A stretch of 56,539 nt of DNA from a virus (IMGVR_UViG_3300030098_005086:1-56539), one strand, 5' to 3'. Positions 1 through 56,539 are shown, counted from the stretch's first letter. Notes: a model not told the origin generated them from the sequence alone. Numbers and translations are program-made.

Positions 1-235
1 CTACGCAATGCTGCGAATTGGAACTTCCACCCAACGTATGATTCAGAGAAGGCGAACGGTATCCGGAGGTCACTCGAATGGGGCCCAACTCATTGCGTAG
101 AGGCTGTAAAATAGAATTTGCCAAAATTGTTAATTTATGAACACCGTCTTTAGTCGGAGTATTGTCAATTCCGAGACGCAGGGCAGTATTGGATTTAGTT
201 AGTTCTTGTAGGGTAAAGTTTTTGCTGATTCGCAT
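1..235 (-). CDS. Peptidase M15A-family (D-Ala-D-Ala carboxypeptidase-like) endolysin, runs off the window
   Basis: Manual translation MRISKNFTLQELTKSNTALRLGIDNTP...ILQPLRNELGPIRVTSGYRSPSLNHTLGGSSNSQHCV; the NF-L-E, SGYRS and GG-SQH motifs are typical of Peptidase_M15_3. Not in the ORF track. Confidence 0.88.
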   Translation of the reverse strand, partial: MRISKNFTLQELTKSNTALRLGIDNTPTKDGVHKLTILANSILQPLRNELGPIRVTSGYRSPSLNHTLGGSSNSQHCV

Positions 236-237
236 AA

Positions 238-600
238 TTACATAAATTTCTTTAATACTAATTCCTCTACTTTCTTTTTAGGGGCTTTAATACAAAGCTG
301 AAATGTCAAATCAGCATCATATCTTTCAACCACTTCTTTATTATAAAAGATTAAAATAGTAGGAACAGAAAGAATTTTATATGTGGAGGTTAAATTGGGA
401 CATGTTTCTATATTAACCATGTAAGACTTAATATCTTTAAATTCAGCTAAATCTACACAGTTATCTTTGTTCCATTCCGCATAAAACTCAATTAAAACAA
501 TATCATCGTTTAACTTCTCTTCAAATTCTTCCTCATTAATTACTTGCTGAGCTAAAGAACTAAAAGATAATAATAATAAAAATATTAAAATAGTTCTCAT
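238..600 (-). CDS. Exported thioredoxin-fold protein lacking CxxC
   Basis: Signal peptide MRTILIFLLLLSFSSLA; Trx pattern VLIEFYAEW and Y-I-SVPT-LIF; WNKDN where WCxxC is expected. Confidence 0.75.
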   Translation of the reverse strand: MRTILIFLLLLSFSSLAQQVINEEEFEEKLNDDIVLIEFYAEWNKDNCVDLAEFKDIKSYMVNIETCPNLTSTYKILSVPTILIFYNKEVVERYDADLTFQLCIKAPKKKVEELVLKKFM

Positions 601-887
601 TTTTTTTGAATTACCTGATACAGTCTCTCGTCCATTACATCTATCTTTTCTTCTATTGCATCTAGAGTTTCTTTATTGGATAAAACAGTCTGTCTTATCA
701 ATTCATTTTTCATATTGATTTCGTTGGCACTTGGGTAACCATCGAATTTTTCTACTTTCATTTCTAAGGCATTAACTTGCCCCACCAAATTATAATACGT
801 TCCTGCTACACTCATTATCATAACAGCAAATCCTATTATAAATTTTAAGTCAGTACTTATCTTGGTATTTTCTCCTATTTGTGCCAT
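597..887 (-). CDS. Single-pass membrane protein with coiled-coil C-terminus (possible lysis accessory)
   Basis: Hydrophobic FIIGFAVMIMSVAGTYY followed by heptad-like LDAIEEKIDVMDERLY; overlaps both neighbours. Confidence 0.6.
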   Translation of the reverse strand: MAQIGENTKISTDLKFIIGFAVMIMSVAGTYYNLVGQVNALEMKVEKFDGYPSANEINMKNELIRQTVLSNKETLDAIEEKIDVMDERLYQVIQKK

Positions 888-1438
888 TTTAATGTTCCGT
901 TTTGAATGTATACTCCACTAGGTTGTTTAACTTCTTGTCCATATAAATTATACATTAAATTAGAACCTTCAGATTCTTTTATAATCTCTCCGATTGAACT
1001 ATTGCAGTCAAGGCCGGTATCACAATCAATATACTGAAAAACTTCTTCATATTCTATTTGAATAATGGTGTCATATATATATTGAGTTTCATAAACATAT
1101 TCTATTTCTACTTCTACAATAGTATCTGTTTCATAAATATATTCTACCACCGGAACATCTATATAAACAGTATCACACTCTATTATTTCTAAAACACAAT
1201 CAGACAGTGAGGTTGGAACAGCTCCATTCTCATCACTTGCATCTACACAGTCCTCCCACCCATCGTTAATCCAAGAGTTTTGAACACACCCATTTGGAGA
1301 GTATTGCGTCCAATTAGCCTCATCGTCTCCACAATAAAACCCATTGGCTTCAGCACACGCTAAACATCCTAGGTTATAATCCTGTGAAAACCCTATCGTA
1401 GATAGGATAAAAAATAATAATAAAAGTATTTTTTTCAT
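875..1438 (-). CDS. Secreted Cys-rich protein with LDL-receptor class A-like motif and T9SS type-A-like C-terminal domain
   Basis: Signal peptide MKKILLLLFFILSTIGFSQ; CVQNSWINDGWEDCVDASDE; DTV/DTI stalk; ends MYNLYGQEVKQPSGVYIQNGTLKWHK. Confidence 0.7.
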   Translation of the reverse strand: MKKILLLLFFILSTIGFSQDYNLGCLACAEANGFYCGDDEANWTQYSPNGCVQNSWINDGWEDCVDASDENGAVPTSLSDCVLEIIECDTVYIDVPVVEYIYETDTIVEVEIEYVYETQYIYDTIIQIEYEEVFQYIDCDTGLDCNSSIGEIIKESEGSNLMYNLYGQEVKQPSGVYIQNGTLKWHK

Positions 1439-1439
1439 A

Positions 1440-2459
1440 TTAAAAGAATAAAAAATTAAACCCTACCTTTAATTCATACACCGGCTTCATCCAATATCTT
1501 TGGTGGGTTCCCTCTACAAACATTCCTAACTTTTTTGTAATACGAGAACCAAACACTAATCCGGCATCCCATTCTGCCCAATCATTATCCGTCTCTCCAT
1601 ATTGGAACGAATAATCATCAAGTCCATAATGCAAAGGTAGTAAATTATACCACGCATGAATCCATAGTTTAGAGGTCCATTTATAGTAGGACACCCCTAA
1701 AACAGCACTTATCTCGTTTTGTCGACCTAATTTTTCTAACTCTTGCTCATTATAAGTTGCTACAGCTTCTCCAAAATAATGTTTAAAAAACTCATCATTA
1801 GAAGTAGCAAGAAGCTCGTCATTAGACGACCAATGCCATTGGCCATTTACAAATTCTCTACTATAACCAAAATCTTCAGCAAAATCAATAAAACTACTTT
1901 CTCCCTGTATCCACAAATCCTCAATGGGAGTAATTCCGTAGACCGGGTGGTTGCGCATAACAATTCCTGCAGTAAAGTCCCACGGGCCTTTGGTTATTCT
2001 CCACCTATTGTCAAAAGAAATATATTTTAAATCTAAGCGCTCGTTGTCTTTGTATTGCGCTTTATGAACCGTTTTATTGCCGAGGTAACGTAGCCAAAAA
2101 TCTCCATTATTAAATGTTTCACCGCGATGGCGTAGAAAAGAATAATTAAAGAGATACTCCCAACCATTAGCATTCCCAATAGTAACGTTGTCTGATACAG
2201 TTCGCTCAGTACCGTAGTACCACGTCTTAACTTTATATTCATAATCAAATCTAGCTATTTTACGAATCCCTATGCTTAGGTGATAATCGTAAGGGTTAAT
2301 TGTTGTTACATCCTCATATCCTCTGTTGACAGCAATGTAATTCTCTCTTTCTACCATCGAAGACCCTAGAGACATAGATGTGTAAAAAGTAGAGTATTTA
2401 AAAAACTGACCAAACGATAAAAGAGGGATTAACAAACATGTTAAAAATAATGTTCTCAT
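1440..2459 (-). CDS. Predicted outer-membrane beta-barrel protein
   Basis: Signal peptide MRTLFLTCLLIPLLSFGQ; aromatic-rich amphipathic strands; C-terminus YELKVGFNFLFF ending in Phe, like a BAM signal. Confidence 0.7.
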   Translation of the reverse strand: MRTLFLTCLLIPLLSFGQFFKYSTFYTSMSLGSSMVERENYIAVNRGYEDVTTINPYDYHLSIGIRKIARFDYEYKVKTWYYGTERTVSDNVTIGNANGWEYLFNYSFLRHRGETFNNGDFWLRYLGNKTVHKAQYKDNERLDLKYISFDNRWRITKGPWDFTAGIVMRNHPVYGITPIEDLWIQGESSFIDFAEDFGYSREFVNGQWHWSSNDELLATSNDEFFKHYFGEAVATYNEQELEKLGRQNEISAVLGVSYYKWTSKLWIHAWYNLLPLHYGLDDYSFQYGETDNDWAEWDAGLVFGSRITKKLGMFVEGTHQRYWMKPVYELKVGFNFLFF

Positions 2460-2584
2460 CGTCCTTGACCTCTATATTGTTTTACGTAATTATTAGCTCC
2501 TTTAGTAAATGTCGTCTTGCTTTTCGCATGACGATTGTGTTTTTGCTTTTTGTTTGGAGTAAATTTCCATACTTTTTTTGCCAT
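2456..2584 (-). CDS. Small basic phage protein (42 aa, ends YRGQGR)
   Basis: Manual translation MAKKVWKFTPNKKQKHNRHAKSKTTFTKGANNYVKQYRGQGR; ATGA overlap with the barrel gene. Confidence 0.75.
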   Translation of the reverse strand: MAKKVWKFTPNKKQKHNRHAKSKTTFTKGANNYVKQYRGQGR

Positions 2585-2644
2585 CTTTTATAAAATATTT
2601 TATTTGATGAGGTATTCCAAAACTACTATGTGTTGTCCACTTTT

Positions 2645-3262
2645 TTACCATACCCCTAGATTCCATAATGTACCGTATGTACCGTGAATATAGCAGCCGT
2701 CCCGAGCTATTCTTCTTACTTGAGTGGGCCAAACAGGAGTGTCAATTAATTGTGGAGGAACATTAGTTGCGCAATTATCTAATGTATCTCCTCCCGCACT
2801 TACATAGGTGGCACATGCACTTTTATCTGCTACATTAGTATAAACCATACAAGGCTTGTTGTTTAGAGGAGCTCGATACAACCTATATGGGGTTCCTGTT
2901 GCAGCATACTCAATACACCATCCCGCAAGCACCAAAACTATATTGCTTGTTAGGACTTTTATCTCGGTTGCGCTAACAATCTCTACTACCCGGCCTGCTC
3001 CCGCCGTAGTTGATGTAGAGCCTACATTATAAACTATATCCCCTTGCTTAACATCTAGAGCCTCAAAATCTGCTGACCCATCTTTAAGACCCACCACACT
3101 TAAAGTTGCCCCACCATCATAAGCGGTAGTAGGAAGATTAACAGCGGTAGCTGTATTTGTTCCTTGATGATAGAAGTCTCCCGGAAAAGGAATATTTCCC
3201 ACATCAGAAGGTATTATGCGCAATATACGCGTTCCTTGTCCTAATAATTTTTGATAAGCCAT
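2645..3262 (-). CDS. Hypothetical (possibly structural) protein, paralog of 3282..3971
   Basis: Shares MAYxKLLGQGxR..IxPSD, SAGGD, PxQ(V/I)RRI and LG(V/I)W ends with its neighbour. Confidence 0.7.
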   Translation of the reverse strand: MAYQKLLGQGTRILRIIPSDVGNIPFPGDFYHQGTNTATAVNLPTTAYDGGATLSVVGLKDGSADFEALDVKQGDIVYNVGSTSTTAGAGRVVEIVSATEIKVLTSNIVLVLAGWCIEYAATGTPYRLYRAPLNNKPCMVYTNVADKSACATYVSAGGDTLDNCATNVPPQLIDTPVWPTQVRRIARDGCYIHGTYGTLWNLGVW

Positions 3263-3281
3263 GATTCTCTTTTTATATTAA

Positions 3282-3971
3282 TTACCATATTCCTAAATAA
3301 TACATTTGCCACCCCGTGTTACTACTTACGGTTGTAGCCACTCCGGTTTTGTCTACTGTGCTATTTAATATTCGTCGTATTTGCACAGGAAAACGGGAGC
3401 TTATAACCTGCATACCACCAGGAGACCCATAACAAGAAGGTAAGGTAACTCCTCCGGTCGGTATCATCTCAAGGCCATCTCCTCCCGCAGAAATAAAAGT
3501 AGTTTCGACGTTATTGATAGCAGCAGGTAATGTAACCATAGGAAAATCCTTAGGTCTTCTAAATACTTTAATGTCATAATCTACAGCTCCAGGGTCAAGA
3601 CCTAGGGCCGCAAATGCGGGTTCTATATCCACATAAGCTTGACGCTCGTTACCACCCCATTCGGGTAGGCGAACCACTCCTGCTCCCTGCAACGAAGACG
3701 CTCTAAAACCTGAGGCGGTGTCATAAAAATATATAATATCTCCTTTTTGGACACCTCCTCCTGTTACCTTCATATCTCTCCATGTGGGCTGACCACCCGC
3801 AAGTTCTACCACCCCTGAGGTTCCCGAAGCTACACAAGCATATCCCGGCTCTACGTAATTTTTGACTCTTTCCCACGTAATTTGGTCTGAAGGATTAGGC
3901 ACCTCACACCAATCCGAGGGGCAAATCCACATACACCGCATTCCTTGTCCTAATAGTTTTTCGTACGCCAT
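3282..3971 (-). CDS. Hypothetical (possibly structural) protein, paralog of 2645..3262
   Basis: Same shared motifs as 2645..3262. Confidence 0.7.
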   Translation of the reverse strand: MAYEKLLGQGMRCMWICPSDWCEVPNPSDQITWERVKNYVEPGYACVASGTSGVVELAGGQPTWRDMKVTGGGVQKGDIIYFYDTASGFRASSLQGAGVVRLPEWGGNERQAYVDIEPAFAALGLDPGAVDYDIKVFRRPKDFPMVTLPAAINNVETTFISAGGDGLEMIPTGGVTLPSCYGSPGGMQVISSRFPVQIRRILNSTVDKTGVATTVSSNTGWQMYYLGIW

Positions 3972-4216
3972 TATTTTATTTTTCTTATAACATTACCAAT
4001 TATAGGAGAAGAAACAACTCGCGTAGGTTTTTGTGGGGGTGGCACATTGGGAGACTGCATGCTTTTTTGATAAGGAAAGATGCGATTCAAAGTATCTCGT
4101 CTTTTATTGCATCCACAGTCTTTTCCTGTAGCTTTTGCCACTTTGTCCACCACACTCTTAACACCTGTGGCTTTAGTTATTTTCTCTATTGTATCTCCTA
4201 AACCGCGTGACTTCAT
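3971..4216 (-). CDS. Conserved phage protein (GLGDTIEK...DCGC type)
   Basis: MKSRGLGDTIEKITKATG...KDCGCNKRRDTLN; start moved to ATG 4216, which forms a TAATG overlap with the upstream ORF. Confidence 0.75.
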   Translation of the reverse strand: MKSRGLGDTIEKITKATGVKSVVDKVAKATGKDCGCNKRRDTLNRIFPYQKSMQSPNVPPPQKPTRVVSSPIIGNVIRKIK

Positions 4217-4383
4217 TAGCAATTACAATTTTTGTTAATACCTAAGTTGAATACAACCAACTTAAAACAGCGATTAGAAAAATCTGATTTTAACTCAAAT
4301 AAAGTTAATCCTCCAATTCTTAACTCAACTCTAATCTTATCCCATTGACGCGCATTTGACGCGAAGTAATTTGTAAATTTCAT
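4216..4383 (-). CDS. Hypothetical protein (55 aa)
   Basis: Manual translation MKFTNYFASNARQWDKIRVELRIGGLTLFELKSDF...NCNC; fills the gap and is coupled to the next gene. Confidence 0.65.
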   Translation of the reverse strand: MKFTNYFASNARQWDKIRVELRIGGLTLFELKSDFSNRCFKLVVFNLGINKNCNC

Positions 4384-4398
4384 TTTATTATTATTTTA

Positions 4399-4599
4399 TT
4401 ATTTAGTACTACAGCCAAAGTTTTTTGCATAGTTGGCCATTTTTACTACACTTTCAGAATACTTTTTAGTATTCTTCATTACCGCATCAGCAGCGCTACA
4501 CGCATCTTCAAATCCGTTTTGCTTTGCCCATTTAGTAAATTTTCCCTGATTTTTTTTCTTAATCTCAGGAAACTTTTTTGTTCTTCCTCTTGTTGCCAT
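4399..4599 (-). CDS. Small basic phage protein
   Basis: KKKNQGKFTKWAK...VKMANYAKNF; 1-nt overlap with the upstream gene. Confidence 0.7.
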   Translation of the reverse strand: MATRGRTKKFPEIKKKNQGKFTKWAKQNGFEDACSAADAVMKNTKKYSESVVKMANYAKNFGCSTK

Positions 4600-4874
4600 T
4601 ATGATTTTCTCATTACGCCTGTTCTATTACTACCCGTTTGGGTTTTAAAGGCATATTCTAATTTCTTTTTAACACTCTTTGGGTAATGCTTCTCATATTT
4701 CATAGAATGGTCCCCACCATATGCATGTCCATAATATTTTTTAGACATTGCTTTAGACTCATCGCGTCTAGCTTTAAAAGACTGCTTGTGCTTGCCTTTA
4801 TGTTTACTACCTAAAGCTTCGTCGAGCCTAGAGTTATATCCTTGTTTTGTGTCTTTGCGAATTTTAACTTTCAT
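4599..4874 (-). CDS. Basic phage protein
   Basis: QGYNSRLDEALG..KQSFKARRDESKAM; Lys/His rich. Confidence 0.7.
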   Translation of the reverse strand: MKVKIRKDTKQGYNSRLDEALGSKHKGKHKQSFKARRDESKAMSKKYYGHAYGGDHSMKYEKHYPKSVKKKLEYAFKTQTGSNRTGVMRKS

Positions 4875-4905
4875 GTTCTTTTTTTTTAATGATTGATATA
4901 TACTA

Positions 4906-5382
4906 TTAAAAAGCTAGACCTGCAGGACGCTTGTTGTTCCGTAATGTCCCCTGTCTTCTCTTCCTAGCTATAGAGTTCCTAACTTTTCTCCTCTTTGCTT
5001 GAGCGGGAGATAATGCTCTTGTTGTTCCTTTCTTCCTATCTATATAGACCGCTCCTATCGCTCCCATTGTTGGCCGTTTCTTCTGTGCTCCTCTTTTCTT
5101 TCTTTTTGCTGCGCTTGCAGCAACACCCCATAGTGATTTTCTCTTTTTAGGTCTACGTTTTCCGCCAACTGCGCTTGCAACAGCACTGAATAATCCTCCT
5201 TTTCCTCTTTTCTTCTTTGCTTGTGCGGTTTTAGCAGCGATTTCACTCACAGCCCCTTTTTTCTTTTCTAAGTCTCTTTTATAGTAGCGCTTAACTCCCG
5301 GTTTTGACTTTCGGCCTCCTTGCTTATTTCGGCCGGTAACTTTTCTAAAAGCACTTCTTAGTGCTCTTCCAAATCTTGACAT
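4906..5382 (-). CDS. Extremely Lys/Arg-rich low-complexity protein
   Basis: Alternating basic runs and short Ala-rich segments (LFSAVASAVG, LWGVAASAAK); AT-rich leader. Confidence 0.65.
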   Translation of the reverse strand: MSRFGRALRSAFRKVTGRNKQGGRKSKPGVKRYYKRDLEKKKGAVSEIAAKTAQAKKKRGKGGLFSAVASAVGGKRRPKKRKSLWGVAASAAKRKKRGAQKKRPTMGAIGAVYIDRKKGTTRALSPAQAKRRKVRNSIARKRRQGTLRNNKRPAGLAF

Positions 5383-5408
5383 AATACTGTTTCTTTATTA
5401 ATTAATGT

Positions 5409-5660
5409 TTACTTCTTTCTTTTAAAACGACTTAAAGGATTTTTAGTGTATTTTATTTTTTTAAGAGACCCCTTCTTCTCTTTTAATTTATCTCTTCCCC
5501 ACTTAGTTTTTACTACGTTCTTCTTTTTTATAACACCTGTCTTTCCTTTAGTGCCCTTCTTTCTAACCACTACGTCTTTTATCGTTGTCTTTCCCACTTT
5601 CTTTTTTGTAACAGTTCGAGTTCTCTTACGACCTTTATATGTTTTTGTTTTAGTTGGCAT
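5409..5660 (-). CDS. Lys/Thr-rich basic protein
   Basis: MPTKTKTYKGRKRTRTVTKKKV...; first gene after the promoter at 5701-5708. Confidence 0.65.
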   Translation of the reverse strand: MPTKTKTYKGRKRTRTVTKKKVGKTTIKDVVVRKKGTKGKTGVIKKKNVVKTKWGRDKLKEKKGSLKKIKYTKNPLSRFKRKK

Positions 5661-5689
5661 AATATATTTTTTAAAAATTATTTAATAAT

Positions 5690-5708
5690 TATCTTTGTAG
5701 CAAAGTTA
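5690..5708. promoter_or_regulatory. Pair of overlapping opposed Bacteroidota -7 promoter boxes (TAnnTTTG)
   Basis: TATCTTTG on + at 5690-5697 and TAACTTTG on - at 5701-5708, between divergent genes. Confidence 0.7.
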
Positions 5709-5723
5709 AGAAAAATTATTTTA

Positions 5724-6149
5724 ATGAAATTAAACTATTTAAAGTATTGGAGAGTAATAAGATATTTTATAAAAGCTAAATATAAACTCACCCAAGCGGA
5801 CCTAGATATACTCCTATTCTTATATGACGAAGAGTACTTCTCTAAAGACAAATTCAAAGAGTTCGATGAACTCCTGAGTTGGAATGTAAACAGATTTGAC
5901 CAACTTCTTAAAAATGGATGGATAGAAGTGTTTAGAAAATATGATGGGAAAAATAAAGCTATATATAAACTCTCTTATAAAAGCGTAAGACTAATTGTAT
6001 CTATATATAATAAACTCAGCGGGGAAGAAATTCCTACTAGCCCCTCCTCAAATCCTATGTTTGCACGTAATGTTTCATACACTGATAAGGTTTATAGAAA
6101 GATGATTAAAGAAATGAATAAGAAAATAAAAGAAGATAGATTTAACTAA
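5724..6149 (+). CDS. Winged-helix (MarR-like) DNA-binding protein
   Basis: LTQADLDILLFLY...FDQLLKNGWIEVF...YKLSYKS pattern. Confidence 0.6.
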   Translation: MKLNYLKYWRVIRYFIKAKYKLTQADLDILLFLYDEEYFSKDKFKEFDELLSWNVNRFDQLLKNGWIEVFRKYDGKNKAIYKLSYKSVRLIVSIYNKLSGEEIPTSPSSNPMFARNVSYTDKVYRKMIKEMNKKIKEDRFN

Positions 6150-6403
6150 ACTACTACTACAACATTTCGTTCTTGGATAATGGTATAGGCTTCATTTTCT
6201 ATCATCATAGTATGCGAGCCGTGTTTATCAAAATATAAGACATCACCATTTTTAATAGCATCTACCTCTGTGCCGGAATTAATTACTTCACCTTTTTTAT
6301 ATCTTAAGTCTTTAACGTCTTCAGAGGATAATAATAATCCCGAGTCGGTAGTAATCTGTTCTTCGATAGATTTAACTACTATATATTTACCTATTGCTTT
6401 CAT
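6146..6403 (-). CDS. groES: Co-chaperonin GroES
   Basis: MKAIGKYIVV..TDSGLLL..KGEVINSG..IKNGDVLYF..IIQERNV; adjacent to GroEL. Confidence 0.92.
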   Translation of the reverse strand: MKAIGKYIVVKSIEEQITTDSGLLLSSEDVKDLRYKKGEVINSGTEVDAIKNGDVLYFDKHGSHTMMIENEAYTIIQERNVVVVV

Positions 6404-8025
6404 TCTTCTCTTTTTTCATATGAGCGTGCCATTGTGATAATAGCGTTAGTACTAAGTAATGTTACTGCAACAGAAACAGCATTTTGTAAAGCATGTTTAG
6501 TCACCTTCATAGGGTCAATGACTCCTAACTTTAAAAGGTCTCCGTGTTTATTGTTTTTTACATCGTAACCATAACCGTCCTCCATAGCAGTATTATACTT
6601 CTTGGTTTCTTTAAGTCCTGCGTTTTTTAATATTTGTATAAGAGGAACCCTAATGGCTTTAGCTAAAATTGCGTTAGCAATTCGTTTTTCCTGATTTGTT
6701 TCCTTCTCACTTGTAGTTAGCAGTCCGTTTGAGGATATATTAAATAAAGCTAATCCTGACCCTGGCAATATCCCTTCTGCTTGAGCAGAACGCACCGCAC
6801 ACACTGCATCATCAACTCTATCAAATAATTCTTTTTGTTCTACGTCTGTATTGCCTCCCACGTGAATAACCCCTATTCCTCCTGTTAAAGAAGCAATACG
6901 AGACATAATAAATTCTCTGCTCATTTTAGTAGTAGCTATCTTATGAGCTCCCCATAACTCTTCAACACGAGTGTTAATCTCATCCATATTGTCTCTGTTA
7001 GACGAGAGTATGATTGTTGAGGTGCCTCCAACTATCACCTTAGAGGCTTGTCCTAAATCTTTAAAATCTATGATACTCAAGTCATCTCCCGTCTTTTCAG
7101 AGAAGTAACGTGCTCCTGTAGATAAAGCAATGTCACGCATAAGCTCATGTTGCTTGTACCCAAAGTTAGGTGGGTCTATAACACAAACCTTAATATTACG
7201 TTTCATGACATTAGCAGCTAAGGTATGTAGCACATTGGGACTACATGGAGCAATAATAAGTAGCGATTTACCGTCTTGAATAATTGGTTTAAGTATTTGT
7301 TCTATATTAAGAATATTGGTTACCTCAGCATCAGAAACAAAAATGTAGGGATTCTCTAATATACACTCATCTTTCTTTTGATTATTAACAAATAGGTTGT
7401 TTGCATAGCCTCGGTCTATTTTAATTCCTTCAGTAGACTCAATATATGTTTCACTAGTATCAGACTTTTCTACAGTAACAATACCGTTTTTTCCTACTTG
7501 ATTATATACATCAGCAATTAATCCCCCTATATAAGGGTCATTATTAGCCGATATAGTAGCTACACTTTTAAGTCTACTCTTAGTAACAGGCTTACTTTTC
7601 TTTTTTAAAGCACTTACAATATCTTTAGTAGAAGAAACTAATTCCCTTAATACTTCTGTTTGATTACAGTCAGGATAGTTGTCAAACTTGTGTAAAGCTT
7701 CTTTTATTAAAGCTTCGGTTAAAACAATAGCTGTAGTCGTTCCGTCTCCCGCTTGAGTGGCCGTCTTGTCGGCAGCCTGCTTCATCATAGTAACCGCAAG
7801 GTTTTCTACAGGGTCTATAAGACTCACTGACTTAGCCACAGTAACCCCGTCTTTGGTAACCGTAAGATGACTCGTAAATTCAGGAGATTCTATAAGAACA
7901 GTATTTCCACTAGGACCTAGGGTGCTTTTAACTGCGTTTGAAATCTTATTAATACCGTTTATTAGCTTTTGACGACCGTCTTTTCCAAAGACTAATTCTT
8001 TGGGAGTGTATCCTTGTTTGTTCAT
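6400..8025 (-). CDS. groEL: Chaperonin GroEL
   Basis: STLGPSG, TKDGVTVAK, AGDGTTTA, ATISAN, DRVDDA, GVIDP motifs; 541 aa. Confidence 0.97.
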   Translation of the reverse strand: MNKQGYTPKELVFGKDGRQKLINGINKISNAVKSTLGPSGNTVLIESPEFTSHLTVTKDGVTVAKSVSLIDPVENLAVTMMKQAADKTATQAGDGTTTAIVLTEALIKEALHKFDNYPDCNQTEVLRELVSSTKDIVSALKKKSKPVTKSRLKSVATISANNDPYIGGLIADVYNQVGKNGIVTVEKSDTSETYIESTEGIKIDRGYANNLFVNNQKKDECILENPYIFVSDAEVTNILNIEQILKPIIQDGKSLLIIAPCSPNVLHTLAANVMKRNIKVCVIDPPNFGYKQHELMRDIALSTGARYFSEKTGDDLSIIDFKDLGQASKVIVGGTSTIILSSNRDNMDEINTRVEELWGAHKIATTKMSREFIMSRIASLTGGIGVIHVGGNTDVEQKELFDRVDDAVCAVRSAQAEGILPGSGLALFNISSNGLLTTSEKETNQEKRIANAILAKAIRVPLIQILKNAGLKETKKYNTAMEDGYGYDVKNNKHGDLLKLGVIDPMKVTKHALQNAVSVAVTLLSTNAIITMARSYEKREE

Positions 8026-8050
8026 GTCTATTGAATTAAATTATATTATG

Positions 8051-8058
8051 CAAATATA
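8051..8058 (-). promoter_or_regulatory. TAnnTTTG promoter box for groEL-groES
   Basis: TATATTTG on the minus strand 25 nt upstream of the groEL ATG. Confidence 0.6.
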
Positions 8059-8090
8059 AACATATTTTCTTATACCACTAACTTTAGTTA

Positions 8091-8251
8091 TGTCAAAATT
8101 TTTTAACCCTATTTATATATATATTTTTACCTCCTATTATTTAAAATTATCTATGAGAATTTGAAGTATTTTTCGACATTTTCGACACTAGTTCTGATTA
8201 TCAGTAAGTTAGCTATCTAAAATCGACACTAAAATCGACACTAAAATGTCA
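8091..8251 (+). repeat. Iteron/origin-like element, copy A
   Basis: Inverted TGTCAAAA, AT-rich spacer, GACATTTTCGACACTA, CTGATTATCAG, then TAAAATCGACAC x2; colinear with 20452-20612. Confidence 0.75.
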
Positions 8252-8383
8252 ATTATTGACATTATCTTAATGATTTCTTAACATATACGTCATATTAGAG
8301 TATTATATTTACTATATGAAAATAGAAATCTCCAAATACCTTTACATTCTTATTATGATATTTATGTATATCTTTGCATTATA

Positions 8384-8554
8384 ATGCCTGTGAATAAAAA
8401 GATTATTAAAATATCTAAAGACCAATATGACAGCCTTGTCAAAGAGTATTCCTATATACTAGATTTATATATGTCAGACAATCAATATTACGTTATCGGA
8501 ACTATAGATGACCTTAAGTCAGCAGGAATAGATTTAGATTCCCCATATTATTAA
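8384..8554 (+). CDS. Small hypothetical protein (56 aa)
   Basis: Manual translation MPVNKKIIKISKDQYDSLVKEY...LDSPYY; TATCTTTG box at 8369-8376. Confidence 0.55.
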   Translation: MPVNKKIIKISKDQYDSLVKEYSYILDLYMSDNQYYVIGTIDDLKSAGIDLDSPYY

Positions 8555-8581
8555 AAAAGAAAAGGGAGCATATAGCTCCCT
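8553..8581 (-). terminator. Rho-independent terminator of the 10412-to-8611 unit
   Basis: AGGGAGC-atata-GCTCCCT hairpin followed by a U-rich tract on the minus strand. Confidence 0.7.
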
Positions 8582-8610
8582 AATCCAAATCAAACAAAGG
8601 GTGTGTTTTT

Positions 8611-9120
8611 TTAAATGCCACTAATGTTGCTCCAGGTAGCGCGTGCTTCATTTTTTCTTTGTAGTTCCTCGCCGTGATAAGGATTTGCATTATATCCTCT
8701 CATTGCATTTCCTCTATTTCGTCTCCTTTCATACATGTCCCAAGTAGTCCCAAACAATCCTCTTCTTCTTCCCCTAAGTCTATTACGAAACATTCCAAAA
8801 GGTCCTCCAAATCCTCCAAGTCTTGCCGCCCATCTTTCTTTTCTCGCGTCTGCTCTTGCTCTTGCCCTGTCATAGTGGGCACCTACAGCATCAGCTGTTC
8901 TCATTCTTCCTTTAGCCCCTTGAAATCTATTAGAGCCACTCGTTAAGCCTTGTTGTATGTTTTGACCTTCTCTGTTTCTTACAGGGAGAGTCGGTATTTG
9001 TTTCTCAGGTGGAGTTGTTACATTATTAGGCGTTGTAGGAGGATTGTATATAGGTCCTTGCCTAGGAGCTCTACCTTCATATATTAATGTGTTTTTCTGT
9101 TGTCTATTAGGTTTAGGCAT
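8611..9120 (-). CDS. Arg/Gly/Pro-rich disordered basic protein
   Basis: RARARADARKERW, LGGFGGPFGMF, RLRGRRRG. Confidence 0.65.
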   Translation of the reverse strand: MPKPNRQQKNTLIYEGRAPRQGPIYNPPTTPNNVTTPPEKQIPTLPVRNREGQNIQQGLTSGSNRFQGAKGRMRTADAVGAHYDRARARADARKERWAARLGGFGGPFGMFRNRLRGRRRGLFGTTWDMYERRRNRGNAMRGYNANPYHGEELQRKNEARATWSNISGI

Positions 9121-9122
9121 AA

Positions 9123-9347
9123 TTATTTCTTTATTTTGTTACCTGTAAAAAATTGTAAATCTACTGTAGCCATTACTCTAGCTTCTTTTTGTTGTTCTGC
9201 TAGCTCTATGCCTTCAGCGATATCTCTTATTGTTCGAGAGCTTTTTAATTCTCTCCTTAGTCTAGCGGCTTTAGATATTCCTGTTTCTGACTCAGGTCTA
9301 TTATTTACCATCTGACCATCTTTCATTGTTAATCCATCAAATCCCAT
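9123..9347 (-). CDS. Hypothetical phage protein
   Basis: GLTMKDGQMVNNRP..TGI..IAEGIELAE; packed in the operon. Confidence 0.7.
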   Translation of the reverse strand: MGFDGLTMKDGQMVNNRPESETGISKAARLRRELKSSRTIRDIAEGIELAEQQKEARVMATVDLQFFTGNKIKK

Positions 9348-9372
9348 GTTTTCTTTTTTTTAATAGTTATAC

Positions 9373-9639
9373 TTATATTTTTCTTCCTGCTCTGCTTTTA
9401 TTTTTAGCACGTTTTTTTAATTGCTTCATAGGCGCTTCTTTGTCCGCCGTAGCGATTAGTTTTCCCACATCATAAGCTAGGAGACCCCAACCTACTCCGG
9501 GAATAAATCTACTACCAACTTTAGAAGCTCCCCTCGTTATTAGTTTTCTTGCCGTAGCGTACTTTAATGCCTTGCTTGCTCCTTTGCCTATCCCTTTGAT
9601 AGCGGCCTTTTGTTTCATTTTTTCACCAAACTTTGACAT
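9373..9639 (-). CDS. Basic protein with a hydrophobic IPGVGWGLLAYD segment
   Basis: Lys/Gly/Ala rich with a central amphipathic segment. Confidence 0.65.
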   Translation of the reverse strand: MSKFGEKMKQKAAIKGIGKGASKALKYATARKLITRGASKVGSRFIPGVGWGLLAYDVGKLIATADKEAPMKQLKKRAKNKSRAGRKI

Positions 9640-9640
9640 A

Positions 9641-9847
9641 TTATTTCTTTGTTTTCATTTTTCTTAATCTTGCCGTAATAGGTACATATGACAATTCTCT
9701 CTTTTTTTCCAAATAGGATTGTCTTTTTACACGCTTACCCATTGGTTTAGCTCTTGGACCCGTTCTTCCTCTTAATCCCTTGCTTACTCCTCCTTTTCTA
9801 GCCCTTTGCTTCATTGATGCTTTTACACCGGTTTTTGATTTTCTCAT
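9641..9847 (-). CDS. Small Lys/Arg-rich protein
   Basis: MRKSKTGVKASMKQRARKGG...; 1-nt gaps to both neighbours. Confidence 0.65.
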   Translation of the reverse strand: MRKSKTGVKASMKQRARKGGVSKGLRGRTGPRAKPMGKRVKRQSYLEKKRELSYVPITARLRKMKTKK

Positions 9848-9848
9848 A

Positions 9849-10412
9849 TTACTTCTTTTTCTTTTTAGACTTCGTAGTTGTTGATTTCTTGGTTGCTGCT
9901 TTCCTAGCTGCCCAATACTTTGCTGTTGACGCTTTTACTGTATGGGGCTTAGCATACTTAGGCATAACCTTCCCCGTTTTAAGATTTATTATCTTACCTG
10001 TCTTAGCGTCTCTACCGTATTTAGCAGAACTACTTGTCTGTGCCTTATCTGTCTTTGCTTTACTTCTCTTCTTCTTCTTTTTCTTATCCGCATTTCTCCA
10101 CGGGTCATCCTTTTTAGCGTCGTAGTTAGGATTAGCTTTCGCTACCGCTTTATTATATGCTTTACGAGCATCCTTAATAGCCTTATCATATCTAGATTTC
10201 GCCGTGCTCTTTTTCTTAGACGTTTTTGTTTTTCTTCGCTTAGTAGCAGTCAGCCTTTCTGCACTCTTTAATGTTTTACGTGCAGCGCTCTTTTTTTTCT
10301 TATATGTTGAAGTGGTAATCTTTCCACTCTTTAATCTACGCGCAGCTCTATTTAGTTTTCTTGTCGCAACTTTCTTTTTAAGCTTAGAGCGTAGCTTTTT
10401 TAATATAGGCAT
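9849..10412 (-). CDS. Histone-H1-like Lys/Ala/Thr/Ser-rich protein (187 aa)
   Basis: Start reassigned to ATG 10412 (MPILKK) because a TATCTTTG box lies at 10437-10444; poly-Lys runs. Confidence 0.7.
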   Translation of the reverse strand: MPILKKLRSKLKKKVATRKLNRAARRLKSGKITTSTYKKKKSAARKTLKSAERLTATKRRKTKTSKKKSTAKSRYDKAIKDARKAYNKAVAKANPNYDAKKDDPWRNADKKKKKKRSKAKTDKAQTSSSAKYGRDAKTGKIINLKTGKVMPKYAKPHTVKASTAKYWAARKAATKKSTTTKSKKKKK

Positions 10413-10436
10413 TTTTAAACGGTTTAAGTTATTTAG

Positions 10437-10444
10437 CAAAGATA
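10437..10444 (-). promoter_or_regulatory. TAnnTTTG promoter box for the basic-protein unit
   Basis: CAAAGATA on + equals TATCTTTG on -. Confidence 0.65.
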
Positions 10445-10613
10445 CAAAAATATATGAGATGTATAGAGTGTTTGGGTTACATGCTCAATTAAACGAAATG
10501 TATCATAAAAAAAAACTGATATTTTTTTTGGGGGTGGGGGTTGATTTTGTTTTGTGATGTGTCAATTTTTTGGCGTTTTGTCTTGAGGTGGTACGCCCTG
10601 CTCCCTGCTCCGC

Positions 10614-10631
10614 GTGTCTTTAAGGACACAC
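10614..10631. repeat. Near-palindromic 18-mer GTGTCTTTAAGGACACAC, copy 1
   Basis: Identical copy at 12841-12858. Confidence 0.85.
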
Positions 10632-10927
10632 CGCCCCGCCTTCCCCCTGTTAGTCCTTCCCTCGTTGCCCCTTCCCTCGTTCCCACGTTTACAGGGATAG
10701 AGAAAGTGGGTTGTATCTCCCCCAAACGTTCACCGGATAAACATTTCAAAGGGAAAATCTAGAGCTTTAAATCGTTAATTAACAGATATATAAACACAAT
10801 TTGTCTATAAAATGTCACAAAATAGAATAAAAAGTGTCCAAAACATTAGATTTAATCGAGAAATAGACTTATATTGTACTATTATTAATCAGATATGTTA
10901 ACGCATATCACAAAAAAAGTAAAAATC

Positions 10928-11017
10928 ATGAATACAATTCAAATAATAGTGCTAGGAATTCAATTAATCGGATTACTCTTTACGGCTTATGCTCTAAAGT
11001 ACGGCAAAAAGTATTAA
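10928..11017 (+). CDS. 29-aa single-pass membrane microprotein
   Basis: MNTIQIIVLGIQLIGLLFTAYALKYGKKY, with an A-rich leader. Confidence 0.55.
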   Translation: MNTIQIIVLGIQLIGLLFTAYALKYGKKY

Positions 11018-11047
11018 ATCAAATTATTAACTAAAAATTTATTAAAA

Positions 11048-11647
11048 ATGAGAAATTTATTAGAAATCGAAGTGCAAACTCTAAGAGAGAATGAAGCGCT
11101 TCAAAGCGGTTTACAAACTGCACAAATTGAGTCATTTCAAAACGAAATTTATACGAGTGGAATGAGCAAATTTGAATCGAGTGTTAGTATGTCAAAAGTA
11201 GTGGCAAAATCTTTCGAGTTCTTTAAAGAGAGCGGAAAAGGTTTGCTTGAAGAAAATGGCATTTATTGGGGTGTTGATGAGTTCGCACAAAAGATGTTCG
11301 GGTGGAAAAGGTCGTACCTCTATAAAATGGTAAAACTTTCAAAGGTTCACACCTCAAGGATAAAGAAGTTCAAAAGGGACTGCCAAGACCTAAGAGAATC
11401 GGGCGAAGTGGTGGCCGTATCGGTTGAAAATTGTTTAAAAACCATTCGCGAAAGTGTACAAAGCGGACAAGATGAAACACCACAAACGCGACCGCAAATA
11501 GTGTTAAGTATCAAAATGGATAATGCGACTTTTAAGATGTACGACAACAACGAAACCAAATGCTCAATGAGTGTGGAGCAGTTGCGAAACGTTAGGGGAC
11601 TTTTGAACGATTTTATCGAGGAATGCGAGGTTAACTTATCAGAATAA
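11048..11647 (+). CDS. Early hypothetical protein with possible HTH
   Basis: EFAQKMFGWKRSYLYKMVKL looks HTH-like. Confidence 0.65.
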   Translation: MRNLLEIEVQTLRENEALQSGLQTAQIESFQNEIYTSGMSKFESSVSMSKVVAKSFEFFKESGKGLLEENGIYWGVDEFAQKMFGWKRSYLYKMVKLSKVHTSRIKKFKRDCQDLRESGEVVAVSVENCLKTIRESVQSGQDETPQTRPQIVLSIKMDNATFKMYDNNETKCSMSVEQLRNVRGLLNDFIEECEVNLSE

Positions 11648-11666
11648 TAATTAAAATTTAATAGAT

Positions 11667-12785
11667 ATGGAAAATCGAAATACAGGTGTAATTTACACCA
11701 CAACAGGCGAAAGTCGGAGAAGTCGGATTCAAAATTACCATGCTACTCAAGGTTGGGAATTATGGAAGAATAAAACGAAATGGAAATCAGATTTACGAGG
11801 TATGACACCGAGCGAAATTTGTGACACCGTTTTTAAGCGACCACACAATGAGGGTTATGAATCAAGGTTCAGAATCGGTTTTGAAGTGGAAAAGAGCTAT
11901 TTTTACTATGACGGACAAGGAAGTGCGGAAACCACACATGACCGATTAAATCAAGAATATGAGTTGTTTAGAGGGTTTGAAACTGACAGCTCATGCGGTG
12001 TTGAAGCAATCACACACATATTGCCGTTAGTACCCAAAGGCATATGGAGAACGAAAGTATTCGACATGATGTATAAAGCAAGACATATTTTAGATGATTC
12101 TTTGAGTCCTAGCAATGGAAAATGCGGGGGGCATATTTGCCTATCGGTTGAGGGCATGGAATCGAGGGAATTGTTTAAAGCGGTTCGTAAATTTAGTGGA
12201 ATTGTAATGTCATTATATCGCATGAGGTTGTACAGGACAAGAGGTCAGAATTATTGTTCCAATAATATGACCATGAGAACCACAAGGGGGACAGGTTGGA
12301 CAAATGCGGGGTATATGGACTCAGTATGTTTTAATGATAGGCCAAGTCATACAAAATACTCATTCTGTAAGCTATCAGATAAATTTATCGAGTTTAGAGT
12401 TCCCCCGAGGGTAACCTCAGTTGAATGTTTACGACTGCGCTATGAGTTATTTTATGAGGTTATGCGGTGGGCGGTTAAGCACAAAGACACGGATTCAGGG
12501 GGAGCGCTCCAAGTTGGCGCGGGTGTTTATACCAAATTCATTAGAGCGGTTAGACCTATCATTCTAAAGATGTGCAATGGCGACCAAATCAAAGCCGACA
12601 CCATCTGCCGAGAATCGCGACATTTTCAAAGGTTCATCGATACTGATGGGGTAAAGGTGGCGCAAGTGGTCAAGGACTTTGTATTGAACACCGAGACCGT
12701 GAACCGCAGAAATAGAATTGAAGGGGGTTCGAGTCATGGTAGTAATGCACGGCGCGACCTATGGAAACGCGGAGAGTGGGTGTAA
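11667..12785 (+). CDS. Putative COOH-NH2 ligase (Amidoligase_2-like)
   Basis: IGFEVEK, ETDSSCGVEAIT, CGGHI, KYS, IEFR motifs; next to a GATase-GGCT gene. Confidence 0.8.
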   Translation: MENRNTGVIYTTTGESRRSRIQNYHATQGWELWKNKTKWKSDLRGMTPSEICDTVFKRPHNEGYESRFRIGFEVEKSYFYYDGQGSAETTHDRLNQEYELFRGFETDSSCGVEAITHILPLVPKGIWRTKVFDMMYKARHILDDSLSPSNGKCGGHICLSVEGMESRELFKAVRKFSGIVMSLYRMRLYRTRGQNYCSNNMTMRTTRGTGWTNAGYMDSVCFNDRPSHTKYSFCKLSDKFIEFRVPPRVTSVECLRLRYELFYEVMRWAVKHKDTDSGGALQVGAGVYTKFIRAVRPIILKMCNGDQIKADTICRESRHFQRFIDTDGVKVAQVVKDFVLNTETVNRRNRIEGGSSHGSNARRDLWKRGEWV

Positions 12786-12804
12786 TTCCCACACCGACCG
12801 CGTG

Positions 12805-12834
12805 AAAAGGGGGGGCATTTTGCCCCCTTTTTTT
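12805..12834 (+). terminator. Rho-independent terminator
   Basis: AAAAGGGGGGGC-atttt-GCCCCCTTTTTTT. Confidence 0.75.
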
Positions 12835-12840
12835 GTTTTT

Positions 12841-12858
12841 GTGTCTTTAAGGACACAC
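12841..12858. repeat. Near-palindromic 18-mer, copy 2
   Basis: Identical to 10614-10631. Confidence 0.85.
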
Positions 12859-13340
12859 ATTTTTAGTCAGTTTTTTATGTTTCTATTAAAATTATCAGTC
12901 AGTTTTTTGTGTTTCTACTAATCTAAATACAGATTTTGGACTAAAATTTTAGTCGGTCTTCAGGCGAATAAGTGCCACGTACATCTGTTAAGTGGGCGAA
13001 GTTGTCCCGACCGCAAAGCGGAGCGCGGGAAAGAGTGGGCGGGAAGCGGGAAGCGTACGTGCTTCGCGGAAGCACGGAAAGTGCCTGTAAAAAAAATATG
13101 CGCATAAATTTTGGTGGTTCAATTTATATATTATATATTCGTGGCAGATTTCTTTTCATATCTACAAGTGGAATTGCAATTGAAAGTGTCAGGGGGTACA
13201 AACGACACAGACAACCGCAGTTCCACTTTTCTTTTGTCCCTCTTTTATTTGGTGTTGTCTAAATTTTGTCGTATATTAGTGCATTATTAATCGAGTTCTG
13301 AACATACAAATTAAATGTTCTACTCATAAAACAAAGGAAG

Positions 13341-14432
13341 ATGTGTATTATAATTGTAAAACAAAAGGGAAAGAAAGTAAGCCCTCAAGTTTTAAAAACC
13401 TCAAGTAAAATAAATCCGCACAATTTAGGTGTGGTATGGTTAGATACATTTGAAGTGTCTTATCATAAATCTAAAGAGTGGAAAGTGTTAAATACTGACC
13501 GCCCTTATATTGCTCACTTTAGATATGCAACAATCGGACAAGTGAACAAAGCAAACACCCACCCCTTTGAGTGTGGCAATAACAAGAACGAGTTGCTAAT
13601 GATGAACGGAACAATCCGCGGAAAAGGAAATATCCACGAGTGCGACACTAAAGTTCTAGCCAAAGAGTTAGGCGGTGTATCGCGCCACGTATGGAAAAGC
13701 GAGTTAGAGAAGTATGATTGTCGTTTTGTTTCTATTAATAAAAAGCATAGAACGTTCCAAATATATAATAAAGAGTTGTGGACACAAAAAGAGGGGGTGT
13801 GGTACTCGAAAGACAACGTGCTACAAGATAATCTTATTGCCGTATATGGTACGTTAAAAAAAGGATATTCAAATTACCACCGATATCTAAACAAATCTAA
13901 ATATATAGGAAGTGGAAACACTACGGACAAGTACCCGTTGATAATAGAGGGATTGCCTTATATGGTAAACCAAAAAGGGAAAGGACACAATGTTAATGTT
14001 GATGTCTTTAAAATTTCCAATCCCACCCTTGAACGTGTGGATATGTTGGAAGGACACCCGCAATGGTACAAGCGAGTACAAGTTCCCGTTACATTAAAGA
14101 GCGGGAAGGTTTTAAAGTGTTGGATATATTTCAACCCCAAAAAGATAGGGGCAAACACAACCCTACACAAAACGTATTCACAAAGCACATCAGTATATGG
14201 TAGAATTAAATCCTACACCCCTAAAATGTTTGATTGGTCAAGCATTACCCCTATTGATGAAATAGAGATAAATAGAGATGATGAGTTGTTGCGATTCGAT
14301 GAGTCGTTTAGTGACACCCCGTATTGTCCCGATTGCTTAAATGATTTAGAGTTCGATAGCTTTAATAGTTATCATTGTTATGGGTGTGGTCAATGGTTTA
14401 GTGAAACAGAAGTATTAACTAATAATTTTTAA
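13341..14432 (+). CDS. Class II glutamine amidotransferase fused to gamma-glutamylcyclotransferase (AIG2-like) and a C-terminal Zn ribbon
   Basis: N-terminal MCIII, HFRYATIG, HPF, MNG; then VYGTLKKG, D-LEGHP-WYKR; ends CPDC...CYGC. Confidence 0.88.
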   Translation: MCIIIVKQKGKKVSPQVLKTSSKINPHNLGVVWLDTFEVSYHKSKEWKVLNTDRPYIAHFRYATIGQVNKANTHPFECGNNKNELLMMNGTIRGKGNIHECDTKVLAKELGGVSRHVWKSELEKYDCRFVSINKKHRTFQIYNKELWTQKEGVWYSKDNVLQDNLIAVYGTLKKGYSNYHRYLNKSKYIGSGNTTDKYPLIIEGLPYMVNQKGKGHNVNVDVFKISNPTLERVDMLEGHPQWYKRVQVPVTLKSGKVLKCWIYFNPKKIGANTTLHKTYSQSTSVYGRIKSYTPKMFDWSSITPIDEIEINRDDELLRFDESFSDTPYCPDCLNDLEFDSFNSYHCYGCGQWFSETEVLTNNF

Positions 14433-14433
14433 A

Positions 14434-14601
14434 ATGAAGTATAAAAGAAAAATGTATGAGAGCAACCCGAACATTGTTAGTCGTGTACAATCGTTACTAT
14501 TAGTTTTACATAATTGCCAAGTGTATAGTTGTCCCAAAGAAACAACCCAAAAAATACGGGAAGAATTATCGATGTGGGTAGATTTAGAGAGCAATGAATA
14601 G
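14434..14601 (+). CDS. Small hypothetical protein (55 aa)
   Basis: Manual translation MKYKRKMYESNPNIVSRVQ...LESNE. Confidence 0.55.
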   Translation: MKYKRKMYESNPNIVSRVQSLLLVLHNCQVYSCPKETTQKIREELSMWVDLESNE

Positions 14602-14737
14602 TTTATGGTTAGAACATATGATTAGGCACAACCACCCATGCGGGGAAGTTGTGTCTAATTGTTGTTGTGAAAAAGTAATCCCCGAAACAGATATTTGCGG
14701 GAAATGTAAAGAACATTGTAAACCTATATATATATAG
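14594..14737 (+). CDS. Small Cys-rich (Zn-binding) protein (47 aa)
   Basis: SNCCCEKVIPETDICGKCKEHC. Confidence 0.6.
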   Translation: MNSLWLEHMIRHNHPCGEVVSNCCCEKVIPETDICGKCKEHCKPIYI

Positions 14738-14739
14738 AT

Positions 14740-15171
14740 ATGAAAAATTTTAATACAAGCATTAACAATCGTAGAGTGTGTAAGTGTTGCAACAATACTA
14801 AAGACATTGAGAAGTTCGCGAGTGCGGGAATAGTAAAGGGAATCAAATACTATCGCAGTTCGTGTAAAGATTGTTATTATATACAGAAACAAGAGGAATT
14901 AAAAAAATCCATAGACACTTTTAAAAAGTGGAAAACTAAACAGAAGTGCAGTAGATGTGGATATTCTAAAAAAAATAACTTTGAGTTCGTAGTGGAGCAT
15001 TTGCAGTTCCACCACCCAAAGAAAAACAAGTTGTTTAACATAGCGGATATGGTGCGGAGCGGATTTAGATTTAAAGGTAAGCGACTACAAGAAGAATTAA
15101 AAAAGTGTGATATTTTGTGTGGTAGATGTCACGACTTTATTCATTATACCACGAAAAGACATTTAAAATAA
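14740..15171 (+). CDS. HNH-type endonuclease with Zn-binding motifs
   Basis: CKCC..CKDC, CSRCG, LQFHH, CDILCGRCH. Confidence 0.75.
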   Translation: MKNFNTSINNRRVCKCCNNTKDIEKFASAGIVKGIKYYRSSCKDCYYIQKQEELKKSIDTFKKWKTKQKCSRCGYSKKNNFEFVVEHLQFHHPKKNKLFNIADMVRSGFRFKGKRLQEELKKCDILCGRCHDFIHYTTKRHLK

Positions 15172-15178
15172 TACTATT

Positions 15179-15427
15179 ATGACAAATTTAAAAAAAGACA
15201 TTAGGCGGTCTCTAAAACACCTACGAAAAATAAGCGCGGAAAGATTTAAGTTGTTGGTAATTATCTTTGTAACCCTTGGCGCATTAGCGGGGGGCGGATA
15301 TGGTTTATATTATTCTCTTATGAATGGTGTGAGTATGATACTCATATTTTTAGTAAGTGTAGTGTGGATTTGGTTCGGGATAGGTATGTTAGATATGTTT
15401 AGAGACATGGTTAAATTTAATAAATAA
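15179..15427 (+). CDS. Two-TM membrane protein
   Basis: Two long hydrophobic stretches after a basic N-terminus. Confidence 0.65.
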   Translation: MTNLKKDIRRSLKHLRKISAERFKLLVIIFVTLGALAGGGYGLYYSLMNGVSMILIFLVSVVWIWFGIGMLDMFRDMVKFNK

Positions 15428-15431
15428 AAAC

Positions 15432-15590
15432 ATGAAGAAGTTTATTATCATAGCCATAGGAATTATTGGATTTAGTTCTTGTGGCACACAAAAGTGTGGA
15501 ATGAGTGGCAAGTGGCGATTCAGTTCAATCGATGTTGAATATAACGAGCAAGTGGAAGTGTGTTCAATTAACGATTACAAAAATGAGTAG
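15432..15590 (+). CDS. Small lipoprotein (52 aa)
   Basis: MKKFIIIAIGIIGFSS-CGTQK lipobox; manual translation. Confidence 0.65.
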   Translation: MKKFIIIAIGIIGFSSCGTQKCGMSGKWRFSSIDVEYNEQVEVCSINDYKNE

Positions 15591-15708
15591 TGAAATACAA
15601 AACCTTAAGTCCGAATTAGAATGGTATCGGACATATAGTTCATTTATAAATACTAACTTTCCGAATGTGTGCGCCGAAGCAAGTGCGTACGCAGACGGGG
15701 ATAAATAA
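15583..15708 (+). CDS. Small hypothetical protein
   Basis: ATG start MSSEIQNLKSELEWYRTY overlaps the lipoprotein end. Confidence 0.55.
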   Translation: MSSEIQNLKSELEWYRTYSSFINTNFPNVCAEASAYADGDK

Positions 15709-15715
15709 TAAAATT

Positions 15716-15907
15716 ATGGAAAAGAAAATGAACAAATTAGAAAGGTACTGCTTTGATTTAGCAGTAGAGATAATAGGGAGCGACTTAAATGATATTAATA
15801 GGGTGGCAAGTATATTATATGATGAATTTACAAAAGATAGGGTCATAAGGCAAAGATTAAAAAACACTTTAACTCTTGAGGGTATAAATAATTATAGAAA
15901 CAAATAA
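15716..15907 (+). CDS. Small hypothetical protein
   Basis: MEKKMNKLERYCFD... after an AT-rich leader. Confidence 0.55.
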   Translation: MEKKMNKLERYCFDLAVEIIGSDLNDINRVASILYDEFTKDRVIRQRLKNTLTLEGINNYRNK

Positions 15908-15912
15908 ATAAA

Positions 15913-16047
15913 ATGGAAAAAGAAGATATAAAAAACGAAATAGAAAACTTTATAATATATCATTGTGGAAGTAATGACGGTGAATTAACCTATCTATTAA
16001 CCTGTTTAGACGCATATATTGATAATGACCATATAATAAACGAATAA
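15913..16047 (+). CDS. Small acidic protein (44 aa)
   Basis: Manual translation MEKEDIKNEIENFIIYHCG... Confidence 0.5.
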   Translation: MEKEDIKNEIENFIIYHCGSNDGELTYLLTCLDAYIDNDHIINE

Positions 16048-16069
16048 AAAAAATTAAATAAATAAAGTT

Positions 16070-16204
16070 ATGGATAAAGATATATTAGAAAGATTAATAA
16101 TTCTTTTAGATGATATAGAAGAAGCAACAGATATAAGTGGTATGATAAACTCAAAAGATTTATTATTTGAAATAAAAAATAAGTATAACGAATTAAATAA
16201 ATAA
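16070..16204 (+). CDS. Small acidic protein (44 aa)
   Basis: Manual translation MDKDILERLIILLDDIEE... Confidence 0.5.
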   Translation: MDKDILERLIILLDDIEEATDISGMINSKDLLFEIKNKYNELNK

Positions 16205-16208
16205 AATT

Positions 16209-16532
16209 ATGGGATATATAGAAGGGTGGCGACTTAACGCACGAGATTTAGAAGAAGAAAGAAACGATTTAGATTATGCAAATTCTCAACCAAACGAGAA
16301 CGAGCTAGACTACACCGAAATACAAAAAGCAAAAGACATTTTAACAAAACACAAATACTACGTAGATAATTTATGGTGTGTAGACGATGTAAAAAGATTA
16401 TTAGAAGACCAAGAATTTACTGATGAACAAGCCATGCAAGTGTTAGAAAAGGTTTTTGATAGCGACCGAATCAATAACGAGGTGTGGGAAAGTATTCGTT
16501 GGATAGCGCAAGACATGGGTTATAAAGTGTGA
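16209..16532 (+). CDS. Acidic hypothetical phage protein
   Basis: LWCVDDV..TDEQAMQVL..INNEVWESI. Confidence 0.7.
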   Translation: MGYIEGWRLNARDLEEERNDLDYANSQPNENELDYTEIQKAKDILTKHKYYVDNLWCVDDVKRLLEDQEFTDEQAMQVLEKVFDSDRINNEVWESIRWIAQDMGYKV

Positions 16533-16558
16533 GCAAAATAACCAATTAAAAAACAAAG

Positions 16559-16583
16559 AAAGGGACTGCGTGTCCCTTTTTTT
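16559..16583 (+). terminator. Rho-independent terminator
   Basis: AAAGGGAC-tgcgt-GTCCCTTTTTTT. Confidence 0.75.
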
Positions 16584-16661
16584 ATACAAAAAAAAAACTA
16601 AACATATAGTACTTGTTATGTTTTTTTGTACTATCTTTACACTAAAGACAAACAAAGTGCG

Positions 16662-17000
16662 ATGAAAAAAAGAATAAAAGAAGATTTAAAAACACTACAA
16701 AGTGCAAGTGATTTTAACATTTGTAAAAACCCCCATTATATTGAAAGAGTAGAAAACCTATTAGAGAATTTTTCTAAAGAAGAATGGGTAAAGACGGGGC
16801 AATACCATAATGCGGACACCTATCTTAAAAGCTTTCCTCACACCAAATTGTTTCCAGAAGTAAACCAATTAATAAGATTGGCAGGGAACTATGTGATTCA
16901 AGTGTTGGCGGATAAATATGTGTGGACAGATTGTATGGCGGAACACCCGCGCGATGTGATGAGTTGTATATGGGAAAAAGAAAACAAAGACAATGAGTAA
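16662..17000 (+). CDS. Hypothetical protein
   Basis: ATG start MKKRIKEDL downstream of a TATCTTTA promoter-like box. Confidence 0.65.
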   Translation: MKKRIKEDLKTLQSASDFNICKNPHYIERVENLLENFSKEEWVKTGQYHNADTYLKSFPHTKLFPEVNQLIRLAGNYVIQVLADKYVWTDCMAEHPRDVMSCIWEKENKDNE

Positions 17001-17268
17001 AGAAAAAATAAAAGAGGTAAGCCGTAAGGTATATGAGATGTTAGCGGAGAAGAATGATGCCTACGGCAATTCTGCTCTACAACCTATTAATATATTTAGC
17101 AAGGGCAATGCCACCGAATCATTGTGTGCGCGAATAGATGATAAGTTAGCGCGAATAAAAAATAGAGGTTTGTCAGACGAAACCGAAGATACTTTATTTG
17201 ATTTGTGTGGTTACCTTATATTATTAATTATTGCAAAAGAAAAAGAAAGTGACAGAAAAACAAATTGA
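16993..17268 (+). CDS. DUF1599 / nucleotide-modification-associated domain 1 protein
   Basis: KNDAYGNS...RIDDKLARI...EDTLFDLCGY. Confidence 0.8.
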   Translation: MSKEKIKEVSRKVYEMLAEKNDAYGNSALQPINIFSKGNATESLCARIDDKLARIKNRGLSDETEDTLFDLCGYLILLIIAKEKESDRKTN

Positions 17269-17332
17269 AATAGTGTTAGTTAGTTTGGTGTGCGCCCTTA
17301 TGGGAATACTAATTGGTTTAATTATATTTTAA
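17249..17332 (+). CDS. 27-aa membrane microprotein
   Basis: GTG start, TEKQIEIVLVSLVCALMGILIGLIIF; TAATG coupling to the next gene. Confidence 0.45.
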   Translation: MTEKQIEIVLVSLVCALMGILIGLIIF

Positions 17333-17580
17333 TGAACTCAATGAAAGTGTTAGTAGACCTTTATATTGTTCTTGCCAAAGAAAAAGTTTCAATGGTTATA
17401 ATTTTTATCTTATTAATAACATCTCTTTATAATCAACATCTGATAAAAAAAGAAATTGCAATAGTTAAAACCCAAACAAAAGAAAATCAAATTGAAGAAC
17501 TACAAGAAGAACTAATGAGTGTAGGTTTTCAGTTAGATAGCATGAAACTAAAATATGATTATAACTTTTATACTAAATAA
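17332..17580 (+). CDS. Single-TM coiled-coil protein
   Basis: VSMVIIFILLITSLY followed by QIEELQEEL. Confidence 0.6.
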   Translation: MNSMKVLVDLYIVLAKEKVSMVIIFILLITSLYNQHLIKKEIAIVKTQTKENQIEELQEELMSVGFQLDSMKLKYDYNFYTK

Positions 17581-17582
17581 AC

Positions 17583-17672
17583 ATGGACGAAGGAAAATAT
17601 AAATTACAATTATTTTTAATTGGCCTTATGGTGGCAGGTATATTCTTTATGTTTGTATTGTCAATGCAATAG
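17583..17672 (+). CDS. 29-aa membrane microprotein
   Basis: MDEGKYKLQLFLIGLMVAGIFFMFVLSMQ. Confidence 0.5.
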   Translation: MDEGKYKLQLFLIGLMVAGIFFMFVLSMQ

Positions 17673-17698
17673 AACAATAATTTAAAAACATTACTTAA

Positions 17699-17998
17699 AT
17701 GAAAAAAGATATTTTTAACAAGTATGCTAAAAAAGTAGCAGACATTTTTGGGATAACACCCGAAGATATATTTACAAAAACAAAAGAAAGAACGTGTGTA
17801 GATGCGCGTCATCTATTATATTTTGTGTGTAAGAATCGCCCAATGCGAATAACATACATACAACAATACATGAATGATAATGGGTATAATATTAACCATT
17901 CTTCTATTATTCATGGGATTAATCAAGTGCAAGAAAAAATAAACGAAGACAAGGATTATGTGGGTGTGATAAAAAAGGTAGAAAAATGTATAGCTTAA
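17699..17998 (+). CDS. DnaA C-terminal-like HTH DNA-binding protein
   Basis: FGITPEDIFTKTKERTCVDARHLLYF...NHSSIIHGI resembles Bac_DnaA_C. Confidence 0.75.
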   Translation: MKKDIFNKYAKKVADIFGITPEDIFTKTKERTCVDARHLLYFVCKNRPMRITYIQQYMNDNGYNINHSSIIHGINQVQEKINEDKDYVGVIKKVEKCIA

Positions 17999-18390
17999 CC
18001 GATGTTTTTAATCAAGCGGTAGAAGATGATTCTTGTGGGGGTCTTGACACGTTGGAGTCTAGAGGCAGACTTCTTAATGGAATTAAAATAGTGGAAGACA
18101 ATGAAACCAAAGAGGTGGTTATCTTAAATACCACTAAAGGCGGAGACTATTATAAAGAGATAGATGTGACAGAATATGCTCTTTTTAAGGCAAAGGGTTG
18201 GAGATATGGAATTTATGTCTTATCTTTGTCTAACTATCGTAGAAAGCTTGATAAGATAGAAGAAAGAATACGATTAGAGTTAAATGGAAGAAAAAATTCT
18301 AAAGTTATTCAAATGGCTAAAGCAAATAGGCAAAGAGTAATGGAGAATTATAAAAAAATATCAAACGAATTAAATTTTAAATCAAAATGA
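17986..18390 (+). CDS. Hypothetical protein
   Basis: 134-aa ORF overlapping both neighbours. Confidence 0.7.
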   Translation: MYSLTDVFNQAVEDDSCGGLDTLESRGRLLNGIKIVEDNETKEVVILNTTKGGDYYKEIDVTEYALFKAKGWRYGIYVLSLSNYRRKLDKIEERIRLELNGRKNSKVIQMAKANRQRVMENYKKISNELNFKSK

Positions 18391-18989
18391 GCAAATCAAA
18401 TTATTACAAAGGGTTATCGGAGTTGCCGATAAAAAGATTAGTAGAAAAGAAAGGTGGATTAGATTATCTTTCTTGGAGTAATGCTTGGGATATTTTAAAA
18501 AAAGAATATCCAAGCGCACAAAGAAAAGTGTATGAGTGTACGTCGTGGGAAGACAATTCCCAAACGCACAGAACACTTAATTATTTTTCTGATGGTAAAA
18601 CGGCTTATGTAAAGGTGGGAATTATAGTAAATGAAATTGAACACATTGATTACCTGCCCGTTATGGATTTTAGAAACAAGTCTATACCGGTAGATAAAAT
18701 GACATCGTTTGATGTGAGTAAAACTATTCAACGAGCAACGGCTAAAGCTATTGCTATGCATGGATTGGGTTTATCATTGTGGACGGGAGAAGATATTCCT
18801 TCTGAGCCGGAGACAACGAAAAAAGTGGTTAGTGCTACATTAGATGTAGGGGATGATAATTGGGAGAAAGTTTTTAAATATGTTGAAGCTAATAAAAAAT
18901 TAGGATTAGAACATATTCTTAAAATGCTTTCAAAGAAATATAAAGTTAGTGATGTAGTGACTAAGGAGATTAAAAAAATACTTAAATAA
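18387..18989 (+). CDS. Sak3/DUF1071 (Rad52-like) single-strand annealing protein
   Basis: LDYLSWSNAW, LPVMDFRNKSI, IQRATAKAIAMHGLGLSLWTGED. Confidence 0.88.
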   Translation: MSKSNYYKGLSELPIKRLVEKKGGLDYLSWSNAWDILKKEYPSAQRKVYECTSWEDNSQTHRTLNYFSDGKTAYVKVGIIVNEIEHIDYLPVMDFRNKSIPVDKMTSFDVSKTIQRATAKAIAMHGLGLSLWTGEDIPSEPETTKKVVSATLDVGDDNWEKVFKYVEANKKLGLEHILKMLSKKYKVSDVVTKEIKKILK

Positions 18990-19117
18990 TGAATTGGGAA
19001 GTAGAACCGTATCAAGAGGAAGTGTATAAAATTAAATGCAAACATTGTGGAGAGCGCTCCACCTATGATTTTTGTTCAGAGGGATGCCGAGGCGCTTATT
19101 GGAGTGAAATGGATTAA
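18989..19117 (+). CDS. Small treble-clef Zn-finger protein (42 aa)
   Basis: CKHCG..DFCSEGC; TAATG overlap. Confidence 0.65.
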   Translation: MNWEVEPYQEEVYKIKCKHCGERSTYDFCSEGCRGAYWSEMD

Positions 19118-19135
19118 CTAAAAAAATTATTTATT

Positions 19136-19288
19136 ATGAGTTTAAAAACACAACACGTATACCGAGAGAAAATAGAACTTGGGGTTTATTATACATATGA
19201 TAAAGACCATAAAAAAGTTTATGATACTAAAGGAATGAAAGTTGAGTTTCAAGAGTTGATTAAAAAACTGAAGTCAAAACAAAAATAA
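19136..19288 (+). CDS. Small hypothetical protein (50 aa)
   Basis: Manual translation ...GVYYTYDKDHKKVYDTKGMKVEF... Confidence 0.55.
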   Translation: MSLKTQHVYREKIELGVYYTYDKDHKKVYDTKGMKVEFQELIKKLKSKQK

Positions 19289-19363
19289 GGGATTACATAG
19301 GGGTGGATTAATAATATATCGTCTCCGACACCCCTATGCCCTTAAATTAAATATAATCAAATT

Positions 19364-20092
19364 ATGACACAAGAAATATTAGAGTTACTGCGGGATGATG
19401 AACAGTATTATAGTGGAGTTGGAAAAAATTATTTATCTAACTCAGATATTGGTGCGCTCTTAAAAAACCCAAGGGAATATGGGATAGAGAGACCGGACAA
19501 TGTAAACTTTGTAAAAGGAAGATTGTTTCATCAGCTTATTCTTGAACCCCAAAAAGCTAAACACATAAATTGTATAGATGTAAACTCTAGAAATACTAAA
19601 GCTTACAAAGAATATAGTAACGGAAAAATTGTGCTACTGCAAAAAGAAGTAGATGAAATCATCGGTCTCACCCAAACCATGTTGGGCAACATAGATTTTT
19701 TTGATATGATTAGAGAAAAAGATAATGCCTACGAAGTTCCTTCTATTGGAGAAATAAAAGGTACAATGTGGAAAGGAAAAGCAGACATAGTAAATCAACA
19801 CGTTCTTATAGATTTAAAAACTACGAGTGACATTAACAAGTTTAAATGGTCGGCTCGTGAATATAATTATGATAGTCAAGCATATATATATGAACAATTA
19901 TTTAATAAACCGCTAATCTTTTTAGTTGTAGATAAAACGACTAACGCATTAGGAATGTTTGAACCTACACAAGAGTTCATCGAAAGAGGAGAACGAAAAG
20001 TAGAACAAGCAATTGAAGTTTATAATAATTTCTTTGGAGACAGTCCACAAGAAAGTATTGAAAACTATTACATTAATGAACAATTAAATTAA
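19364..20092 (+). CDS. PD-(D/E)XK exonuclease (RecE/ExoVIII, DUF3799-like)
   Basis: LSNSDI, GRLFH, KGKADI, IDLKTT, YDSQAYIY. Confidence 0.85.
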   Translation: MTQEILELLRDDEQYYSGVGKNYLSNSDIGALLKNPREYGIERPDNVNFVKGRLFHQLILEPQKAKHINCIDVNSRNTKAYKEYSNGKIVLLQKEVDEIIGLTQTMLGNIDFFDMIREKDNAYEVPSIGEIKGTMWKGKADIVNQHVLIDLKTTSDINKFKWSAREYNYDSQAYIYEQLFNKPLIFLVVDKTTNALGMFEPTQEFIERGERKVEQAIEVYNNFFGDSPQESIENYYINEQLN

Positions 20093-20116
20093 TTTTAACT
20101 TTTAAAAACAATTATT

Positions 20117-20386
20117 ATGGCAGATGAAAAAATTTTTGCAGATGGCTTTTCGTTTAAAACACGAGAAGGACAACCCGACTTTGTTGTTGGTAGATTATCA
20201 ATTAAAGTAGAAGACGCTCTAGCTTTCTTAAAAGAACGAGCAAGTAACGGGTGGGTTAATTTAAATATTAACCAAGCACGTAGTGGTAAATACTACTGTG
20301 AGTTAGACACATGGAAACCAAGTGCTGAAAAAACCCAACAAGAGAATACCCCCACTGAATCGGTAAAAGAAGATTTACCGTTCTAA
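20117..20386 (+). CDS. Putative single-stranded DNA-binding protein
   Basis: GWVNL..KYYCELDTW core with an acidic EDLPF tail. Confidence 0.7.
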   Translation: MADEKIFADGFSFKTREGQPDFVVGRLSIKVEDALAFLKERASNGWVNLNINQARSGKYYCELDTWKPSAEKTQQENTPTESVKEDLPF

Positions 20387-20402
20387 TGTTTTTTTGTGTG
20401 AA

Positions 20403-20442
20403 GAAGGGGGGGTAGTTCATGACTTCTACTCCCCTTTTTTTT
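20403..20442 (+). terminator. Rho-independent terminator
   Basis: AAGGGGGGGTAG...CTACTCCCCTTTTTTTT. Confidence 0.7.
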
Positions 20443-20451
20443 GCGCCGAAA

Positions 20452-20612
20452 TGTCGAAAAACCTATCCCCACTATACTATATAGGGTTTTTTATTTTTAT
20501 TTTATTTTTTATTTCTCTATTTTAGAAAAAAAATTGACATTTTCGACACTAACATTGATAGTCAGACACTTACATATTAAAAACCGACACATAAAACGAC
20601 ACAAAAATGACA
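20452..20612 (+). repeat. Iteron/origin-like element, copy B (abuts the primase start codon)
   Basis: TGTCGAAAA, AT-rich spacer, GACATTTTCGACACTA, TGATAGTCAG, AAAAACCGACAC/ATAAAACGACAC; colinear with 8091-8251. Confidence 0.75.
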
Positions 20613-23024
20613 CAAAACATCACTATATTTAAAAATATAAGGGAGACATCGACTCCCTTTTACCGACCAATTGATGTGGTATTAAAAAGAATTAAAGAAG
20701 GGGCATCAAAAGAATTAGTAAAAAAAATAAGATTAGAAAAAGATAAATCACATCGAAACGAAATTAAAAAAGACTTACCGGCTATTTGTTTCTCCGGAAC
20801 ATTTAATAAAAGAAATGATAGTTCTTTAATAGAACATAGTGGGTTAATATGTTTAGATTTTGATGGATATAAAAAACAAAAAATATTATTAGGAGACAAA
20901 GAATCACTTACAAAAGACAAATATGTCTTTGCAGTTTTTATTAGTCCTTCTGGTAATGGTCTAAAAGTTTTAGTTAAGATACCGGAAGACGCAGACAATC
21001 ACGTAAATTATTTCAACTCTTTAGAAAAACATTTTAACTCTCCTTACTTTGATAAGACTTGTAAAAATTTAAGTAGGGTGTGTTATGAATCTTATGACCC
21101 ACTACTACATTTAAATTCTAATTCCTCAGTGTGGGAAAAAATTGAAGACATAGAATATACAGAGGTTATTGCGCATAGAGACCCCCCTACTATACCCATC
21201 ACAGATGAAAATAAAATAGTAGAAATACTGATTAAGTGGTGGGAAAAAAAATACCCCATGGTAGAAGGTCAAAGAAATCAAAACGTATACGTACTAGCTA
21301 TGGCTTTTAATGACTATGGAATCAATAAGTCTTTGGCATCTTACGTTTTAAATAGATTTGAAAGTTCTAATTTTAAATTAAGTGAAATAAAAAGAACCAT
21401 TGATAGTGCTTATTCCCACACTCAAAACTTTGGCACAAAGTATTATGAAGATGAAGAAAGAGTTAATGTAATTAAATCTAAACTACGCCGAGGGGTTACT
21501 AAAAAAGAAATAAGAAATCAACTAGAGGAGACAAGCTTAGATGATAAAACCATTGAAGCAGTTCTTAATAAAGTAGAAGAAGAAAATTCTCTTAAACAAT
21601 TTTGGACAAAAAATGAAAAGGGAACTATTAAAATAGTTCATATTCTATTTAAACATTTCCTAGAAGACAATGGCTTTTATAAATATTGCCCGGAAGGTAG
21701 TAAAAATTATGTGTTTGTTAGGGTTACTAATAACCTTATAGACCACACGTCTGAAAAAGAAATTAAAGATTTTATTCTAGACCACTTATTAAACCTAGAT
21801 GATACGTCTATTTATAATTACTTTGCTGACAACACTAGACTATTTAGAGAGGAATTTTTAACTCTTTTATCTACAATAGATATTTATTTTATTGCCGACA
21901 CTAAAGATACCTCTTATTTATATTATAAAAACTGTGCGGTTCAGATTACTAAAAACGAAATTAAACCTATCGACTATTTAGATTTAGGTGGCTATGTGTG
22001 GAAAGACCATATTATTAATCGAAACTTTAAGTTATGTAGTATAGATGATTGTGACTACAAAGCGTTTGTGGTTAATGTTTGTGGAGGAAACAAAGAAAGA
22101 GTTTTATCTATGGAAAGTACGATTGGGTATCTTTTACATGGACATAAGAATTTATCGTATTGCCCTGCCGTTATTTTAAATGATGAGGTTATATCTGACA
22201 ACCCTGAGGGAGGAACGGGAAAAGGTATATTTATGAATGCTCTAGCACAAATGAAGAAGGTGGTTACTATTGATGGAAAGTCTTTTGCTTTTGAAAGGTC
22301 TTTTGCTTATCAGTTAGTGTCTGCTGATACTCAAATACTTGTATTTGATGATGTAAAAAAACATTTTGATTTTGAAAGACTATTTAGTGTAGTCACCGAA
22401 GGATTGACTTTAGAGAAAAAAAATAAAGACGCTATTAAAATTCCTTTTAGTAAGTCGCCGAAGATAGCTATTACCACAAACTACGCCATAAAAGGTGCGG
22501 GCAATTCATTCGCGCGAAGAAAGTGGGAGCTAGAACTACACCAACACTATAATAAATCTTTTACACCGTTAGATGAGTTTGGCAAGTTAATGTTTGGAGA
22601 ATGGGATGATGATGAATGGTGTACTTTTGATAATTATATGATTAATTGTTTACAAAACTATCTAGAAGGAGGATTACATAAAAGTAAGTTTGTTAATCTT
22701 CAAGTTCGACAACTATCTGCGGAAACGTCTCACGATTTTATTGAATGGTGCGGACTTATCAAAGGCTCTCAACCGAACTCAACCTTAGTGGTAGACAAAA
22801 AAAACTACAAGCACTCTTTGTATTTAGAGTTTATTGAAGAATATCCTGACTACGGACCAAAGGCCAAAATGACTATATCGCGAACACGTTTTTATAAGTG
22901 GTTAGTATCTTATGCTTTGTTTAAAGAAGGCATACAGCCCGAAGAAGGAAGAGACGCACAAGGTAGATGGATACGCATACGAAGTAAAAAAGAATTAGAA
23001 GTTCAAACTAATCTAGATTTTTAA
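20607..23024 (+). CDS. Primase-helicase (BT4734/VirE-N primase domain, PriCT, P-loop helicase)
   Basis: LPAICFSG, CLDFD, SPSGNGLK, SYDP; EGQRN; Walker A PEGGTGKG, FDDV, ITTN. Confidence 0.9.
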   Translation: MTQNITIFKNIRETSTPFYRPIDVVLKRIKEGASKELVKKIRLEKDKSHRNEIKKDLPAICFSGTFNKRNDSSLIEHSGLICLDFDGYKKQKILLGDKESLTKDKYVFAVFISPSGNGLKVLVKIPEDADNHVNYFNSLEKHFNSPYFDKTCKNLSRVCYESYDPLLHLNSNSSVWEKIEDIEYTEVIAHRDPPTIPITDENKIVEILIKWWEKKYPMVEGQRNQNVYVLAMAFNDYGINKSLASYVLNRFESSNFKLSEIKRTIDSAYSHTQNFGTKYYEDEERVNVIKSKLRRGVTKKEIRNQLEETSLDDKTIEAVLNKVEEENSLKQFWTKNEKGTIKIVHILFKHFLEDNGFYKYCPEGSKNYVFVRVTNNLIDHTSEKEIKDFILDHLLNLDDTSIYNYFADNTRLFREEFLTLLSTIDIYFIADTKDTSYLYYKNCAVQITKNEIKPIDYLDLGGYVWKDHIINRNFKLCSIDDCDYKAFVVNVCGGNKERVLSMESTIGYLLHGHKNLSYCPAVILNDEVISDNPEGGTGKGIFMNALAQMKKVVTIDGKSFAFERSFAYQLVSADTQILVFDDVKKHFDFERLFSVVTEGLTLEKKNKDAIKIPFSKSPKIAITTNYAIKGAGNSFARRKWELELHQHYNKSFTPLDEFGKLMFGEWDDDEWCTFDNYMINCLQNYLEGGLHKSKFVNLQVRQLSAETSHDFIEWCGLIKGSQPNSTLVVDKKNYKHSLYLEFIEEYPDYGPKAKMTISRTRFYKWLVSYALFKEGIQPEEGRDAQGRWIRIRSKKELEVQTNLDF

Positions 23025-23025
23025 A

Positions 23026-23271
23026 ATGGACATTGACATACATCAAGCAATGCTTAATTCTTATTATTTAATCATAAGGGATTACGATGCCTTTTTATTA
23101 ATAACTAATGGGGAGGGAGTGTTTGCTCATGACCCATCAGGAGAACTAGAGAGAGAAGATGTAGAGAACCTTCTTCTTTATTTTGAAGACGAAGAAGATT
23201 ATGACAAGTGTAAAGAGATTGTAGAATTTATAAATAAAACATGGAGTTTAGAACATACCAAAAAGAAATAA
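23026..23271 (+). CDS. Acidic hypothetical protein
   Basis: YFEDEEDYDKCKEI (UVR-like ending). Confidence 0.7.
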   Translation: MDIDIHQAMLNSYYLIIRDYDAFLLITNGEGVFAHDPSGELEREDVENLLLYFEDEEDYDKCKEIVEFINKTWSLEHTKKK

Positions 23272-24470
23272 TTGATAAAGGAATGAGCGTTCTGCTTGAA
23301 CATCATTTTTTATACTTAGCCATGGAGGTTAGGACGGGAAAAACCTTAACAAGCCTAGGGTTAGCGGACAAGTTATTTATGAATAATGTGTTGTTTATAA
23401 CTAAAAAGAAGGCTATCGATTCTATTGAGTCCGATTATAAATTGTTATCCCCCAAATATAAGTTAGTTGTAATTAATTATGAGTCTCTTCATAAAATTCC
23501 CGAACTAAAATGGGACATGATTATATGTGACGAGGCTCATAGTTTGGGAGCCTTCCCCAAGCCTAACAAAAGAGCAAAGGCTGTAAAGAAGTTAATATAC
23601 AAAACGCGTGCCAAAGTAATTCTTTTATCGGGAACTCCAACTCCTGAGTCTTATAGCCAAATGTACCACCAAGTGTATGGTATACCAACCAATCCTTTTA
23701 ATCAAAGTGTTAACTTTTATAGGTTTGCCGACAAACATGTGCGGGTAAGAGAGAAAAAAATAAACGGTCTATATATTAGAGACTATTCTAAAGGCATGGA
23801 GATGATAGTGGAAAAAATGAAACCTTATACTTTAAACTATTCTCAAAAAGAAGCGGGGTTCAAAACCTCTATAAAAGAAACCGTGCTTCACGTAGACATG
23901 CAAGACTTAACCTATAACCTAGCGTCTAAACTAAAAAGAGATTTAGTGGTAGAGGGGGATGAGGAAATTATATTGGCGGACACACCCGTAAAACTAATGA
24001 TGAAACTTCATCAATTATACTCAGGCACGGTTAAGTTTGAAAGCGGGAACAATATGGTAATAGATTTTAGTAAGGCGGAGTTTATACAGAATCATTTTAA
24101 GAAAAATAAAATCGCTATCTTTTATAAGTTCAAAGCGGAGCTTGATGCGCTGCAAATTATTTTTGGAGATAAGATAACCACAGACTTGACGGAGTTTAAA
24201 ACCACAAATAAAAATATTGCCCTTCAAATTGTAAGCGGAAGAGAAGGCATATCATTACAGAAAGCAGACTATATTGTATATTATAATATAGATTTTAGTG
24301 CCACAAGCTATTGGCAAAGTAGAGATAGAATGACTACTAAAAATAGATTAAATAATAAAGTGTATTGGGTTTTTTCTCGTAACGGAATTGAAGACCAAAT
24401 ATATAAAGCAGTAACTAAGAAGAAGGATTATACCGTAAGACACTTCAAAAAGGATTTACTATCTTTGTAA
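23241..24470 (+). CDS. SF2 (SNF2-like) helicase
   Basis: FRTYQ, VRTGKT, DEAH, SGTP, SGREGISL, QSRDR. Confidence 0.9.
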   Translation: MEFRTYQKEIIDKGMSVLLEHHFLYLAMEVRTGKTLTSLGLADKLFMNNVLFITKKKAIDSIESDYKLLSPKYKLVVINYESLHKIPELKWDMIICDEAHSLGAFPKPNKRAKAVKKLIYKTRAKVILLSGTPTPESYSQMYHQVYGIPTNPFNQSVNFYRFADKHVRVREKKINGLYIRDYSKGMEMIVEKMKPYTLNYSQKEAGFKTSIKETVLHVDMQDLTYNLASKLKRDLVVEGDEEIILADTPVKLMMKLHQLYSGTVKFESGNNMVIDFSKAEFIQNHFKKNKIAIFYKFKAELDALQIIFGDKITTDLTEFKTTNKNIALQIVSGREGISLQKADYIVYYNIDFSATSYWQSRDRMTTKNRLNNKVYWVFSRNGIEDQIYKAVTKKKDYTVRHFKKDLLSL

Positions 24471-24472
24471 AA

Positions 24473-24715
24473 ATGACAGAACAACAAATTCAATCTAAAC
24501 GAATCAAACAATTAGAGGGTGAGGGTTATTATGTTATTAAGTTAACAAACACCAATAAGAACGGCATCCCCGATTTATTAGCTATTCCACCAAAGAGTGA
24601 TGTGTTATTTGTTGAGGTTAAAAAACCTAAGGGAAAGCTGTCTAAGTTACAAGAGTATAGAATAAAAGAGTTAGAAAAATATGGCATTAAAACAGAAGTG
24701 TATAGAGGAGAGTAA
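24473..24715 (+). CDS. VRR-NUC nuclease (resolvase-like)
   Basis: EQQIQ, GIPDL, FVEVK, LSKLQ; TATCTTTG box at 24460-24467. Confidence 0.88.
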   Translation: MTEQQIQSKRIKQLEGEGYYVIKLTNTNKNGIPDLLAIPPKSDVLFVEVKKPKGKLSKLQEYRIKELEKYGIKTEVYRGE

Positions 24716-24998
24716 ACCTAAGTGTAAGTTCGATGATTTTTTCATTGACGCTTTGCTTGCCCTTCCGTATAAGGCGGGGTTGAAAATGATGAATATTATA
24801 GGGAGAGAGTCAGATAATTTGCCTGAAGAAAATCATTGGTCACAAACAATAGGTGTGGCCATTAAAGGAGAGACACCCTATTTTTTTGAAATAGAATACA
24901 TAAAAGAAATAAATAAACCCGCAGTTTTTTTAAACTTATTTGAAATAAGCTGTGATGATTACTTAGACTATATTAATTTAAATAAATACTTAAAATGA
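24681..24998 (+). CDS. Hypothetical protein
   Basis: 105-aa ORF filling the gap, ATGA/TAA-type overlap downstream; start uncertain. Confidence 0.6.
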   Translation: MALKQKCIEESKPKCKFDDFFIDALLALPYKAGLKMMNIIGRESDNLPEENHWSQTIGVAIKGETPYFFEIEYIKEINKPAVFLNLFEISCDDYLDYINLNKYLK

Positions 24999-25405
24999 AC
25001 TTACCAATAGAGGCTGATAATTTGAGAGAAATTATAGAGCGCAAATTCAATCTACAATTAATAGACAAACGAAGACACACAAGATTTATTCAAGCACGGT
25101 GCATTTTTTCCAACATTTTAAAAGATAAAGGTTATGGCTGTTTTGCTATTGGCAAGATGCTTAGAAAAAACCACGCCACCGTATTAAAATACTTTGAAAA
25201 CTTTGATTGGTTTTATAAGACCGACAAGTATTTTGAGGAGAGTTATGAACAAATTAATGAACAATTTCAATCTAACTCTGTTATTTACACACAATTAAAA
25301 GAGTTTGAGCTTAAAAAACAACTGATTTTACTCCAAAAAGAAAATAAATTATTATATTTACGCAATCAAAAACTTAAAAAACAACTCGAAGAGATTGACG
25401 CTTAA
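24995..25405 (+). CDS. Second DnaA C-terminal-like HTH protein with coiled-coil tail
   Basis: KRRHTRFIQARCIF...IGKMLRKNHATVL. Confidence 0.72.
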   Translation: MNLPIEADNLREIIERKFNLQLIDKRRHTRFIQARCIFSNILKDKGYGCFAIGKMLRKNHATVLKYFENFDWFYKTDKYFEESYEQINEQFQSNSVIYTQLKEFELKKQLILLQKENKLLYLRNQKLKKQLEEIDA

Positions 25406-25488
25406 GTAAAAAACAAAGGGCAAATAAAATATAATTAATAATTAGCAAATCTATTTCACAGTAGTGTTTGCCCTTATGTTTTTACTGT

Positions 25489-25686
25489 ATGAGCCGTAAT
25501 AAATTATCCTATCTTAAACGACGAAGGATTGAGCACGTCACTTATTTAACCACGGAAATATATTCTAGCACTGCTGAACTTTATGAAAGCTTCATGGATG
25601 AGGACTATAAAGAATGCAAGAAACAAACCAAACAGTTAATGCATAGGTTAAAAGAAATCCTAGAATCCTTAGAAGATGAAATTTAA
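25489..25686 (+). CDS. Hypothetical protein
   Basis: ATG start MSRNK; ELYESFMDEDY. Confidence 0.6.
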   Translation: MSRNKLSYLKRRRIEHVTYLTTEIYSSTAELYESFMDEDYKECKKQTKQLMHRLKEILESLEDEI

Positions 25687-26395
25687 TACTGACTTTCGCC
25701 CCCGATTGAAGGGGAATAAAAAAGCTGCCTTTGATTATTTTACTAAAAATGAAAGGCGAATATTAATAATAGGAGATATTCATGCTCCGTTTGGATTAGA
25801 TGGTTACCTGGAGTTTTGCCAGGAAACTTATGCCAAACACAACTGTAATCAGGTAATTTACATAGGAGACATTTTGGATAACCACTATAGCTCTTTCCAT
25901 CAGACCGACCCGAATGGTATGTCGGGGGGCACCGAGCTTGAGTATGCTATTGAGGCAATTTCTAAATGGAATAAAGCTTTCCCCGTGGCTGATGTTCTCA
26001 TCGGAAACCATGACCGCATGATAATGAGGAAGGCTTTTGACTCAGATGTTCCTAAGCAATGGATTAAAAGTTATAATGAAGTTCTTGGAACTAATTGGAA
26101 TTGGACAGAAAGAATAGTGTATGACAATGTACAATATGTCCATGGAGAAGGAGGGACCGCGCGCACAAAGGCAAAAAATGATATGATGTCGACCGTACAG
26201 GGCCATATCCATACCCAAGCTTATTGTGAGTGGATGGTTGGCAGAAACTTTAGAGTGTTCGGGATGCAGGTGGGCTGTGGAATCGACGGCGGCTCCTATG
26301 CGGCCGCTTATGCCAAAAATTTTAAAAAACAAGCTATCGGATGTGGCGTGGTGTTGGGTGGACACACTGCTATCAACTGCCTAATGGAGTTATGA
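25676..26395 (+). CDS. Calcineurin-like metallophosphoesterase
   Basis: GDIH, GDILD, GNHD, HG, GHIH. Confidence 0.92.
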   Translation: MKFNTDFRPRLKGNKKAAFDYFTKNERRILIIGDIHAPFGLDGYLEFCQETYAKHNCNQVIYIGDILDNHYSSFHQTDPNGMSGGTELEYAIEAISKWNKAFPVADVLIGNHDRMIMRKAFDSDVPKQWIKSYNEVLGTNWNWTERIVYDNVQYVHGEGGTARTKAKNDMMSTVQGHIHTQAYCEWMVGRNFRVFGMQVGCGIDGGSYAAAYAKNFKKQAIGCGVVLGGHTAINCLMEL

Positions 26396-26805
26396 GATAC
26401 GAAACCAAAGAAGATTTAGCACGAGAGAAAAAGGCAGTAGAAAAGTTTGTTGCCTTATTTAAAGGGAGTTATAAAAAGCTTGGCCCTAATGATATTGATT
26501 TTAGAATCTTTGATAAGGATAAAAAAATAATAGGATACGTAGAGGTTAAAGGTAAAAGCTGTGTCCTTAAAGACGCATTCCCTCTTTATGTGGCAGCACG
26601 TAAATTAGTTAAGCTTTGTGATAAAAGATTAAACCCTGTGATTGTGTGGGCCTGTGAAGACGGCATTATATATGGTAAAGTTCCTGAGATTGTGGGTGAA
26701 ATGAGGTGGGGTGGCAGAAACGATATCAGAGAAGAGGCTATTAATGACCAAGAACTCATGGCTTATTTTGAATACCAAAGAGCTTTTAAATATTTAAAAT
26801 ATTAA
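26392..26805 (+). CDS. PD-(D/E)XK-like nuclease-fold protein
   Basis: Start MRYETKEDL (ATGA overlap); E...IDF...YVEVK. Confidence 0.6.
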   Translation: MRYETKEDLAREKKAVEKFVALFKGSYKKLGPNDIDFRIFDKDKKIIGYVEVKGKSCVLKDAFPLYVAARKLVKLCDKRLNPVIVWACEDGIIYGKVPEIVGEMRWGGRNDIREEAINDQELMAYFEYQRAFKYLKY

Positions 26806-26936
26806 AATTTCTTTTTTTTGAGACGATTAGGCAGCCTCTTTAACACATAGTTGGGAGTTTCTTTTTCCCATCTACGTGCCATCTCCGGCTTATTGGCATA
26901 CATCCATGCTCTTTGTGCTTTACTTGTAAACGGCAT
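26802..26936 (-). CDS. Small conserved basic phage protein (MPFxSxxQ type, 44 aa)
   Basis: Manual translation MPFTSKAQRAWMYANKPEMARRWEKETP...KKKKF; shares a TTAA stop with the convergent gene. Confidence 0.75.
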   Translation of the reverse strand: MPFTSKAQRAWMYANKPEMARRWEKETPNYVLKRLPNRLKKKKF

Positions 26937-26938
26937 AA

Positions 26939-29900
26939 CTATCTTCGTCTTTGTCTTCTTAGCTGTCTCTCTTTCTCTCTTCGTTCTTTTTCTTTACGTT
27001 TCTGTTGTCTTTTATACTCAGGCGTGCTTTTTCTTAGTTCTTTCTGTCTTTGTAAATCTCTATACGCCTTAGGGTCTAGGATTTTTAAGTCTCGTTCTGA
27101 TATTTTCTTTTTCTTTTTAGGCTTTTCTTTTTTGCCCTGAATTTGATACTCACTATAATTAAGAAGTCTCATAATAGCTTCGCCCGGTGGAACATTAGGG
27201 TTGTCAAGCTCGCCTAGGTTATACCACCACTTTAATAATGCAGGAGCAGGAGAAGGCCCTATTGTTGTTAGTTCCGAAATAAGTTCCATGAGCGCTTTAT
27301 CTACCTTTTCACCCTGTTTTCTTAACCTGTCCCGTTTTTCTCGAGTCGAGGTGTCTCTTTGATATTTTTCTAATTGTGTTTTCGTTTTTTTAAAGTTGTT
27401 AAACTTTTTCAATATTCTTTTTGTTGTTTCAAGGTAACCTAGCGATTTAGGGCTAAACTCCCATGGCTTCCCTTGCGCTAAGTCTGCAAGTCCTGAGATA
27501 GCTTCGCCCGCTAGAAAAAATGAGTTTAGGTTTCCAATCACCACCGCTCTTAACATGTCATCTTCATCCTCATCTCTCCATGGGCGCAACATGCCCGGCA
27601 ACCCTAGTGCCACATATTGAAAGAAAGCAGGCATAACTGTATGATACATTAAGAATGTTCTCATGTTATCCACCATTGTTCCTTTACTAGATTCCCCTTT
27701 GGCCTTACGATATAAAGCGCGGATAGCTTGAATCTCTTTTCTCATATATTGCTTAGGGGTTGTTAAAAACATGTTATGCGCCCTAATAAAAGGATTGTGA
27801 GTTTGGTAGTAGTCTTTGTCTTGTATATCCCCTGACTGCTGAGTTCGTTTAGTATCTTTTTCAAATTTCTTAATGGCGTGGTCAATTACCTCTTTCTCGC
27901 TAGCCTTAGGATTAGCTTTTCTATATTGGTCTTTATAGTAATTATAATTAGGCATACCACCCAACATAATCGCCGTTCTATCACCCCATTTAGTGGTGTA
28001 CATTAAGAAGTTTAAATACCATTGTTTATAACCTCCAGGCACGAAACTTTGCATTCCTTCTTCGCTATAGCTTTCAATAACTTGAAGAATAGAATTATAT
28101 TTTCTGTCTTGCATATACACAGAGTTATCTCTAATTTCTTTCCATGTGCTTGCTACATCTTTAATGTTCTTTACACTATATTTTATCCAATTTCTTATCC
28201 CTATATCATTAGCGTAAGTGATGGATGATGTTAATTGTTTTAAGGCAATTACCGGAGATAGTGCTAGTCGCGAAGCAATAAAAAAATTGTTAGAAGTATT
28301 TATCCACCACGCCATCTTGGGGTCAGTGGATGCTCGATTAGCCACCCGTTTAATAGATTCTTTAATTAAGCCATATACTTCTTGGCTGTGCAGGGTGGTA
28401 ATAGCATCTTTAATCGTTTGGTTATCAAAAATTTTATTAATATCTCTAATACTTTCCGCATAGGCGGCAAAATACTCCATGTCGTTCAAGTAGGTAAGTA
28501 GTGCGTCTGTTCCGTCCATAGCTCTAATGGGGTCAGGGTTGTCTGTTCGTATGTGGGTTGAGTCCCCTGTGACCTGCTGTGTCCCCACGAAAGCTCCATT
28601 TTCCCCCAATAGATTTAAAGGTTGAGTTTCTGTTCCCTCTTTATATATACGTCCCGCATAGTTTTGATTCCACGGCATGTCGGTTCGATATATTTTTCTA
28701 TACACTTTATTATAGTGCTCATATAAACTTGGGAACAATTCGTTCACCTGCCAATTAGCAAACTCGTTTAACTTAGGATATTTAGTTTCTAGTAACTCTG
28801 TCATTTCTTGCATTACCCGTTTATACTCAGGACCAAATGCGTTGTCGGCGGCAAAGCTTGGATGATTTATAGGGTCTTTAAATTGATTAACCAAATAGTA
28901 CATTTGATTAGGAGATAATTTGAGTGCCGGTTGGGCAGCAATCATTTGCTCATAAAAAGTTTTATTTTCAGGGGTTGGGTCTTTCTCTACCATCTCCTTG
29001 GCTTTTTGAACCTCGTTATTAGTATATATACCTGTGTCTACCTGAACTCTGTTTTCCCTAGATTTTTTCGCCCAATTCTTGCCATAGAGCTCTTGGAGCT
29101 TGTTTTGCATTAACTGCTCCATCTCCATCCTTCGTTTCTTAAACACTCTAGATGCAGCATCTATTTTATCTACTACTAATTTTTGTAGTTTCCCTCCAAA
29201 CATTTCGCCTGGAAGCTTGCTTATTAAATCCATTAACCCATCTAACGCCTCGGACTTGTTGATAAATAAATTAATACCTTCCCCTATCCTTTTCATATAC
29301 TTAGTCAACCTCCCCTCTTGTCTTTCTTTATTCTTTTTATCTGTCGTTAGTTTAGATAGTATCCTTTTTATTTTATCCTCAAACTTAGGGTCGTTAACAT
29401 CTATCTCTTCTCCTGTGATTTCAGAATAAGCTTCTGCCATTTCTTTTTTATATTTCTCATGTGCTGCTTGAAGCTCCGCAGCCAACTGAGTTTTACCTGA
29501 ATCTATTAATTCAGTTAAATCCATGTTAGCATCACCGAGTATTTCTGCTTTACTTGCGTTGGTATCTTCTAAAATATTAGCTTCTAGTAAGTTGATAGCA
29601 ATATCTAAAGCTACCATGTCACTTATCTCAGCAGTTGACAATTTATCTTTAACGCTTAAAGCATTGAAGTCGTTTAATAGTTTAGTTTTTTTAGCTATAA
29701 TTTCGTCTACTGATAGTTTTTTATACTTGCCTAAATATTTTTTTACTTTATCAATTTTTCTTCTAGTCTCGTTATCTATCTTCACTCCTTTCTTTATACC
29801 ATTTTCAATACGGGTATATTTATCGTTTAAGATATTGTCAATATTAGAGTTAAGAATCTCTACATTCTTTTTAACCACAAGGTTGTCTACCTTGGTCATT

Positions 29901-32900
29901 ACTTCTTGAATGTTATTTTTATCCGCACGAGCAATTTCTCTTACTAAAGTTAAGGCTTCCGTTCGTGTATACAATCCTTTAGGCAGGTATCGACGCATGT
30001 AATTTTTTAAATCTCTCTTTAAGGCTTGCAAGTTTCTCTCACTCTTTTGCATAGATGATGCAATGACTTTAAGGTTTCTAAGACGATTAGCCACATTTGT
30101 AGTAGGATTCCCTTCTAATAAAGTTTGGGCCTCACTAATCATTAAGGCCTGCTGCTTAGAGTGCCCTCTTTTTCTTACAGTTTTCCCTGCTCTTTTATAA
30201 GTGTCTGCCTCTTGCTTAAACTCAGGTAAACTTTCTATATATTCTACCACCTTATCTACAACCTGTGAATCAGGTAAAGGCTTGTCTCTCTTGCTATTTG
30301 CTTCAAATAATTTAGCTTGATAAGCTATTATTTTTTTCATTAACTTTGCACCCGCCTTTTGTCCTCCTTTCATGCTTGTGAAGCTCTTAGGAACATTAGT
30401 GGCTAAAGCCTTATTAACTTCACTAGCTTTAAACTTCTTTGTGGTTTTAGTTAAAAACTCTTTTATTCGTGCGTCTGTAAACCCTGCTTCTCTTCCTTCT
30501 TTAATATAAGCGTCTAGGCTCATCTCTTGTTTAGGCATTGTCTTTCGAACCGGAACAACAGGTTTTCCTTTCTGCTGTCTTTTAAGATTAGGATTAATCT
30601 TTCTATCATTTTTAGTTATATAAATATCTCTAGCTCCAGACTCTGCTCTCTTGGCTGATAAACCAAGGGGTTTTACAAGCTCTTGCACTCGGCTTAATAT
30701 ATTGTTAGCAGGGATAAACCCTTCACTATCCATATTAAATCTTCGACTAATTTCTGCTAGTGTTAATTTTTTAGGTGCGCTTTTTTTAGGTTTAGGTTGA
30801 GCTGCCTTTCTTCTTTCCACCTCCATCTGTGTTGCTTCAGCCGCTTTTAAATTATCTCCTAGTTCTATTTTTTTCTGCTCAAAAAACTCATCAGGATTAA
30901 AGTCTTCGGTTAATTCCGAGGTATCAAAGTCCATGGATAATTGTTGTTGACGCTTAGCGCCTTGAGCCGCCTGCTTTTCTTGAGGGGCCATCCGCGTTAG
31001 ATATTGGATGTCTTCTGTGGTTATCTGTTTTCCTTTTCTAAATTTTGTAGATAGAGTATTTAATAAATCAATTACCGCTTCTTCATCTGTGGTTAATTGT
31101 TTAATAAAAGACATTTGGAAACCTATTTTTTGTCCTAACTCTTTTAACCATTTTAATACAAAATTTTTCTCAGGCTTACTTAAGTTGCTGAAATTAGATG
31201 CTAGGATTCCGGTGAGTTCTGCAAGCTGTTCTTCGTTTTGAATGGACGTATCATAGGTGGCTGCAAATTCTTCTAGTCGTTTTCTTAAAACACTTTCTTT
31301 TCCTAAAGACTGTTGAACTGCCTTTATCATGTTGGCTGTGACCGCTGCGGTGTCTGCGCCTAGCTTATCCACCAATACCGCATGAAATAATTCATGAGGG
31401 ATAGTAGTTAAAGATGCTATCTCAGAATTAATATGAATCGTCTTGTTGTCAATATCATATTCTGCACTTGCTCCTTCCTCTCCATGTTTATTAAATAAAT
31501 CTGTAGTTTCGTGGAATACTATTTTAACATCGGGCACTATCGCTTTCACGGCCTTCATTCCTGATTGAGCAATCTTTTGGAGCACGCTCAATTCTACTAC
31601 AGGCGCGGCCACTTCGGGAGCGGGGGTTTGTTCTAGGGTGGGGTCCCCTTTTTGCTGACGCTTACTTTTGTTTAAAATAATATCATCTCCCACATATTCG
31701 GTTTCTGTATTCTCGTCTACATCAATATTAAAATACTCCGCTATTTCTTTTTGGTCTTCAGTTAAGGGTTTGTCTACGGTAATAGTTTCCTTTTCGGTCT
31801 CCGTGGTTGTTGCGAGCTCATCTAAGGCTCTTTGTCCTTGTATTTTAGCCTCAGCGTCATCTAGTAGTTCTACGAGCTTAGCGTCAACCTCCTCGTCTGT
31901 AGGAGATTTAATTCCTCCCTTCTTTAATTGTTCTATAGCATAGTCTCGAGTGAAGCTAATAACTTCTGAAACAGTATTGCCATCTTCATCTATGGATTGG
32001 GTACGCCTAAATACTCCTCCGTCTAAAATAGATTTTATTTGCTCACCAATTAATCTAAGTTTGCTTTTGCCTGCATCAGTATCGTTTCCTTTTAACTTTA
32101 ATTTTTGAATTTCCAAATCGGTCAGAGCTTCAAGTTGGGTTTCGTCAGTGACGCCCGCCTCCTTTAGTTTAGCTTTTATACTTTCTCTGTTTAACACATT
32201 CTCTTTAGCCTTTGTGGCATCTTGCAAAAGGGTGTCATCATTTTTTATTTCAATCTTTGCTCCTGCAATCTCTTCAGGAGTTCCCTTCTCTAAAAGGTCA
32301 ATAACTTCATAAGCAGGCACGATTTCTCCGTTTAACTTATATTCAGGAGTTTTGAGTAGACCCAACCCTACGGTAACAGGGGCGGTTGTTGTTCCCGCAA
32401 TACCTTCAAAACCAATCTCAGCTACATCCATGTCTTGGCCGGCCACTATTCTACCTCCCACTTCTCCGAGTGAACCTCCCACGGCTTCTGTACCTATACC
32501 GGTGGCGGCTCCTGCAAGCTTAGAGGCTTTATCGCTCATTCTCTTAGCTTTCTGTAGCCCCTTAGCAGTGCTTCCCACAAGCTTGGTGGTTAACCCCCCT
32601 GTGATAGCATCAATTGAACCAATAGTTATACCACGGCCTAAGGCTTTTCTTCTTATTCTGCCCATAGCCTCGGCATCTTCTAGCACAGCACGTATATTAG
32701 CATTAGTTAACTCCTTTCCTTCTCCTATTTCTTCTTGTAAAAATTCAGCAAAACTTAGCCCCGCTTCTAGCGTTGTTGTTGCACCAAAGATACCACCTGC
32801 AATAGCTCCCGGTATTGCCCCTATTCCTAGGGTAGTTGCTCCTCCTGCCAAGCCACCTACTCCTGCTCCTGTTCCTGCTCCTGCCGCAACAGTAGGATTA

Positions 32901-33604
32901 GCCATGGCGGACACCGAAGAGACAAAGAGGGCCGGCACAACCGATGGATTTTTCCACACTCCCTTTAAAAAACCTAGCCACCCTCCTCCGTTTTTTTTAT
33001 AAACCTTATTAAAGTCTTGCATTTCATCAGACGGCCCTTGTTCTTGCATCCTTTTTTGAGCATTAATAAACTCTTGGATTTGTTTATTACTTACGTTTTT
33101 ACCACTAGTAAATAAAGCCAAAGACTCATCGATACTTGCACCTTGTGCTTGACCTTGTTGCCATGCTCTCCATATATCTCCTACTAAATCTGTAAAGGGG
33201 TTGACACCAAATTTTTTTTCAAAGGCAGTTTTTACTTCATCAGACCCTTCTTTTTTATTAGGGTCTATTCGTTTATACTCCTCATCAACAACATCGGTAA
33301 CTGTTATTTGGTCATCAGGGGGTGGCGATAATTCCGTAGAAATAGTTTCCCCATCTGATTCCATATCTTCCTGACCCGAAGCAGAGTCGAAAGTGCCTTT
33401 TTTTTTTACTTCCATGGTATTAAATGCTGACATGAAAGTATCTTGGTCGGTATCGCGGAATAATTCATTATCTACACCAAGCTCATAGAGCTGAGTGAGT
33501 TGCTCAGGATTGGCATTAGCAAACATTTCTACATCAACATTGTCGGGGTTAATGAGATTGTTCTCCACATACAGGTCATATATTTGTTGTACTTGTTCGT
33601 TCAC
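26939..33604 (-). CDS. Giant internal virion/ejection protein with a zincin-like HExxH domain
   Basis: 2221 aa; Gly/Ala hydrophobic segments near the N-terminus; IPHELFHAVL...NEEQLAE; last large gene of the virion arm. Confidence 0.7.
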   Translation of the reverse strand: MNEQVQQIYDLYVENNLINPDNVDVEMFANANPEQLTQLYELGVDNELFRDTDQDTFMSAFNTMEVKKKGTFDSASGQEDMESDGETISTELSPPPDDQITVTDVVDEEYKRIDPNKKEGSDEVKTAFEKKFGVNPFTDLVGDIWRAWQQGQAQGASIDESLALFTSGKNVSNKQIQEFINAQKRMQEQGPSDEMQDFNKVYKKNGGGWLGFLKGVWKNPSVVPALFVSSVSAMANPTVAAGAGTGAGVGGLAGGATTLGIGAIPGAIAGGIFGATTTLEAGLSFAEFLQEEIGEGKELTNANIRAVLEDAEAMGRIRRKALGRGITIGSIDAITGGLTTKLVGSTAKGLQKAKRMSDKASKLAGAATGIGTEAVGGSLGEVGGRIVAGQDMDVAEIGFEGIAGTTTAPVTVGLGLLKTPEYKLNGEIVPAYEVIDLLEKGTPEEIAGAKIEIKNDDTLLQDATKAKENVLNRESIKAKLKEAGVTDETQLEALTDLEIQKLKLKGNDTDAGKSKLRLIGEQIKSILDGGVFRRTQSIDEDGNTVSEVISFTRDYAIEQLKKGGIKSPTDEEVDAKLVELLDDAEAKIQGQRALDELATTTETEKETITVDKPLTEDQKEIAEYFNIDVDENTETEYVGDDIILNKSKRQQKGDPTLEQTPAPEVAAPVVELSVLQKIAQSGMKAVKAIVPDVKIVFHETTDLFNKHGEEGASAEYDIDNKTIHINSEIASLTTIPHELFHAVLVDKLGADTAAVTANMIKAVQQSLGKESVLRKRLEEFAATYDTSIQNEEQLAELTGILASNFSNLSKPEKNFVLKWLKELGQKIGFQMSFIKQLTTDEEAVIDLLNTLSTKFRKGKQITTEDIQYLTRMAPQEKQAAQGAKRQQQLSMDFDTSELTEDFNPDEFFEQKKIELGDNLKAAEATQMEVERRKAAQPKPKKSAPKKLTLAEISRRFNMDSEGFIPANNILSRVQELVKPLGLSAKRAESGARDIYITKNDRKINPNLKRQQKGKPVVPVRKTMPKQEMSLDAYIKEGREAGFTDARIKEFLTKTTKKFKASEVNKALATNVPKSFTSMKGGQKAGAKLMKKIIAYQAKLFEANSKRDKPLPDSQVVDKVVEYIESLPEFKQEADTYKRAGKTVRKRGHSKQQALMISEAQTLLEGNPTTNVANRLRNLKVIASSMQKSERNLQALKRDLKNYMRRYLPKGLYTRTEALTLVREIARADKNNIQEVMTKVDNLVVKKNVEILNSNIDNILNDKYTRIENGIKKGVKIDNETRRKIDKVKKYLGKYKKLSVDEIIAKKTKLLNDFNALSVKDKLSTAEISDMVALDIAINLLEANILEDTNASKAEILGDANMDLTELIDSGKTQLAAELQAAHEKYKKEMAEAYSEITGEEIDVNDPKFEDKIKRILSKLTTDKKNKERQEGRLTKYMKRIGEGINLFINKSEALDGLMDLISKLPGEMFGGKLQKLVVDKIDAASRVFKKRRMEMEQLMQNKLQELYGKNWAKKSRENRVQVDTGIYTNNEVQKAKEMVEKDPTPENKTFYEQMIAAQPALKLSPNQMYYLVNQFKDPINHPSFAADNAFGPEYKRVMQEMTELLETKYPKLNEFANWQVNELFPSLYEHYNKVYRKIYRTDMPWNQNYAGRIYKEGTETQPLNLLGENGAFVGTQQVTGDSTHIRTDNPDPIRAMDGTDALLTYLNDMEYFAAYAESIRDINKIFDNQTIKDAITTLHSQEVYGLIKESIKRVANRASTDPKMAWWINTSNNFFIASRLALSPVIALKQLTSSITYANDIGIRNWIKYSVKNIKDVASTWKEIRDNSVYMQDRKYNSILQVIESYSEEGMQSFVPGGYKQWYLNFLMYTTKWGDRTAIMLGGMPNYNYYKDQYRKANPKASEKEVIDHAIKKFEKDTKRTQQSGDIQDKDYYQTHNPFIRAHNMFLTTPKQYMRKEIQAIRALYRKAKGESSKGTMVDNMRTFLMYHTVMPAFFQYVALGLPGMLRPWRDEDEDDMLRAVVIGNLNSFFLAGEAISGLADLAQGKPWEFSPKSLGYLETTKRILKKFNNFKKTKTQLEKYQRDTSTREKRDRLRKQGEKVDKALMELISELTTIGPSPAPALLKWWYNLGELDNPNVPPGEAIMRLLNYSEYQIQGKKEKPKKKKKISERDLKILDPKAYRDLQRQKELRKSTPEYKRQQKRKEKERREKERQLRRQRRR

Positions 33605-33605
33605 C

Positions 33606-35786
33606 TTATTCTTCTTCTTGGTTTAGTTGTTGTGCAATAGCTTCCTGCATTTTTTTATGTAAACTTGTATAGGCATCCCATTTTTTTCTTTCATATTCTT
33701 CTCCTAATGTAGTTTGGAACTCATTAAAAGTTATCCTCTTATCTTCAAATATATTAGGATATCTTTCAAACAAGTCTAATACTATTTGTTGTTTCTCTTC
33801 TGAAGGCTTTCCTACTCTTATTGATTGAACATTTTCTCTAAACTGCTCTTCCACCGTGCTAGGCCCAACTTCTTCTTCCTCTTCCTCTTCCATATTATTT
33901 TGGCGGTTAGACTGATTGTTCAAAAAGATATTGTCCCCCGGAGGAACATTTTGAGTTCTCGTAGGCGAAGTTCTCTTCGGAGTGTACTGCTTCATATAGT
34001 CATCATAAATTCCCTGAAGGTCATCTTTGATTAATGACAAGTCTTTATTGTTAAGTAGCCCGGTTCCTGTGCTTTTCCACTCCAAATCTTCTTTTACGAG
34101 GTTGCCATCGATATATACATTGAAGTAATTATTTCCTTTATCAGAGGGCTTTACCTCGACATCTATATCTGAACGCCTCATACCACTTCCTTCAAAGGCT
34201 TTTATTAACACGTCTTCAATTGCAGGGGCATGCTCACTATTGCTAGTAATCGTTGGTGTATCTTTTATATATTCTCCAAGACTTTTATCTCCCTCAATAA
34301 TAATGTTATCAAAGTCAGAAGCTTCATAAACGAGGTCTCTAGAGCCTAAGTAAGGATTTATTGTTCTGCCTGTAATATCCGTAATCTGATTATTTTCACT
34401 AAAAATAGTATAAGAGTCATCCCACTCTTGTTCTTTGTCAGGATTTAAAAATTCCCATAGAGCTTCTATCCTAGCTTCATTACTAGTAGCATCACCTACG
34501 TTTATTTTCTTTTGTGTTCTATCACCATAATAATCAACAAAGGTCACTATATAAGTGTCTACATTGCCGTCCCCATCTTCATCGATTCTATCAAAAGTTT
34601 CAATAGTTTTCTGTTGTTCTTCCGGTAGGTCAGATTTAAAGGTGTTGTAGTTTTCTTTTAATATCTTTTCAGCCAACTCCGCATTCTCTCCTGTTTCATC
34701 TGAAACAAAAATATCTAGCTTCTCTATTATCTCGTCTCCTGTAAGCTTACCTTTACCTTTACCTTTACCTTTTCCTTTGTCTGTTCTAGGCTTCTTCTCA
34801 AATCCTACCGCCATTTCCATTTTGCTTCCTAAATGATTTCTCACCGCATCTAGCTGACTGTCTTGAAACTCTAATTCAAGAACACCCGAGTTGTTGGCGT
34901 TAAATTGTTTAAAGAATAAGGTTCCTGTTCCTCCGTTCTCTATTTTATCAGCTTCAAATTCTTCCCTATTCGTGGTAGACCTATACTCAATTCCGTTTTC
35001 ATTTGTGCCAAGACTCTCCGTAAGGACACTAGAAATGTTATAATCATTAGTCATGGCCTCAGAAATAGCCGCCTCTTTAACTGTGTTCCACTCTGCTTTT
35101 ATACGAGGGTTGTCTATTAACATTTGAGGAGTATAACTTTTAAAGTCATCAATGTATTTAGTTTGGCTCTCCACCCAATCTAATTCATCAAACCTATCAT
35201 ATCTTTGATTCATTCCATTAAGTATGGTTTCAATGCTGTTGAGAGTCTCGGGTTTTATTACTCCCTTTTCATCTTTTTCACCCATCATAATTCTCCCTGT
35301 ATTCGGGTCTATATAAATCCCGTGGGTTTCGAAATTTATTAAACCTCCATATTCCTCCCAAGCTTCGTCCTCTAAGGTTTGATTTATATTGGCCTGAGTT
35401 CTTTCATTAATAGTAGCAAAATTAGCTTGTAATTCTTTGGCCGCCTCAAAAACACGCTTAGTATCACTCATCATGTTTTGTCTTTGAAGTGTATAATCTC
35501 TTAAGTTTAATTGACCATTTTTAAGTTGTCGCTCAAGCTCTAATGTTTGTGCTCGTAAATCTTGAGCAAGTTGAGCTACACCATCACTTGTACCTTTGTG
35601 TTGTCCTTGGGGGTTGTTTTCAAGATACTCTAGGTCAGTAGCTAATTTGTCGTCTATTTCTTTTTTTCTCCGCGCCCTATCCTCCATTATATCCACAATG
35701 GTTTGGGAGTAGTTCGCCCCTATCTTGCTCCAATTTATCGGCTCAAGTCTTTCGCCTTTCTCATATCCAAAATACGTTTCTGCCAT
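33606..35786 (-). CDS. Putative internal virion (ejection) protein
   Basis: Helical and acidic; (GK)n linker; lies between ejection-like genes. Confidence 0.55.
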   Translation of the reverse strand: MAETYFGYEKGERLEPINWSKIGANYSQTIVDIMEDRARRKKEIDDKLATDLEYLENNPQGQHKGTSDGVAQLAQDLRAQTLELERQLKNGQLNLRDYTLQRQNMMSDTKRVFEAAKELQANFATINERTQANINQTLEDEAWEEYGGLINFETHGIYIDPNTGRIMMGEKDEKGVIKPETLNSIETILNGMNQRYDRFDELDWVESQTKYIDDFKSYTPQMLIDNPRIKAEWNTVKEAAISEAMTNDYNISSVLTESLGTNENGIEYRSTTNREEFEADKIENGGTGTLFFKQFNANNSGVLELEFQDSQLDAVRNHLGSKMEMAVGFEKKPRTDKGKGKGKGKGKLTGDEIIEKLDIFVSDETGENAELAEKILKENYNTFKSDLPEEQQKTIETFDRIDEDGDGNVDTYIVTFVDYYGDRTQKKINVGDATSNEARIEALWEFLNPDKEQEWDDSYTIFSENNQITDITGRTINPYLGSRDLVYEASDFDNIIIEGDKSLGEYIKDTPTITSNSEHAPAIEDVLIKAFEGSGMRRSDIDVEVKPSDKGNNYFNVYIDGNLVKEDLEWKSTGTGLLNNKDLSLIKDDLQGIYDDYMKQYTPKRTSPTRTQNVPPGDNIFLNNQSNRQNNMEEEEEEEVGPSTVEEQFRENVQSIRVGKPSEEKQQIVLDLFERYPNIFEDKRITFNEFQTTLGEEYERKKWDAYTSLHKKMQEAIAQQLNQEEE

Positions 35787-35802
35787 TGTGTAGTGGTTTT
35801 AT

Positions 35803-36513
35803 CTAATTATTTAAGCTAGAAGTGTCTATAGTTACCCCCGGCATTCCTCCGCCTGTATAATGTCCTCCTTGCGGCAAAAAGTCTTGATACGTGCTACTAG
35901 TATAAGGGTCGACGCCTGGATTTACCCCTCCTCCTAGACTATCATATAAAGGAACGAGAGAGCCGAGTCCTGAAATACCTTGCTGAATAGAACTATGCAT
36001 ATTGGCCGTAGCTTGATTAGCTCTGTTGGCAGCATTGGCTGATGCTACTTGAGCTCCCCCCGCTTCTTGTACCGATAAATCACTTAATACATCTCTTAAC
36101 CGCGCATCTTCGTTTCTCTTTTTTTCTTCTATGGCTGCCATCTCTTGCGACATTCGGCCTGTGGTAGCTTGTTGTCCTTTTTGACTTGCTAACAATATTC
36201 TAGAAGCCACTGCCCCAACCCCTCTCGAATCTCCTTGTTCTGCTGCATCAATTAAGTTAGCACTAGTAGCTAACATAGCCTCTCTCTCTAACTCATAGGG
36301 TGTTTTATTAACACTTAATCCTTCATAAAAATTTATATCCATTCCTTTACGAGCCTGCTTATAAGCTTTACTTGCCGCTTTACTTGCCGCTTTTTGGTCT
36401 TTACGAGCTTGCTTGGCTTGTTTATTGGATTGGACGGCCCCATATACTGCCCCCCCTACGGTTGCTACTGCGGTTATTCCCGCTGCTACTGCTGTTACTG
36501 TTGCTGCTGCCAT
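35803..36513 (-). CDS. Putative small ejection protein
   Basis: Ala/Gly hydrophobic N-terminus followed by Ala/Gln-rich helices, as in podovirus core proteins. Confidence 0.6.
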   Translation of the reverse strand: MAAATVTAVAAGITAVATVGGAVYGAVQSNKQAKQARKDQKAASKAASKAYKQARKGMDINFYEGLSVNKTPYELEREAMLATSANLIDAAEQGDSRGVGAVASRILLASQKGQQATTGRMSQEMAAIEEKKRNEDARLRDVLSDLSVQEAGGAQVASANAANRANQATANMHSSIQQGISGLGSLVPLYDSLGGGVNPGVDPYTSSTYQDFLPQGGHYTGGGMPGVTIDTSSLNN

Positions 36514-36514
36514 A

Positions 36515-36928
36515 TTACTTAAATACTTTTATCATCTCTTGAGTATATTGGTCTCCCGCTTTAAACCCAAGTCCTTGATATGTTTTTGTTAATCCTTTAT
36601 GCCGTAAAAGAGCATAAGCATATTTGTTTCCTGACTGACTACATATGTCAGATAAGGTGTTAATTAATAATTCTAAAGCCTCTTGTCTCTCGGGATTTTT
36701 ACGATAACTCTTATCAGAAATAATCCAATCCACCCAACCAACTTTAGAATTAGTGTTATAAATAAACCCCGCACACACAGGGGTTTCATTATCATACACC
36801 ATCAGTCCTCCTGTCCCATCTTGGGGTAAAAAATCCCGAGCGGGGGGTAGCCATTTCCAATCTTTCCACCATCCCACCAAGTGATTATCATAATCCTCGT
36901 GAGTTAAAGGTTTTATAGTAAATTTCAT
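36515..36928 (-). CDS. GNAT-fold protein of the virion module
   Basis: PVCAGFIY..GWVDWIISDKSYR...YQGLGF; TATCTTTG box at 36934-36941. Confidence 0.6.
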   Translation of the reverse strand: MKFTIKPLTHEDYDNHLVGWWKDWKWLPPARDFLPQDGTGGLMVYDNETPVCAGFIYNTNSKVGWVDWIISDKSYRKNPERQEALELLINTLSDICSQSGNKYAYALLRHKGLTKTYQGLGFKAGDQYTQEMIKVFK

Positions 36929-36947
36929 TACTACAAAGATAATAAAA

Positions 36948-37835
36948 TTATGGATAACTTTTCATGATGTCCGATTTTACAGCAAATAATTCTACAGGCC
37001 CTGTAGAAATGACTGCAAGGGTAACATCTAAATAGTGACCCATTATCCCGTGAGACTCGGCAGACGCATTCTGAACATAATAAGTAAATTGGTTATCTAC
37101 CGCGGTAGTTAGTGACGTGTGTACAGCTATATCGTTGTCAATAGTTACCACATTAGTAGCTCTATCGATGGCTGTAATCTGCCCAATAACTCCCGAGTCT
37201 TGATATAAAAAGTCACCTATACTTATACTAGGACTTACAGGATTATCAGCCGGAAACTCTATGGTACACACATTAGTACCTGCCCCATTTACACCAACGG
37301 GAGGAGGGCCAACTGCCGAAGGATTAACAGGTATCCCTATTCCCTTTATAGACCTTAAGCCATATTGTGCGCCGGGGATATTAGTGTTATCAGCGGTGTT
37401 CTCATTACGAATATAAGCATACCACGCTCCCTCTTTCATTTCAAACTCACTACCTGAAATAGAAGCAGTACCTTGGTTAACTATTGCAGTATCAGGAGCC
37501 GCATCAAATTGAGGGTCAGTAACATCAAAATTAGCCACGGGGCTTTCGGCAATCGCCGACACACTCCAAGCACTAGGAGAAGACTCAAGCTCTATTGTTT
37601 TAAATAATTTAGCTTCTAAAGGTGACTCGTTAAATACGGTTTTAATACTTGATGTTCCCTGAATATTATAAAAAAGTCCTCTCGCCGTAGAATTGGAATT
37701 ATGACGATATAAATTACCCCCCTTAAACGAATAAAAGTAATTATTTATTCCTACCATTTGCTCCGGGCCATAGCTAAAAAAAGATGGCCACCCTTTAGAG
37801 GTTTCACTATAAGATAAAGTATAAAAATTATTCAT
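36948..37835 (-). CDS. Tail stabilisation protein, C-terminal portion
   Basis: TLSYSE..GWPSFFSY, FYSFKGGNLYRHN, VFNESP..KLFKTIELE, KEGAWYAYI, ELFAV. Confidence 0.65.
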   Translation of the reverse strand: MNNFYTLSYSETSKGWPSFFSYGPEQMVGINNYFYSFKGGNLYRHNSNSTARGLFYNIQGTSSIKTVFNESPLEAKLFKTIELESSPSAWSVSAIAESPVANFDVTDPQFDAAPDTAIVNQGTASISGSEFEMKEGAWYAYIRNENTADNTNIPGAQYGLRSIKGIGIPVNPSAVGPPPVGVNGAGTNVCTIEFPADNPVSPSISIGDFLYQDSGVIGQITAIDRATNVVTIDNDIAVHTSLTTAVDNQFTYYVQNASAESHGIMGHYLDVTLAVISTGPVELFAVKSDIMKSYP

Positions 37836-37860
37836 AATATTTTTTTCTTAAATTAACACA

Positions 37861-40737
37861 CTAAAATATATCACACCCTCCCACAGGATAAGTTCCTGTT
37901 TGACAAATACTCCAACAGGTAACGATACCAAACTCATCTACTTCTATTATTCGGTTCCCTGTAGTGTCCGGAAGAACCGCCGCTGTATTATAATAATACC
38001 GTCCCGTCGGAAGCCTTGTCGCGCCATTACTATCACTAAACACCATATCATTAACCCGAGGCTCATTTGTCACCGAAGCTTGAGTAGAGCACGGCGTTCC
38101 CGCTACATTGGGGTTCCCCGGAATACATGGGCCTCCATCTCCGCCCCACGCATTAGCTGCCACATAACAGGTAGCTGTGGTTCCTGACCCCTGTCCCGCC
38201 GTACACATCGCTCCAATATCACCGTCAGTATCTGATAAAGGATGAGGCCCATACAGTGTGAAGGGAGCAGCAGGTAGAGCCGCCGGCGTGTCTACATATA
38301 TTTTAAAGCTCGTATTAGAAGTAATAGAATATATATCTAACTCTATAGCTTCGGTTGAAGCTAGAACTCCTGTTAATGGAATTACAGCCATAGACCACCC
38401 GGGGGTGCATACATACATATTGCTATCCGGTTTATATAATTGAACTTGAGGAGGCGTGATATAAAATCTGCGTTGGTCATTTAGATTGCTATAGGTTCCT
38501 GTGATTGGACTTAATGCTTTTAAACTATACATACATTCAGGACAGTTGGTGCTATCATTAGGATATCTTTCAGCTATTAGCCAATCCATCCCCAAATCAT
38601 ACCAATCGCTCTCATTTGGATAAAGAGCACAGTAAGTGGTGAGGCCAAACATGGCTTCTGCTATATCATTATTGCCATATAAAGAATCAGGTATTATATC
38701 CGTCCATATCGGTCCCTCGTGGTTGCCATTAGCAGGCAACGGAATAACAGTCTCCACATTAACATAATCTTCCGGTCCTCCGGAAGCAGGAGAAAATCCT
38801 GCCGAACAATCAATGGTGCTAACTCCGTTATCATTATGGGTGCACGGAATCGCGCTTCCACTAAACCCTGCTAGGCCTATATACACAGGATTGTCTGTTA
38901 CTAGAGCTACGTCAGTCTCATTGCCCTGACAATTTATATAACATGGATATGGACTGTTGGGAGTGTCACACTCCCAAAGGTTATTATTCTCATATATTAC
39001 TAGTTGGGCTGCAATCTGAGAGGGCCATTCCTCTCCATTCACCTCCGAAGCTGCAGTTAAAGGCACATAGGCCGCTGTGCCGTCAGCATTTTTTCCACCC
39101 ATTTTTAAAGCGTTACCACCCCAAATGCAACCGCTTGCCCAATAAATATACGCCCCAAGGTTATTGATTATAGCGGGGTCAAGATATTGATTATACGCAT
39201 CTTCTTCTAGCATATTATCCGCATTGGCTCCTCTCACACTAAATAAGTTAGTTTTTCCTGCTATCGTTCCATCATTATTATAATGGGTAACTATCAACCC
39301 TTTGGGGTTGTTCCCTGTAAATACCCGCACAATCACGGCCCCTGTAGACAAAACAGGAAGAGTATAGGCACTTCTATACAAACCTCCCCCTATTCCCGTG
39401 TCTTCCATCTCATAAACAGTATCAAATGCGGCATTTCCCCCAACACAAGATATAGACGTTTGACTAACAATACTATCTTCGTCTACAAAAAAAGCTTTAG
39501 GGTCTCCATTTTCCATATATTTATAGAATTTGTTTTTTTGTGCCGGCGCTAATGGTTCTCCGTTTTCTCCTGAACACATAATATCTCCTAAATTAGGAAC
39601 TCCAAATTGAAAAATAACATTAGGAGCTGCTTGACCATACCCGGAGCATCCGGGAACATTGTAAATAACTTCGTTTAATGTGCTGAGCCCACAAATCTCT
39701 CCTAAAGAGTCTCCGGGAGGACTCACGCTAATAGGGTCTAGTTTCACAGGACACATAACAGCGACTGTTGCTCCATTTTCACACTGAGGATTAAAAAGCT
39801 TAAGCAGAGAGCGGTCTTCAAACTGATTTGTTTTAGGTATAACACAAGTAAGCCAACCTCGATAACCTTGCCCTGTAGTAGCGTCAGTAGAGGGGCCTAT
39901 TTGAACCTGCTCCGTAGAAGCAGTGAAACTTTCCGTAGAGGGTTTATTAGGAAAATAATTACCTCCTCCTAATTGAAATTCGTTTGCAGGCCAATGATAC
40001 CAATAACTAGGGTAATTAGTTCGGGTTAGTGAGAGTGCGACGATTCCTGCGGTATAGGGAGTATTATTAGGCAAATACACTCCCGGCTGACAGCTTGCAG
40101 TAAAAGGGTCAGCAGTGCTCATGGGGCTTACGCCGAATGTATTTTTTCTTCCCACATATACAGCTTTAGTATCATCAGTTAGCGCTGTGTCATTAATACG
40201 TTTAGTTGAACCCACTGTTCCTGCAGGTCCGTTTTGAACAGGCACATTCCCACCAACATCTCCGGGGGAGACTACGTTTGTTCCGCTTGAAGAAAAATTA
40301 TTGCTTGTGAAAGTGGTAATACCCGCTTGCTGCATGTACGCTATCATCCCCCAAGGAGAACTGTAGTCCGAACTTGGGTTGGTGGTAGCATTTTTTAGAT
40401 ATACTCTCCATATAATTGCTCCCTCCCCTCCTGCTTCGCTGCCGGCACTAAAAGGGATATTATAGGTTCCCGCCTGCGCTTCATAAATAGTAGCACTAGG
40501 AGTGGCAGGAGTAACATCCTGTGTACGTGGAAAAGATTGGTCTTCGGCATCACAAGGACTAAAACAATTAGGACAATCTTCAGGGTCTTGTAAGACTCCT
40601 AATAACTGATATCGCGTGGTCAATCCATCGCTATACCATCCATCCGCAGCCAATACGGTAAGGTTAGCATCCTCAAACACTGCTGTTGATAATGCTAAAT
40701 TTGTTCCATCCATGTATTTTTGTAATATCTCTGCCAT
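37861..40737 (-). CDS. Cys/Pro/Gly-rich structural (fibre/adhesin-like) protein with internal duplication
   Basis: Beta-rich composition; two copies of GA(I/V)I.RV, QVQ, GW...VIP, VDE..IV. Confidence 0.6.
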   Translation of the reverse strand: MAEILQKYMDGTNLALSTAVFEDANLTVLAADGWYSDGLTTRYQLLGVLQDPEDCPNCFSPCDAEDQSFPRTQDVTPATPSATIYEAQAGTYNIPFSAGSEAGGEGAIIWRVYLKNATTNPSSDYSSPWGMIAYMQQAGITTFTSNNFSSSGTNVVSPGDVGGNVPVQNGPAGTVGSTKRINDTALTDDTKAVYVGRKNTFGVSPMSTADPFTASCQPGVYLPNNTPYTAGIVALSLTRTNYPSYWYHWPANEFQLGGGNYFPNKPSTESFTASTEQVQIGPSTDATTGQGYRGWLTCVIPKTNQFEDRSLLKLFNPQCENGATVAVMCPVKLDPISVSPPGDSLGEICGLSTLNEVIYNVPGCSGYGQAAPNVIFQFGVPNLGDIMCSGENGEPLAPAQKNKFYKYMENGDPKAFFVDEDSIVSQTSISCVGGNAAFDTVYEMEDTGIGGGLYRSAYTLPVLSTGAVIVRVFTGNNPKGLIVTHYNNDGTIAGKTNLFSVRGANADNMLEEDAYNQYLDPAIINNLGAYIYWASGCIWGGNALKMGGKNADGTAAYVPLTAASEVNGEEWPSQIAAQLVIYENNNLWECDTPNSPYPCYINCQGNETDVALVTDNPVYIGLAGFSGSAIPCTHNDNGVSTIDCSAGFSPASGGPEDYVNVETVIPLPANGNHEGPIWTDIIPDSLYGNNDIAEAMFGLTTYCALYPNESDWYDLGMDWLIAERYPNDSTNCPECMYSLKALSPITGTYSNLNDQRRFYITPPQVQLYKPDSNMYVCTPGWSMAVIPLTGVLASTEAIELDIYSITSNTSFKIYVDTPAALPAAPFTLYGPHPLSDTDGDIGAMCTAGQGSGTTATCYVAANAWGGDGGPCIPGNPNVAGTPCSTQASVTNEPRVNDMVFSDSNGATRLPTGRYYYNTAAVLPDTTGNRIIEVDEFGIVTCWSICQTGTYPVGGCDIF

Positions 40738-40764
40738 ATTTTATTTTTTTTCTTTCATTATATA

Positions 40765-43700
40765 TTAAGGGCATGTACATGCTCCCGGATAACATCCTTG
40801 AATGGTTACAGTCGGGAAAGGCCAATAAGACCCATCGGGCTGTGTGGGCAATAAGTCTGTGTTAATAAATACAGGAACGCTTTGAGAACACACATAAATT
40901 ATAGTGGGCTCTGCGTCCTCTGCCGGTGCTAGTATTTCCATTGTTTGAACTACTCCTAATGTATCTGTGTATTCAAAGGTCCATTGACTCGGAGCGGGAT
41001 ACCAATTGTCACTGCTAATTGTACCGTCCCCGTTAGGGTCAATCCAATAGGTTCCTCCTTGAAAAACGGCAGTTATTTGGTAACACGTGTTTACTGTTCC
41101 TACCGGACATGCACATACACAACACACGTCCTCTAATCCCCCGCCGCCGAACTGAGGTAAAGTATTGTGACATAACGGGTCTTGTGTGGGCAGCGTGAGG
41201 TCATATATAATATATAAATAAGGGTCTGTAGCCGGAGCAACCGGAGTAGGTACAGTAAATGAACCACGATATTGGTCTGCGCCTGCCACTGCAGGAATCC
41301 ACGCACTAGTGGAGGAATCCCAACTTTCTAAGGTCATAATATTCCCTGCTGTAATCGCATCGTTTCTAAGCGCTCGTGCGCCCGTTATATCCTTAGCGTA
41401 AGGAGTTGCGCTTCTAATCCATAAGAACCTACATTTAGCCGGGTCAAAAGCGTTACACGCAAAATCATTAGCGGCACAAGCACCCCAATTAGTTAATTTT
41501 AGCGTCATTGTTGAGCCGTTAGGAGGACCGACCGTGTTCTGAATTTGATTAAGGTATCCTGAGTTATCCCACTCCATACATAAAGGGAACACGCCGTCTG
41601 TTAAGATGCTTTCATCAAGATTAGTATTATTTACCGTTATGTAATCGTCATATAGCTGTCCCGAAATTGTATCTCCCGAAGGGAGGTCTTTGCTCCACTG
41701 AAAGGTTCTAAAGATTGATATGTCTCCGAGAGTGGTGGACGTGGTAGAGCTTAAGGGGTCTCCTCCTAAGCTTCTAAATATCACCGGAATAGTACTTAAA
41801 TACTGTATAAGGGGACATCCTACCTCCCATCCTAATGTTCCTGCTCCGGTTGGAGTGATAGTAACAATAGCCACATCTAAGCTGCCGCCACTTAAATCTT
41901 TGGTGAAAGTTAATGTTAAAGTTCCCCCCGCGTTGACCGTGCCACTAGCCGCAACCGCGTTATTCCACTGAACAGAAATATCAAAATCAGCTCCCGTGGC
42001 ATTAAACTCCCATGTTACAAGACCTTGATTAAAACTTAAAATAATAGTTTGAATTATAGGAGTGGTGTCGGGGGCTGTAAAACTTAATTGTTCTCCACAA
42101 GGAGATACATCAAAATCAGACTCTTGAACAAAATCTCCTACAGACAATTCATCACAAGGGTCAAGACTTAAAATATTAATAGGATTGTCGTTTATAGACA
42201 CCACATACTCATTCATATAAGGGTCCCATCCTCCTATTTTTTGGGTATGTACACCAATAGTACTAGGGTCGGACGCTGTAGCATTAACCTCTCCCGAGCC
42301 ATTAAAAACGTCTCTTACCCAACTACGCATTCCATATTCGGAGATTACGTCTAATTGTTCACTTTTAGAAGAAGAGCCCCTAAGCCTAAGAATAGCTCCT
42401 CGTTTTTGGTCAGTGAAATACTTATCATATCCATACTCACAATAGCTTTCGGGGTTTTTGCTAATTCCATAATCTTCAGTTCGGGCAATTTGTGTTCCTA
42501 AAACTTGAGGAATAGAAGCAATATCTCCCCCTCCTTCCGAGTCACTTAATAAGTTTTTACCTGCTAACACATAAGATATTTTATCTTCCTGTAAAACCAA
42601 CACATCGGTCTCTCTTCCACTTAAAATTTGTATATGACCAAAAGAGTCTTCTAAAGTTTTAAAATTTAATAAACCTAAATTAAACTCATTAAGTCTGTTT
42701 ACATTGCTCTCATCATTATACACGCCACTATAAGTCATGTCTGCAAACCTTCGTTTCATTCCATAGTCGGCAGATGTAGAGGTAACACGATTTCCTAGTT
42801 TAAAAGATTTACCTGTAAGGGAATCTCTAACTTTATAACTTTCCACTCCGTTTCCAAAAGAGTAACAGTTGTAAAATCCTAGGTGAATAATAGCAGATTG
42901 AACTCCTACATCTCCCGGAATACCCGGAACTTGGTTTTGGTCGCCGGTAACAATACCCGAGTTATGACCCCCCGTCGCTTGGTCAATGGTATATGTATTA
43001 GTATCTTCATACCAAACATTAGGTAAGGCATCTTGAGGTTCGCTTTCAAAAACAATAGTTTTTTGAGTAAAAGAAATATCAATAGTAGCACTTACGAGAC
43101 TTGTGGTTTGATAACTACCACCTCCATCAGGCCCCCTAACCACAAGAATAACCTCATTATTATTCATTCTCGCCCACCTAACACTAGCTTTACATGGGAG
43201 GCAGGTAGAACCACCAAACGCAGCAGTAGCCAATCCTGTAGTGGTCGAACCCGCTGCAAAATAGGTGCTGTTTACATACTCCACAGTAAATCCATCCGCA
43301 CATAAGCTTCCTACTAAAGCTCCCTGACTTAAATTATTTCCTATATTTTGAGCATTCCAAAAGTCAATTATATTATCATAATCCGTATCCGCCTCAAAAG
43401 TTTGGTCATAAGTATATATTCTTCTGTCATCTTGATAAGTCGTAGCTCCCGCCACCGACAGAGGTCCTTTCCTTTCAAACCTAAATTTTACCCTTACTAC
43501 CGTTTCGGCAGGAATCTCTAGGTCAGAAAAAGTATATTCACTATTGGCGTTATCCCAAGTTGGGGCACCATATATTCCTCGATAATAAAGCGTAGGACAC
43601 GAGGTGTATCCCGAAGTGGTGGTGCTGCGCGCCATTTGAGTTATAGGCCTAATGGGGAAGGGAGGATTATTGCCTCCAATGGGTGGTATAGCAGGATATT

Positions 43701-46545
43701 TTAACTCGGGGTTACCCGAACCTGCCGCCGCCTCAGGAATACTAAAGCTTATATTTTTTAATTGCATATACACTCCTTGAGGAATAGCCAACCATTTAGG
43801 GTTGTCCCCTACTCCAGGTTTTTCCACGTCGTCGGTTTGATTATTGCCCGAATATGTCGGATTTATGGATTTAATAAAATTTTTCGGCTTACTTCCTTTA
43901 AATAAAACTTCGGCATAATCACAGTTAGACACAGGTCCACTTATATCTTTTTTACACAGCAGGCGGTCTCCTACTTCTACTTTAGTAGCGTTTTGTCCAT
44001 CAAGTAAAAACCAATAAGACCCATCTACCGAGCTAAGAAAAACTTTAGAGGAGTATATAGTTTCATAATTTTCTTCGTCGGGCTTAATAACAAAACGATA
44101 ATGGGTGGCCCATTTGGGAGCTAATTGAGTAGGGGGGATAACTACCTTAGCTTTACTTACCACGGAAGAATCGCTACACAAGGTGCTCACCGAATTTCTT
44201 TTGCTTGTAAAAGCAGTAGTAGACCTTCCAAACTCATCTAAATATATTATACCTAATTCATATCCTCGATTACTATGTAAGCTTTTTCCTGACCCCGGTC
44301 TATCTATTACCGCTGTAGCATCTTCAAACGATGGCCAGACAACGGCACAAGGGTCAAAGGCACCCCCTAAGTTTTGGTCTTGGTTATAAATAACCGGAAT
44401 AACCTTCATGCTCATTTGCTGTGTTCCTGTCCACTGAATATACTCCACCAACCCCTTACTGTCATTAGAGGTTACCTCATTTACAGTGGTGGGACAAGGT
44501 AGTGAGTCGGCAGCTATAGCTCGGAATAAATATTGATAAGTAGCTTGGCTATAATCAGCTACTAGAACAGGCGCAGTCATGCAGTTAAGTCTATCTGTTA
44601 ATGTTGAGCCGGTAGCACAACCACTCGTTCCCGTAATAGGTTTTTTAATATTACCCGTTAAAGGGTCTCCATATCCTAATGCCTTTTTAAAAGCTTGGTC
44701 GGGGTCATTAAACATGGCAAGAGCATTACTATAATTTTTGTCAATAGTAAAATTAAAATCTATCCACCCACCATTTAACGCAATATCTGTTAATCCACCT
44801 GCTCCTATTGTCCCCGTGGTATCATACCAACACTGACCCCCTGTTTGCCAATTATTTTGACAATTATATCTAAATCGTAACCTTAGGATTGAACCCGCCT
44901 GTAACGGAATACCTGCAAAGTTAAGAGTCATTCTATATGCGTTCACGGCATAACTCGTTCCGGCTCCTCCTGAGCCTCCCTGTTGACATGGGGCGTTAGA
45001 ACCAAACTTATAGGTAGCCATGTTCGTGTTCTGATAGGTAATTGGAATTTTAAAAACATCTGGGCTTTCTTTATCGAGAGAAGCCACCCATTCTTGTTGC
45101 ACAGGCCAACCCATCATATTAATCATATCATAACCATCCACATAATTTCCATACATTAATCTGTTCCCCATTAAGGTTTGAGCCTTAGCAATTCTTGGAA
45201 CATTATCATAAAGTCGTAAAATTTCATCCGAAGGAAGGACTGTATATATTTTGCTATTATCAAAGAACACTGTGTAAGTTTGGTTATTTTGTAGCGCTCC
45301 TCCACCATTAGCATTATCTTTGTCAATTTTTTCAACTATCTTAATCACATTTGAATCAGCCTCTTTAAACACTATATCTACACCTATAACTGCCTCCGGC
45401 CCACTATCATAACTAATGCTTACAGAATTAAATCGATTAGTCATTCCCTCATTTAAGAGAGAGTCGGGAGAAAGAAAAAACATATCTGCTCCAAAGGCGG
45501 GCTGTGTAAAAGGGGAAAGGGCCGAATATTCTTTGTCACTATATTTATATCTATAAGCAAAACACAACATTCGATTTTCCAAATAGTTTTGCTCCTCGGC
45601 AGTAACACTGCTTTGCATATTAAAGGACAGGCCTGGAGGAAATAATGGAGGGGCTTTAATAACTAAAATGTCTTTAGCTAAAGAGGGGTCATCCACTCCT
45701 AGAGAGCAAGTGGTAGAAGGGGGTGTCGGTGTACCTACCGCCGGATAAGGATAACTTTTAGTTACATTAATTTTTCTAGGAGGATTGTAGTTGTCCGTCC
45801 AAAAAAGCATATCATCAATAAGATTAACCCCCGTTATAAGACGACGAGGATTAAAATTTAAAGTAGTAGTCCATTGAGTATCACAAACTACGCCGTCCCA
45901 CATACTTACAATAATAGGGTCTGTAGTTCCTGATACGGTATTAAAGGAAACCACCATATCACATCGTTGAAGATTTTGAGTAATAGTATAGGCCACACCG
46001 GCCCCAATACCACCTACTGTTAAATCTCCCGACAATATTAAGGTGCTGTTGCTCACTACTTCAGTGACATATACGTAATCAGCATTGGTGCACGTACCAC
46101 ATTTTACAATATCCCCTACACTTACTGATGTGGTAAAAGATTGAGTAGTATCTATAAGTTTTAATACCTCAGGGCCCCCGGTGGTACTACTTGTTACCAA
46201 AACACTTCCTGGCGCTGTAGCCCCACCACTGTCGGTAGGGTATATACCCATCCATGTGGGGTCATGAACAAACCAATAAATAGTTTCATTAGCGGGGTCT
46301 GCATAACTACCAAGACACACAGCATTAGGACTCAGCTCCGCACTACAAGCAAATCCTGCAATAGGGAAAGCCACATTAGTTAATTGAACATTCCCTTTAG
46401 CGTTTTCAACCGAACCTATCTCTGAATCTTCTGTAGACCCCAAACGAACATTCATAGCATCAGCATACTCGCCATTTGGAAGTAGTCTTTCATCTACAGA
46501 TTTATTCATTATACCTGCAGCAAAATTTCTTTGATGTTTTGCCAT
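40765..46545 (-). CDS. Tail stabilisation (muzzle-like) protein, N-terminal/main portion
   Basis: MNKSVDERLLPNGEY.DAMN, LFWTDNYNPPRKIN, FAYRYKY, NRLMYGNY, FGNGVES, YGISKNPES, YFTD..RG, GGWDPY. Confidence 0.8.
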   Translation of the reverse strand: MAKHQRNFAAGIMNKSVDERLLPNGEYADAMNVRLGSTEDSEIGSVENAKGNVQLTNVAFPIAGFACSAELSPNAVCLGSYADPANETIYWFVHDPTWMGIYPTDSGGATAPGSVLVTSSTTGGPEVLKLIDTTQSFTTSVSVGDIVKCGTCTNADYVYVTEVVSNSTLILSGDLTVGGIGAGVAYTITQNLQRCDMVVSFNTVSGTTDPIIVSMWDGVVCDTQWTTTLNFNPRRLITGVNLIDDMLFWTDNYNPPRKINVTKSYPYPAVGTPTPPSTTCSLGVDDPSLAKDILVIKAPPLFPPGLSFNMQSSVTAEEQNYLENRMLCFAYRYKYSDKEYSALSPFTQPAFGADMFFLSPDSLLNEGMTNRFNSVSISYDSGPEAVIGVDIVFKEADSNVIKIVEKIDKDNANGGGALQNNQTYTVFFDNSKIYTVLPSDEILRLYDNVPRIAKAQTLMGNRLMYGNYVDGYDMINMMGWPVQQEWVASLDKESPDVFKIPITYQNTNMATYKFGSNAPCQQGGSGGAGTSYAVNAYRMTLNFAGIPLQAGSILRLRFRYNCQNNWQTGGQCWYDTTGTIGAGGLTDIALNGGWIDFNFTIDKNYSNALAMFNDPDQAFKKALGYGDPLTGNIKKPITGTSGCATGSTLTDRLNCMTAPVLVADYSQATYQYLFRAIAADSLPCPTTVNEVTSNDSKGLVEYIQWTGTQQMSMKVIPVIYNQDQNLGGAFDPCAVVWPSFEDATAVIDRPGSGKSLHSNRGYELGIIYLDEFGRSTTAFTSKRNSVSTLCSDSSVVSKAKVVIPPTQLAPKWATHYRFVIKPDEENYETIYSSKVFLSSVDGSYWFLLDGQNATKVEVGDRLLCKKDISGPVSNCDYAEVLFKGSKPKNFIKSINPTYSGNNQTDDVEKPGVGDNPKWLAIPQGVYMQLKNISFSIPEAAAGSGNPELKYPAIPPIGGNNPPFPIRPITQMARSTTTSGYTSCPTLYYRGIYGAPTWDNANSEYTFSDLEIPAETVVRVKFRFERKGPLSVAGATTYQDDRRIYTYDQTFEADTDYDNIIDFWNAQNIGNNLSQGALVGSLCADGFTVEYVNSTYFAAGSTTTGLATAAFGGSTCLPCKASVRWARMNNNEVILVVRGPDGGGSYQTTSLVSATIDISFTQKTIVFESEPQDALPNVWYEDTNTYTIDQATGGHNSGIVTGDQNQVPGIPGDVGVQSAIIHLGFYNCYSFGNGVESYKVRDSLTGKSFKLGNRVTSTSADYGMKRRFADMTYSGVYNDESNVNRLNEFNLGLLNFKTLEDSFGHIQILSGRETDVLVLQEDKISYVLAGKNLLSDSEGGGDIASIPQVLGTQIARTEDYGISKNPESYCEYGYDKYFTDQKRGAILRLRGSSSKSEQLDVISEYGMRSWVRDVFNGSGEVNATASDPSTIGVHTQKIGGWDPYMNEYVVSINDNPINILSLDPCDELSVGDFVQESDFDVSPCGEQLSFTAPDTTPIIQTIILSFNQGLVTWEFNATGADFDISVQWNNAVAASGTVNAGGTLTLTFTKDLSGGSLDVAIVTITPTGAGTLGWEVGCPLIQYLSTIPVIFRSLGGDPLSSTTSTTLGDISIFRTFQWSKDLPSGDTISGQLYDDYITVNNTNLDESILTDGVFPLCMEWDNSGYLNQIQNTVGPPNGSTMTLKLTNWGACAANDFACNAFDPAKCRFLWIRSATPYAKDITGARALRNDAITAGNIMTLESWDSSTSAWIPAVAGADQYRGSFTVPTPVAPATDPYLYIIYDLTLPTQDPLCHNTLPQFGGGGLEDVCCVCACPVGTVNTCYQITAVFQGGTYWIDPNGDGTISSDNWYPAPSQWTFEYTDTLGVVQTMEILAPAEDAEPTIIYVCSQSVPVFINTDLLPTQPDGSYWPFPTVTIQGCYPGACTCP

Positions 46546-46547
46546 TG

Positions 46548-47474
46548 CTATTTAATCCATTTATCCCTTCCTCTTAAATTCATAAGAAGTCTTCCTGGGT
46601 GTATATTACTAATTCTAAGTTTAGCATTTCTTAATAATGCCGCCTTTTCTCTTTTTGTTCTATTTATAATGTATTCTTGGGCTCCGTGTTTAGAAGCTAG
46701 AATCGCATATTTAATATAAGCATACACATATTCTTCAAATAATTTATTAACAGAAACCTGAGCGTCGTTGCCGTTTTCCATTCCGTCCGACACATACTCT
46801 AACACACACGATTCATTCGACATATTAGAATCAAAATTAATAACCCCTCCTTTTTTGTCAATAGTGAAGGTTGGATTTGCATTAGCTGTTTCCGTATTTA
46901 ATCCATATCGTGCACCAATAATATAATCAAAATACCATGCTCCTTGGTAATAATACCCCTCATACCCATCAAACAACGGATTATTTTTATTTAAATAAAT
47001 ACTTTTTTTACTGCCTGTAATTCTATCGTGGTCTAAACCTGAGAATTGAGGTTGCAATGCCGCACCCCATTCGTCAAATAAAATATTATCATTATTATCT
47101 TGCAAGTAGGCTGCAGCACTTCCTACCTGAATATTTTCTGTTAAAGGTCTTAAAACTCCCTCTTTATACAAAGATATACGCACCCAATTCACATAATCAG
47201 AAGGTAATATAAAACGAAGTTCAGTGCCTACCGTAAGTTGTAAAACTTTTATTTCTTTAAAGGCATCATAGTTCAATTCTTGAATAGCTCGCTTTGCGTG
47301 AAACAAAACCTTGTACCTTTCTTCATTATTAATAATAGCGTGATTACCATTATACATAAGCATAAAGTTGTTTACTATATCCCGCAATGACACGTATTGA
47401 TAAGACCCCCAATTTTCATCTGTAGGGTTGTTGCCATTATTTTCATAATATGTATATTGTGATATATAGGCCAT
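46548..47474 (-). CDS. Tail ring/adaptor protein
   Basis: FHAKRAIQELNYD, LPSDYVN, LEYVSDG, AKLRISN; gene position. Confidence 0.65.
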   Translation of the reverse strand: MAYISQYTYYENNGNNPTDENWGSYQYVSLRDIVNNFMLMYNGNHAIINNEERYKVLFHAKRAIQELNYDAFKEIKVLQLTVGTELRFILPSDYVNWVRISLYKEGVLRPLTENIQVGSAAAYLQDNNDNILFDEWGAALQPQFSGLDHDRITGSKKSIYLNKNNPLFDGYEGYYYQGAWYFDYIIGARYGLNTETANANPTFTIDKKGGVINFDSNMSNESCVLEYVSDGMENGNDAQVSVNKLFEEYVYAYIKYAILASKHGAQEYIINRTKREKAALLRNAKLRISNIHPGRLLMNLRGRDKWIK

Positions 47475-48454
47475 TATTGTTCACTTTGTTTATCTGCGGC
47501 TATCTCGTTCATAGCAAATGTAGCTACATCGGCTTCTCGAATTTGAACGCCCGCATATTTTAATATTCTCATTATTAACTCATTCATATTATCCTGAGGA
47601 ACCTCAAAATTTTGATAATCTGCTGCACCCCCATTAAATAAAGGAGTGTTGTTTACCATAGTATATGTCCATCTTGGGTCTAAAGGATATCTAATATATT
47701 GACACGCAAGGGCTCCCTTTTGGTTTATTGTAGAGGGATAAGCCGTCACCTGTTGTGAGCCGCTCCTCTCCCCTAATACATAGGCGGGAAACTGTGTTGT
47801 AGGAGCAGTAAGGTTGGAGCTAGTTAAATTAAATATCTTATTCTGCTCTACTTTTTCCACTTGGGTAATATTATTAGCGTCATATATTCTATAATTCTGT
47901 CCATTAGCCATTATATCCTCACTTAAACTTAAAGTGGTGTCACTGTCTACTGCCGTAACATAGGCTTGCAACATGGGTGCGGCAGGTGCGCCGGCCGGAC
48001 TTGTGTTTACAACAATACTTCCAATAGGCGGAGAAGGACTTATGCTATTGGCTGTAAATCCCCCTGCTGCATTAATTAATTTAAACCCTTGTTGAGCAGT
48101 AGTAGTTCCATTAAATAACTGCGTAGGATAATAAAATATCTTATCAATAAAATAATAATCTATCGGGACACTGTAGATGTTTGCCGTGTCTAAAGAAGCA
48201 ACAGGTTGGTTTAAAAACTGAAAAGCGGAAAAAATAGAAATATCTTCCTCAATGGATTTTCTTATGTCCGCATATCCTGTTCCTGAGACTCTAGCATTTT
48301 CTTTGTTTAACTGATAGTTATAAGAATAGAAAAAGTCTTCAAACACATCTAGCTGTGCTTGTTTGGCAAAAAGGTTAAAATCCCCAGGACTTAAGTATCC
48401 GTAATTATTTTTATTTAATACCGCTAATACGGTATTATATACTTCATTAATCAT
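47474..48454 (-). CDS. Tail ring/tubular protein
   Basis: VLNKNNYGYLSP.DFNLFA.QAQ, YIRYP..P.W, ILKYAG; TATCTTTG box at 48459-48466. Confidence 0.65.
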   Translation of the reverse strand: MINEVYNTVLAVLNKNNYGYLSPGDFNLFAKQAQLDVFEDFFYSYNYQLNKENARVSGTGYADIRKSIEEDISIFSAFQFLNQPVASLDTANIYSVPIDYYFIDKIFYYPTQLFNGTTTAQQGFKLINAAGGFTANSISPSPPIGSIVVNTSPAGAPAAPMLQAYVTAVDSDTTLSLSEDIMANGQNYRIYDANNITQVEKVEQNKIFNLTSSNLTAPTTQFPAYVLGERSGSQQVTAYPSTINQKGALACQYIRYPLDPRWTYTMVNNTPLFNGGAADYQNFEVPQDNMNELIMRILKYAGVQIREADVATFAMNEIAADKQSEQ

Positions 48455-48490
48455 AGAACAAAGATACTAAAAAAAAAATTCCCTTTGATT

Positions 48491-48874
48491 TTAACACGCG
48501 CTTCCCGCAGGGTCTAGCACACATACTGTTACCGCGTTTAAATACATCTGTTCTCCCGTACTGCCCAAAGCCTGAGGGAACTTATAAGGAACCTTAAACG
48601 AGACATCGTTAGATTCTAACAACCTAATGGCGCTATTGGTCAAATAGCTCACTACTCCCTCCCTATGCGGGTCTAAATCAATTGCCGTGCCGTCAATATT
48701 TGCAAATTGTAATTTCACCACAACCCCTCCTGCATAAACCACAGATATATAAAGCCCTCCTATAATGGTTTGGATGTTGTCAATTGCTAACATATATTCA
48801 CCTCCTGTGCCTGTGGTTTGGGTCTTACAACGAGTTCGAACAATAAGATATTTATTTTTAATAGGTGTTGCCAT
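48491..48874 (-). CDS. Small structural-type protein (paralog 3)
   Basis: KYLIV..LAIDNI..VVYAGG pattern. Confidence 0.55.
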   Translation of the reverse strand: MATPIKNKYLIVRTRCKTQTTGTGGEYMLAIDNIQTIIGGLYISVVYAGGVVVKLQFANIDGTAIDLDPHREGVVSYLTNSAIRLLESNDVSFKVPYKFPQALGSTGEQMYLNAVTVCVLDPAGSAC

Positions 48875-48875
48875 A

Positions 48876-49241
48876 TTATGATACAGTTACAGAGGTTATA
48901 GTAATAGGGTTAGAGCTTGGGTCTAAAAATGGAATTTCAGAACTATACTGTCCCGTAGAAGCGTCTCTAGACCCTCCTATGGTAGGCTTAACTTGACCAT
49001 TCATTCCTATGGGACCTACTCGTTCATCATTAGCAATCTTGTCTATAAAATAGTTTAGTAATTTATATTTATCAGTGACATCTACTCGGGAACTAAGACC
49101 AAAGGTTACTTTATTACCCGAGGTATAATAAATATCGACGGTATCTAAAGGACTACGAGAATCGGGAGATATAAGAATTATATCGCTCACCGACACATAC
49201 ATGCCATAGCCATCTACTCCTATAATGATATAATTTCCCAT
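48876..49241 (-). CDS. Small structural-type protein (paralog 2)
   Basis: NYIII..VSVSDI..IYYTSG.KVT; TATCTTTG box at 49247-49254. Confidence 0.55.
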   Translation of the reverse strand: MGNYIIIGVDGYGMYVSVSDIILISPDSRSPLDTVDIYYTSGNKVTFGLSSRVDVTDKYKLLNYFIDKIANDERVGPIGMNGQVKPTIGGSRDASTGQYSSEIPFLDPSSNPITITSVTVS

Positions 49242-49255
49242 AAATACAAAGATAA

Positions 49256-49282
49256 TAAAAAAAGGGGACTAGTGTCCCCTTC
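49256..49282 (-). terminator. Rho-independent terminator abutting the next promoter
   Basis: AAGGGGAC-tagt-GTCCCCTT with a U-run on the minus strand. Confidence 0.75.
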
Positions 49283-49306
49283 TTTACTAAGTAGCGATAA
49301 TACTAA

Positions 49307-49597
49307 TTAAGCATTAACAACATTGGTTGGAGTTAAAGTTAGCGTTAAATCATAAACAGGATTTGTCCATGATGTTTGTAGCGCTTCTTTAATTGCCGCC
49401 TGTATTTCAACTTGAATATTGAAGTCTGTTGTAGCCGCTGTAGTAATAGTGGTAGCCGTGCCGTCATTGTACGCAATAACAGTATCGGTTGCTGTTGCTG
49501 TTGCTGCTCTAACGGTTTTAATACCTTCTATTGCCACTAATTGGTTTCCTTCAAAACTAGTGTCCGCATCACCTTTGATATTTAAAAATTTTTGCAT
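49307..49597 (-). CDS. Small Ala/Thr-rich structural-type protein (paralog 1), possible capsid decoration
   Basis: KFLNI..LVAIEGI..IAYNDG; own promoter box (49640-49647) and terminator. Confidence 0.6.
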   Translation of the reverse strand: MQKFLNIKGDADTSFEGNQLVAIEGIKTVRAATATATDTVIAYNDGTATTITTAATTDFNIQVEIQAAIKEALQTSWTNPVYDLTLTLTPTNVVNA

Positions 49598-49649
49598 AAT
49601 AAAAAAAAATTACAAAATTTTGTGAGACTATTCTCGATACAAAGATACA

Positions 49650-50393
49650 TTAATTTTTTAACGTCTTCTCAAGTAATTTTAATGCCTCTATACCATCATC
49701 ACTTTGTAAATAGCTTGCTACCGTTAAATTAACATCTTCGCCATTAGGAATGCTTAACATTCTTTTCTTATTAGACTTGGTGTTAAAATGAACTTTACTT
49801 CCTTTTTGTGCCAATATCCCTTCATTAAAAAACTTCTGAACTTGTGATTGAAGTTTGATTAATGGGTCGCTAATAATATTTAAAAAGTCCACAGGCTCAT
49901 TTTTGGCAAATAATAAAATGTCTCTTTTTAATTCTGCACTACTCAATTTATTAGTATCCGAACTATATAATACTCTATGTATTTCTTCCATTTGGTCAAT
50001 AGTCATTTTACGAGCTTCGATTAACGCATCTACCTGCGCTGTTAACACCTCTACCTCTTCAGAGGCATTTTTCTCATAATTAACCTCCTCAAATCTTTTT
50101 CCCTTCAAAGGGTGAGCATCTAAAAATTGTTGTAAAACCTGATTGTTTTTACGTACCCTTAAAAATCCATCTTCAAAAATAATAGGTTCGATAATAGCAT
50201 TTCCGTCTTGCTCATCGACATAAATACTTTTTTGGTTACGAGCATAACGAAGTTCACGGTTAGAACCGGTTTCTTCATTGAACTCTAATAATGGAAATCT
50301 ATTGGTGTGTCTTGTTGGAAGCAGATATGATAAAGGCGCTTCATTCCTTGTAAGTTTGTAGACTTTATCTACATATTTTGCTTGCTTTTTCAT
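49650..50393 (-). CDS. Conserved protein downstream of the major capsid gene
   Basis: RELRYARNQKS..DEQ, IIFEDG.L.V, SSAELKRD. Confidence 0.7.
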   Translation of the reverse strand: MKKQAKYVDKVYKLTRNEAPLSYLLPTRHTNRFPLLEFNEETGSNRELRYARNQKSIYVDEQDGNAIIEPIIFEDGFLRVRKNNQVLQQFLDAHPLKGKRFEEVNYEKNASEEVEVLTAQVDALIEARKMTIDQMEEIHRVLYSSDTNKLSSAELKRDILLFAKNEPVDFLNIISDPLIKLQSQVQKFFNEGILAQKGSKVHFNTKSNKKRMLSIPNGEDVNLTVASYLQSDDGIEALKLLEKTLKN

Positions 50394-50423
50394 TTCAATT
50401 TAATTTAATATAATTTATAAATA

Positions 50424-50457
50424 AAAAGATAAAGGGGGCACAAGGCCCCCCTATCTT
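50424..50457 (-). terminator. Terminator after the major capsid gene
   Basis: AAAGATAAAGGGGGC-acaag-GCCCCCTATCTTT hairpin. Confidence 0.7.
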
Positions 50458-50466
50458 TCAAAAATA

Positions 50467-51936
50467 CTATTCTTGGAATAAGAAGAAGTTATTTGCACCT
50501 AAAGTACAAACAGCTCTTTCTGATAAGAAGTTTACCTCCATAGCATCTAAGCTAGAAGTTTTTGCTCCTCCCGCAGAACCTGTAATCCATGTTTTGTATC
50601 GTCTGTTTTCAGTTTCTGAAGCACGATATCTAACATGTAAGAAAGGTCTCTTAGCATTTTTACCAAGAATTTGGTCATAAACAGTTGTAGAACCCGCAGG
50701 TACTAATAAACCATTTACTCTACCTGAGCCTGCGCCCGTAGGTAGACCTCCTCGCATTGTTGGGTCATTTAAGTATTTCCAATCAGACTTGTAGAAGTCA
50801 TATCCTCTTCGGAATCCTGTGAAACCTAGATTCAATGCCATCTCTTCATCATTGTCAAACAATCCATAAGAAGTACCTCCGCCTCCATAAGAGTTTTGTG
50901 CTGCTAACATATCATCGATATCAAAACCGAATTGTCTGTTACAGAACACAACATTCTCTTCAATAGAACCTTGGTTGTCTAATCTTCCAATCATTGCATC
51001 CCAATCAGCTAATGCTGTAGGGTTTCCTCCACCCCAAACATTACCTCGGTTTCCAACAACATAGAAAATACCTTCTGAACCATTTGCTAATGCCGCATTC
51101 GCCACATTATCCATTGGAACTGCCTCAATCATCGATGTCTCAAGATAATCGTCGAAACGTAATCTTGTTTCATGCTCTGATTTTAGATACCATAAGAATC
51201 CTGCTGCTCCATTTTCTGAAGTTACTTCAATCCATCCCATCTGAGCCATATCTGAACCATTAACCGTATAGTTATCTTTTAAGATAATTGGGTTATTAGC
51301 AAAGATGTAGTCATCAGATTCTAATGAACCTGTCATTCCTAATTGACCTTTCGCGAACTCAGAACCATAGATAAAGATAGTTGCATCTGAAGCACCTACC
51401 GCTGTTCCTGCTACTGCTTGTCCACCTACTTCATAGTATGCAACCGTGAAAGTAGTTGGAGCCCCTGCTGTTGGAGCAACAGTAACGATACCCTTGTTAG
51501 AGCCACCACCATTATTCCACACTACCATAACAGTTTGTCCTTCTCTAATTGCTACTCTAGCAGTTGCTGCGAACGGTGCAGTTGCTGTAGTAGAATTAGG
51601 AGCGACAATAGCTGCCGGTTGTGCCGGGTCATTAACTTGGAAAATAGCGGTATTAGCTGCTGCTGCAGCCGCTGTACCACACATTGTATATTTAACGTGC
51701 AATCTACCTTGTTCTGCCCATTTAATTTGGTCGGACATCGAAGGCATTTCTGCACCTACTAATCTCAAAAATGATGAGATAGTACGATTACCATATCTTT
51801 CAAATTCCTTTTCATACGTATCAGGTAGATACTGATTCAAGAAATCAAAGTCGGTAATATAATTTGTACTCGTCGGGACCTGCTGCGCACTAGGCTGCAA
51901 ATCATATCCCGGAGTTGCTAAAACTGAACCTGCCAT
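50467..51936 (-). CDS. Major capsid protein
   Basis: QYLPDTYEKEFERYGNR, WAEQGRLH, YGSEF.KG, LGFTGFRRGYDFYK, FLHVRYR, LSER; follows portal and scaffold. Confidence 0.88.
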   Translation of the reverse strand: MAGSVLATPGYDLQPSAQQVPTSTNYITDFDFLNQYLPDTYEKEFERYGNRTISSFLRLVGAEMPSMSDQIKWAEQGRLHVKYTMCGTAAAAAANTAIFQVNDPAQPAAIVAPNSTTATAPFAATARVAIREGQTVMVVWNNGGGSNKGIVTVAPTAGAPTTFTVAYYEVGGQAVAGTAVGASDATIFIYGSEFAKGQLGMTGSLESDDYIFANNPIILKDNYTVNGSDMAQMGWIEVTSENGAAGFLWYLKSEHETRLRFDDYLETSMIEAVPMDNVANAALANGSEGIFYVVGNRGNVWGGGNPTALADWDAMIGRLDNQGSIEENVVFCNRQFGFDIDDMLAAQNSYGGGGTSYGLFDNDEEMALNLGFTGFRRGYDFYKSDWKYLNDPTMRGGLPTGAGSGRVNGLLVPAGSTTVYDQILGKNAKRPFLHVRYRASETENRRYKTWITGSAGGAKTSSLDAMEVNFLSERAVCTLGANNFFLFQE

Positions 51937-51958
51937 AATTTACTTTTTTTTAAAATTG

Positions 51959-53080
51959 TTACTTTTTTCTTAAACTTTTAATTTTTAATCCTCTCCCTGA
52001 ATCTGTATTCATAGAGCGAATCTTCATACCTCCCTTAGTTGCAACCTCAGGCGTATTGCGCGTAGTCATATTTATATTCTTAGTCTTACGCATTACATCT
52101 TCAGTGGCAAAAGATTTACCTTGTTCATAAAAGAACTTAGCGAATCTTTCGGGATTCATCGCAACAGCTAAAGCCTTGTGGTATCCGTTAGCATCTTTAA
52201 TCATTCCATCTTCTCCTACATACTTATTAATAAAGTTTAAAGGAGTTGATTGAATTTTTTTAATTTCTGCAACATCACCTGGAGAATAAGTTAGTTTTTT
52301 GTCATCTAATGTAAATTCAAAACCTTTGAACCCACTCCCAAAGACCTCATCAGTTTTTTTAGCAAACCAATTTCTTCTTTTCTCGCTTTCTTCTTCTAAT
52401 TTTTTAGCATCTTGCATTTGTTGCTCATACGCTCGGATTTTTTCTAATTCAACTTCGGGAATTGAAGCCGTACTTGACTCAAGGGGCTCTTTATAATATT
52501 CCTTTTGTTTCTTAAAATGCTTCTTTGCCTGAGCAATTTTCTTTTTCTTTGCTAATTTAATCTTCTTAATTTCCCCTTCTTCATCTAAATCATCATATTT
52601 ATACTCGGTCATTAAGTCTTCAATATCATTTCTATCTAAACCTTCTTCGGTTTCAGTAAGATATTCTCTTAGCAAATTGTCATCATCAATCGAGGAAAAG
52701 TCTCTGTTAAGCTTAACATAGTCTTCAAATCCTCGACCTGTTTCTTGTCGGTATTTTAAATACGCAGAGACATCTTCGGGAAGCGGTTTTTGGTCTTCTC
52801 TTTCCGCAAACAATTCATCAACCGACTTTATCTCTTTGTTATACCTTTTGTTAATATGTGAAAGAACGTCATCTTCACTTAATTCAACTTCTTTTTTTAC
52901 TTTTTCCGTAACAGGAGTTTCGTCTATTTCTTTTGAAGCTACTGCTGCGGTTTCTGTTGACTCACTAGAAGGATTTGGAGTTTCTTGATTTTGTTGTTCA
53001 TGTTTATCAAGAAGCTCTTGCTCTCTTTCTTGTGGTGATTTTTCGGGTGTTTCCCCTACTGCTTTTACTTTTATTTCCAT
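51959..53080 (-). CDS. Putative scaffolding/head assembly protein
   Basis: Acidic disordered N-terminus, coiled-coil, FYEQGK; lies between portal and capsid; TAACTTTG box at 53098-53105. Confidence 0.7.
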   Translation of the reverse strand: MEIKVKAVGETPEKSPQEREQELLDKHEQQNQETPNPSSESTETAAVASKEIDETPVTEKVKKEVELSEDDVLSHINKRYNKEIKSVDELFAEREDQKPLPEDVSAYLKYRQETGRGFEDYVKLNRDFSSIDDDNLLREYLTETEEGLDRNDIEDLMTEYKYDDLDEEGEIKKIKLAKKKKIAQAKKHFKKQKEYYKEPLESSTASIPEVELEKIRAYEQQMQDAKKLEEESEKRRNWFAKKTDEVFGSGFKGFEFTLDDKKLTYSPGDVAEIKKIQSTPLNFINKYVGEDGMIKDANGYHKALAVAMNPERFAKFFYEQGKSFATEDVMRKTKNINMTTRNTPEVATKGGMKIRSMNTDSGRGLKIKSLRKK

Positions 53081-53132
53081 TAGATTATATTTTTATACAA
53101 AGTTAATAATTTTTTTAATACAAATTTAGACG

Positions 53133-55565
53133 TTATCTAGGCGAAAATTCCGCTAAATCAAACCCATCTAAACTATCTTCGTTAGATTCAAAATTTTGTG
53201 GGGGTAAGCCTTTTTGTCTCTGTTGTATGAGCTTACTTTGCTCGGTGTTCTGTTGACTAATACGGTCAGACTTGGCCTGCTCTCTTTGCGTTTCTCGGCT
53301 TTGAAGAGCGGCCTCTGAAATATCTCTAAGTTTCATATTATACATAAACTCCTCTTGCATTAACTTAGATTTAAGTTGAGCCTCGTTTTTCATCTTTTCA
53401 ATTTCAAAAGCAATTTCAGCTTGCTTGACTTGCATTTTAGCTTGAGTCTCTGCTTGGGCCTGTTGCATGGCCGCCTCTGCTGCCATTTGTTGTGATTGCT
53501 GTTGAGCTTGAGCTTGAGCTTGTTGCTGTTGCATGGCAAAATCTTGGTCTTGTTTTTGCTTCTGCTTTCTCTTCATTTTTAAAAGCTGATTAGCGAGCTT
53601 AAGATTTCTTAACTCTCTAATGTCAATAGCATCTTCTAAATTAATGTCTTCTTTGCTTAAGGCCATTTGAATATTTTGCTCTAACATAGCTTTTTCTTCT
53701 TCATCAGGAGCTACCTCAATAAAAATTCCAAAGTCATAAATATATAAATCCTTACTGTCTTCTAGAATGTTAACATTATATTTTCCAATTTGATTTATAA
53801 AATTGTCTTTAAAATCGGAAAACTCTAAAATATCAGAAATACGATATGATAAGGCCTCAGCTAAACTTCTATATATAAACAAACTTGCATCTAAAATATG
53901 ACGGGTGGCTGTGTTAGAATTTAATGCAGCCAACTTTTGAACTCCAACTAAAGAGTCAGGGTCAGGGGTAGAGCCGTCTCTAGCTTCATTTAATCCTGTC
54001 ACCCCTCTAATCATATCTAAATAATGATTGTAATTATGAATAAGCATTTGAGTTTTGCTAGCCCCACTTGTTCCGCTTAATTGAGTAATAGGAACTTTTC
54101 CTTGGTTGTAATCACCGTCCTGTGTATAACTTCTACCAATCACACTACCGGTTTGAAAATACAACCGCAAAGCATCTGAAGGATTATAAGCATTGCCTGT
54201 TCCCAAATCTACTTCATTGAGACCATCGGCATCTATAAATACTCCATCAGGCACAGTTCTTGAAATTACTTGTTGTAGTTTTAAATGCGTGATTTGGATT
54301 AAATCCGCAAACGGAATCATTCTTCTAACTAATGATTCTATATTTCCTTTATACATGCGAGGAGCAACAGCCACATAGTTGGGTATTGCATGTTGATTGG
54401 CTGACTTAGGTCTAACCATATTTTCTGCCAACTCCCACTTTAATATAATATTTGTGCCCATTACCATTATTCCTTCATACCACACGTCAATGGTTTTTTC
54501 TATTTTCTCAAACAAACCTTCCTCCATCATTTCCTCCGGTGGATTAAATTGGTCGTCCTTTTCAATAATCTTAGTGTTTCCATTCTCCATTATCTTCTTT
54601 TTATAAACAAACTTTTTAGTTGTTTTATAATTAAAGTATAATAAAGTACAGGTGTCTCTATAGAAAATAGAATCTTGATACATTTGGGCTGTGTTAAAGT
54701 AATCGTACCAACTTTGACTATATTTAGAAATTTCTTCTAAGTCTTCTTTTGTTAAAGTTTGATTTATTTTGTACAACTCCGTTAAAGGAATAGTTTTTAT
54801 TTCCCCCCAATAAAAACAATCTTTAAAATGAGGGTCTTCTGTGTAACTATATACCACATTTGCAGGGTCAACATATTCTACCTTAACCCCGGCTCCTGGC
54901 AAAAACTCATGTTTAGCAATCGCAACTCCCAAAACCATAAGGTCATAGTCAAATCTTTTTCGCAAGTCTATATATTTATTATCAGCGAATAATGTGTCTA
55001 TAGCTTCTTCTTGAGCAATCTCAATAGCGGGCTTATAATTTAATTGCATATATAACCCCAACTCTTCATCGCTTTCAGGTAATTCTTCAGGGTCCATAGA
55101 AAAGGGATTAAATCCGTTTTCATTAATAATATCCAACATGGGGCGCGCAGTCATTTGCCCTTCTATCATTTCTTGATATCGGCTTCTTTTAGATTGAGAC
55201 AAGGCATCTTGCGCATAGGCGCTCACCTTAAATAATCGGTCAGACATACCATTTACTACGATATCTACAAACTTGGGCAAGATGGGCACAGGAGTCCAAT
55301 CTAAATTTAGATAAGACAAGTCGCCGTCTATCGCAAGTTCATTTTTATATTTTTGAATTGATTGTTCTCCTCGAGCATATAGTCGTAGTCGATTATACTC
55401 TCCCCATTGATTATAAAATCTACACCTATTGCTATCTTTACGAAACCATTCATATTGTATAGCTTGACCTATTTGGAGGCCATAATCAGGAGTAGCTTTT
55501 TCAGCATCGGAAACAAATTGACTAGGAAAGCCTTGAGGATTTATGTTTATTTTTACGTCTTTCAT
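53133..55565 (-). CDS. Portal protein
   Basis: 810 aa; RLYARGEQ, DWTPVPILPKFVD, TGLNEARDG, Gln-rich C-terminal coil; follows the terminase. Confidence 0.9.
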   Translation of the reverse strand: MKDVKININPQGFPSQFVSDAEKATPDYGLQIGQAIQYEWFRKDSNRCRFYNQWGEYNRLRLYARGEQSIQKYKNELAIDGDLSYLNLDWTPVPILPKFVDIVVNGMSDRLFKVSAYAQDALSQSKRSRYQEMIEGQMTARPMLDIINENGFNPFSMDPEELPESDEELGLYMQLNYKPAIEIAQEEAIDTLFADNKYIDLRKRFDYDLMVLGVAIAKHEFLPGAGVKVEYVDPANVVYSYTEDPHFKDCFYWGEIKTIPLTELYKINQTLTKEDLEEISKYSQSWYDYFNTAQMYQDSIFYRDTCTLLYFNYKTTKKFVYKKKIMENGNTKIIEKDDQFNPPEEMMEEGLFEKIEKTIDVWYEGIMVMGTNIILKWELAENMVRPKSANQHAIPNYVAVAPRMYKGNIESLVRRMIPFADLIQITHLKLQQVISRTVPDGVFIDADGLNEVDLGTGNAYNPSDALRLYFQTGSVIGRSYTQDGDYNQGKVPITQLSGTSGASKTQMLIHNYNHYLDMIRGVTGLNEARDGSTPDPDSLVGVQKLAALNSNTATRHILDASLFIYRSLAEALSYRISDILEFSDFKDNFINQIGKYNVNILEDSKDLYIYDFGIFIEVAPDEEEKAMLEQNIQMALSKEDINLEDAIDIRELRNLKLANQLLKMKRKQKQKQDQDFAMQQQQAQAQAQQQSQQMAAEAAMQQAQAETQAKMQVKQAEIAFEIEKMKNEAQLKSKLMQEEFMYNMKLRDISEAALQSRETQREQAKSDRISQQNTEQSKLIQQRQKGLPPQNFESNEDSLDGFDLAEFSPR

Positions 55566-56539
55566 TTATATAATTCGCTTATTCTTCCCTTATTATTGTA
55601 TCTTGCAAAGTTAACACTTATTTTTGATTGTTTTTTTAGAGGTGTGTACAAATGACGCTGATTAGCCATTATTGCCAATCCCGAACTAATAGTTGCATCA
55701 AATTTGGTTCTATTATTAACATCAAACTTAGCCCAATCTTCTAAGGTTCGAGTAAAAATCATCGACCCCATTATGTCGGATGCTCGATACGTTTCAGTTA
55801 AATCTAACCCAACATGTTTTTCTATATAAGATTCTATAGCGGCAGCATGAGCTTGTTTAATGTCTTCGGAAGAATTAGGAATCCCTCCAATCTCTTTTTC
55901 ACTACGAGATAATTTTGTGTAATGCTTATCAGGTCTGTTCATAGAAAAACCACGGTATCCTCTATTTTTTAAATGATACAATAACCTCGGTTTATTGTTC
56001 TCCACTAAAATAGGCATCCCATAAAACACACAAGCCATGAGAACTTCTTCAAAAAATATCTCTGCCGTTTGAGGACGTGCCACATATTCTAAAAAAAACT
56101 CATTTGAGGGAGCATCTTCCATATTAAACTTAGTCACTCCATGTAATGCACCATTAGAACCGCCACCACCAACCGTGCCCGAGATATCATAGGAGTCACA
56201 CCCAAATGACCCTAAATGCTCATTGCCCGGATATTTAACTCCTCTTTTTTCTATAACACGATTATGTAATCCCTTTTGAGGAGTCCATGACACAAGAAAT
56301 CTTCCCCTAGGATTAGGAGTCCATATTACTTCCGTGTCTTTAATTCCATTTTTCCAACTAAAAGAGCCTCGCGTTAAGTGGTGTTCTGTGATTAAAGAAT
56401 CATTATAATCAATTTGTTGATATATCTTTGTAAGATTAAACAATGAAGACCTGCTTTCATCTCTAAAAGCATGAGACTCGCTTCTAGGAAATTGGCGATA
56501 AAACTCATTTAACGCGTCTGCATCGTTTTTTAAAGAATA
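55562..56539 (-). CDS. terL: Terminase large subunit (C-terminal nuclease part; begins outside the window)
   Basis: Frame is open to the window edge (…NEFYRQFP…AFRDE); GCDSYD, LVENN, RTKFDATISSGL. Confidence 0.9.
   Translation of the reverse strand, partial: YSLKNDADALNEFYRQFPRSESHAFRDESRSSLFNLTKIYQQIDYNDSLITEHHLTRGSFSWKNGIKDTEVIWTPNPRGRFLVSWTPQKGLHNRVIEKRGVKYPGNEHLGSFGCDSYDISGTVGGGGSNGALHGVTKFNMEDAPSNEFFLEYVARPQTAEIFFEEVLMACVFYGMPILVENNKPRLLYHLKNRGYRGFSMNRPDKHYTKLSRSEKEIGGIPNSSEDIKQAHAAAIESYIEKHVGLDLTETYRASDIMGSMIFTRTLEDWAKFDVNNRTKFDATISSGLAIMANQRHLYTPLKKQSKISVNFARYNNKGRISELYK

Follow-up and report, generated by a model that had tools for sequence, protein, structure and literature searches.

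What function is served by a run of predicted envelope proteins that a phage encodes directly beside its endolysin? This question is raised by the first 2,584 nucleotides of the window, by which we mean the whole viral contig analyzed here (IMGVR_UViG_3300030098_005086; 56,539 nucleotides), and it touches on the route of Bacteroidota phages through the outer membrane, which is largely a gap in knowledge. At this end the window reaches the lysis region in the genome of an uncultured marine Flavobacteriia podophage, about 6% of that genome being absent from it. An ORF check retrieved all six genes that a first-pass annotation had described here as having overlapping or near-adjacent ends. They are all located on the minus strand within positions 2..2584 (Table 1), and the junctions from bas42 to the M15 endolysin gene comprise, in this order, a 4-nt overlap, a 1-nt gap, a 13-nt overlap, a 4-nt overlap and a 2-nt gap. 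The same DNA was recovered from public metagenome runs (marine and sponge) that are not marked as its source. Contigs of run X7 show 0 to 1 differences over their long pieces, with as many as 5 in two short ones, and for run X9 the difference is about 1-2%; no RNA run was among those listed for the region. Since contigs from X9, X12 and X7 extend beyond window position 1, the truncation of the M15 gene is due to the assembly, and the gene itself is not broken.

Table 1. Genes of the lysis-region end of the window and their predicted segments.
Feature	Position	Strand	Description
bas42	2456..2584	(-)	42 aa, very basic, pI 11.3; overlaps the BAR start by 4 nt
BAR	1440..2459	(-)	339 aa, secreted; predicted 12-stranded outer-membrane β-barrel
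BAR signal peptide (predicted)	2409..2459	(-)	about residues 1-17
BAR insertion	1722..1946	(-)	residues 172-246
CYS	875..1438	(-)	187 aa, secreted, acidic, Cys-rich; mature pI 4.05
CYS signal peptide (predicted)	1385..1438	(-)	
CYS head	1175..1381	(-)	residues 20-88; LDL-A-like, Cys-rich
CYS stalk	1025..1174	(-)	residues 89-138; acidic β-repeats
CYS C-terminal part	878..1024	(-)	residues 139-187; CDTGLxC segment, helix, short CTD-like tail
TMcc	597..887	(-)	96 aa, single-pass membrane protein
TMcc hydrophobic segment	777..845	(-)	about residues 15-37
TRX	238..600	(-)	120 aa, exported thioredoxin fold without redox cysteines
TRX WNKDN motif	460..474	(-)	residues 43-47
M15 endolysin, N-terminal 78 residues	2..235	(-)	L-alanyl-D-glutamate type; 3′ part lost at the contig end

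The three signal peptides, those of BAR, CYS and TRX, were called by eye and from hydropathy. They are backed by the family alignments, in which a Gln at the predicted cleavage site is invariant in CYS and TRX and nearly invariant in BAR, as this fits the Q-rule given for Bacteroidetes in PMC5837995, i.e., a Gln at the signal-peptide cleavage site. For BAR, the N-terminus is furthermore hydrophobic and weakly conserved (0.46, vs. 0.8 in the mature part), with a near-invariant Gln18 at the expected position of cleavage.

Which of the six genes belong together was addressed by co-occurrence in ocean viral contigs, where the module was tallied in 101 BAR-selected, 153 TRX-selected and 46 diverged loci, and further in 375 protein clusters. 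In 78 of 80 BAR-selected viral loci the next gene downstream of BAR is that of CYS, and the two loci without it end less than 100 nt past BAR. Among the TRX-selected loci, for which the best 80 of 153 were used, TMcc was found in 79/80, in each case directly upstream of TRX, CYS in 74/80 and BAR in 70/80, with all ten BAR misses being truncated loci without upstream sequence. The 46 diverged loci fall into two branches; after 10 loci without a called full BAR ORF and four truncated ones had been set aside, TRX was located within 7 kb of BAR in 32/32 loci, all of which have the complete BAR ORF and no less than 900 nt of sequence beyond it. The short or missing BAR ORFs of these branches are artefacts of ATG-only greedy gene calling, and stop-codon recoding in diverged BAR was dropped as an idea, the copy in locus L216 reading through intact. 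As the gene arrangement recurs in many viral contigs, it is far beyond chance, and BAR, CYS, TMcc and TRX constitute a conserved core of four envelope proteins. In relatives the wider unit includes a holin, whose place is just past the contig end, and in many of them also a small protein with two transmembrane (TM) segments.

The co-occurrence in related phages that the first-pass annotation had expected of the whole cluster is accordingly wide for five of the genes, but not for the basic 42-mer, which tblastn recovered in only 10/80 loci, all of them close relatives. bas42 is a neighbor of the conserved unit and does not belong to it. It is a coding gene, judging from the concentration of substitutions on the third codon positions of its frame (147, vs. 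70 and 59 at the other two); a 54-aa ORF overlapping it (2502..2666) was rejected as non-coding by its codon-position pattern.

The position of the core is that of a lysis cassette. In the clade of the window the gene order is BAR, CYS, TMcc, TRX, M15, f4, the latter being a holin family (phrog_3427; E 7.9e-30 for the copy of locus L018 and 9.2e-7 for that of L002). The window endolysin matches Peptidase_M15_3 (E 8e-13, 48.9 bits, cut-off 23.2, profile positions 1-67 of 108) and the endolysin family phrog_894 (E 1.3e-21), and full-length M15 homologs of 159-165 aa, followed by f4, are found in loci L002-L014 (58.3 bits against Peptidase_M15_3 for the L002 homolog). Many other loci have an endolysin candidate, either f53 (phrog_33083, E 1.9e-15) or f11, directly upstream of BAR, and a diverged branch, P0004-like, shows the order BAR, TMcc, TRX, tailed cargo, M15, holin. 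The module also holds two holin-like small membrane proteins, f5 and f42 (phrog_9987, E 5.4e-4). A PHROG search and a hydropathy scan of ORFs of at least 45 aa revealed neither an Rz/Rz1-like pair nor a lipoprotein with a C-terminal TM segment in the window; spanin families yielded no Pfam match and no PHROG match at E ≤ 0.1, and no lipobox is present in BAR or CYS.

The earlier proposal that the 339-aa protein is a membrane barrel was borne out by modeling. The AF2 model of BAR, built with 34 homologs, contains 12 long strands (pLDDT 74.1, pTM 0.69) and two further low-confidence stretches at 33-53 and 72-95, and a conserved insertion of about 75 residues is placed between strands 7 and 8. 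Polar and hydrophobic faces alternate in most strands, and the C-terminal end is aromatic (FNFLFF), reading ...LFF or ...LIF in 80/80 homologs. Foldseek returned 62 PDB matches at E ≤ 0.001, those listed being outer-membrane barrels, and VIA-align ranked Tsx first (Z 14.3; rmsd 3.9 over 190 aligned residues), ahead of KdgM (Z 12.4), NanC (Z 12.3) and autotransporter barrels, the EstA barrel scoring Z 12.2, with the 12-stranded enzymes LpxR and OMPLA at Z 10.4 and 9.8. By prediction, BAR is a closed outer-membrane barrel with amphipathic strands and an aromatic C-terminus. A kinship of this barrel to PorP/SprF, as had also been suggested, did not hold: PF11751 gave no match at E ≤ 1 for BAR or for ten diverged members, and hhalign of the BAR family against the five PorP/SprF proteins of the Flavobacteriales MAG G001, a candidate host, resulted in a probability of 2.1%, concerning the signal peptide only. 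PorV is absent among the BAR fold matches listed by Foldseek and VIA-align, and the model has 12 confident strands plus the two low-confidence stretches, the PorV/FadL-type fold having 14 strands. No Pfam or NCBIfam family matched BAR, and for neither BAR nor TMcc was a family of named function found in Pfam, NCBIfam or PHROG. The nearest named clusters in the Atlas, among them DUF6850 and an autotransporter cluster, shared fewer than 170 features at a score of 0.93, which is at chance level.

For BAR, 101 relatives with identities of 61-92% were found in viruses, and the protein occurs almost exclusively in phages. When BAR and CYS were searched by tblastn in 50,697 deposited phage records, neither had a match; a pattern scan of genome contigs based on the BAR alignment gave 124 pattern matches with none confirmed, and no viral locus was found for P0023-like barrels. 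A single cellular copy in a non-phage context was detected, in 1/17 genomes of its family, and BAR is present in 2/301 genomes of that order, one of the two copies being on a phage-like contig. Given that its top-ranking fold matches comprise small specific channels (Tsx, KdgM, NanC) as well as 12-stranded enzymes (LpxR, OMPLA), BAR might be a solute channel or an outer-membrane enzyme that alters host physiology apart from lysis or display, for which the family-wide conserved charged residues on polar strand faces and the cellular copy could also be cited. Nevertheless, we regard this as very improbable, as it leaves the fixed partnership with three envelope proteins and lysis genes unexplained, the cellular occurrence is sporadic, and no catalytic residues were identified; the sole pair examined by hand, Ser251/His268, was dropped, its residues lying at opposite ends of adjacent strands of the model.

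In TMcc, a hydropathy scan places the hydrophobic segment ahead of a charged, probably helical C-terminal part. In diverged homologs the TM segment is preceded by an additional soluble domain at the N-terminus, and this points to an N-in, C-out topology. TMcc matches phrog_20984, a family without assigned function, the window copy with E 8.8e-4 and the L018 copy with E 6.3e-7. For the downstream genes, the thioredoxin fold and the M15 peptidase named in the first-pass annotation are both above profile cut-off, TRX matching PF00085 with E 6.3e-9 (36.2 bits, cut-off 23.5) and TIGR01068 with E 2.2e-9; a diverged copy from locus L179 reaches 34.7 bits against PF00085. Where WCGPC is expected, TRX reads WNKDN, and the cis-Pro loop is retained. 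Across 17/17 aligned homologs WNxxN is invariant and the cis-Pro-Thr is kept, the invariant residues being Q18, W43, N44, N47, P80, T81 and F119. Judged by its sequence, TRX is a thioredoxin fold without the CxxC redox site. Its tblastn search against the same 50,697 phage records returned one weak match only (E 4e-3), and the identity of TMcc and of TRX across relatives is only 30-40%.

In five loci the BAR-CYS and TMcc-TRX pairs, both present, are 7-8 kb apart and on opposite strands, and the TMcc-TRX junction is always tight. This might imply that two functions travel together, namely lysis timing by TMcc-TRX, as a periplasm-facing holin partner or antiholin-like pair, and an unrelated accessory pair of BAR and cargo. 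The extra cytoplasmic domain of diverged TMcc proteins and an H-NOX sensor gene (PF07700, E 2.3e-45) just upstream in one locus hint at signal input, which would suit a timing role, as would the presence of f5 and f42 within the module. However, both pairs occur together in every locus with enough sequence, and BAR directly adjoins TMcc-TRX in the gene order of the diverged branches, so that we consider such a separation of functions improbable.

In the alignment of the fourth protein, CYS, Q19 and nine Cys are invariant, while the stalk ranges from 0 to about 170 residues among relatives and the total protein from 148 to 310 aa; in the AF2 model pLDDT is about 90 for the head, below 50 for the stalk and about 72 for the tail. 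Pfam Ldl_recept_a (PF00057) matches weakly (E 0.0089, 16.7 bits, below the cut-off of 24.1). The D(G/S)WxDCxDxxDE motif and the Cys pattern of the head are conserved or invariant, and LA modules make up nearly all of the top Foldseek rows, although none of these has an E below 0.6; one of them is 1ajj (rmsd 2.2 over 42 columns, 36% identity).

The T9SS-like tail previously ascribed to this Cys-rich protein agrees with the published short-CTD pattern. As set out in PMC11969387, short T9SS CTDs of Prevotella intermedia comprise 40-51 aa with motifs B, D and E and a predicted three-stranded sheet, motif B being Tyr..Gly followed by a basic residue, motif D GxY-Ile and motif E basic, with 1-6 residues between B and D. 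Going by its residues, the CYS tail corresponds to this motif definition and forms the extreme C-terminus of a protein with a predicted signal peptide. A comparison by eye gave the same motif order and spacing, with the difference that the host lineage here is marine Flavobacteriia and not Prevotella. T9SS-dependent secretion and tail cleavage are putative for CYS. The T9SS CTD profiles PF18962 and TIGR04183 did not match the window CYS at E ≤ 1, and two Bacteroidales proteins with a CYS-like tail had no T9SS CTD profile match at E ≤ 0.01. A search with a tail profile showed that such a tail terminates three unrelated secreted proteins in Bacteroidales MAGs and gave weak C-terminal matches to 4kca (E 0.12) and 7jvi (E 0.57); a match inside the yeast RNA-binding protein Hsh49 (E 0.014) was taken as chance. 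A search of a set of 5.8 billion proteins for longer proteins bearing the window CYS tail found none. In L097, a diverged phage-like contig, a 994-aa cargo with a canonical Por_Secre_tail (E 3.2e-13, 50.2 bits vs. a cut-off of 27) takes the place of CYS beside BAR. A cellular gene of G001 encodes a CYS-like stalk and tail with no adjoining barrel, and the five PorP/SprF genes present there indicate that this genome has T9SS parts. Overall, it is the cargo head that varies by lineage, with conservation of the tail and of the three partners. A complex prediction for BAR and CYS scored 0.00 in two runs performed without controls and weighs neither way.

Taken by themselves, these features could mean that on the infected cell a phage protein exported by the T9SS, namely CYS or one of its analogs, is anchored or escorted by BAR. 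The variable head may then mask a receptor or bind a target outside, TMcc and TRX may aid export or folding, and the purpose may be superinfection exclusion, sparing progeny from loss on debris, or adhesion. Such a surface display is in line with the position and motif spacing of the CYS tail, its counterparts on the three unrelated Bacteroidales proteins, the canonical cargo adjoining BAR in L097, heads that differ among lineages beside a conserved tail and partners, a stalk of varying length, as in surface spacers, and the G001 protein with the same stalk and tail in a genome with five PorP/SprF genes. Precedents of phage envelope proteins and phage T9SS cargo are also in print: 'Cryophage' is described as encoding T9SS cargo (PMC7468147), and according to a preprint Lom blocks LamB and huge phages encode many barrels (10.64898/2026.10.24.761521). 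Still, we consider display, although the main rival of the reading preferred below, possible but on the whole unlikely, because the strict endolysin/holin linkage in several gene orders is unexpected for exclusion genes, BAR does not show the arms-race diversification of exposed proteins (mean column identity of the family 71%) and the window CYS tail reaches no T9SS HMM. In addition, type A cargo in known T9SS needs, to our knowledge, no dedicated barrel, and BAR is not PorP/SprF by sequence.

The first-pass annotation had offered four purposes, namely superinfection exclusion, adhesion, lysis timing and non-spanin outer-membrane disruption, with no preference for any. The reading that we prefer, tentatively and without calling it probable, is that BAR, TMcc, TRX and the cargo form a late envelope machine in the place of spanins, which breaches or releases the outer membrane after the wall has been cut. 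The analysis itself shows which genes are present, how they are predicted to fold, that they co-occur and that they lie in the lysis cassette; the mode of action outlined next is inferred. The four envelope proteins would be made together with endolysin and holin and would act late. Sec would export BAR and BAM would insert it as the outer-membrane anchor, TMcc would span the inner membrane, its helical part reaching into the periplasm, and the redox-dead TRX would be a periplasmic adaptor or holdase between the two. The CTD-tailed cargo, here CYS, would reach the surface with or through BAR and the host T9SS and act there as a lineage-specific partner, plug or trigger. The machine may thus rely on the T9SS, BAM and Sec of the host, and its four proteins may be localized and contact each other in this way, with a T9SS-dependent cargo and a lytic effect.

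Several observations count for this spanin-replacing reading, namely the location of the module beside endolysin and holin, a co-occurrence that goes beyond a shared operon, the fact that no spanin was recognized in the window, the predicted TMcc topology, as expected of an i-spanin, together with the 4-nt overlap with the TRX gene, and BAR being the sole predicted outer-membrane component. As far as the respective accounts go, few recognizable spanins are reported for flavobacterial phages (PMC8776804) and only unimolecular ones for Bacteroidetes phages (PMC12596118). Other observations count against it. TRX is not an o-spanin, as its signal peptide contains no lipobox Cys in the window and in several relatives (a Cys is present in some others). 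Spanins are normally very variable, and the 61-92% identity of BAR, with 30-40% for TMcc and TRX, is unlike them. The surface-secretion signal of the cargo, its variable stalk and its barrel-less cellular likeness look like surface display and not like periplasmic bridging, and a spanin-type fusion needs no surface cargo. Furthermore, the roughly 6% of the genome missing from the window could encode a conventional spanin.

Hundreds of ocean viral contigs contain the module, so that its role, whatever it is, matters for the turnover of abundant marine Flavobacteriia. We think it doubtful that it amounts to a new class of breaching machine of Bacteroidota phages, in which a barrel anchor and a dead-thioredoxin link are coupled by the cargo to the T9SS pore or the surface; if true, this class would provide the missing final lysis step for a large and abundant group of marine phages. 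A lysis device of this kind would solve the problem in a new way, with a barrel and a secretion-system cargo as its parts, whereas a display device would mean that phages routinely dress the host surface via the T9SS shortly before lysis. Either reading offers four concrete proteins for testing.

Compared with known systems, the module shares with lambda Lom, the barrels of huge phages and the cargo of 'Cryophage' that phage-coded proteins of the host envelope use host export. The latter are single genes, with no fixed lysis-cassette set of four proteins reported in the passages of these sources that describe them, and in contrast to huge phages the genomes bearing BAR measure only 28-89 kb. 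In SprB/SprF a T9SS cargo is paired with an adjacent barrel. Similar to this PorP-type arrangement, the barrel gene of the module adjoins a gene for a cargo with signal peptide and T9SS-type tail, and the host belongs to the Bacteroidota; BAR, however, has neither a PF11751 match nor PorP/SprF profile similarity, and the tails of the module are type-A-like, short or canonical, and not type B. From two-component spanins such as lambda Rz/Rz1 the module differs in that its secreted partner TRX is a thioredoxin fold without lipobox, and in that it has an integral 12-stranded barrel and a fourth, T9SS-tailed protein, with a role that is likewise inferred. In common with these spanins, its genes lie in the lysis cassette by endolysin and holin, and it has an inner-membrane protein with one N-terminal TM segment, a helical periplasmic part (probable in TMcc) and a gene overlap with the next secreted protein; like them, it would supply the outer-membrane step that is otherwise missing in this phage.

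All six ORFs that the first-pass annotation had placed at the start of the window were recovered, with ends that overlap or almost touch. The M15 peptidase and the exported thioredoxin fold (TRX) scored above the curated Pfam cut-offs, the LDL-A match of the secreted Cys-rich protein (CYS) fell below the Pfam cut-off, and neither the 339-aa barrel candidate (BAR) nor the 96-aa membrane protein (TMcc) matched any family of known function in Pfam, NCBIfam or PHROG. The M15 gene runs past the end of the window. Since contigs of other public runs extend beyond position 1 and M15 homologues in relatives are full-length (159-165 aa), the gene is interrupted by the assembly. The codon-position pattern marks the basic 42-mer as coding; the 42-mer is present in just 10 of 80 loci and is therefore a neighbour of the module, not a member of the unit as had been assumed.

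Coordinates of features in the window and in compared loci
Feature	Sequence	Position	Strand	Details
Block terminating in the six-gene cluster	window	1..10412	-	
M15 endolysin gene	window	2..235	-	cut by contig end
TRX	window	238..600	-	120 aa
TMcc	window	597..887	-	96 aa, single-pass
CYS	window	875..1438	-	187 aa
BAR	window	1440..2459	-	339 aa
Basic 42-mer	window	2456..2584	-	42 aa
First paralogue	window	2645..3262	-	205 aa
Second paralogue	window	3282..3971	-	229 aa
Small very basic proteins in series	window	3971..5660	-	83, 55, 66, 91, 158, 83 aa
GroEL-type chaperonin	window	6400..8025	-	541 aa; phrog_5725, E 7.2e-132
Protein with gamma-glutamyl cyclotransferase-like part	window	13341..14432	+	363 aa; phrog_2520, E 9.7e-20
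Replication block: primase/helicase, helicase, exonuclease	window		+	
Very large structural-block ORF	window	26939..33526	-	2195 aa
Very large structural-block ORF	window	40765..46545	-	1926 aa
Terminase (cut), 810-aa portal, scaffold, major capsid, very large tail-region proteins	window		-	from far end
H-NOX protein	L179	9413-9961	+	PF07700, E 2.3e-45
N-terminally anchored protein	L178 (MW202828.1)	4371-4994		207 aa
CYS-like cellular gene	L082 (G001)	3023-4159		378 aa, secreted
BAR homologue	L098 (G060:C35)	9379-10593		404 aa
BAR fragment	G060:C25	16678-16941		two stops

The AlphaFold2 model of BAR, based on 34 homologues (pLDDT 74.1, pTM 0.69), contains twelve long strands, with a conserved insertion of ~75 residues separating strands 7 and 8 and two stretches (residues 33-53 and 72-95) that combine low model confidence with high conservation. 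A structural search against representatives returned 12-stranded outer-membrane barrels at the top, led by Tsx (Z 14.3, rmsd 3.9, 190 aligned) and followed by KdgM (12.4), NanC (12.3) and EstA (12.2), then by NalP, LpxR, FapF and OMPLA. In agreement with this, Foldseek yielded 62 matches at E <= 0.001, so that the protein does model as the barrel proposed earlier. Hydrophobic and polar faces alternate in most strands, and the last residue is aromatic in 80/80 homologues. That BAR serves as a channel or an enzyme is considered very improbable. An assignment to PorP/SprF was ruled out by profile.

In a set of 1.84 billion proteins BAR has 215 related representatives (E <= 0.001), and in one of 5.8 billion it has 375 clusters, with contigs of up to 89 kb among the 120 listed; the Atlas clusters nearest to BAR are viral in 30 of 30 cases. 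Deposited phage genomes yielded no match. Two of 301 sampled Flavobacteriales genomes contain BAR, one on a phage-like contig and the other in a cellular-looking context together with a degraded fragment. Judged by this distribution, BAR is essentially a phage family. The cellular copy, a 404-aa homologue in one Flavobacteriales MAG, was found in a single one of the 17 genomes that represent its family and is absent from the 16 others. By eye, its neighbours look like housekeeping genes, resembling those for ribose-phosphate pyrophosphokinase, ribosomal protein L25 and peptidyl-tRNA hydrolase, and the second piece in the same MAG is a fragment with two stops.

The genes had also been expected to co-occur in related phages, and they were indeed found together. 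Relatives of BAR were present on 101 viral contigs. In the best 80 of these, tblastn located CYS directly downstream of BAR in 78, and in the two misses (L039 and L047) the contig stops less than 100 nt past BAR. Clustering of ORFs from these 80 loci and the window placed TMcc in 65/81 and TRX in 67/81. The fuller module consists of BAR, CYS, either a small 2-TM protein or the 60-aa f42, TMcc, TRX, an endolysin and a holin assigned by PHROG (phrog_3427, E 7.9e-30 and 9.2e-7); f42 is weakly holin-like, and a further ORF family, f53, is endolysin-like (phrog_33083, E 1.9e-15). When loci were selected by TRX instead (best 80 of 153 found), TMcc was present in 79, CYS in 74 and BAR in 70, and in all ten loci lacking BAR the upstream sequence is too short to hold it. 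Five TRX-selected loci carry both the BAR-cargo pair and the TMcc-TRX pair, on opposite strands and 7-8 kb apart. TMcc and TRX come directly after BAR in two diverged branches of the BAR family, with 31 and 15 loci. In the diverged P0004-like branch, TRX is followed by a secreted protein of ~170-196 aa with another head and a short-CTD-like tail, then by M15 and a holin. Wherever a diverged-branch locus has a complete BAR ORF followed by 900 nt or more of sequence, TRX lies within 7 kb of BAR (32/32). All these observations show that BAR, a CYS-type cargo, TMcc and TRX form a fixed partnership with an endolysin and a holin, which is kept in deeply diverged branches and in several gene orders. 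A reading in which functions are split is regarded as quite unlikely. The closest deposited relative, MW202828, contains none of the four module genes and carries upstream of M15 a 150-aa 4-TM protein followed by a 207-aa N-terminally anchored protein, whose Asp-Thr-rich repeats recall the CYS stalk.

An alignment of 34 CYS homologues (72 distinct sequences were seen) divides the protein into five parts: a signal peptide followed at once by a Gln that never varies; a head whose Cys pattern and acidic D(G/S)WxDCxDxxDE motif are those of LDL-A modules; a stalk of 0 to ~170 residues, in which hydrophobic residues alternate with acidic or Thr residues; a CDTGLPC element with a short helix; and a conserved end, ~30 residues long, that reads YNLxGQxIRKPxGIYIxNGKIKY. 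The model of the head is confident (pLDDT about 90), and the PDB folds closest to it, without significance, are LA modules. In the tail, motif order and spacing agree with the 'short' CTDs of Prevotella intermedia, which were partly verified by cleavage-site mapping (PMC11969387), but no T9SS profile of Pfam or NCBIfam matched. A type B tail was rejected, as there was no Pfam match of any kind. A profile of 67 tails picked up the CYS tail motif, weakly (E 0.12 and 0.57), in two proteins of solved structure, glycan-active or beta-helix, in which it likewise forms the extreme C-terminus; it also matched three signal-peptide proteins with unrelated bodies from Bacteroidales MAGs. Furthermore, a cellular gene of the 1.4-Mb Flavobacteriales MAG G001, a genome with five PorP/SprF genes above cut-off, encodes a protein that shares the acidic stalk, the CxTxLPC element and the tail and differs in its head; by eye, the genes around it resemble those for MBOAT, DksA and phosphorylase. 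In L097, a diverged phage-like contig, the neighbour of BAR is a secreted protein of 994 aa that carries a canonical Por_Secre_tail (E 3.2e-13). These three independent observations strengthen the reading as a T9SS tail, and the G001 protein hints at small-genome Flavobacteriales as possible hosts, or as donors of the stalk and tail part. The main rival explanation is a unit that would display the head of the cargo at the surface of the cell. The tail for secretion, the stalk of varying length and the look-alike in a host genome speak for it; the link of the module to genes for lysis and the degree to which BAR is conserved speak against it, and it is rated as rather unlikely.

We tentatively prefer a late envelope machine acting in place of spanins. 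BAR would be the anchor in the outer membrane and TMcc the one in the inner membrane, with a periplasmic face; a redox-dead periplasmic TRX would connect the two, and the T9SS-tailed cargo with its lineage-specific head would be the surface-side partner. Neither TMcc nor TRX matched a spanin family in PHROG, and a hydropathy scan of all ORFs of at least 45 aa in the window revealed none resembling a unimolecular spanin. According to the same type of scan, TMcc has a single hydrophobic segment close to its N-terminus; the additional soluble domain that diverged copies carry ahead of this segment speaks for an N-in, C-out orientation. The 17 aligned TRX homologues retain the thioredoxin fold and cis-Pro loop, have WNxxN at the CxxC position in 17/17 and share a signal peptide with an invariant Gln immediately after it; judging from this alignment, TRX cannot be a redox enzyme. 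A signal-peptide Cys occurs in some TRX copies and is missing from the one in the window, so that lipidation is not a conserved feature; TRX of the window was rejected as a lipoprotein for the same missing Cys.

In the diverged relative L179, a phage H-NOX (haem-NO-binding) protein is encoded between BAR and TMcc, and the extra N-terminal soluble domain of TMcc copies from this branch weakly matches DUF4388 (E 0.014-0.031). Both may represent a sensory input to the module.

The window, which is an entire IMG/VR viral contig of 56,539 bases, is classed as linear, with a CheckV completeness of 94%. Its 805-aa primase/helicase-like protein shares 76% identity with the counterpart in the uncultured freshwater podovirus MW202828 and, over the first 300 residues, 41% with Flavobacterium phages of the 'elemo' group; on these identities, the host is probably a member of the Flavobacteriia. 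The paralogue pair directly upstream of the module shares the N-terminus MAYxKLLGQG, has no family match and is found in 10/81 loci. Several of the small basic proteins next to it are kept in the ten closest loci, and the basic 42-mer resembles one more of these. The chaperonin, which is encoded upstream of the module at a distance of a few kb, belongs to a family present in 9/81 loci, and the cyclotransferase-like protein lies in the early region.

Taken together, the observation made in the first-pass annotation is confirmed, and part of its interpretation is supported. A real, widespread and phage-specific module is present that has no characterised counterpart; the function given to it is an unproven proposal. 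A full-text literature search found no description of the four-protein set; supplementary tables, which may list the barrel family, were outside its reach. Barrels encoded by phages are described for huge phages (preprint 10.64898/2026.10.24.761521), a phage-encoded cargo of the T9SS for a single phage from cryoconite (PMC7468147), and signal peptides that follow the Q-rule for phages of Porphyromonas (PMC10367356).
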